Shown here one piece after another: positions 1 to 22,046 of a DNA stretch of 22,046 bases (position 1 is the first letter of the stretch; each line of letters starts with the position of its first letter). This stretch comes from Breznakia sp. PF5-3 (GTDB lineage: Bacteria > Bacillota_I > Bacilli_A > Erysipelotrichales > Erysipelotrichaceae): assembly GCF_029504745.1 (NCBI RefSeq), contig NZ_JAQFIQ010000039.1, positions 1 to 22,046 on the forward strand. The letters are read 5' to 3'. The notes below the pieces were generated by a model. That model was not told the DNA's origin and searched no databases. It worked only from the letters and a program-made list of their open reading frames with translations. The translations under genes were made by a program, and so were the position numbers.

Positions 1-102
1 TTTAACATTTCAAGACAAACCTTAAAGAAGCTCAATTTATTACCTGTTTGTAACGTTTTTTAATACTTTAGGTATTCCTTAGTTGAATTAAGCGTTTTTT
101 TA

Positions 103-138
103 TTAATTTTTTTCTCCATTATTACCCGATAAAAAAAG
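103..138 (-). repeat. Degenerate junction box related to the 13602 copy
   Basis: The minus strand reads TTTTTTTATCGGGTAATAATGGAGAAAAAAATT. The 13602 copy reads TTTTAGATAGGGTTGGGATAATGGACCAAAAAATC. Confidence 0.3.
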
Positions 139-273
139 TAATAATCTTTTAACATTTTCTACTTTTGTTTCATATCCTAAAGTTCTCAACATAGCTTCTC
201 CCTCATAAACCATTAATATCGTCTATTCTCCATAAAAATTAATTCCACTTTTGGTTTGTTATATAAAAATAAT

Positions 274-546
274 CTATTCTTTTGTTACAACCCACTTAAA
301 TAAATCTTTAAAATCTTCAAAACATTCTTCACAAATCCAATAGTAATTATCTAAACTAGAATATCCAGTATTTGTACAATTATCCATCTCTTTGTAATCC
401 TCCATAAAAGTTTTCATGCAAAATTCGCAATGATCATGATTCCACTTTTCTGATGGTTGTTTATATTTATGGTAACATAGGTTAATTCCCATTAAATAAG
501 TTTCTTGATTTGTTAATCTCCAATCATTTTTTATATCCTTGTTCAT
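274..546 (-). CDS. Small Cys/His-rich (zinc-ribbon-like) protein, immunity-type candidate
   Basis: This is a 91-aa track ORF. Its first codon is TTG, and an ATG one codon in (546) follows AGAGAGGA by about 8 nt. The paired motifs HDHCEFC and WICEECFEDF suggest metal binding. I do not recognise the family. Confidence 0.6.
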   Translation of the reverse strand: MNKDIKNDWRLTNQETYLMGINLCYHKYKQPSEKWNHDHCEFCMKTFMEDYKEMDNCTNTGYSSLDNYYWICEECFEDFKDLFKWVVTKE

Positions 547-757
547 CAATTATATCCTCTCTACTTTGAAACTGTACTTCCTCCATTAATAGAACTTTTG
601 TTTCTTAACCTGCCTAAATCTTTGCCTTATTTTTTCTTTACCTAATTCTTCTTTGATATTAGTAGTATCAAACAAACTTGTTCCTATTAAAATCTTTATA
701 CCGTTTACTACTTTATTTTGACCATTTCAACATCAACTACATATACTCTCCAATTAA

Positions 758-1120
758 TTATTCAATTTTCCTATATTCCCCTGTATTCGTTTCATAAACT
801 TCACCAGTATATACATCAATAGCATAATTTCCTGTAGTTTTTCTCATTTCCTCTGTATTGATATATGTTTGTAAAACATAGTATATTCTATTTTCATGGA
901 TTGTTATTCCCATATTATCAATTTGTGTATTATTATCATAATTATTACCCAATTTTTTGATTAAAATTGGTCTGATTTCCATATCATTTAATATAGCTTT
1001 TTTCTCATCAACATATATACATTGATAATTATTATCACATGTTTTATTTAAATCTTCTTTGTCATTACTACATCCCAAAATTAATACTACAAGTATAATG
1101 ATTATATATTTCTTTTGCAT
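758..1120 (-). CDS. Lipoprotein
   Basis: An SD (AAGGGAG) precedes the ATG. The N-terminus MQKKYIIIILVVLILGCSND is a signal peptide with a lipobox (LILGC). Confidence 0.75.
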   Translation of the reverse strand: MQKKYIIIILVVLILGCSNDKEDLNKTCDNNYQCIYVDEKKAILNDMEIRPILIKKLGNNYDNNTQIDNMGITIHENRIYYVLQTYINTEEMRKTTGNYAIDVYTGEVYETNTGEYRKIE

Positions 1121-1443
1121 TTAAATTCTCCCTTTTTCATAATATTAGCAGTGGCTCACATGCCTTTCTATTATCTTCTATACAGATTTCATTATCAACT
1201 TAAGTAATCTAGCTATTTGTAATGAAACAAGTGGTTTCAATTCCTTAACAGAAATTCTAAAGTTTGCTACTTCATCTTTGCTCATTTTTAGATATACTTT
1301 ACTAAAAGCTATATCTGGAATTTTCATGAATACTAGAGTAAGAATAAGTAAATAATGATGTTAGCATTAAAAATAACAGTCTTTTTCATTATTTTTCTTT
1401 ATTGTCTTTAAGCATTTTAATCCTATTTCTATTCATATTTTAC

Positions 1444-2385
1444 TTAATTTATCTCATACGAACACACAGCTATATCATTATTTAATCTAAATACTACTTT
1501 ATCACTATTTCCAATAAATCCCATCTCTAAAACCATAAGTTTTCCTTTAGTAACTTTAATTGTCTCAAGTGTGTCCGAGGAAATTATATTTATTTTCCCA
1601 ATTGCCTCATATTCGTCCAACACTTTAAAGCTATCTAAGGATACGATTTTTATATATCCATCTATTTCATACATAATTATTTTCTCTCTCTCATTTATTG
1701 CAAAAACTATTGGTTCTGTTCTTTCCTCTGTTTCATCTATATACAAAATTTCATCATCTTTTTTTATAAGTATGTGATTCATACCAGATACAATTATATA
1801 TCCTAACGTCTCACAATAAAAAGAAAGATTTAACATATTTGAACAGCTATTTGAAGTAATCCATTTGTCATTTTTTAGATACATAATATTTGTCTTTGTT
1901 TTACTCCCTATTAATGGGGCAATCGCAGTTACTAAATAGAAAGTATTAGTCGTCCTTACCGCCCCTATTTTATTGACTTTTTCTTCGAAATCTATATCTT
2001 CTCTTAGGCCATCTTCAATACTTAAAGTAGTTAATTTACTATCATAATTATCAACATTAAAATAAGAATACAAAATATATAATTTATTTGAAACAACACT
2101 CATTACTTCCATGAATATACCATCTTCTATTAACTCTAATACTTTTTCTACAGAATCATTAATAAAATCTATTTTTAATACATAATGATTATTGAAGAAT
2201 ACAAATAAACAACTATCATCTTCAGAAAAACACCCAGCAGAAGGATAATCTATTCTTAATTCATATATTTTTTCATTGCTTGAATTATAAACCCTTACAT
2301 ACTTGGCAACATAAAGGGCGTATAACCCTTTACTATATGATGTTGCTAATAAAGAAGTATTTCTATATTTTTTAATAAGTTTCAT
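1444..2385 (-). CDS. Beta-rich repeat protein of unknown function, paralog of 18457..19410
   Basis: This is a 313-aa ORF with SD AAGGAG 7 nt before the ATG. Its first ~85 aa are nearly identical to those of 18457..19410, and the remainder is only loosely similar. Confidence 0.75.
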   Translation of the reverse strand: MKLIKKYRNTSLLATSYSKGLYALYVAKYVRVYNSSNEKIYELRIDYPSAGCFSEDDSCLFVFFNNHYVLKIDFINDSVEKVLELIEDGIFMEVMSVVSNKLYILYSYFNVDNYDSKLTTLSIEDGLREDIDFEEKVNKIGAVRTTNTFYLVTAIAPLIGSKTKTNIMYLKNDKWITSNSCSNMLNLSFYCETLGYIIVSGMNHILIKKDDEILYIDETEERTEPIVFAINEREKIIMYEIDGYIKIVSLDSFKVLDEYEAIGKINIISSDTLETIKVTKGKLMVLEMGFIGNSDKVVFRLNNDIAVCSYEIN

Positions 2386-2470
2386 TAATATTCTCCTTAA
2401 AATGTAAAATTTCGACTCTTTCCTATATAGCTGCTATCAATCATCATTGCGTTTCCTATACTATTTTAAT

Positions 2471-2482
2471 ACTATCCAAAAC
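2471..2482 (-). repeat. Half junction box (deletion derivative)
   Basis: The minus strand reads GTTTTGGATAGT. The flanking sequence aligns to the 19598 copy if about 34 nt are deleted. Confidence 0.4.
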
Positions 2483-2531
2483 AGTTTAATTTTTAATTAT
2501 ATTGATAGTATACTTTTTTGTTTCTCTTGCA

Positions 2532-3149
2532 TCACTTCTTTATTTTATAGACTACTTTTATTACAACATTTTCTCCGTTTTTCAGAGTAATAATATCATA
2601 CATATAAAATGAATCTACATATCCTTTAGAATTAATATAAATAAGAATATCCTCTTCATAATCATTAGTAAAAATCTGTGTCGGATAATTATTATCGGGG
2701 GATTGTACTAAATTGGGATTATAGGAAATATAAATTTTTTTATAATCTACTTCCTTGTATACTATCTTATCTTTTTTAATTTCTATTACATTATTTATAT
2801 ACTTTTTTTCATATTCCTTTTTTACAAGTATATCAATTTCATCAGAAATTGATTTTTCATCCTCATATCTAAAATCATTAGTTATATAAACTCCTTGAAT
2901 TGCAGTTAAGTATTCTTTAATTTGATTTTTATTTAGCCCAATTATACTATCACATGGTTGCTTCAACTGTTCATCAGTAAAGTTGATTTGTTTTTTACCA
3001 ACTGAAAAATCTGTAATTTCATTTTCTTTAATACTTTGCTCAATATTTAAGCAATATTTACTCTTATTAATGTCTTTTTGCGAACATGATATTAAGATAA
3101 ATATCATTGAAATACATATTATTTTAAAACTTTTTTCCTCCAGCATCAT
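2532..3149 (-). CDS. Lipoprotein
   Basis: A GAGGGGGA SD is present. The N-terminus KSFKIICISMIFILISCSQKD carries a lipobox (LISC). Confidence 0.7.
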   Translation of the reverse strand: MMLEEKSFKIICISMIFILISCSQKDINKSKYCLNIEQSIKENEITDFSVGKKQINFTDEQLKQPCDSIIGLNKNQIKEYLTAIQGVYITNDFRYEDEKSISDEIDILVKKEYEKKYINNVIEIKKDKIVYKEVDYKKIYISYNPNLVQSPDNNYPTQIFTNDYEEDILIYINSKGYVDSFYMYDIITLKNGENVVIKVVYKIKK

Positions 3150-3338
3150 ATCCCCCTCATCAATTAATCAATTTTCATTATTGTTTTACTTGCGCTGGTT
3201 TCTTTCCTTGTCATAACTTTCAATATACCATTTATTAATTATATTAATGTATCAATATTCCTTGTAACTCTTGGCATTGATTTATCATCTATAATTTAAA
3301 GAAAAGTATCACTATTCGTTCCAATCGCATAGCCTTCA

Positions 3339-3695
3339 TTAATTACTAACACTTATATTTTCACATATCAACTCAATATATAGAGGAAACATATTAATAT
3401 TACATTTCAAAAATTGTTTTCCATCAATTTCAACATCTTCAACCTCTATTTTTTGTAGAAAATATGGAATTTGTGGAATTATCATTTCCTTAACTGGCCT
3501 AAATTTATCGTAGTTTTTTACATGGTCAAATAAAACTTTATAACATCCTACAAACTTTAAAATGTTATCTTTGTCAATTCCTTCAAAAGTTAAAGTAGTT
3601 TCGTCACCAAAGTAGCTAGACTCCAACTTTTGTGCTCTTGCATCATAATAATTCAACCTATCTATTGAATTTTGTATTTGCTTAGATTTAATCAT
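3339..3695 (-). CDS. Hypothetical small cytoplasmic protein (immunity-type candidate)
   Basis: This is a 118-aa ORF with SD AAGGAG 6 nt before the ATG. Its ATG overlaps (ATGA) the stop of a start-less upstream ORF remnant. Confidence 0.65.
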   Translation of the reverse strand: MIKSKQIQNSIDRLNYYDARAQKLESSYFGDETTLTFEGIDKDNILKFVGCYKVLFDHVKNYDKFRPVKEMIIPQIPYFLQKIEVEDVEIDGKQFLKCNINMFPLYIELICENISVSN

Positions 3696-3769
3696 TTATT
3701 TCTCCTTTTTATTTTAGATTTATATGGGCTATTAGAAGGAATAGCTTTCTCATTCTCCACCCTTACAAT
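3692..3769 (-). pseudogene. Start-less 25-codon ORF remnant, possible decayed toxin 3' end
   Basis: The open frame IVRVENEKAIPSNSPYKSKIKRRNK ends in a TGA that overlaps the ATG of 3339..3695. It lies just 3' of a degenerate junction box (3814..3843). Confidence 0.25.
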
Positions 3770-3813
3770 TTAATTACTGTTTAGATTTATCTTCATCCAC
3801 TTATTTGTAAGAA

Positions 3814-3843
3814 CTTCTTAAAACGTTTTAACCTTATCTAACC
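3814..3843 (-). repeat. Degenerate junction box
   Basis: The minus strand reads GGTTAGATAAGGTT-aaaacgttt-TAAGAAG, against the consensus TTGGATAGGGTT-cgga-TAAGAAG. It lies 8 nt after the stop of 3852..4055. Confidence 0.35.
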
Positions 3844-3851
3844 TTTGAACT

Positions 3852-4055
3852 CTATTCTGTTTTACATTCGTAAGGACCAGTAGATTTTAAATAATCAACT
3901 CTTTTCTCTACGCTAATGTAATCCTCTTTTTTAAATTCATCAAAAGTATATGCTAGTTTACTTAAATTGGACAAACCAACTTTTTCAATATCAATACTTA
4001 TATCTTTAATAACTCCTTTTTCACTCTGCTTAATTCTAACAACTACTCCCTTCAT
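3852..4055 (-). CDS. Hypothetical 67-aa protein
   Basis: This is a track ORF with no convincing SD upstream. I do not recognise the family. Confidence 0.4.
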   Translation of the reverse strand: MKGVVVRIKQSEKGVIKDISIDIEKVGLSNLSKLAYTFDEFKKEDYISVEKRVDYLKSTGPYECKTE

Positions 4056-4141
4056 CTGATTTAAATACTTATAATCATTCTTTCTTTTTAGTTATATACT
4101 CCTATTAAATTCTAATTTCTAGAAATATACTATCATTTTTT

Positions 4142-4381
4142 CTATAAATTTTTTAATTGCTCTTCTAAACTCCAATTTCTAGGTTGCTTTTTTTTATTAC
4201 TCCATTGTGCTCCATCAGATATCCATTTTATTCTATAACTCTCAAATGTTTTACCTTGATCTTTATCGTCAAAACCGAACTGAAATCCACAACATGGACA
4301 AATTTCATAGGAAGCACATCCATTTTTATCATAAGGCTTTTCATATAATCCAAGATAACCACATACTAAGCATTTATACAT
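4142..4381 (-). CDS. Cysteine-rich zinc-ribbon protein (CPCC-like)
   Basis: SD AAGGAG lies 8 nt before the ATG. The motifs CLVCGY and YEICPCCGFQFGFDD resemble the Cys_rich_CPCC pattern as I remember it. Confidence 0.6.
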   Translation of the reverse strand: MYKCLVCGYLGLYEKPYDKNGCASYEICPCCGFQFGFDDKDQGKTFESYRIKWISDGAQWSNKKKQPRNWSLEEQLKNL

Positions 4382-4488
4382 ATAAGCTTCTCCTTTATTT
4401 TTTCAATTGTATTCCCATCGGGATTTACAACTTTACCTCTATATCTTGTCAGTTTACCTTGAGTAAGACTTCCTATAGAGACTGCTAA
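4366..4488 (-). pseudogene. Start-less 40-codon ORF remnant, possible decayed toxin 3' end
   Basis: The open frame LAVSIGSLTQGKLTRYRGKVVNPDGNTIEKIKEKLICINA has no start codon. It contains the SD of 4142..4381 and overlaps that gene's start by 16 nt. Confidence 0.3.
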
Positions 4489-4559
4489 CTAACTACAGAG
4501 CAGCATGATTTTATACACCTACATCTTCCTCTTCTTTTGCATACTTGCCTTCTATAACC

Positions 4560-5213
4560 TTATTTGAATGGATATTTCATTTTTTCAATATTGGTTTCCA
4601 TATTACTTTCTATAAACCGTTTGCATTCCTCTGGATTAGAAAAATCAATTGTTGATAACTCATTTAACCTTTTTTTATTCCCATCAATAACATATTCTGG
4701 CATTCCACTATTTAAACTTTCAAAATTTTTTATCATTTCCGTATACGCTTCTTTTGCTTCTTTGTAATTTTCATAATATAAGTTTATAAGAACTTTTATA
4801 TATTGTTGATAGCAAATGTTATCGCCATAACTCATTTCAATAATCTTTTTAGGATGTTGAGAATTTTTAAACTCTGGAATGATTCTTTCTTTAACTATAT
4901 GATAAAAATCATCAAATGCTTTCTCACAATCTTCCTCAGTTTCCAATGGCCACCAATAGTCACGTCCATAAACTAAATTCCCAAATCTTCTGAAAGATGT
5001 AAAATGTCCTGCATAATATGGCTGATAAAGTAATGAAAAATGATAGTTTCCTGTTACCTCTTTTCCATCGCTGAATCGCTGTATATGAATCTCTTCAACA
5101 ACATCATACTCTGTTCTTCTCACAAAAAAGGTTGATTTCCATTTTTGAAATCCTAATTCCTTCATCTTTTTTGTGAATATTCGCATCTGCTTATTGTATA
5201 TTTTTGTATCCAT
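4560..5213 (-). CDS. DUF4304-like immunity-type protein, paralog of 21242..21898
   Basis: This is a 217-aa ORF with SD AAGGGGA. The N-terminal pattern KKMKELGFQKWKSTFFVR..IHIQRF resembles DUF4304 from memory. Its 5' 167 nt are nearly identical to those of 21242..21898. Confidence 0.7.
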   Translation of the reverse strand: MDTKIYNKQMRIFTKKMKELGFQKWKSTFFVRRTEYDVVEEIHIQRFSDGKEVTGNYHFSLLYQPYYAGHFTSFRRFGNLVYGRDYWWPLETEEDCEKAFDDFYHIVKERIIPEFKNSQHPKKIIEMSYGDNICYQQYIKVLINLYYENYKEAKEAYTEMIKNFESLNSGMPEYVIDGNKKRLNELSTIDFSNPEECKRFIESNMETNIEKMKYPFK

Positions 5214-5263
5214 ACTATTTCCCCTTATAATAATATTATCAATTCATATTAACAAATATAATT

Positions 5264-6352
5264 CTATGCCTGTATAAAAGCCTTCTCACAATATACAGTA
5301 TTATCTTCTATCTTATTAAGTAATTCTATCATTTGATCTATTTGAACTATCATACATTCAAAATATTTTTTAACTTCGTTTTTATATGTTTCTATTTTTT
5401 CTTCTGTTGTTATTGAAGTAAAATTGACAGTATCAAATTCATAAGCTCTAAAGAAAAATATTTCTGTTGCATTTGAATGAAATGCATCAAATTCACATCC
5501 TACTGATAAATGTGTGTCATTTAATCGAAAAGAAACAAAAAGTTGCTTCCCCATAGATGCTTCTTTCACAAAAACCAACTCTTGCTCCACATATGTCTTA
5601 TTTTCATATGTTAGAGTTAAAGATGGCTGCAATATTTCTTTAGCATATTCTTTAAACAGCTTATATATTTGATTTCTATATTTTTTATCCATTAAAAAAA
5701 CTTTATTAATATTCATCTCAAGTTTTTTTTGATATTCTTCACTATGCCAAAACAAATAACTTACTCCGTCTGTATAAAAGTTAGGATATTCTTTTTTTAT
5801 TTTTTGGAAATTTTCATATATTATTTTTTGATATTCTACTCCATCCAATTTTTCATATTTAATGACAATTGGACTTATCTCACTATTTTTGTCTAACAAT
5901 ATGTTTCCCATTACTTCCTGGTCATATAAATATGCTATTCTACTTTTTTCTTTATTTGCATCATGGTATACTTGCATGCAATCAACATTATAATAATTCA
6001 CTCCATATATTGAACTGAATGCATACTCCCCATCCTTTATATCTCTAATTTTTTCATTCGTCATTACAAGCAGCCCTGATACTTTCTTTTGTTTTAAAAT
6101 ATCAAAGTATTTATCTATATCCTTTAATTTATGAAATACAATTATATATACATCTTCTCCCTGTTTAAAGTCTATTTCTCTTTCTTCTAAAGATTTCATA
6201 AATACTATATTCTTTTTCTTTCCTATTCGATCTACATACCGATAACGACTTAATTTAGTAAAAGCACAAAAAATAGATGTGAATTGTTGATTCTTCACTA
6301 TAGTTTTTATACTTTCTAAATCTTTGTTTTCTTCATAATATAACTTCTCCAT
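5264..6352 (-). CDS. Hypothetical 362-aa protein
   Basis: The track ORF 5264..6409 begins at a TTG. The ATG at 6352 (MEKLYYEENKD) follows AAGGAAAGGA by about 8 nt and is the more likely start. Confidence 0.7.
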   Translation of the reverse strand: MEKLYYEENKDLESIKTIVKNQQFTSIFCAFTKLSRYRYVDRIGKKKNIVFMKSLEEREIDFKQGEDVYIIVFHKLKDIDKYFDILKQKKVSGLLVMTNEKIRDIKDGEYAFSSIYGVNYYNVDCMQVYHDANKEKSRIAYLYDQEVMGNILLDKNSEISPIVIKYEKLDGVEYQKIIYENFQKIKKEYPNFYTDGVSYLFWHSEEYQKKLEMNINKVFLMDKKYRNQIYKLFKEYAKEILQPSLTLTYENKTYVEQELVFVKEASMGKQLFVSFRLNDTHLSVGCEFDAFHSNATEIFFFRAYEFDTVNFTSITTEEKIETYKNEVKKYFECMIVQIDQMIELLNKIEDNTVYCEKAFIQA

Positions 6353-6438
6353 TAAATTATCCTTTCCTTTGCTACTTAGTATTATCTGTATCATTTTGTT
6401 TCTATTCAAAGCTTGTTTTAATTACAAAATAAAAAATA

Positions 6439-6882
6439 TCATTCACATATAAAATCTGCTTTTGTTTTTAATTGTTTTTTCAATTTCGAATAACTAACAT
6501 TATCCTTATTCTCTATTTCTAGAGAAGTTAATCTAGTAAATTCTTCTATATTTTTTATTTTATTAAAATCAATGTTTATAGTTGCATATAATTTGAACTC
6601 TACAATTTCTGCTTGTGAATCTACTCCATCACTTTCAAATGAATATGATTTTAAAACATTCTTTATTATCCTTTTTTTCTCATCATCAGATAGTTTGTTA
6701 TCTTCACTAAATATTCGTCTTTCCATTTTCCAATTTAAATTAATAACCTCTTCATTTTTAATAGTAAATATAACTTCATCCTTCATTTTATTATTACTAT
6801 ATGTACAAGTCTTTTTTTCAATATCATGAGTACATCCACAACATACAATAATCAAGATAACTAAAATGCTTTTTTTAATCAT
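6439..6882 (-). CDS. Lipoprotein
   Basis: The internal ATG at 6882 follows GGAGGGG. MIKKSILVILIIVCCGCTHD is a signal peptide with a Cys lipobox. Confidence 0.7.
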   Translation of the reverse strand: MIKKSILVILIIVCCGCTHDIEKKTCTYSNNKMKDEVIFTIKNEEVINLNWKMERRIFSEDNKLSDDEKKRIIKNVLKSYSFESDGVDSQAEIVEFKLYATINIDFNKIKNIEEFTRLTSLEIENKDNVSYSKLKKQLKTKADFICE

Positions 6883-7020
6883 TTTCCCCTCCATTGATTT
6901 TTTCTAGTCATAATACTTTTGCAGTATTAAATGTATTACATACTCCAGTTTCTTAATAAACCATCTATCTTATTTTCTTAGCTGAATTACTGAATTAACT
7001 TTTTTGAAATTCTAACTATT

Positions 7021-7384
7021 CTATATCATTACAATTTCCCATATTTCCTTTTTGATATTTTGTTTCGTATAAATATCTTCTTCTGTCCATTCCCACTCGG
7101 GACTTGGATTATATATAGCACAGCGATAAGATGTTGTATCTCCAATATAACCAAACCATAAAGAATCTACTTTTCCATTTTTCATTATTGCATGCAAACT
7201 ATAATTGTTTTTTCTGAATACTCATAAAAATTCTATCTTTATCTACTATATTTTTAGTATATCCTTCAAAATAACAAGCTGTAAAAGTTTTTTCTTCAAA
7301 ATAGTTATGTAATTTTTCATTCGTAGAGATATTGTTGCACCCTGATAATATTACCATTAACATAATTAGTAATTTTCTTTTCAT
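7021..7384 (-). pseudogene. Lipoprotein gene interrupted by a frameshift at a homopolymer
   Basis: MKRKLLIMLMVILSGCNN is a lipobox signal peptide. The frame stops at 7199. A 54-codon continuation (MKNGKVDSLWFGYIGD...) lies in the +1 frame, and the switch maps to the T6 run at 7208..7213. Confidence 0.5.
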
Positions 7385-7509
7385 TTTTCTCTCTTTCTTC
7401 ACAATCTTCTAAATATTTTCTGTCGTTCCTAAACTGGATTAATCTAAACTCATTTTACCATTAAAAGTTATCCTTTTTAAAATTCTATTTTAGTATTATT
7501 TTACTCCTA

Positions 7510-7950
7510 TTAACTCATAATACACGATATCAATGCGAATAAAACTATTGATACGATTACTATAATTGGATACGTATAATGTAACCACGCTTGCTTTCTA
7601 TAGCTCTTTAAATATTCTTCTCCTTTTAATGTGATTCTTAGACTGACATCTATATTTTCACTATATATTTTTTTTAGAACTAAGGTGTAATTGGTTCCTG
7701 AAAAAGCATCAAATAACACTGATTTATAATAATTAACACTTACTTCTTCATATATATCCTCACACTCATCAAAAGCAATCAGCCCCCTATGAAGACAATG
7801 CCCTAAATCTAGCAAAGTATCTGTTTTGCTAAATTTATCAATTTCATCAATAAAATTTTTGAGCAATATTTTTTCATTTCTTACGTTACTGATATGAATG
7901 AGTATATTCTTAATACTTTTGGGATATGTTCTATATCTTATTGATGGCAT
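7510..7950 (-). CDS. Tail-anchored membrane protein of unknown function
   Basis: This is a 146-aa ORF with an AGGAG SD. The C-terminal hydrophobic stretch is YPIIVIVSIVLFALISCIMS. Confidence 0.65.
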   Translation of the reverse strand: MPSIRYRTYPKSIKNILIHISNVRNEKILLKNFIDEIDKFSKTDTLLDLGHCLHRGLIAFDECEDIYEEVSVNYYKSVLFDAFSGTNYTLVLKKIYSENIDVSLRITLKGEEYLKSYRKQAWLHYTYPIIVIVSIVLFALISCIMS

Positions 7951-7963
7951 ATATTATGATCTC

Positions 7964-8308
7964 CTAAAATTCATTTACATTTTCAAAATACTCAAGCTCT
8001 GGATTTATGATTGCTAAAAACTCTACAATTGCATTATTTTTCCCTGATTCAAATCCTATCTTTTGAATATATTCTTGTTTTTCAGTATTCATTTTCGAAG
8101 AAAAATTGACTACTTCTTTACAGTATTTATTTAAAAAGTCTTTTTCATCCATTACACTTATATCAATATATATTTTATTATAGGAATCTAGTTTCCCACA
8201 ATTGTATTCATATAAATCATCCTCAATATTTTGTGTTAGCTTTTTAAAATATTCTAATCGCAGTTCAACTACTTCTTTTAATGTGATTTTACCAATATTA
8301 TTTTTCAT
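7964..8308 (-). CDS. Hypothetical small protein (immunity-type candidate)
   Basis: The track ORF starts at a TTG (8326). The ATG at 8308 follows GGAGAG by about 10 nt. Confidence 0.6.
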   Translation of the reverse strand: MKNNIGKITLKEVVELRLEYFKKLTQNIEDDLYEYNCGKLDSYNKIYIDISVMDEKDFLNKYCKEVVNFSSKMNTEKQEYIQKIGFESGKNNAIVEFLAIINPELEYFENVNEF

Positions 8309-8479
8309 ATTTAATATTCTCTCCAAAATAAATCTTCATTTCTATTCACAAATTTTTGAATTTATCTTTTATACTAAATTCGTTGTTTTTTAAGTGCCAA
8401 TATTATGAGCAGTTACATCCAAGCTAATATAGCTAATTCTTTTTTATAAATCATTACGCACTTCTTCATAAATTTTAGT

Positions 8480-9187
8480 TTAACATTTAGTTAGTTTATT
8501 TAATTGATTTGTATACTTTGTTAATTCTTTATAGAAAAAATCAAAAGCTGGCATTTCTGTTGGCTCAATGAAACTTATTATTTTGTCCCATCTTTTATCT
8601 TTGTAGTTATGCTTGTCATTCAAAAATTTCTCAAATGATCCGACTACATAACAAGAGTCTGTATTTTCATAGATTTCTATTTCACTGAGAATATACCCTG
8701 TCAAAAACCAACTTAATCCTGTAAGTGATTTTTCACCTAAATACATACCTGGTCTTTCTTTTATCTTTTTTAATAAATCTACTAATCTATTTAAATCCAC
8801 TTTGTTAGATTTGTTAGGAAACACAAGTACATATGCTGCATTATCTTTTATAGATTGTACATATGATTCTAAAGACTGATTTAAAACTATATCAATGGCT
8901 TCATAAAAATTATGGAATGCATTTTCAGTGTTCTCTGTAAAAAAGTTTATAATACTATACATACTTACAGTCATGTTTATATGATAAGAATTACGTATAT
9001 AAGAATCCAATCTATTAAAAAATAGATTCTTTGAGAATGGATCAACAGGAATATATCCTGCTTCTATTTGGCTATAATTATAACCAGAGAGATATGCAGA
9101 TATATATTTTATATTATAATCAAATGCTGAATAATAGTTGTTTTTGATTTCTAACAGTTTAATCAATTTTTTATTTTCTGTGTTCAT
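8480..9187 (-). CDS. Two-repeat protein containing a KERPGMYLG motif
   Basis: This is a 235-aa ORF with SD AAAGGGA. Its two halves share the pattern L..I.....Y.........(Y/F)L(S/T)GY. The second half has RPGMYLG at 8735..8755. Confidence 0.7.
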   Translation of the reverse strand: MNTENKKLIKLLEIKNNYYSAFDYNIKYISAYLSGYNYSQIEAGYIPVDPFSKNLFFNRLDSYIRNSYHINMTVSMYSIINFFTENTENAFHNFYEAIDIVLNQSLESYVQSIKDNAAYVLVFPNKSNKVDLNRLVDLLKKIKERPGMYLGEKSLTGLSWFLTGYILSEIEIYENTDSCYVVGSFEKFLNDKHNYKDKRWDKIISFIEPTEMPAFDFFYKELTKYTNQLNKLTKC

Positions 9188-9235
9188 ATTATGTTCCCTT
9201 TCTATACATATACATTAGTAATTTCGATCAAAAAA

Positions 9236-9469
9236 TTAGTACTCCATACATTTTGGTCTATTCTCAAATTTTATTTCATCATATGTTGAAGTATCACTTG
9301 CTTTATTAACTATAGCTTCATTAATTCTTGTATATATTATTGACTTATTCCATTCCAATTCATTTTCAATTCCTTCGTCTACTATATCAATCTTTGCTAA
9401 CAAACCAAGCATCATAATTTCATTGCTTTCATTAAATTGGATTTTAATAGATATTGAGTTAATTTTCAT
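9236..9469 (-). CDS. Hypothetical 77-aa protein
   Basis: This track ORF starts 5 nt after the stop of the upstream gene and has a weak SD. Confidence 0.45.
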   Translation of the reverse strand: MKINSISIKIQFNESNEIMMLGLLAKIDIVDEGIENELEWNKSIIYTRINEAIVNKASDTSTYDEIKFENRPKCMEY

Positions 9470-9474
9470 TATAT

Positions 9475-9991
9475 CTACATCTGTAAAATAAGACTCTCTA
9501 AAAAAACTTCATTATTTATTTTTGATGGATCAATACTAATGTTAATTATACCCATACTATTTTCAATTTCTTCATAACTTATATTTAAAATTTGATTTTC
9601 ATCTAAATTTAAAAACAAATCTTCATAATCAAGATTAGTTTGACTATAATTAAACTTAACCTTGTAATTACCTTCAATTAAATAAATATTACCTTCTTGA
9701 TAATTAAAATCACATACGCTATCTTCAACCGCTATTTTTCCATTACTAATTGTTAGTTCAGAATCTTTTTTTTCAAAATCCGCAACCATTGACTTTGTAA
9801 TTCCTTCGCCTTTATTTGTATATTTAAAAAGATCAGACATCACAACATTAAAAGTAAGACTCTTTTTATGTTGCTCAACTAAATCAGAATATTTGATATA
9901 TAAATCCTTTTCATTATATTGCTCGTCAGATGTACTTTTAGTACACCCTATAAGCAATATAGCTAAAATCAATATGCTTACTTTTTTTCAT
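9475..9991 (-). pseudogene. Lipoprotein gene with a frameshift in its signal-peptide codons
   Basis: GGAGGAGAAC precedes the ATG at 9991. If the A-run (plus-strand T7 at 9982..9988) were one base shorter, the frame would read MKKVSILILAILLIGCTKS and join the 165-aa track ORF. Confidence 0.6.
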
Positions 9992-10128
9992 GTTCTCCTC
10001 CTTAAATTAATTATTACATTCGGCTATAACATTGCTATTTAATCCTGCTACCTGTATAACAGTATTTTTCTACTATCGATAATCCATAAACATCTCTCTT
10101 ATCTCAACATGTATATCGGTTATTGCTA

Positions 10129-10386
10129 CTATATATCACTCTTTATTTGTATTATTTCTTCCGCAACAGATAAAACTTTTCTCTCATCTATCTTGTATAG
10201 CGAAATTCCAAAATATTTGATGAATACTTCACCAATATATTGTGCGAGTTTAATTGAATCAACTCTTTTATTGAGTATTAGCCATTCTACTATTTTTTCT
10301 ATTTCTGGTTCATATTCATCCTCTAAAAGAGGCTGTATTTCAATTGGATTCCAATTATTTATTATTTGTGTAATTTGATTTTTCAT
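10129..10386 (-). CDS. DUF1871-like small protein
   Basis: SD AGGAGG lies 5 nt before the ATG. The pattern IINNWNPIEI....EDEYEPEIEKIV resembles DUF1871 from memory. Confidence 0.6.
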   Translation of the reverse strand: MKNQITQIINNWNPIEIQPLLEDEYEPEIEKIVEWLILNKRVDSIKLAQYIGEVFIKYFGISLYKIDERKVLSVAEEIIQIKSDI

Positions 10387-10718
10387 ACATCCTCCTTTTA
10401 TCTGCGTATATGCTGATTTTCTAACTATAATTCAGCCTAATATCTTCTTCCCAAATATCCTGTAATAAATCATTTTCAGTCATGTCATTATTCTTTTACT
10501 TACCTAATGGAATATAAAGTCTTCTAAGTCTACAGTAACTTTTAAATTATAATCACATCTTAAATCCTATATATTCAACTTCATCTTAAGCACGAAGTTG
10601 CGTGCCAATCACTTGTGTTTGTTTTTCTTTTTAAACTCTAATTTAGACGAAATACACCATAATTCTTCCTTAACATTATGTGTCAATTTGCTCTATCCTT
10701 ACGCTTAATTTCTTACTG

Positions 10719-11175
10719 TTAATTATCAGACTCACAAGTGAATCCAGATTTTTTTAAAGAATCAATAAACTCTTTTTCATTTTCCAAATTTCCAGTGGAA
10801 ATAATCAATGAATAATGTCGTGTTTGAAACGGATTATAATCTTTAGATATTTCAAAATCGTATGAAATAATAAGTTTATAATCCTCTTCTTGTTCTATAA
10901 ACTCTATCGTTTGTCCTTTTTGACTTTCATAGTTTTTGATATCTTCATTCATTTCTTCAAGAAATTTGCTTTTTTCTACCGCAACCTTATCATAAGGTTG
11001 TCTCCATGTTTCAATCATCTTACTTAGTTTTGAATTTTTATATGTTAAATTCAAACTAATTTCTGCTATATCATTGCTTTGTGAACATACATAATTGATT
11101 TCTGATTTTTCCCATATTTTTTTTATCGTTACAGCCACTAATAATAAGCATAAATATTATTATATATTTTTTCAT
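10719..11175 (-). pseudogene. Lipoprotein gene with a frameshift at an A8 run
   Basis: The ATG at 11175 gives MKKYIIIFMLIISGCNDKK (lipobox ISGC). This frame dies shortly after the run at 11117..11124. One base fewer would join it to the 139-aa track ORF (..IWEKSEINYV). Confidence 0.6.
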
Positions 11176-11391
11176 TTTATCCCTTTCTTATTTATAATCT
11201 AAAAATCCATTACTTTTAGTATATCATGCTATATAATTAACTGCCTTAGTTGGATTATACATTTTTGTTATTTATTCAGTTGATTATCATCATACGTATA
11301 CACTTTCATTATTTCCATCTTCTTTTACCTTATTCTTTCAATTTTCGTTTTCATTAAGTAGAATGGTTGATATTTAAAAAAAGAATTTTGG

Positions 11392-11892
11392 TTATTCTAA
11401 TTTCAATAATTCTTCTTTAAATTCTGTATCTTTCTTCATTTTTATATACCATAAAGTAGTTTTTCCATACATTGAAGTATCTACCGTTTTTTGCTTTAAA
11501 TGTATGTGATCTCCTTGGTAATTTACTGATACTTCCCCTAAATATAATCCAAATTCATATTCATAACGATCATGTGTTATGATTCCAGTATGCATATTTT
11601 TTTCTTCAGAAACAATTGGTGCATAACTTGAATAAATAATTCCCTTACTATCGTACAATGCAAAAATTGATAGGCTTTCATTTTTTTTCTGAACTATTTC
11701 TAAGTAAAAATTATTATCCGTCATAGAATCTATCATTTTATTATATTCAACATCATCAAAATCTCTCGTTAATTCATTAAATTCTGTTTCTACATATTGA
11801 CTAAGCCCCTGACTTTCATCATTAGATGTAGTAAAAATAGATACGATAATTAACAATAAAACTATTACAATAAATCTCTTCTTTAATTGCAT
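11392..11892 (-). CDS. Secreted or signal-anchored protein
   Basis: SD AGGAAGGA is present. The N-terminus MQLKKRFIVIVLLLIIVSIFTTSND is hydrophobic and has no lipobox Cys. Confidence 0.7.
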   Translation of the reverse strand: MQLKKRFIVIVLLLIIVSIFTTSNDESQGLSQYVETEFNELTRDFDDVEYNKMIDSMTDNNFYLEIVQKKNESLSIFALYDSKGIIYSSYAPIVSEEKNMHTGIITHDRYEYEFGLYLGEVSVNYQGDHIHLKQKTVDTSMYGKTTLWYIKMKKDTEFKEELLKLE

Positions 11893-11933
11893 ATTAATAT
11901 TTCCTTCCTATACAAAACTATATTTTTCTACTC

Positions 11934-12197
11934 TTACAATTTAGAGTTTTGCTGTATATTCCCTTTCACGTATCTTTCAAGATCACTTTTTATAATAGAA
12001 GAGTCTACTAGCATAATTTCTTCTTTTTTTACAGGAAAAACCTTACCAGTTGGATAAGCATCATTTTGAATAAATTCTATTTCAAAATTATCTTCATCAT
12101 ATATTTCTACTATTATTCCAAATGTTCCTTTTAGTACACCGATTGGTACATATTTATTTGTAATCAGTTGAATTGTATCATATAGCTTATATTTCAT
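11934..12197 (-). CDS. DUF4926-like small protein
   Basis: SD AAAGGAAG is present. The pattern KLYDTIQL....GVLKGTFGIIVEIYDEDNFEIEF resembles DUF4926 from memory. It lies directly 3' of a relic junction box. Confidence 0.6.
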   Translation of the reverse strand: MKYKLYDTIQLITNKYVPIGVLKGTFGIIVEIYDEDNFEIEFIQNDAYPTGKVFPVKKEEIMLVDSSIIKSDLERYVKGNIQQNSKL

Positions 12198-12220
12198 TTT
12201 CTATCTTCCTTTCTAAAATA

Positions 12221-12240
12221 TCTACCCAGTCCAAGACAAC
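12221..12240 (-). repeat. Relic junction box with no toxin module behind it
   Basis: The minus strand reads AAATTAAGTTGTCTTGGACTGGGTAGATA. The 15138 copy has AAATTATTTTGTCTTGGATAGGGTTCGGATA. This relic runs straight into the SD of 11934..12197. Confidence 0.5.
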
Positions 12241-12247
12241 TTAATTT

Positions 12248-12592
12248 CTAATTATCAATCCACTTTTCCCTTGAAATCATTTGGCTTTCTTTATTTTTCA
12301 TTTGTTTTAATTTTTTGATTGCTAACTCTTTAATTTCATCAATTATTTCATTTAACTTATGAGGAATTAAGGATTCGTAATCTTCTAATTCCAACCCCAT
12401 ACTTATCAACTCTATAATATCTCTATCAATATCTAATTTTTTCAAAATAGAAATACTGTAGGGTGTAAATAAAGCAACTTCAGCATCTGTTATTGTAATG
12501 CACTCATGGCTCAAGGATTCCATGAGTCCAATAATATTAATTAATAAAAATTGTTGCACATCATTATATTCTTCTAAACTTATTTTTAACAT
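12248..12592 (-). CDS. Candidate immunity protein for orphan toxin 12628..12918
   Basis: This is a 114-aa ORF with SD AAGGAGG 5 nt before the ATG, 35 nt after the toxin stop. Confidence 0.65.
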   Translation of the reverse strand: MLKISLEEYNDVQQFLLINIIGLMESLSHECITITDAEVALFTPYSISILKKLDIDRDIIELISMGLELEDYESLIPHKLNEIIDEIKELAIKKLKQMKNKESQMISREKWIDN

Positions 12593-12627
12593 TGTTCCTC
12601 CTTATGGATTACTCCAAAAATATCCTC

Positions 12628-12918
12628 TTATTTTAAAATCAAAATTATTCCAGACCCACTTTGAAAATAGTGAAGTGTTATTTTTTCGTCAGATAAAGTA
12701 TATCCATCTTTATACACTTTATAGCGCTCCCCAGATTCTATTTGTCTCAAATAATTTAGTAGCTCTTTGTTATTAATTGTATTTTTGGTAGTTCCACTTT
12801 GTCTGTTTTGAAATCCTTCTGGATAATTTGGTGCATCCTTAATTGATTTATCTGTTTTCTTATTCGAATCCTGATCCAAATTATATATTTTAAATGGACT
12901 ATTGTTTTGTAACTCCTT
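12628..12918 (-). CDS. Orphan toxin C-terminal module (KVYKDGY...HYFQSGSG type), no ATG
   Basis: The frame is open from 12918, and the track calls it from a TTG inside the junction box (12879). The sequence PNYPEGF...ERYKVYKDGYTLSDEKITLHYFQSGSG resembles the C-terminal ends of Firmicute polymorphic toxins as I recall them. Confidence 0.55.
   Translation of the reverse strand, partial: KELQNNSPFKIYNLDQDSNKKTDKSIKDAPNYPEGFQNRQSGTTKNTINNKELLNYLRQIESGERYKVYKDGYTLSDEKITLHYFQSGSGIILILK
12859..12879 (-). repeat. Junction box, in-frame variant with one extra base
   Basis: The minus strand reads TTGGATCAGGATTCGAATAAG, translated as L-D-Q-D-S-N-K. Confidence 0.7.
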
Positions 12919-12954
12919 TTAGAAAAATATCTAATATTTCGGTATCTCTACATA

Positions 12955-13371
12955 CTATGAATTATACACATACATATCAAAATCAAAATCCGCCTGAACT
13001 TCATTGGCAAAAGATATAACTCTTTTTGATAAATATATTGATGGGTTTTGCTCATCCCATGTTTCAACAGCTATGATAAAATTACATTCTACATTTAATT
13101 CCTTTTTAAGTTCATTTATGATAACCGTCTTACTTTCAATCTTATTTATTATTTTCGTTATTTCCTCACCAATATCTAGTGTTTCTATAAACTCTCCTCC
13201 TAGAATCCAAGCACTACACTTTCTTTTTGCGTTTCGATTTTCAATAAAATCTCCTGTCTTCCATATTTTATCGGGTACTAGATTTAATTTATCACTAATT
13301 AACTGAGGATCAAATTTATCTCCACGAATTTCGAATTTAATCCTTGCATTTGTTTTTTTTAAATATTCCAT
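12955..13371 (-). CDS. DUF4279-like protein
   Basis: SD GGAGG is present. The patterns IKFEIRGDKFDPQLISDKLNLVP and ADFDFDMYVY fit the DUF4279 pattern from memory. Confidence 0.7.
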   Translation of the reverse strand: MEYLKKTNARIKFEIRGDKFDPQLISDKLNLVPDKIWKTGDFIENRNAKRKCSAWILGGEFIETLDIGEEITKIINKIESKTVIINELKKELNVECNFIIAVETWDEQNPSIYLSKRVISFANEVQADFDFDMYVYNS

Positions 13372-13431
13372 TCATAGCCTCCATCTTATTCAATATATTA
13401 CTTTTTTAAGAAAAAATACCTCTGTTAGAAT

Positions 13432-13465
13432 AAAAACGACACTTCCGGCTTCACGCAGAAGTCTA
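13432..13465 (-). terminator. Candidate Rho-independent terminator
   Basis: The minus strand reads ACTTCTG-cgtgaagc-CGGAAGT (7-bp stem with one G-U pair), then GTCGTTTTTATT. It is one of the few GC-rich patches in the window. Confidence 0.4.
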
Positions 13466-13601
13466 TAATTGAGCATCAAATTTATCCTTATAAATATTAT
13501 ATTTTGATATCTCTTTCTTTACGTAATCTGCTTTAAATTAATGTGAATCATATCATTACCCTTTAAGTATTTGTCACTTATTTATTTTTGATTTTTTGGT
13601 C

Positions 13602-13624
13602 CATTATCCCAACCCTATCTAAAA
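13602..13624 (-). repeat. Junction box (variant)
   Basis: The minus strand reads TTTTAGATAGGGTTGGGATAATG, followed only by decayed sequence. Confidence 0.7.
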
Positions 13625-13638
13625 ATCATCATTATTAA

Positions 13639-14124
13639 TTATATTATCGTATAGCCTATCGGTTGATCAAACTTTTCCAACTCCTCTGAAATCCATAATG
13701 CTTCATCCTCTCTTACCTTATGAAAACGTAATGTTGTGTATGGCGGCTCACAACTTATAATAAAACAAAATTCTGATTTCATATCAATTTTTTTTAACTT
13801 TAAACTCCAATTATCTATTAATAATAGAGCAATTTCTAATGATTCATCTACAGTAATATCATTTTCAATATAATCATTTACCCTTATCTCATTATTATTT
13901 GCTTCAAAACCTGTTTTGTCATTATAAATTTTTAATAATCTATTAAAATCATCAATGCTTAAATTAATATTTTGATTTTTAAAAACTATACAACCATATA
14001 TGTTTTCAAATCTGGGATTAAATAATTTTTTAAGATTATCCATTTTCATATTAATCAAATAAGCATCCTCAACCTTATGATTTATGTTAGCTAATATACT
14101 TCTAAATTTTTTATTACTTTTCAT
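13639..14124 (-). CDS. Candidate immunity protein
   Basis: The track ORF starts at a GTG (14133). The ATG at 14124 follows AAAGGTGA by 6 nt, and the SD overlaps the stop of the toxin fragment. Confidence 0.65.
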   Translation of the reverse strand: MKSNKKFRSILANINHKVEDAYLINMKMDNLKKLFNPRFENIYGCIVFKNQNINLSIDDFNRLLKIYNDKTGFEANNNEIRVNDYIENDITVDESLEIALLLIDNWSLKLKKIDMKSEFCFIISCEPPYTTLRFHKVREDEALWISEELEKFDQPIGYTII

Positions 14125-14135
14125 TTTATTCACCT

Positions 14136-14264
14136 TTAATATCCTAAATATTTTAATCCTTTTTCAATTGCATTTTTAATCCATGATTCTGTTAATAATT
14201 TATTGATTTTGGGAAGAGTTCTAATAAAGGTACTATTTTCACCTATTTTCTTATCCGACCCTGT
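14136..14264 (-). pseudogene. Short orphan toxin-CT fragment (42 codons) behind a junction box
   Basis: The frame TGSDKKIGENSTFIRTLPKINKLLTESWIKNAIEKGLKYLGY opens inside the box. It has no start codon and stops 11 nt before the immunity ATG. Confidence 0.4.
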
Positions 14265-14269
14265 CTAAA
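14250..14269 (-). repeat. Junction box (variant)
   Basis: The minus strand reads TTTAGACAGGGTCGGATAAG. Confidence 0.75.
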
Positions 14270-14288
14270 TAAACTTAATATTAAAAAT

Positions 14289-14314
14289 AAACATCTCATT
14301 GTAACAAAGTGTTC
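14289..14314 (-). repeat. Conserved post-immunity hairpin element (weakest copy)
   Basis: The minus strand reads GAACACTTtgttacaatGAGATGTTT followed by ATTTTT. It is homologous in sequence to the other two copies, but its stem is imperfect. Confidence 0.4.
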
Positions 14315-14337
14315 ATTTTTAGTTGTTTCACTATTTA

Positions 14338-14895
14338 TTACCAGTTTATTGTATCACTCCAAAATTTTATATGTTCAATTTTTTCAAATTTAATTCCGTT
14401 ATATTCTTTTATTCCAAATTCAATTTCTAAATATTGAAACAAATTTTTTCCATAGTAGATAATGTCTAAACCCATTATTGAAAAAATTGGAGGAGTTCCG
14501 TTTGTTACTGGAATGTATCTATGTATGTAGACTGGAATCAACTTAGGAGCTTCTTTAAGAAGCAATTCAATTTTTTTCTTCAATTCTTGATCAGTTTCAG
14601 GCCGTATTCCCCAGCCTTTTGGCCAATAATCAATTTCATCGCAATAGTTTATTATATCAATGAATGGAATATTCATTTTTTCTTTTATACGGTTAATATT
14701 TTCAGGTGTTAGATCTCTCCAATTGTAAAATCCTTTACTAACAGGGAGTCCTATTTTTAAAAATTCTATATATTCAATAGGAAAGGTAATATTATAAATC
14801 TTCTCAATTTCAATAATTTCTTGATTAGATAATCCTTTTTCAAATGCAACCCCCTTTTTAACCAGCTCTTTTTTTAACAATTTTAAATTTTGCAT
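14338..14895 (-). CDS. SUKH / SMI1-KNR4-like immunity protein
   Basis: SD GAGGTGA is present. LSNQEIIEIEKIYNITFPIEYIEFLK fits the SMI1/KNR4 N-terminal pattern from memory. Confidence 0.7.
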   Translation of the reverse strand: MQNLKLLKKELVKKGVAFEKGLSNQEIIEIEKIYNITFPIEYIEFLKIGLPVSKGFYNWRDLTPENINRIKEKMNIPFIDIINYCDEIDYWPKGWGIRPETDQELKKKIELLLKEAPKLIPVYIHRYIPVTNGTPPIFSIMGLDIIYYGKNLFQYLEIEFGIKEYNGIKFEKIEHIKFWSDTINW

Positions 14896-14950
14896 TTCTC
14901 ACCTCTGTCTATTTTATTCTAATAAATGTTCTGTAATGATCTGGTGTATA

Positions 14951-15149
14951 CTAAATCGAACCATCACCGCTCATAACCTCTTTTTCTAAGCCTATCTCTG
15001 CATTAGAATCGCTTGGATATAAATCATATTCTTTGTAATACCATTTGGAAATATCTATCTCTTTTTTGAAAAGTTTTATTGCCTTTATACCCATCTGATG
15101 GATTTCTATTTCTATTGCGGATTTTATCATTCAGTTTCTTATCCGAACC
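14951..15149 (-). pseudogene. Orphan toxin-CT module, frameshifted
   Basis: The box frame gives GSDKKLNDKIRNRNRNPSDGYKGNKTFQK, which then runs out of frame. The continuation EIDISKWYYKEYDLYPSDSNAEIGLEKEVMSGDGSI lies in another frame, and the switch maps to T6 at 15062..15067. Confidence 0.45.
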
Positions 15150-15158
15150 CTATCCAAG
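15138..15158 (-). repeat. Junction box
   Basis: The minus strand reads CTTGGATAGGGTTCGGATAAG. Confidence 0.85.
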
Positions 15159-15174
15159 ACAAAATAATTTATAT

Positions 15175-15683
15175 CTACATTATATCGACAAACAAACCTA
15201 ATTCTTCAATTTTTTTTATGCTATCCTTTTTTAAATAATTGCATACACAATACATATAATAATCATAGCCAAATTGAATTTTAAATTTCTTATCAATATC
15301 TACAAGTTCACACCATATTGATTCTCGCAAAATTAGAGTAGCAAATATCAGTGCTTCGTCTAAATCTAAAATCATTTCATTTTTTGCATCTATAAATATT
15401 TTTTTTGCTTTCAAATAAGGCATATCAAATAAATTTTTCTCAATTTCTTCAAAAGAAACATATTTCTCCATTTTTTTACAACAATATTCTTACAATTAAA
15501 GGTTTTAAAAATAATATTAATTGAATCCAAATAATTTTTTTCCATTCCTAAATATGTATCTAAACTTAATTTAGTTCCATTGAAAACTTTTCCAATCTCT
15601 CCTACCGAAATCCAATCATCTACAGTATATGCCCCGTTATCAGCTCTATACTCAGGATTATATTTTGTTATTCTAAATCTCAT
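15175..15683 (-). pseudogene. Candidate immunity gene split by a frameshift (track ORFs 15411..15716 and 15175..15471)
   Basis: The ATG at 15683 follows AAAGGA. MRFRITKYNPEYRADNGAYTVDDW is a family I have seen in Bacillus-type genomes. The two overlapping ORFs join as ..NIVVKKMEKYVSF if the run at 15471..15477 gains one base. Confidence 0.6.
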
Positions 15684-15705
15684 TTTGTTATCCTTTCTTT
15701 TATCA

Positions 15706-15941
15706 TTATGGCGCAATCCAATTTAAAAACTCATCATAGGTTCCCATCCTAGTATTTACACTTCCTAAAACCTTGATGGAACTTGCCATTTCCATGTTCC
15801 ACCACTATGTATATCTGCATCTGGGTTTATATACTTATTTCCTTTTTTGAATATTTTTTGACCATAAGAATATTGATTCGTATCCTTATATTCAAGTTTT
15901 TCTGTTGCTTCTTTATTGGTCATTAACTTCTTATCCGAACA
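15706..15941 (-). pseudogene. Orphan toxin-CT module (HSGGTWK...RMGTYDEFL type), frameshifted
   Basis: The frame opens in the box (CSDKKL) and has an ATG at 15923. It reads ..NPDADIHSGGTWKW and then stops at 15765. ASSIKVLGSVNTRMGTYDEFLNWIAP continues in another frame to 15706, and the switch maps to the AAA at 15789..15791. Confidence 0.55.
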
Positions 15942-15950
15942 CTATCCAAG
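15930..15950 (-). repeat. Junction box
   Basis: The minus strand reads CTTGGATAGTGTTCGGATAAG. Confidence 0.85.
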
Positions 15951-15976
15951 AATTTGATTTCATAATATACAAAATT

Positions 15977-16002
15977 AGACACTCCTCTATTGAAAAGTAC
16001 CT
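15977..16002 (-). repeat. Conserved post-immunity hairpin element
   Basis: The minus strand reads AGGTACT-tttcaatagagg-AGTGTCT. The stem holds only if G-U pairs are allowed. It lies 14 nt after the stop of 16016..16354 and 26 nt before the box. Confidence 0.45.
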
Positions 16003-16015
16003 AATTTTTTATAAA

Positions 16016-16354
16016 TTAAATGCCAAAATGAATTATATATTTTTTTTCTTTTATAGCTTCTTCAATCAATTCTATTAGTTTTTTCACTTCACTTTTATTC
16101 TCATCTTTTATTACAACATTTAAGAATTCCAAAAGTGATTTTGGTGGAATAAGTGTTACTCCATAACGTGCCAACCCTTCATTAGGCCTATTTAAGTTAT
16201 GCCAAAACGTTGGTATTTTTTCCAAGTTGGAAACCCATTCATTAACAAAATCATCTGAAATTTTTATAACGTCATAATTTTTTGAACTTTTCATACCATA
16301 ATCAATATTATTTTCGATATTTGCTATAATTGCAAATTTATTGTATGGTCCCAT
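16016..16354 (-). CDS. Candidate immunity protein
   Basis: This is a 112-aa ORF with SD AAGGAG, and its ATG lies 18 nt after the toxin stop. Confidence 0.7.
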   Translation of the reverse strand: MGPYNKFAIIANIENNIDYGMKSSKNYDVIKISDDFVNEWVSNLEKIPTFWHNLNRPNEGLARYGVTLIPPKSLLEFLNVVIKDENKSEVKKLIELIEEAIKEKKYIIHFGI

Positions 16355-16372
16355 AATTTATTGTCTCCTTAC

Positions 16373-16642
16373 TTATTGTGCTCCAAATGATACTATTGAA
16401 CCATCTGGTGCTATATCAATATACTTTCCATTTTTCTTGTATCTAATAACTCCTTCTACAAATCCATCAACTTTTGACTTCGTGGCTCCCTTCAAAATCT
16501 TTGAGAATTCCACTGCTTTATTTAAATAATTTTGCTTACTTGCTGCGTCCACTTCTGCACCATGCTCGGTATAATGGTAATCTAAAGAGGATTGTAAGCT
16601 ATCAAAACTCCCTTTACTCCAATGACTATCCGCAGAATATGA
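16373..16642 (-). CDS. Orphan toxin-CT module (putative RNase-like), no start codon
   Basis: This is an 89-codon open frame: SYSADSHWSKGSFDSLQSSLDYHYTEHGAEVDAASKQNYLNKAVEF...YIDIAPDGSIVSFGAQ. It has no ATG or SD and is out of frame with its junction box. Confidence 0.55.
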   Translation of the reverse strand, partial: SYSADSHWSKGSFDSLQSSLDYHYTEHGAEVDAASKQNYLNKAVEFSKILKGATKSKVDGFVEGVIRYKKNGKYIDIAPDGSIVSFGAQ

Positions 16643-16664
16643 TTATTTTCGAACCTGTCTAAAA
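16643..16664 (-). repeat. Junction box (variant)
   Basis: The minus strand reads TTTTAGACAGGTTCGAAAATAA. Confidence 0.65.
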
Positions 16665-16690
16665 TTTTGGTTTCAAATTATCTAAACATT

Positions 16691-16716
16691 GGACACTCAC
16701 CCATAAAAAGTGTTCC
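16691..16716 (-). repeat. Conserved post-immunity hairpin element (possible weak terminator or RNA stabiliser)
   Basis: The minus strand reads GGAACACT-ttttatgggtg-AGTGTCC. It starts 28 nt after the stop of 16744..17757 and lies 26 nt before the junction box. Confidence 0.5.
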
Positions 16717-16743
16717 ATACTACGTTACTTTACAAGTATAACT

Positions 16744-17757
16744 CTATTTTGTTAAATAATCTTCTATATTAAAACCTTCATCAACTTCAAAATCTTTTTC
16801 TGAATATAATTTTAATTCTTCATTCAATTTATCGATCACGTGATAAATTACATATGCTCTACTTTCTTCCAAATCGAAATCTAAATTCCCATACATATTT
16901 TTTAATCTTTTATAAATTGCTTCTGCTTGTACTGTATTTACACTCTCATATGTTGATGTAGGATGAAAAATATCCTCGATATTATTATTACCTTCTAATA
17001 TTGCTTCCTTATTATCATGTGCATTAATAATTTCTATAAGTTTATCTAATTCTTCTATATAACTATCAAAATCATTGTAAAAAAGCACTCTAAAATACAT
17101 TGGCAAATAATTACTAGCATTTTCATCTAAGTCTATATCGGGATTATCTAAAATATATTCGAAGTTTTTTTGAGGAGAATATAATTTAATCATTGCTTTA
17201 GAATCGACAACCATATTGAATGTTTCCATTTTATCATTAAAATAAATATCTATTGTTACATTTTTTAAATCATATTTCTCTTTATCATTTATAAATGCTT
17301 CATTGATATCGATATCTTCTATTGAAAAACTCTTCAGTTTTACAAAAGTTGTTGAATCATAAATCAAGTTTTCTAAATCATCCAGTGTTACAGTATTAAT
17401 TTCACAAGAATTATTGTTGATTTCACAATAACTAATATCTATTTTATTAATCACTTCGTATTTTTTGCCTTTTAAAACTAGATCAAATGTACACTCTTTA
17501 CTATTATATGGATCATACCAGATATATTTCATATCTAACGCTTTTCCTTCAACTATTAGTTCAGGAGATTCTTTATAAAATCGGTCTATTTCTTTTTTTT
17601 CTGTTTCGCTCACTTTCTCAGTTAACTTTATTTCCGTTAACTGTTCATTTTCAATGATATTTTTTATAAAAACTAAAACTATACATCCTAAAATAAAAAT
17701 TAAGACTATCCCTAAAATAATAAAATCCTTTTTTACTCTACTTTCATGTTTACTCAT
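16744..17757 (-). CDS. N-terminally membrane-anchored protein of unknown function
   Basis: This is a 337-aa ORF with an AGGAG SD. DFIILGIVLIFILGCIVLVFI is a single transmembrane segment. Confidence 0.75.
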   Translation of the reverse strand: MSKHESRVKKDFIILGIVLIFILGCIVLVFIKNIIENEQLTEIKLTEKVSETEKKEIDRFYKESPELIVEGKALDMKYIWYDPYNSKECTFDLVLKGKKYEVINKIDISYCEINNNSCEINTVTLDDLENLIYDSTTFVKLKSFSIEDIDINEAFINDKEKYDLKNVTIDIYFNDKMETFNMVVDSKAMIKLYSPQKNFEYILDNPDIDLDENASNYLPMYFRVLFYNDFDSYIEELDKLIEIINAHDNKEAILEGNNNIEDIFHPTSTYESVNTVQAEAIYKRLKNMYGNLDFDLEESRAYVIYHVIDKLNEELKLYSEKDFEVDEGFNIEDYLTK

Positions 17758-17985
17758 TTTTTCTCCTATTTTAGATTATGTATATTTCTATTTCATTCCA
17801 CTTGTATCTTTTTTAATTCCATTATACAACAATATAACATAAAATTAATCTGATCGTTTTCTATAATTAATAAATTCTATCAACCATTAAAAAGCTCTTA
17901 AACAATTTTAAAAATAATACGTTAGTATAGATTCAAAATTTAGGTTAAGCAAATCTAGAATAGCCTATTTTTTATTTCTTGATTT

Positions 17986-18365
17986 CTAGCTGATTGGTTT
18001 TATATTTCCTTTATCCCATTCTTTAAGAAACATTTCTGCATTAAATCTAAATAGAGGATGATACTCATCATTATTTTTTACTTCCTCTAATTTTTCTCTT
18101 GCTAACTTAGAAGAAATATTGAGTTTAAGCATTTGTGCACTACATGTTATCAATGTACTTGGACTTATTGTTGTATTAAGAATTTCGTTATAAAAGATTT
18201 CTCTATCCTTTAGACTACTTTTTTTGCTATTTCAAATATTTTTTCTAATTTTTTAAATGCTTTATTACTACTTTTACTATCACCACTTAAAGTTGATTTA
18301 TCTTTACATTCTCCAAGACTTAAAAAAACATTTAAATAATCATATAATTTTTTTTCATTTTCCAT
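17986..18365 (-). pseudogene. DUF2019-like immunity gene, frameshifted
   Basis: GGAGACAAT precedes the ATG at 18365. MENEKKLYDYLNVFLSLGE...IAKK then stops. SSLKDREIFYNEIL...AREKLEEV...FNAEMFLKEWDKGNI continues in another frame. The switch maps to T7 at 18219..18225. Confidence 0.55.
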
Positions 18366-18456
18366 ATTGTCTCCTATAATTTAAACATTACAGTATAATT
18401 CCATATTTTTAAAATATCTGTCCCGTATTGATATCTTGCTCTAAAAAACACCATTT

Positions 18457-19410
18457 TTATCCATCCTCCGACAAACTTATATATCTACAAATTTCTACAT
18501 CATTATTATTTTCAAAAATCACCATATTTGTTTCTCTAATAAAATCCATATTGTTTATTGGAATCCTCCCTTTATAGGTGTCAACAATATCAAGCGTATC
18601 AGGATTAATAATATTTATTTTACCAAGTACCTCATATTTATCAATAACCTTAAAATTATTCAATGATATAATTTTTATTTCCCCATCTATCTCATACATT
18701 AAATAATTACTTTTTTCATTTATTACAAAATCAATTGGCGTTGTTCTATCTATTGTTTTATCAAAATAAACTATTTTCATATTTTTTTTAATTGATACAT
18801 GTTTTTTCCCAGAAATAACTAGATATTTCAAAGACTTGTAATACTTGAAAATGTCATCATTAGAACTAAAAACATCTAATTCTACTAAATCATTTTGTGC
18901 CAAATAAAATGATTTAGTCATAAATTTTTTTGACTTCATTGGCAATTCAGTTGTTACAATAAAATAAGTCTTTTCCGTATTCAATCTACTGATTACATGT
19001 AGTTTTGAATCAAGTGATTGTTCCATAATTTTTTCTTCATCGCAGTTCCATTGTATTAATTTATTTTTATGCTTTTCCCCCTCAAAATAAGAAAATTGAA
19101 GATACATTTTATTTGATACCATTGTTATAACATCCATTGTTATGCTATCTTCCATTAATTCTAATACTTTTTCTACAGAATCATTAATAAAATCTATTTT
19201 TAATACATAATGATTATTGAAAAATACAAATAAACAATTATCATCTTCAGAAAAACACCCAGCAGAAGGGTAATCTATTCTTAATTCATATATTTTTTCA
19301 TTGCTTGAATTATAAACCCTTACATACTTGGCAACATAAAGGGCGTATAACCCTTTACTATATGATGTTGCCAATAAAGAAGTCCTCCTATATTTTTTAA
19401 TAAGCTTCAT
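18457..19410 (-). CDS. Beta-rich repeat protein, paralog of 1444..2385
   Basis: The second ATG (19410) is 8 nt from AGGAG. The 250 nt at the 5' end differ from the paralog at only about 8 positions by eye. Confidence 0.75.
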   Translation of the reverse strand: MKLIKKYRRTSLLATSYSKGLYALYVAKYVRVYNSSNEKIYELRIDYPSAGCFSEDDNCLFVFFNNHYVLKIDFINDSVEKVLELMEDSITMDVITMVSNKMYLQFSYFEGEKHKNKLIQWNCDEEKIMEQSLDSKLHVISRLNTEKTYFIVTTELPMKSKKFMTKSFYLAQNDLVELDVFSSNDDIFKYYKSLKYLVISGKKHVSIKKNMKIVYFDKTIDRTTPIDFVINEKSNYLMYEIDGEIKIISLNNFKVIDKYEVLGKINIINPDTLDIVDTYKGRIPINNMDFIRETNMVIFENNNDVEICRYISLSEDG

Positions 19411-19455
19411 TTGCATTCTCCTTCACTACCTTTATTTTTTTATTAGTTCCAAACT

Positions 19456-19597
19456 TTATTCCTTAATAGTTTGTAAATCTATCATATATCTTTCTGAATC
19501 TAAAAATTCTACTTCATAAATAAAATAACCTCGTCTGTATATACAATGACTCCTTCCATATTCCTTTTAATTTTACCATGAATATCTTTAGTTACTA
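19456..19597 (-). pseudogene. Decayed toxin-CT remnant behind a junction box
   Basis: No frame stays open across this region. The pieces KVVTKDIHGKIKRNMEGVIVYTDEVILFMK and RGYFIYEVEFLDSERYMIDLQTIKE lie in different frames. Confidence 0.3.
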
Positions 19598-19619
19598 CTT
19601 TCCGAACTCTATCCAAAAA
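19598..19619 (-). repeat. Junction box
   Basis: The minus strand reads TTTTTGGATAGAGTTCGGAAAG. Confidence 0.75.
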
Positions 19620-19708
19620 GTTCACCATCAATTATATAAAAAGAATCAATTCTTAGCTTCAATAATGAGCTAGAACTGAGGCTTTCTTCAATGCTTTAAT
19701 AACTGTAA

Positions 19709-20089
19709 TTAGTAATCAGTTGGATAGGCCTTAATTTTTAAGATTTTGATTTGAATAATACTGTTGATAGGAAATGCTTTCCCCTCAGTAATAAAAGTAA
19801 TAATACTGTTATTTAAACGTAGTACAGTAAATCCATCACTATCAGTTTCTTCTAATTTGCCTTGAATTACAATATCATCTTGTATTTGTCTAATCTGAAG
19901 CGTATTGTTTGTTGCTAATGATATATCTGTATTCCAAGTTAGATTTTTATCAATGTCTAATTCAACATCTACTTCTGCACCAATTACTGGTAACTCACCA
20001 TCCCAAATGACATTGAATTCTCCATACTTTGATTTAACCCGTATATTTCTTTTTTGTTTATTATTATATGATAAAATTTTTAACTCCAT
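19709..20089 (-). CDS. Candidate immunity protein
   Basis: The track ORF is over-extended. The ATG at 20089 (MELKILSYNN) follows TAAGGAG, and that SD overlaps the toxin stop at 20100. Confidence 0.7.
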   Translation of the reverse strand: MELKILSYNNKQKRNIRVKSKYGEFNVIWDGELPVIGAEVDVELDIDKNLTWNTDISLATNNTLQIRQIQDDIVIQGKLEETDSDGFTVLRLNNSIITFITEGKAFPINSIIQIKILKIKAYPTDY

Positions 20090-20099
20090 TTGTTTCTCC

Positions 20100-20426
20100 T
20101 TATGGTATGATTCTTTGTAATATATTGGACACATTCATAACATCATTTACAGAGTCATAGGTCCATGTTTCAAAGTGAAAGTGACCTTTTGGAGTACCCA
20201 TGCTTCCCATTTCATGATTTCCAAATCGAATACTTCTTGTTCCATCTGCAGAGAATATTCGATTATTATCAACAAGTCCAGTTCGTGGATTTATATTAGT
20301 TTGGTTTTTACCTAAATAATTATCCCATGAATTTACAACATCGGATGATTTCATTGCATTTGGTGCTTTAGTTTCAGGTAATGTATTAACTTTCGTATTA
20401 GCACTTGGTTGATGATTCCCCGAACC
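20100..20426 (-). CDS. Orphan toxin-CT module with a His-rich metal-site-like motif
   Basis: The frame opens in the box (GSGNHQPSANTKV...), and the track ORF starts at an internal ATG (20354) with no SD. The motif is SIRFGNHEMGSMGTPKGHFHFETW. Confidence 0.6.
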   Translation of the reverse strand, partial: GSGNHQPSANTKVNTLPETKAPNAMKSSDVVNSWDNYLGKNQTNINPRTGLVDNNRIFSADGTRSIRFGNHEMGSMGTPKGHFHFETWTYDSVNDVMNVSNILQRIIP

Positions 20427-20437
20427 CTATCCAAAAA
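20414..20437 (-). repeat. Junction box
   Basis: The minus strand reads TTTTTGGATAGGGTTCGGGGAATC. Confidence 0.8.
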
Positions 20438-20467
20438 CTAGTTTAAATCATTTTTATATTTATTATA

Positions 20468-20767
20468 TCAAAATAAGGCTTTTATACTCATTTCATTCCA
20501 ACAATCAATAAAAAAATCACCATCTGTTCTTCCCTGAACAATAACACTCCAAATATCATTAAAGCGTTCAGTACTATCTTCAAAAGAGAAAAGAATTTTA
20601 TTATCTAAATGAGTTATGCTTATACTCTTATTATTATATATTAATTCTATTTCCCTTCCCATTTCAATCAGTTTCATTAGCGCAGCAATCGAATGATTGT
20701 TTAGTAGTTCCTTTGTTAACGCCTCATGTAATATTATGTTGTTTCTTTTAATTTCTTCTTTATTCAT
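20468..20767 (-). CDS. Candidate immunity protein
   Basis: The ATG at 20767 (MNKEEIKRNN) lies 4 nt after the toxin stop, and the SD AAGGGAG sits inside the last toxin codons. The track ORF start (20860) is an over-extension. Confidence 0.7.
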   Translation of the reverse strand: MNKEEIKRNNIILHEALTKELLNNHSIAALMKLIEMGREIELIYNNKSISITHLDNKILFSFEDSTERFNDIWSVIVQGRTDGDFFIDCWNEMSIKALF

Positions 20768-20771
20768 TTTT

Positions 20772-21137
20772 TTACTCCCTTGGTGGATTTTTTGTCCAAT
20801 CCAAATAATGTTCATGTGGAAATATATGGTTATTGTTAGGATCATTATGTTTAAAATCAATATCTTTAATTACATTTCCATTCTCATCATAAAATCTTCG
20901 TTGTAGTAATTCCTTAGTATTTTTATCATAAAGGTCTGTACTTGAATTAGGTTCCCCTTTCGTATCCAAATTATCATGTGAATCCCCATATTTATCAGTG
21001 TGATTATTCATTTTATCTGTTTGCTTTTTCCAATCAGCATTCGAACCCTTATTCTTGTTTTTAGAATTTTCTGAATCACTTGATGTTGTAGAGTTAGAAT
21101 TCAACTGTGTATTTGTCTTATTCTTGCGCCTTCTTAA
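20772..21137 (-). CDS. Orphan toxin-CT module retaining about 30 codons of low-complexity linker
   Basis: The frame is open from 21137, and the track uses a TTG at 21104. It reads NSNSTTSSDSENSKNKNK-GSNADW..., then RRFYDENGNVIKDIDFKHNDPNNNHIFPHEHYLDW. The junction box is read in frame at 21038..21057. Confidence 0.6.
   Translation of the reverse strand, partial: LRRRKNKTNTQLNSNSTTSSDSENSKNKNKGSNADWKKQTDKMNNHTDKYGDSHDNLDTKGEPNSSTDLYDKNTKELLQRRFYDENGNVIKDIDFKHNDPNNNHIFPHEHYLDWTKNPPRE
21038..21057 (-). repeat. Junction box, in-frame variant
   Basis: The minus strand reads CAAGAATAAGGGTTCGAATG. This is read as N-K-G-S-N inside the open frame of 20772..21137. Confidence 0.55.
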
Positions 21138-21241
21138 CTATGGGGTGGATACATATTTTCATCTGGACTTACAGCTTTATCTTTATATCCTACTAAAAGG
21201 ATACAAGGCAAGATTGCAATTAGTTAATTAAATATTTTAAT

Positions 21242-21898
21242 CTATTTAAATGGATATTTCATTTTTTTAATATTTTCGTCAATATTGGATTTAAGAAAAT
21301 CCATACAAGCTCTTTCGTCATGAAATACCATTTTAGGTATTTCACTTAATTCTTTTCTATTTAGATCAATAAAATAAAAATCTTTTTCATTTTCGTTTAA
21401 AATATCAAAATTTTCTATAGTATAATCATAGTTTTTTTTAGCTTCTCTATAATTTTTGCTATGTAAATTTATAAGGATTTTTATATAGTGTTGGAAAAAC
21501 AAAATTTTATCTTCACTTAATTTTATTATCTCTTTAGAATCTTTAAATTTATTAAATTCTGGAATGATTTTTTCTTTGATAATATTATAAAAATCATCAA
21601 ATGCTTTTTCGCAATCTGCCTCTGTTTCTAATGGCCACCAATGATCTTTTCCATAAACTAATTGTCCAAACCTTCTACTTGTTTCGAATCGAGTTGCTAA
21701 ATATGGTTGATATAATAAAGAAAAACCGTAATTTCCTGTTACCTCTTTTCCATCGCTGAATCGCTGTATATGAATCTCTTCAACAACATCATACTCTGTT
21801 TTTCTCACAAAAAAGGTTGATTTCCATTTTTGAAATCCTAATTCCTTCATCTTTTTCGTAAATACTCGCATCTGCTTATTATATATTTTTGTATCCAT
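21242..21898 (-). CDS. DUF4304-like immunity-type protein, paralog of 4560..5213
   Basis: The ATG at 21898 (MDTKIYNKQMRVF) follows GAGGGGGA. The 22 extra codons in the track ORF have no SD. Confidence 0.7.
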   Translation of the reverse strand: MDTKIYNKQMRVFTKKMKELGFQKWKSTFFVRKTEYDVVEEIHIQRFSDGKEVTGNYGFSLLYQPYLATRFETSRRFGQLVYGKDHWWPLETEADCEKAFDDFYNIIKEKIIPEFNKFKDSKEIIKLSEDKILFFQHYIKILINLHSKNYREAKKNYDYTIENFDILNENEKDFYFIDLNRKELSEIPKMVFHDERACMDFLKSNIDENIKKMKYPFK

Positions 21899-22046
21899 AT
21901 TATTCCCCCTCGTATAATATGTAATGTAATCAAACAGAAGCATCGCCTTCCATATCGATTGCATTTACACTCTAATTAATAGATAATAGATTCGTTTTGA
22001 ATGAAGGTTTTATTTTTCCTCCTTGTGGCTTATAAAGTCCACTTTA

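Follow-up and report, generated by a model that had tools for sequence, protein, structure and literature searches.

A putative orphan toxin-CT/immunity stack in Breznakia sp. PF5-3, with a short repeat that may be the vestige of a pre-CT joint

Background

In their standard form, polymorphic toxin loci are arrays of toxin cassettes that lie next to immunity genes (PMC3482391), and orphan toxin-CT/immunity modules of the Rhs/WapA, CdiA, MafB and LXG kinds were catalogued by Zhang et al. 2012 (PMC3482391). Such orphan modules are activatable in Salmonella (PMC3967940). A further example, locus L001 (ENA ERZ14864627 NODE_3505), features an RHS gene followed by orphan cassettes. Here, we present an analysis of the complete 22-kb contig (the window) of Breznakia sp. 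PF5-3, an insect-gut Firmicute of the Erysipelotrichaceae, in which a short box recurs at the 5' ends of small gene cassettes. The window is probably the distal part of a polymorphic-toxin locus, with a stack of orphan toxin-CT/immunity modules in which the box is a vestige of the pre-CT joint of the parent toxin.

The box repeat

The box is a real repeat of about 24 nt on the minus strand, with the consensus TTTTGGATAGGGTTCGGATAAGAA, and occurs far above chance (Table 1). In a PWM scan of the window, every copy fell on the minus strand, all in direct orientation, and none lay outside 12.2-21.1 kb. Allowing up to three mismatches to the 20-mer consensus, four matches were observed against 0.00 expected, and in an unsupervised repeat search a single multi-copy family of short repeats (D5) emerged, made up of the five copies used for the PWM. 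These five strong copies (b2, b3, b5, b6 and b8) score 27.6-34.8 bits with the PWM, values that are partly circular as the PWM was trained on them; no other site in the window exceeds 10.4, and the maximum in shuffled sequence averages 9.6 bits. Additionally, b4 and b7 are indel variants of the form TTTAGACAGG(G/T)TCG, and b9 is an open-frame variant carrying one extra base. The remaining copies, b1 and the relic b10, are weak and doubtful, with b1 having GGGTTCGAAT alone in common with the consensus and scoring under the PWM threshold.

All ten box strings quoted in a preceding sequence-only reading of the window were found at their minus-strand coordinates, but a fairer count than its nine copies plus a relic is seven good copies, one open variant and two doubtful copies. 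The sequence 3' of the box was described there as unrelated between copies, and conservation indeed ends after GGATAAGAAA; we also agree that the box is neither VENN nor PxxxxDPxGL. Nor is it common elsewhere, as an exact-pattern search through 185,579 species genomes and 241 million metagenome records turned up nothing beyond single, chance-level matches in unrelated contexts.

The box occurs in an open and a closed version. The open version, present in b9 and in a metagenomic relative (L018), encodes L-D-Q-G/D-S-(D/N/E)-K; in L018, an independent metagenome contig, CTT GAT CAG GGA TCG GAA reads L-D-Q-G-S-E in frame with a T1 homologue. In seven closed copies, one base is missing from the GATCAG spot, which breaks the frame and places a TAG one or two codons before Gly-Ser, and on reading the sequence b9 and b6 are one indel and two substitutions apart. 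Among the 24 T2 homologues with N-terminal extensions, most have [E/K/S]-G-[T/S/G] 3-12 residues before the domain, and many T9 homologues also have a Gly-Ser/Thr joint motif, e.g. SSEGTGNVPKNVY and IEGTNRSGGELKHVY; a joint of this type before toxin domains is general.

Table 1. Coordinates of the boxes, toxin modules, immunity candidates and neighbouring genes in the window, from the contig end downstream on the minus strand.
Feature	Coordinates	Strand	Description	Remarks
DUF4304 gene	21242..21898	-	Immunity-type	Preceded by last 11 toxin codons, cut by contig end
T1	20772..21137	-	Toxin-CT ORF, appears intact	Annotated 110-aa protein, TTG start
b1	21038..21057	-	Weak box copy AAGAATAAGGGTTCGAATG	Frame open, reads K-N-K-G-S-N
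Imm1	20468..20767	-	99-aa immunity candidate	SD overlaps T1 end
b2	20414..20437	-	Strong closed box TTTTTGGATAGGGTTCGGGGAATC	Consensus scan, PWM, repeat finder
T2	20100..20426	-	Toxin-CT, intact domain, no start codon	TAG directly upstream
Imm2	19709..20089	-	126-aa immunity candidate	T2-Imm2 pair also in L001 at 10001-10897
b3	19598..19619	-	Strong closed box TTTTTGGATAGAGTTCGGAAAG	PWM, repeat finder
Small gene after b3	19456..19631	-	Frameshifted, not toxin	Weakly DUF4926-like (E = 0.062)
317-aa gene	18457..19410	-	Immunity-island gene	Paralogue at 2385-1444 (repeat family D1)
337-aa gene	16744..17757	-	Membrane-anchored protein	No assigned family
b4	16643..16664	-	Box variant TTTTAGACAGGTTCGAAAATAA	Sequence reading, copy comparison
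T4	16373..16642	-	Toxin-CT, intact but start-less domain	Out of frame with b4
Imm4	16016..16354	-	112-aa immunity candidate	
b5	15930..15950	-	Strong closed box CTTGGATAGTGTTCGGATAAG	Consensus scan, PWM, repeat finder
T5	15765..15941	-	Ntox21 toxin-CT, truncated or frameshifted	Pfam PF15526
Imm5	15175..15683	-	Immunity candidate split in two	Frameshift at A7 run (15477-15471)
b6	15138..15158	-	Consensus closed box CTTGGATAGGGTTCGGATAAG	Consensus scan, PWM, repeat finder
T6	14915..15149	-	Barnase-like RNase CT, two frameshifts	PF00545
Imm6	14338..14895	-	SUKH/SMI1-KNR4-like	PF09346, E = 5e-4, below curated cutoff
b7	14250..14269	-	Box variant TTTAGACAGGGTCGGATAAG	Copy comparison
T7	14136..14264	-	Toxin remnant, 42 codons	Starts TGSDKK
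Imm7	13639..14124	-	161 aa	PF27221 (precomputed annotation)
b8	13602..13624	-	Strong closed box TTTTTAGATAGGGTTGGGATAATG	Consensus scan, PWM, repeat finder
Imm8	12955..13371	-	DUF4279	Pfam PF14106, E = 6e-25
b9	12859..12879	-	Open box TTG GAT CAG GAT TCG AAT AAG	L-D-Q-D-S-N-K
T9	12602..12918	-	Toxin-CT without first ~7 domain residues	Frameshift near 3' end
Imm9	12248..12592	-	DUF3969	Pfam PF13108, E = 5e-28
b10	12221..12240	-	Weak relic GTTGTCTTGGACTGGGTAGA	Sequence reading, copy comparison
DUF4926 gene	11934..12197	-	Directly after relic b10	Pfam PF16277, E = 3e-7
Box-free downstream half	1..11933	-	Small immunity-like and lipoprotein genes only	Polyimmunity-like layout

Toxin and immunity modules

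The modules that follow the boxes are, as judged from their homologues, genuine polymorphic-toxin C-terminal domains, and the earlier proposal that the box-proximal ORFs resemble the C-termini of large exported proteins was borne out for T9, T2 and T4 by their homologues, for T5 by Ntox21 and for T6 by its barnase-like profile. T9 has 215 homologues of up to 3686 aa, in which the match covers the last ~75 residues, always at the protein C-terminus, on scaffolds of the RHS (P0155), PT-HINT (P0124), LXG-like (P0129) and VENN-like (P0243) types. T2 has 60 homologues, some on RHS ends (P0014, P0048 and P0055 are RHS-end fragments), those of T4 include RHS (P0077) and PT-HINT (P0082, P0085, P0086) proteins, and some homologues of both are fragments opening with the RHS core end or PT-HINT. 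T5 matches its Pfam profile with E = 1.4e-8 over positions 3-45 of 71, and the repaired T6 sequence matches PF00545 with E = 0.0013, a family also found in its L001 homologue (8638-8832). T1 has two outside homologues only, both orphan cassettes. AF2 models were obtained with a pLDDT of 92.7 for T2 and 86.8 for T9, and comparison of the T2 model with the PDB gave no match.

A start-less ORF with its frame beginning in the box, the arrangement put forward by the sequence-only reading, was seen for T2, T5, T6, T7 and T9. Three cassettes depart from it: what comes after b3 is a decayed DUF4926-like gene and after b8 only debris, and T4 and b4 lie in different frames with a stop between them. Most toxins have decayed by frameshift or truncation and most immunity genes are intact, a pattern in which the toxin modules are evidently decaying. 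The sequence-only reading is corrected on these points: two boxes are weak, three cassettes have another layout, and most toxin modules are pseudogenes. The broader proposal of orphan toxin-CT and immunity modules of a polymorphic toxin system is supported, having come through two of three refutation tests set in advance.

Reading of the sequence also confirmed that the immunity ORFs have their own SD, which lies near the toxin stop or overlaps it. In L017 and L018, the T1 homologues are followed by partner genes homologous to Imm1, and an Imm6 homologue comes after the RNase in L001. Upstream of Imm8 lie toxin debris and a terminator (13462-13441). Immunity-type families in the window include SUKH, DUF4279, DUF3969, DUF4304 and DUF4926, and on these assignments the partner genes are of immunity type.

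Interpretation of the box

On the reading that we favour, the one-directional stack would consist of displaced ('orphan') toxin C-terminal modules, each with its own immunity gene after it. Lacking both a start codon and a delivery domain, the toxin modules would be silent; most are decaying by frameshift and truncation or already lost, with the downstream 12 kb keeping immunity-type genes only. The immunity genes, with their own ribosome-binding sites and mostly intact, are presumably expressed and most likely protect against the corresponding toxins from neighbours. The ~24-nt box would be the remnant of a short joint between each toxin domain and the large delivery protein that once carried it, with the open box L-D-Q-G/D-S-(D/N/E)-K leading through a Lys/Asn-rich linker into the toxin domain. 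We infer that a parent gene carrying the box exists; where a full-length gene has this joint, a stored module could recombine into it in frame at the box, and such recombination probably takes place there. The seven closed-box cassettes, with a broken frame and a TAG, would be dead as toxin donors.

The lack of boxes in the toxin-free half of the array counts for a tie between box and toxin. Within the 22-kb contig, which extends 148 nt beyond the first immunity gene on the upstream side, there is no full-length gene with the box. Several points count against a joint vestige. Both box edges are sharp, at the same nucleotides in several cassettes; the displaced orphans of L001, by contrast, keep ~150-400 nt of constant region, and those of Rhs and CDI systems retain longer constant-region stretches. 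The same one-base loss in five copies, from which it follows that the closed box was propagated after breakage or homogenised, is unpredicted by simple serial displacement from an intact parent. Further, the junction is not always at a domain boundary (T9, T7), b3 and b10 adjoin DUF4926-type genes, and 24 nt is short for RecA-dependent exchange.

The strong A+T richness of the genome, the weakness of b1 and b10 and the fragmented assembly could suggest a biologically meaningless repeat that arose by chance, from low complexity or in the assembly, but this is effectively refuted by the match counts and bit scores given above (the latter from a PWM built from the same copies), by the identical sequence in three contigs from independent assemblies and one Logan assembly, and by the related box of L018. 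The box is unlikely to act as core site in a site-specific cassette system (integron, rAID-1 or shufflon-like) with its recombinase off the contig, which would excise and insert box-toxin-immunity units and, with the site at the fusion point, plug them in frame into a delivery gene. Such a system would fit a sharply bounded element found at the same place in every cassette between unrelated flanks, a shared one-base lesion showing that the box spreads as a unit, variable junction points within toxin domains (T7, T9) and a hairpin that ends several cassettes 17-35 nt upstream of the next box, and it has a precedent in the repeat-delimited orphan immunity arrays of Bacteroidales with a XerD-like recombinase (bioRxiv 10.1101/471110). 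However, recombinase, integrase and transposase genes are all absent from the 22 kb, and the box, on reading the sequence, has no dyad symmetry and no match to the attC core GTTRRRY. The copies are all direct, making switching by inversion impossible, indels separate them inside the would-be core, and the box-free immunity-only half fits neutral decay rather than maintained sites.

We consider it very improbable that the box is an expression signal and not a coding relic. On that view, every cassette mRNA would open with a conserved leader or a protein-binding site that governs either the immunity gene downstream or a non-canonical start of the toxin. TATAAT-like hexamers were read within ~30 nt upstream of five boxes, but they lie anywhere between 0 and 27 nt from the box, their like is common in DNA of 74% A+T, and a promoter scan gives fewer sites than shuffled sequence. 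Terminators before several boxes would call for a separate promoter per cassette, and b5, b6 and b7 each have two GGATA motifs 11 nt apart, but b2, b3 and b8 have no second GGATA and a search of Rfam gave no match. Further, the toxin domains share the frame of the box's 3' half, whose counterpart in L001 is coding sequence (E-G-T-G-N).

Comparison with known systems

With orphan polymorphic-toxin modules, the Breznakia locus shares one-directional stacks in which every start-less C-terminal toxin module has a cognate immunity gene, toxin domains that occur on many delivery scaffolds, modules whose 5' edge is marked by a short conserved sequence, and silent toxins beside expressible immunity genes. 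It differs in that the joint is not VENN or PxxxxDPxGL, spans only ~24 nt and has sharp edges, that most boxes have a frame-breaking one-base loss leading to an in-frame TAG, that no parent gene lies within the contig, and that such loci are little described in the host family Erysipelotrichaceae. The T2-immunity pair (85% identity) and the RNase-SUKH pair are both present in L001 as orphans behind the RHS gene, in equal orientation and cassette density. In contrast, the L001 cassettes come after a ~250-nt non-coding repeat and a ~60-codon shared pre-toxin segment (...KIASQKWIPKW...GDAIVESV), and the Breznakia box was looked for in L001 and is absent.

The cassette density, earlier thought unusual, is not, being similar in L001, and in rAID-1 arrays up to 31 genes are packed into 16 kb (bioRxiv 10.1101/471110). 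The rAID-1 arrays of Bacteroidales (Ross et al., bioRxiv 10.1101/471110) are likewise long co-directional orphan immunity arrays with repetitive intergenic sequences and a low-GC, horizontally acquired appearance, but they belong to a different phylum and are defined by a 5' XerD-like recombinase, which the Breznakia window does not have, and the Breznakia repeats stand at toxin 5' ends and are partly coding. As in heterogeneous polyimmunity loci (PMC3482391), the stretch at 1-11.9 kb consists of co-oriented small immunity-type and lipoprotein genes without toxin cassettes; unlike in those loci, toxin cassettes interrupt 12.2-21.1 kb, which by the criterion of Zhang et al. (PMC3482391) makes this a regular polymorphic toxin locus and not a polyimmunity locus. 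The locus is of a known kind, with a new, lineage-specific, previously undescribed and mostly broken junction.

Toxin and immunity modules

The account best supported by our analysis is that the array consists of displaced toxin C-terminal (CT)/immunity modules, stacked one after another, from a polymorphic toxin locus. The toxin modules (T1, T2, T4-T7 and T9, numbered after the junction boxes that they follow) are stop-to-stop open reading frames (ORFs) that start at or in the box and have no start codon, and no LXG, RHS or signal domain is encoded upstream of the modules in the window. On sequence reading, the gene after each toxin module (Imm1, Imm2, Imm4-Imm7 and Imm9) bears its own Shine-Dalgarno sequence, and several of these partners fall into immunity-type families, namely SUKH, DUF4279, DUF3969, DUF4304 and DUF4926. 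The toxin-immunity pairings are conserved in three outside loci: L001, a metagenome RHS locus with orphan cassettes (ENA ERZ14864627 NODE_3505), L017 and L018.

The sequence-only reading had taken the box-proximal ORFs for toxin C-termini, and the homologues of T9, T2 and T4, together with the Ntox21 identity of T5 and the barnase-like character of T6, tie them to the C-termini of large secreted toxins. Of the 1.8 billion library proteins, 215 matched T9, each at its extreme C-terminus; they are between 64 and 3686 aa in length, and their upstream parts include RHS repeats (P0155), PT-HINT (P0124), an LXG-like N-terminus (P0129), a VENN-like filament (P0243) and PT-TG (P0117). Several of the 60 homologues of T2 begin with the RHS core end YAYCxNNPVxxYDPxG, and homologues of T4 follow RHS (P0077) and PT-HINT (P0082, P0085, P0086). 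T6 is barnase-like after repair of its frameshifts, and its homologue in L001 carries PF00545. T1 has two outside relatives only, each an orphan cassette, and its link to large secreted toxins is thus not seen. Given these CT homologues and the following genes with their own Shine-Dalgarno sequences, several of them of immunity type, the interpretation of the array as toxin-CT plus immunity cassettes, also put forward from the sequence alone, is well supported. Only T1, T2 and T4 contain intact-looking toxin domains; the state of the other modules is summarised in the table. Near the end of T9, the alternate frame reads SGNNFDFKIRGYFWSNP and agrees with the family consensus.

T2 and T9 represent widespread families that occur C-terminally on RHS, HINT and LXG-like proteins. 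AlphaFold2 models of both were confident (pLDDT 92.7 for T2 and 86.8 for T9), and their comparison with PDB folds gave no match (best Foldseek E > 0.6, TM < 0.46); PDB sequence searches returned nothing meaningful. The invariant residues of the T2 family are H71-E72-M73, K80 and H82. Locus L019 of another organism has a T2-type cassette immediately behind an IS110-family transposase gene, and it contains a DUF4926 gene as well.

Features of the box array, its surroundings and the outside loci, with coordinates where available
Feature	Coordinates	Description
b2, b3, b5, b6, b8		strong box copies (alignment)
b4, b7		variant box copies of the form TTTAGACAGG(G/T)TCG (alignment)
b9		box with one extra base (alignment)
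b1, relic b10		weak box copies (alignment)
GATC in open box b9	12873-12876	lacks C in five closed copies, T in two
T2	20426-20100	toxin module
T4	16642-16373	toxin module; frame differs from that of b4
T5		truncated
T6		two frameshifts
T7		42-codon stub
Downstream of b8		debris and terminator
T9	12918-12602	lacks first ~7 domain residues; frameshift near end
Downstream of b3	19456-19631	decayed, weakly DUF4926-like gene; no toxin
Downstream of relic b10	11934-12240	DUF4926-type small gene; no toxin module
A7 run in Imm5	15471-15477	frameshift giving 90-aa and 98-aa ORFs
DUF4304 gene, two copies	21242-21898; 4560-5213	duplicated in contig
313-317-aa gene, two copies	18457-19410; 1444-2385	duplicated in contig
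Split small gene	17986-18365	51-aa and 48-aa ORFs, between 317-aa and 337-aa genes
Lipoprotein genes, box-free half	758-11190	at least six predicted lipoproteins
L001 element	3700-3960; 5680-5900; 9790-10010	~250-nt conserved non-coding element before three cassettes
L019 cassette	1436-2644	T2-type

The junction box

All ten box strings quoted in the sequence-only reading were located where it had placed them. With up to three mismatches, the 20-mer consensus TTGGATAGGGTTCGGATAAG gives 4 matches in the window versus 0.00 expected. A position weight matrix trained on five copies gives them 27.6-34.8 bits, which is partly circular since the same copies served for training, while the next best site in the window reaches 10.4 and the maximum in shuffled sequences averages 9.6. 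An unsupervised repeat search returned the same five sites as the sole multi-copy short repeat family (D5). The conserved stretch runs from a T-run to GGATAAGAAA, approximately 24-26 nt, with abrupt loss of conservation at either edge. Every copy is a direct repeat on the minus strand, with no plus-strand copy, and the whole set falls within 12.2-21.1 kb.

The box did not prove to be common elsewhere: exact-pattern scans with the closed (frame-broken) and open (read-through) forms gave 13 chance-level matches in 185,579 GTDB species genomes, none of them in Breznakia, and 20 chance-level matches in 241 million metagenome records. In both scans these were single matches in unrelated contexts, and the most box-like metagenome match (L041) is antisense within a phosphatase gene. 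Judged from these scans, the box at the DNA level is apparently specific to the lineage of Breznakia sp. PF5-3.

Read in the toxin frame, b2, b5 and b6 carry ...GGA TAG GGT TCG GAT AAG..., i.e. a stop followed by Gly-Ser-Asp-Lys. With its extra C, b9 reads TTG GAT CAG GAT TCG AAT AAG (L-D-Q-D-S-N-K) and is open; one indel and two substitutions separate it from b6, where an ungapped alignment costs seven substitutions. In L018, CTT GAT CAG GGA TCG GAA (L-D-Q-G-S-E) precedes the T1 homologue in frame, directly after a terminator hairpin. Since both b9 and the box of L018, an independent metagenome contig, are open, we take the open form L-D-Q-G/D-S-(D/N/E)-K, in DNA TTGGATCAGGGTTCGGATAAG or similar, as ancestral. 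The five strong copies have lost the C of GATCAG (giving GATAGG), and b4 and b7 the T (giving GACAGG); in each case the frame is broken and a TAG comes to stand one or two codons ahead of Gly-Ser. As one specific lesion occurs in five copies, breakage of the box must have preceded its copying or homogenisation.

Several other explanations of the box were considered and rejected. Selection against GATC is too mild to account for the lost base, the tetranucleotide occurring 26 times in the window versus 45-54 expected, an approximately 2-fold deficit. Programmed frameshifting or stop readthrough at the box lacks an upstream ORF and a slippery heptamer, and the use of TAG as a normal stop, e.g. 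at 21242, counts against readthrough. An origin of GGTTCGAAT from a tRNA T-arm or att site was dismissed since the complementary stem is absent. The box is not the N-terminus of DUF4926, the weak Pfam match to which begins downstream of the box, nor is PT-TG the source of the joint, as P0117 has it ~40 residues upstream and P0001 lacks it.

Among the T2-type and T9-type homologues (P0001-P0058 and P0102-P0250), [E/K/S]-G-[T/S/G]-x-[K/N] recurs 3-12 residues before the toxin domain on differing scaffolds. Examples of the joint are SEGTGNYRPS, VKGTGKIPTS, AVDKGSS and SSEGTGNVPKNVY, and the 3' half of b2 can be aligned with the L001 codons for E-G-T-G-N. With comparable joints in homologues of other organisms, a Gly-Ser/Thr joint is thus widespread in such modules, and this motif, of which we found no description, may serve Firmicute polymorphic toxins generally as a joint or a processing site.

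Contig and array setting

The window is identical to the whole contig JAQFIS010000042.1 (22,045 nt) of assembly GCA_029504795.1, has a G+C content of ~26% and carries every gene on the minus strand; no paper mentioning its accession numbers was found in the literature. Only 148 nt separate the first complete gene from the upstream end of the contig, so the data stop at 22046 and any parent gene, encoding the large delivery protein assumed to have once carried the toxin CT, lies beyond. The downstream 12 kb contain only small immunity-like and lipoprotein genes, and as boxes and toxin modules are both absent there, the box was lost along with the toxin rather than retained with the immunity gene.

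The two gene families duplicated within the contig span 80-92% nucleotide identity. The 317-aa gene has a further, third copy (P0063) on another contig, of 18.5 kb, in the same genome, which therefore has at least two related arrays; the related second array probably accounts for the assembly break at 22046. The 51-aa product of the split small gene is carried in identical form by five contigs, including the second array. The split of Imm5 points either to a pseudogene or to a tract prone to slippage. Signal peptides of the predicted lipoproteins in the box-free half end in L-x-G/S-C, and two of these proteins match DUF1307, which suggests that they confer immunity to toxins acting outside the membrane.

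Origin of the array

On the best-supported account, that of displaced modules of a polymorphic toxin locus, defence is why the immunity genes, presumably expressed, are kept, and the toxin parts, putatively toxic as modules, are silent and decaying. The box would be a vestige of the pre-CT joint of the parent toxin, and an open box could serve as an in-frame crossover point for recombination with the parent gene. The published template for polymorphic toxin loci fits such stacking (PMC3482391), and recombination has been demonstrated to activate an orphan Rhs module (PMC3967940). The sharp edges of the box, identical in several cassettes, its very short length and the lesion shared by five copies fit serial displacement poorly and may point to another array-building route.

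Together with joints at different depths within the toxin domain (T7, T9) and two boxes abutting DUF4926-type genes, these three features leave room for a model of site-specific cassettes, comparable to integrons or to the rAID-1 arrays of Bacteroidales, which are recombinase-associated (bioRxiv 10.1101/471110). It is held back by the lack of a recombinase gene in the 22 kb, although the array 5' end lies beyond the contig, by a box with neither dyad symmetry nor an attC-type core, by the direct orientation of every copy and by the missing boxes in the older, immunity-only half. In its full form, where the 24-nt box would be the core site of a Gram-positive integron-like toxin/immunity cassette system, an off-contig recombinase would move box-toxin-immunity units and the in-frame TAG would silence stored copies, we regard the model as improbable; as the site coincides with the point of protein fusion, cassettes, once captured, could then plug in frame into a delivery scaffold. 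Weaker still is the idea that the box is a transcript leader or promoter element, against which speak promoter-like sites neither enriched nor fixed in position, no match of the box in Rfam and the coding 3' half of the box. Displacement from a polymorphic toxin locus is preferred, and the site-specific model is kept alive beside it.

Comparison with known systems

In Rhs/WapA proteins the core-end motif PxxxxDPxGL (DPxG) stands directly ahead of the variable CT, and in CdiA, of contact-dependent inhibition, the VENN (PT-VENN) motif marks the CT start. In the window, no box encodes either motif or has one upstream (checked in any frame for VENN), so the junction is neither Rhs- nor CdiA-type, as the sequence-only reading had stated; DPxG is present in the outside homologues P0014, P0077 and P0143. 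LXG/T7SSb toxins have an N-terminal LXG domain on the parent with T7SS genes nearby, and the window contains neither. Arrays of the rAID-1 or integron-like kind have a tyrosine recombinase (XerD-like or IntI) at the array 5' end, and integron attC sites, found at cassette 3' ends, are imperfect inverted repeats whose core is GTTRRRY, whereas the box reads GTTCGGA and lacks dyad symmetry. Shufflons have inverted ~19-bp repeats flanking alternative C-terminal segments plus the Rci recombinase, unlike the uniformly direct boxes here, with no recombinase in the window.

A concrete likeness is L001, from a different organism, where orphan T2-immunity and RNase-SUKH pairs matching those of the window come after an RHS gene, but the leader shared by its cassettes is far longer and the Breznakia box is missing. 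The L001 element consists of a terminator hairpin and then an A+T-rich stretch; two of the three cassettes behind it go on to carry ~60 shared hydrophobic pre-toxin codons (KIASQKWIPKWTRE...GDAIVESV), a segment that the main RHS gene lacks. The density of nine cassettes in 9 kb, earlier considered unusual, is not exceptional for such loci.

Stacks of orphan toxin/immunity genes are thought to be a reservoir for changing contact-dependent weapons and to collect defences against neighbours, a picture here extended to insect-gut Erysipelotrichaceae. The locus also draws attention to the widespread C-terminal toxin domain families of RHS, HINT and LXG-like proteins, T2 and T9 among them being without a Pfam or NCBIfam model or a PDB structural match. 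By the criteria tested, it works like, and belongs to, the orphan toxin-CT/immunity arrays: its architecture is familiar, and its joint, LDQGS(D/N)K, is previously undescribed, unusually short and mostly inactivated.

Follow-up and report, generated by a model that had tools for sequence, protein, structure and literature searches.

Results

A repeated box within an array of orphan toxin modules

Along a contig of Breznakia sp. PF5-3, a short box with an in-frame TAG stands before one toxin remnant after another, which raises the question of what this box is and how it came to be repeated. The window, the stretch of DNA analysed here (22 kb; 22,046 nt), is the whole of that contig, and it is filled by orphan toxin-C-terminus (CT)/immunity cassettes arrayed on the minus strand. 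This reading of the array is supported by the toxin and immunity domains in it (Ntox21, SUKH, DUF4279, DUF3969, DUF4926 and DUF4304) and by a barnase-type RNase, recognised through its homologue in a related locus, L006, whose own array has an RHS protein of 2258 aa at its head. Most of the toxin domains have been lost or are pseudogenes, and the first 12.6 kb (positions 1-12.6 kb) hold immunity-only cassettes in which nhmmer finds no box. The window contains no tRNA, and a search for the box in GTDB representative genomes, JGI metagenomes and IMG/VR returned no occurrence.

The box spans about 25 nt, with the consensus yTTTTGGATAG / GGTTCGGATAAGAAA. Eight copies exceed shuffled sequences, and five of these have an nhmmer E of at most 2e-5; for these five core copies (E 7e-7 to 1.6e-5), the alignment score was attained by 0/300 shuffles. 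The repeat described in an earlier note on this DNA is therefore real, with the exception of its 21038 copy. The copies are:

20412..20436, minus strand: box, allele A (20415 copy), TTTTGGATAG / GGTTCGGGGAATCAT; TAG 20427-20429; nhmmer E 2.6e-6; 0/300 shuffles
19594..19618, minus strand: box, allele A (19597 copy), TTTTGGATAG / AGTTCGGAAAGTAGT; TAG 19609-19611; nhmmer; 0/300 shuffles
15927..15951, minus strand: box, allele A (15930 copy), TCTTGGATAG / TGTTCGGATAAGAAG; TAG 15942-15944; nhmmer; 0/300 shuffles
15135..15159, minus strand: box, allele A, closest to consensus (15138 copy), TCTTGGATAG / GGTTCGGATAAGAAA; TAG 15150-15152; nhmmer; 0/300 shuffles
13600..13624, minus strand: box, allele A variant (13603 copy), TTTTAGATAG / GGTTGGGATAATGGA; TAG 13615-13617; nhmmer; 0/300 shuffles
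14247..14271, minus strand: box, allele B (14250 copy), TATTTAGACAGGG-TCGGATAAGAAA; nhmmer E 0.23; 0/300 shuffles
16641..16665, minus strand: box, allele B, more decayed (16643 copy), ATTTTAGACAGGTTCGAAAATAATC; 1/300 shuffles
12856..12880, minus strand: box, allele C (12859 copy), TTTGGATCAGGATTCGAATAAGAAA; one extra C, TAG to CAG; 16 open codons upstream; 0/300 shuffles
21033..21057, minus strand: doubtful box copy (21038), sharing only GGTTCGAAT; 216/300 shuffles score equally well

The box always lies immediately 5' of a toxin-domain remnant, and in the 20415, 15930, 12859 and 15138 cassettes the frame of the toxin domain runs on from its GGT TCG. At the 19597 and 13603 copies the toxin domain itself is gone, leaving 6 and 10 open codons, respectively. 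On the 5' side there is only spacer, 14-90 nt long, after the stop codon of the preceding ORF, as had been described. An all-against-all comparison of the flanks (200 nt upstream, 300 nt downstream) by blastn and tblastx shows them to be unrelated (best E 6e-4), which confirms the sharp cut-off of the box; column identity drops to background beyond about -11 to +13. This short, sharply bounded box is the only sequence that the orphan toxin modules have in common. The main features of the cassettes are:

20100..20426, minus strand: orphan toxin C-terminal domain of the 20415 cassette, intact, 108 codons from the box (GSGNHQPSANTKV...)
19709..20134, minus strand: putative immunity partner of the 20415 toxin; in L006 the same toxin domain is also followed by a homologue of this gene
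15971..16008, minus strand: terminator-like hairpin with U-run, between the preceding immunity gene and the 15930 box (hairpin analysis)
15765..15941, minus strand: Ntox21 toxin domain that shares the frame of the box; apparently truncated, since only Pfam profile positions 3-44 of 71 are matched
14951..15149, minus strand: barnase-type RNase toxin domain, a pseudogene (compared with its L006 homologue it has a frameshift and TGG>TAG)
14338..14895, minus strand: SUKH-like immunity gene in the RNase cassette (weak SMI1_KNR4 match, under the Pfam cut-off); a 185-aa homologue comes after the RNase cassette in L006
12628..12870, minus strand: 80-codon orphan toxin domain behind the 12859 box, no family assignment; frame open from the box
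12248-12592, minus strand: DUF3969 gene, next after the 12859 toxin domain (Pfam)

The in-frame TAG and the silence of the modules

All five allele-A copies carry the TAG directly 5' of GGT, TGT or AGT in the linker frame, as first noted, so that it immediately precedes the linker codons G-S-D-K-K; the codon after it varies non-synonymously among these three. These boxes are copies of a single sequence, which fits the suggestion of one silenced ancestor. In the 14250 and 16643 copies a TAG does stand two codons further up, but it is not the allele-A TAG: allele B is best aligned to allele A with G>A, T>C and a 1-nt deletion, and its TAG arises from TT-TAG-AC. The seven TAGs counted previously therefore represent two independent alleles. 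An extra base with read-through had been proposed for two copies. In the 12859 copy it is a C, which turns the TAG into CAG, and 16 open codons rather than 13 lie upstream. At 21038 the 30-codon open stub is present, with the site between it and the toxin domain; the match there is indistinguishable from chance, and so an extra base cannot be claimed.

The orphan modules are translationally silent, as had been proposed: besides the in-frame stop, they show no convincing Shine-Dalgarno motif, and several copies, 20415 included, offer no start codon in frame after the box and before the conserved toxin domain. Terminator-like hairpins are present in the 5' spacers of several cassettes, the hairpin before the 15930 box being accompanied by weaker ones upstream of the 14250 and 19597 boxes.

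The box had also been read as two direct half-sites, GGATAG-N5-GGATAAG. This arrangement is exact in the 15138 and 15930 copies only, and with up to three mismatches it occurs 14 times in the window against 7 expected. The idea of a protein-binding site with paired, conserved direct half-sites is thus unsupported, because the second half-site is not conserved (it is degenerate in 13603, 19597 and 20415), and the box contains no dyad symmetry. A role at the RNA level fares no better; folding z-scores run from -1.7 to +0.5 with no common structure, and an Rfam search of the window gave no match.

Junction repeats in related loci

The toxin domain of the 20415 cassette belongs to an uncharacterised family whose members elsewhere form the C-terminal end of RHS and eCIS_core proteins. 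When it is compared with 281 relatives, homology starts about 6 codons past the box. At its N-terminus the family has the motif [E/K]-(S)-G-[T/S]-x-K, with the box TAG aligned to the Glu of this motif (GAA in L006). Three related loci have junction repeats of their own that end in the same motif, of 42 nt (L007), 57 nt (L105) and 83 nt (L108). In L108 just 19 nt (TGAGGGyrCGGGGAGyAAG) are common to two orphans and an ORF lying upstream in frame, so that short junction homology occurs in another such array. The same toxin domain is found there in both the ORF and the orphan position, with 98% identity over 130 nt, and its homology begins exactly at the junction. The orphans of L006 are preceded by longer repeats of about 117-300 nt, and neither the box nor the 12859 stub shows DNA similarity to the end of the L006 RHS core. 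DNA-level similarity between the box and the junction repeats of other loci is not significant; judging by sequence, the box appears to be linked to them through the encoded motif only. In four of ten related loci, IS110-family genes lie about 25-130 nt from analogous junction repeats, and the mutual identity of their transposases is only 45-57%.

Discussion

From the motif-ending repeats of the related arrays and the 19-nt sharing in L108, the box is best understood as what remains of a junction and as a site of crossover through short homology. Most likely it is the leftover linker-coding end of the constant part of a toxin gene and a point of crossover, rather than a proven recombinase site. 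In its full form, with a Breznakia-specific linker junction (...x-G-S-D-K-K), a displaced CT/immunity array, short-homology crossover and a full-length gene off the contig, we put this reading at about even odds (roughly 0.5). The box would encode the linker between the two parts of a polymorphic toxin, the constant one for delivery and the exchangeable CT, and the window would hold displaced, or orphan, CT/immunity modules, each retaining some 10 nt from the constant region plus some 15 nt of linker. A displaced module would be silenced by the end of the preceding gene just upstream, sometimes with a terminator hairpin, and by the in-frame stop. During insertion or displacement of a module, long homology within the constant region would anchor the recombination on one side, and on the other side the crossover would take place inside the box of about 25 nt, by homology-facilitated or short-homology exchange. 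A module displaced in this way would inherit the orphan-type box, its 5' edge and TAG included; the sharp edge and the TAG would therefore propagate themselves, with no need for a dedicated recombinase. Of this picture, the layout of the array, the relations of frame, the silence of the modules and the shared descent of the allele-A boxes are observed, and the full-length gene off the contig and recombination at the box are inferred.

This reading is supported by the invariable position of the box before a toxin remnant, its absence from the immunity-only cassettes, the continuous frame in four cassettes, and the family motif, its Glu and the homology start near the box in the 20415 relatives, as well as by the exact junction start in L108. 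Several points count against it. No full-length toxin gene lies within the 22-kb contig, DNA-level similarity to other junction repeats does not reach significance, and the roughly 15 nt 3' of the TAG are very short for RecA-type exchange. Crossovers spread over the box also predict some sense-allele orphans, and all five allele-A copies have the TAG. Finally, the 15138 and 15930 boxes are near-perfect despite their decayed toxin domains, which hints at homogenisation or constraint.

The box could instead be a pure relic with no present role, a single orphan junction copied by segmental duplication or gene conversion with the TAG there by accident. The array does contain internal duplications (2031-2330 versus 19056-19355, and 4560-5225 versus 21243-21910), and the reduction of the TAG to two alleles, the decay of the toxin domains and the non-synonymous variation after the TAG also agree with this account. 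Duplication, however, would carry flanks along, and the flanks are unrelated; five unrelated toxin domains behind one shared 25-nt box are also left unexplained. Gene conversion confined to 25 nt, with unrelated sequence on both sides, is already an exchange by short homology, and at this point the relic account, which we consider unlikely as it stands, therefore merges with the junction-remnant reading.

We are more doubtful of a dedicated site-specific recombination system that has the box as its core site and is encoded in another part of the genome, whether integron-like, of the Mollicutes vrs type or of the IS110/bridge-RNA type, with excised circles reintegrating at the expressed gene's own box. 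The fixed boundaries at either end, the direct orientation of all copies, the minimal homology 3' of the TAG, the retention of the box where toxin domains have decayed and the IS110-family genes in relatives would all suit such a system. On the other hand, the recombinase that the earlier note proposed to look for is missing among the window ORFs scanned against Pfam, tblastn with three IS110 transposases detects no IS110 remnant in the window, and the site has neither dyad symmetry nor, outside two copies, the direct half-sites. Immunity-only cassettes lack the box, and where present it is tied to the reading frame and encodes a linker motif, as expected of a coding remnant. Nor has any rearrangement been observed: the contigs retrieved from other samples are identical to the window, and the four Breznakia assemblies appear colinear, judging from accession numbering.

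It is improbable that the box serves each cassette as a cis-acting expression signal, be it an operator, a 5'-UTR element or a stop/restart site that aids expression of the immunity gene. A -10-like hexamer does lie 16-17 nt 5' of the box in four copies, and an ATG follows the TAG, in frame and 6 codons on in 15930 and at a similar distance in another frame in 15138. Promoter-like sites are not enriched, however (55 found against 70 expected), and there is no conserved -35 element or common RNA structure; the distance from box to next start codon is highly variable, and the immunity genes of the lower half do without a box. A TAG that functions in the expressed gene too, with the toxin domain added by read-through or frameshifting or with the TAG recoded, is barely credible: its invariance in allele A and the length variants around it (+1 in 12859, -1 in 14250 and 16643) would fit, but TAG is an ordinary stop here that ends 13 of 34 ORFs, domain-complete DUF4279 and DUF3969 genes among them, no slippery heptamer is present, the required -1 shift lands on TAG, and in the 20415 cassette no in-frame start codon separates the box from the conserved toxin domain.

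Among known systems, the Bacteroidales rAID-1 clusters (recombinase-associated acquired interbacterial defence) are reportedly long arrays of immunity genes and toxin fragments with repeated intergenic sequences. These and integron-type arrays are said to have a tyrosine recombinase at the head and repeats flanking every cassette, and site-specific cassette capture has reportedly been proposed for them. The Breznakia window resembles them as a long array of immunity and toxin-fragment genes with repeated sequences; unlike them, it has no recombinase and carries the box only before toxin remnants, and the box lacks the attC-like inverted repeats of integrons. The T6SS effector/immunity arrays of Vibrio cholerae are not known to have a short, repeated junction box that includes a stop codon. 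Those arrays grow by displacing older modules and leaving orphan immunity genes behind (Kirchberger et al. 2017, PMC5361080), which matches the box-free, immunity-only distal half of the window; they belong to another secretion system and another host.

Another parallel is offered by orphan cdiA-CT/cdiI modules downstream of cdiBAI, which can share only VENN-coding sequence with the full-length gene and lack translation initiation signals (Poole et al. 2011, PMC3150448). Both arrays consist of tandem toxin-CT/immunity pairs, with CT fragments devoid of initiation signals that each start at a short junction motif. The Breznakia array differs in its Gram-positive host (Erysipelotrichia), in having neither CdiA nor VENN, in a junction that encodes x-G-S-D-K-K with an in-frame TAG directly 5' in five copies, and in having no full-length gene on the contig. 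For Rhs loci, a main rhs gene has been shown to recombine with its orphan where the two share homology (Koskiniemi et al. 2014, PMC3967940). Neither RHS repeats nor a DPxGL motif occur in the window, and its homology of about 25 nt compares with the repeats of about 117-300 nt in the RHS-headed L006. It shares with the Rhs loci silent orphan CT/immunity modules, which there can be fused to the main gene, and the relatives of one Breznakia CT are themselves C-termini of RHS proteins.

The array and its gene content

The window corresponds to an entire contig, JAQFIS010000042.1 of assembly GCA_029504795.1. It has a GC content of about 25%, and nearly all of its genes lie on the minus strand. Its cassettes are arranged in tandem with the CT, the exchangeable C-terminal toxin domain, ahead of the immunity gene: SUKH-like, DUF3969 and other small genes come after an Ntox21 domain, an RNase and three CTs without a family, and DUF4279, DUF4926 and DUF4304 add further immunity-type families. 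Given this typical toxin/immunity content from Pfam and the RNase remnant, the window is an array of orphan CT/immunity cassettes, that is, of displaced, silent modules.

Toxin domains, remnants and immunity-type genes of the array
21242-21964, DUF4304 gene (Pfam), with a paralogue at 4560-5213
15765-15941, Ntox21 toxin domain (Pfam; only profile positions 3-44 of 71 matched)
14951-15149, remnant of a barnase-type RNase, recognised through its homologue in L006
14338-14895, SUKH-like immunity gene (Pfam)
12955-13371, DUF4279 gene (Pfam)
12248-12592, DUF3969 gene (Pfam)
11934-12197, DUF4926 gene (Pfam)

Homologues of the window's cassettes are found in L006, a related RHS-headed metagenomic array, and proteins identical to those of the window are present in three further Breznakia assemblies. 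The toxin remnants are confined to about 12.6-21.1 kb, and the upstream end of the array extends past the contig edge. Positions 1-12600 contain neither a box, the junction repeat described below, nor a toxin remnant, and carry small immunity-like, cysteine-rich and lipoprotein-like genes, mostly without a Pfam family.

A sharply bounded box at the cassette junctions

A profile built from the five best copies of the box, which lies at the 5' edge of the orphan toxin cassettes, recovered those five at E values of 7e-7 to 1.6e-5 and copy 14250 marginally (E 0.23); a profile search of positions 1-12,000 found no box; about 20 further genes lie there. Each copy was also aligned globally to the consensus TTTTGGATAGGGTTCGGATAAGAAA and compared with 300 shuffles. 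The observed score was reached by 0/300 shuffles for copies 13603, 14250, 15138, 15930, 19597, 20415 and 12859, and by 1/300 for 16643. Copy 21038, which the earlier note had counted as a box, was matched by 216/300 shuffles and is excluded by this test, leaving eight real copies.

Most of the original observation holds, and it is clearly non-random. High column identity in the core copies is confined to about -11 to +13 around the boundary between TAG and GGT, and all-against-all blastn and tblastx comparisons of the 200 nt upstream and 300 nt downstream gave no convincing similarity; the box is thus a sharply bounded island of about 25 nt between unrelated flanks, as had been described. Its 5' neighbour is, also as described, a spacer of 14-90 nt that follows the stop codon of the preceding ORF.

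A TAG directly before GGT, TGT or AGT-TCG was seen in all five core copies (13603, 15138, 15930, 19597 and 20415; allele A). The count of seven copies with a TAG stands when the two copies of allele B (14250 and 16643) are added to these, but it comprises two independent alleles rather than one. Allele B reads TTTAGACAGG and differs from allele A, in the best alignment, by G>A, T>C and a 1-nt deletion. The T>C change converts the allele-A TAG to CAG, and the in-frame TAG of 14250 and 16643 arises from TT-TAG-AC. Copy 12859 (allele C) does carry one extra base (C, TTGGATCAGGATTCG) and reads through, but it has 16 upstream sense codons, not the 13 first given. The pair of direct half-sites, GGATAG-N5-GGATAAG, is exact in 15138 and 15930 only; elsewhere the second is GGATAAT, GGAAAGT or GGGGAAT. 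The second half-site is not a conserved feature of the box, and the data lend no support to the proposal that two half-sites form a recombination site bound by a protein.

Reading frame and silence of the cassettes

Wherever a CT survives, the GGT TCG frame of the box is the CT frame. This is the case for 20415 (108 codons open to the stop), 15930 (Ntox21), 12859 (80 codons) and 15138 (the first part of the RNase, up to a frameshift), so that the box, as translated in this frame, ends in the linker G-S-D-K-K(-L/I).

A stop codon stands 0-1 codon upstream in seven copies. There is no in-frame start codon between box 20415 and its conserved domain, and inspection of the spacers by eye gave no convincing Shine-Dalgarno motif. 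Several spacers contain a terminator-like hairpin, most clearly at 15971-16008 and more weakly ahead of the 14250 and 19597 boxes. Several of the cassettes are also decayed: compared with its L006 homologue, the RNase CT is frameshifted and carries a TGG>TAG change, the Ntox21 domain breaks off at profile position 44 of 71, the gene following it now consists of two overlapping ORFs (15716-15411 and 15471-15175), and hardly anything is left of the CTs that followed 13603, 19597 and 16643. In spite of the decay of their toxin domains, 15138 and 15930 have kept near-perfect boxes.

The CT behind box 20415

The CT at 20100-20426 (minus strand) belongs to a large family with 281 representatives at E <=1e-3, and its relatives are the C-termini of RHS-repeat, TcB/TcC-like and eCIS_core (DUF4157) proteins. 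Homology to this family begins about 6 codons past the box, and the family N-terminus reads [E/K]-(S)-G-[T/S]-x-K. The closest relative, protein P0001 of L006, is 85% identical and has GAA (Glu) opposite the TAG. The family follows the pattern PSxNTKV...RIFSADG...HEM...HxHxExW and has no sequence match in Pfam, NCBIfam or the PDB. Its confident AlphaFold model (pLDDT 92) found no PDB match by Foldseek (best E 0.7), which suggests that the modelled fold may be undescribed.

Junctions in related arrays

We compared the window with ten other loci that contain homologues of the 20415 CT. In three of these (L007, L105 and L108), a junction repeat of the locus's own lies immediately 5' of unrelated CTs.

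Junction repeats of three related loci
L007, 42-nt repeat, 3' end ...TGTAGTGAGGGAACGAG, encoding C-S-E-G-T
L105, 57-nt repeat, 3' end ...AAGAGTGGTACTAAG, encoding K-S-G-T-K
L108, 83-nt repeat, 3' end ...CCTGAGGGCGCGGGGAGTAAG, encoding E-G-A-G-S-K

Most can be learned from L108, where an in-frame upstream ORF (...YGDDVIEGAGSK followed by AVADSRKF...) and two orphans have only 19 nt in common, TGAGGGyrCGGGGAGyAAG. The same locus holds one CT both fused in that ORF and as an orphan fragment (2-478 versus 3623-3816; 98% identity over 130 nt), and the homology of the two starts exactly at the 19-nt junction. The pair resembles the trace that an exchange or duplication of a cassette at this junction would leave. 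With 19 nt shared and CT homology starting there, L108 indicates that very short, sharply bounded junction homology occurs beyond Breznakia in another such array, where it appears to coincide with an exchange breakpoint. The Breznakia box resembles the foreign junctions in the encoded motif only; DNA alignments between them are no better than chance.

Locus L006 begins with a 2258-aa RHS protein and has repeats of 117-300 nt ahead of its orphans. They include a non-coding direct repeat of about 150 nt in seven copies (3795, 5742, 9873, 11004, 12030, 13194 and 14608), preceding each orphan cassette and each time following a terminator-like hairpin. This repeat matches no Rfam family, shows no consensus RNA structure and does not occur in the window.

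Similar arrangements have been described for other toxin systems. Some CDI orphans share only the VENN-coding sequence with full-length cdiA and are without initiation signals (PMC3150448). In Rhs systems, orphans and the main gene recombine where they share homology (PMC3967940).

IS110 genes beside related cassettes

At 4/10 related loci, the junction repeat or CT is preceded, at a distance of about 25-130 nt, by the end of an IS110-family gene (DEDD_Tnp_IS110 and Transposase_20 domains).

IS110-family genes at related loci
L007, 8705-9955
L105, 136-579 and 8085-9314, preceding both junction copies
L108, 1436-2644
L110/L111, two copies interrupted by group II introns (L110 1020-4602 and 6493-7960)

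The three complete transposases compared (L007, L105 and L108) share only 45-57% identity. In L110, group II intron RNA domains lie at 1425-1562, 3649-3725 and 7165-7241, together with an intron reverse transcriptase. No paper linking polymorphic toxin cassettes with IS110 came up in a full-text literature search. Integron attC sites are the targets of IS1111-attC elements, and by analogy the IS110 elements of the related loci may simply target the repeat between cassettes; alternatively, they may take part in moving the cassettes. Their adjacency is worth noting as a lead but does not count as evidence on the Breznakia box.

Origin and possible role of the box

Our preferred reading, to which we assign a probability of about 0.5, is that the box comes from a polymorphic toxin gene located off the contig, comprises the final ~10 nt of that gene's constant region together with its linker codons, and is kept at the 5' edge of each displaced CT/immunity module. 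The allele-A boxes are five copies of one sequence ahead of unrelated CTs, which argues that the box itself is the crossover point. Exchange would be anchored by long homology in the constant region, and a second crossover would fall within the ~25-nt box by homology-facilitated or short-homology recombination. A displaced module would then inherit an orphan-type box including its 5' edge and TAG, which would make both self-propagating. Orphan toxins would stay untranslated owing to the TAG, the upstream terminators and the lack of initiation signals, and an active fusion would require a crossover 3' of the TAG.

The Breznakia array is best filed with the known orphan toxin/immunity arrays, among which its junction is unusually short. 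Should the box be no more than a junction remnant, the window adds one more such array, here from insect-gut Erysipelotrichia, in which some 20-25 nt of linker-coding DNA can be the sole sequence common to an expressed toxin gene and its silent cassettes. Such short sharing bears on how toxin repertoires are reshuffled.

No full-length Breznakia toxin was found among the homologues of two toxin domains and of the L006 RHS core, and the window ORFs scanned contain no RHS Pfam domain. The toxin gene beyond the contig could be an Rhs. Derivation of the box from an Rhs DPxGL motif (F/L-G-[L>*]) is speculation: the end of the L006 RHS core aligned with the box and the 12859 stub no better than shuffles. 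Origin as a deletion derivative of an L007/L110-type stub (...ELYNEDSYCSEGTSK) was discarded, as local alignments of seven foreign stubs with the nine copies scored at about chance. Beyond these strains the box did not turn up: searching for its pattern in GTDB representative genomes, JGI metagenomes and IMG/VR gave chance-level single matches only, in unrelated contigs mostly of higher GC.

That the box is a pure relic with no present role is rather unlikely in our view; the lost and broken CTs are what a relic would leave.

A dedicated site-specific recombinase encoded elsewhere is an unlikely explanation. It would suit a short, sharply bounded junction. No recombinase domain occurs among the window ORFs scanned with Pfam. 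The box has no dyad symmetry or inverted repeats, and the window has neither the adjacent integrase nor the imperfect inverted repeats at each boundary that mark integron-like and rAID-like systems. An IS110 gene adjoins the repeat in L007, L105, L108 and L110 and is absent from the window, where tblastn with three IS110 transposases gave nothing better than E 0.26. Four Breznakia assemblies are apparently colinear, judging from accession numbering, and contigs of other samples match the window exactly; no rearrangement was seen among them. We consider it quite improbable that Firmicutes junction repeats, the Breznakia box included, are substrates of a dedicated recombinase, perhaps a bridge-RNA-guided IS110 enzyme, with CTs moved into the expressed gene by programmed site-specific exchange in place of homologous recombination. 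If a recombinase does act on the junctions, Gram-positive bacteria would possess an integron-like system that handles toxin domains.

A cis-regulatory element is very doubtful. A -10-like hexamer lies 16-17 nt upstream in four copies, which is weak evidence in 25%-GC DNA, and a promoter was rejected because promoter-like sites are not enriched (55 found, 70 expected). The suggested RNA-level role fared no better: Rfam gave 0 matches, and folding z-scores lay between -1.7 and +0.5, each copy folding differently. Nor is the box the att site of a tRNA 3' fragment, as the window has no tRNA or tmRNA and GGTTCG, read from sequence, lacks T-stem flanks. We give hardly any credence to a functional TAG acting through read-through or recoding: its invariance in allele A would fit, but no slippery site is present, the -1 shift that would be needed runs into the TAG, and TAG is a common stop, terminating 13/34 window ORFs, including the domain-complete DUF4279 and DUF3969 genes.

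Other repeats and boundaries in the array

Two pairs of paralogous immunity-like genes, 2031-2330 with 19056-19355 (313/319 aa) and 4560-5225 with 21243-21910 (DUF4304, 217/218 aa), each lie 17 kb apart and are 80-92% identical, with similarity ending at the gene borders. In one Breznakia assembly a contig breaks within the first repeat (2031-2330/19056-19355). Two independent Logan contigs, one each from SRR35245974 and SRR35246390, are exact matches to the window that stop at 9068, inside the ORF at 8480-9187; a repeat boundary or structural variation in those samples may account for this shared end.
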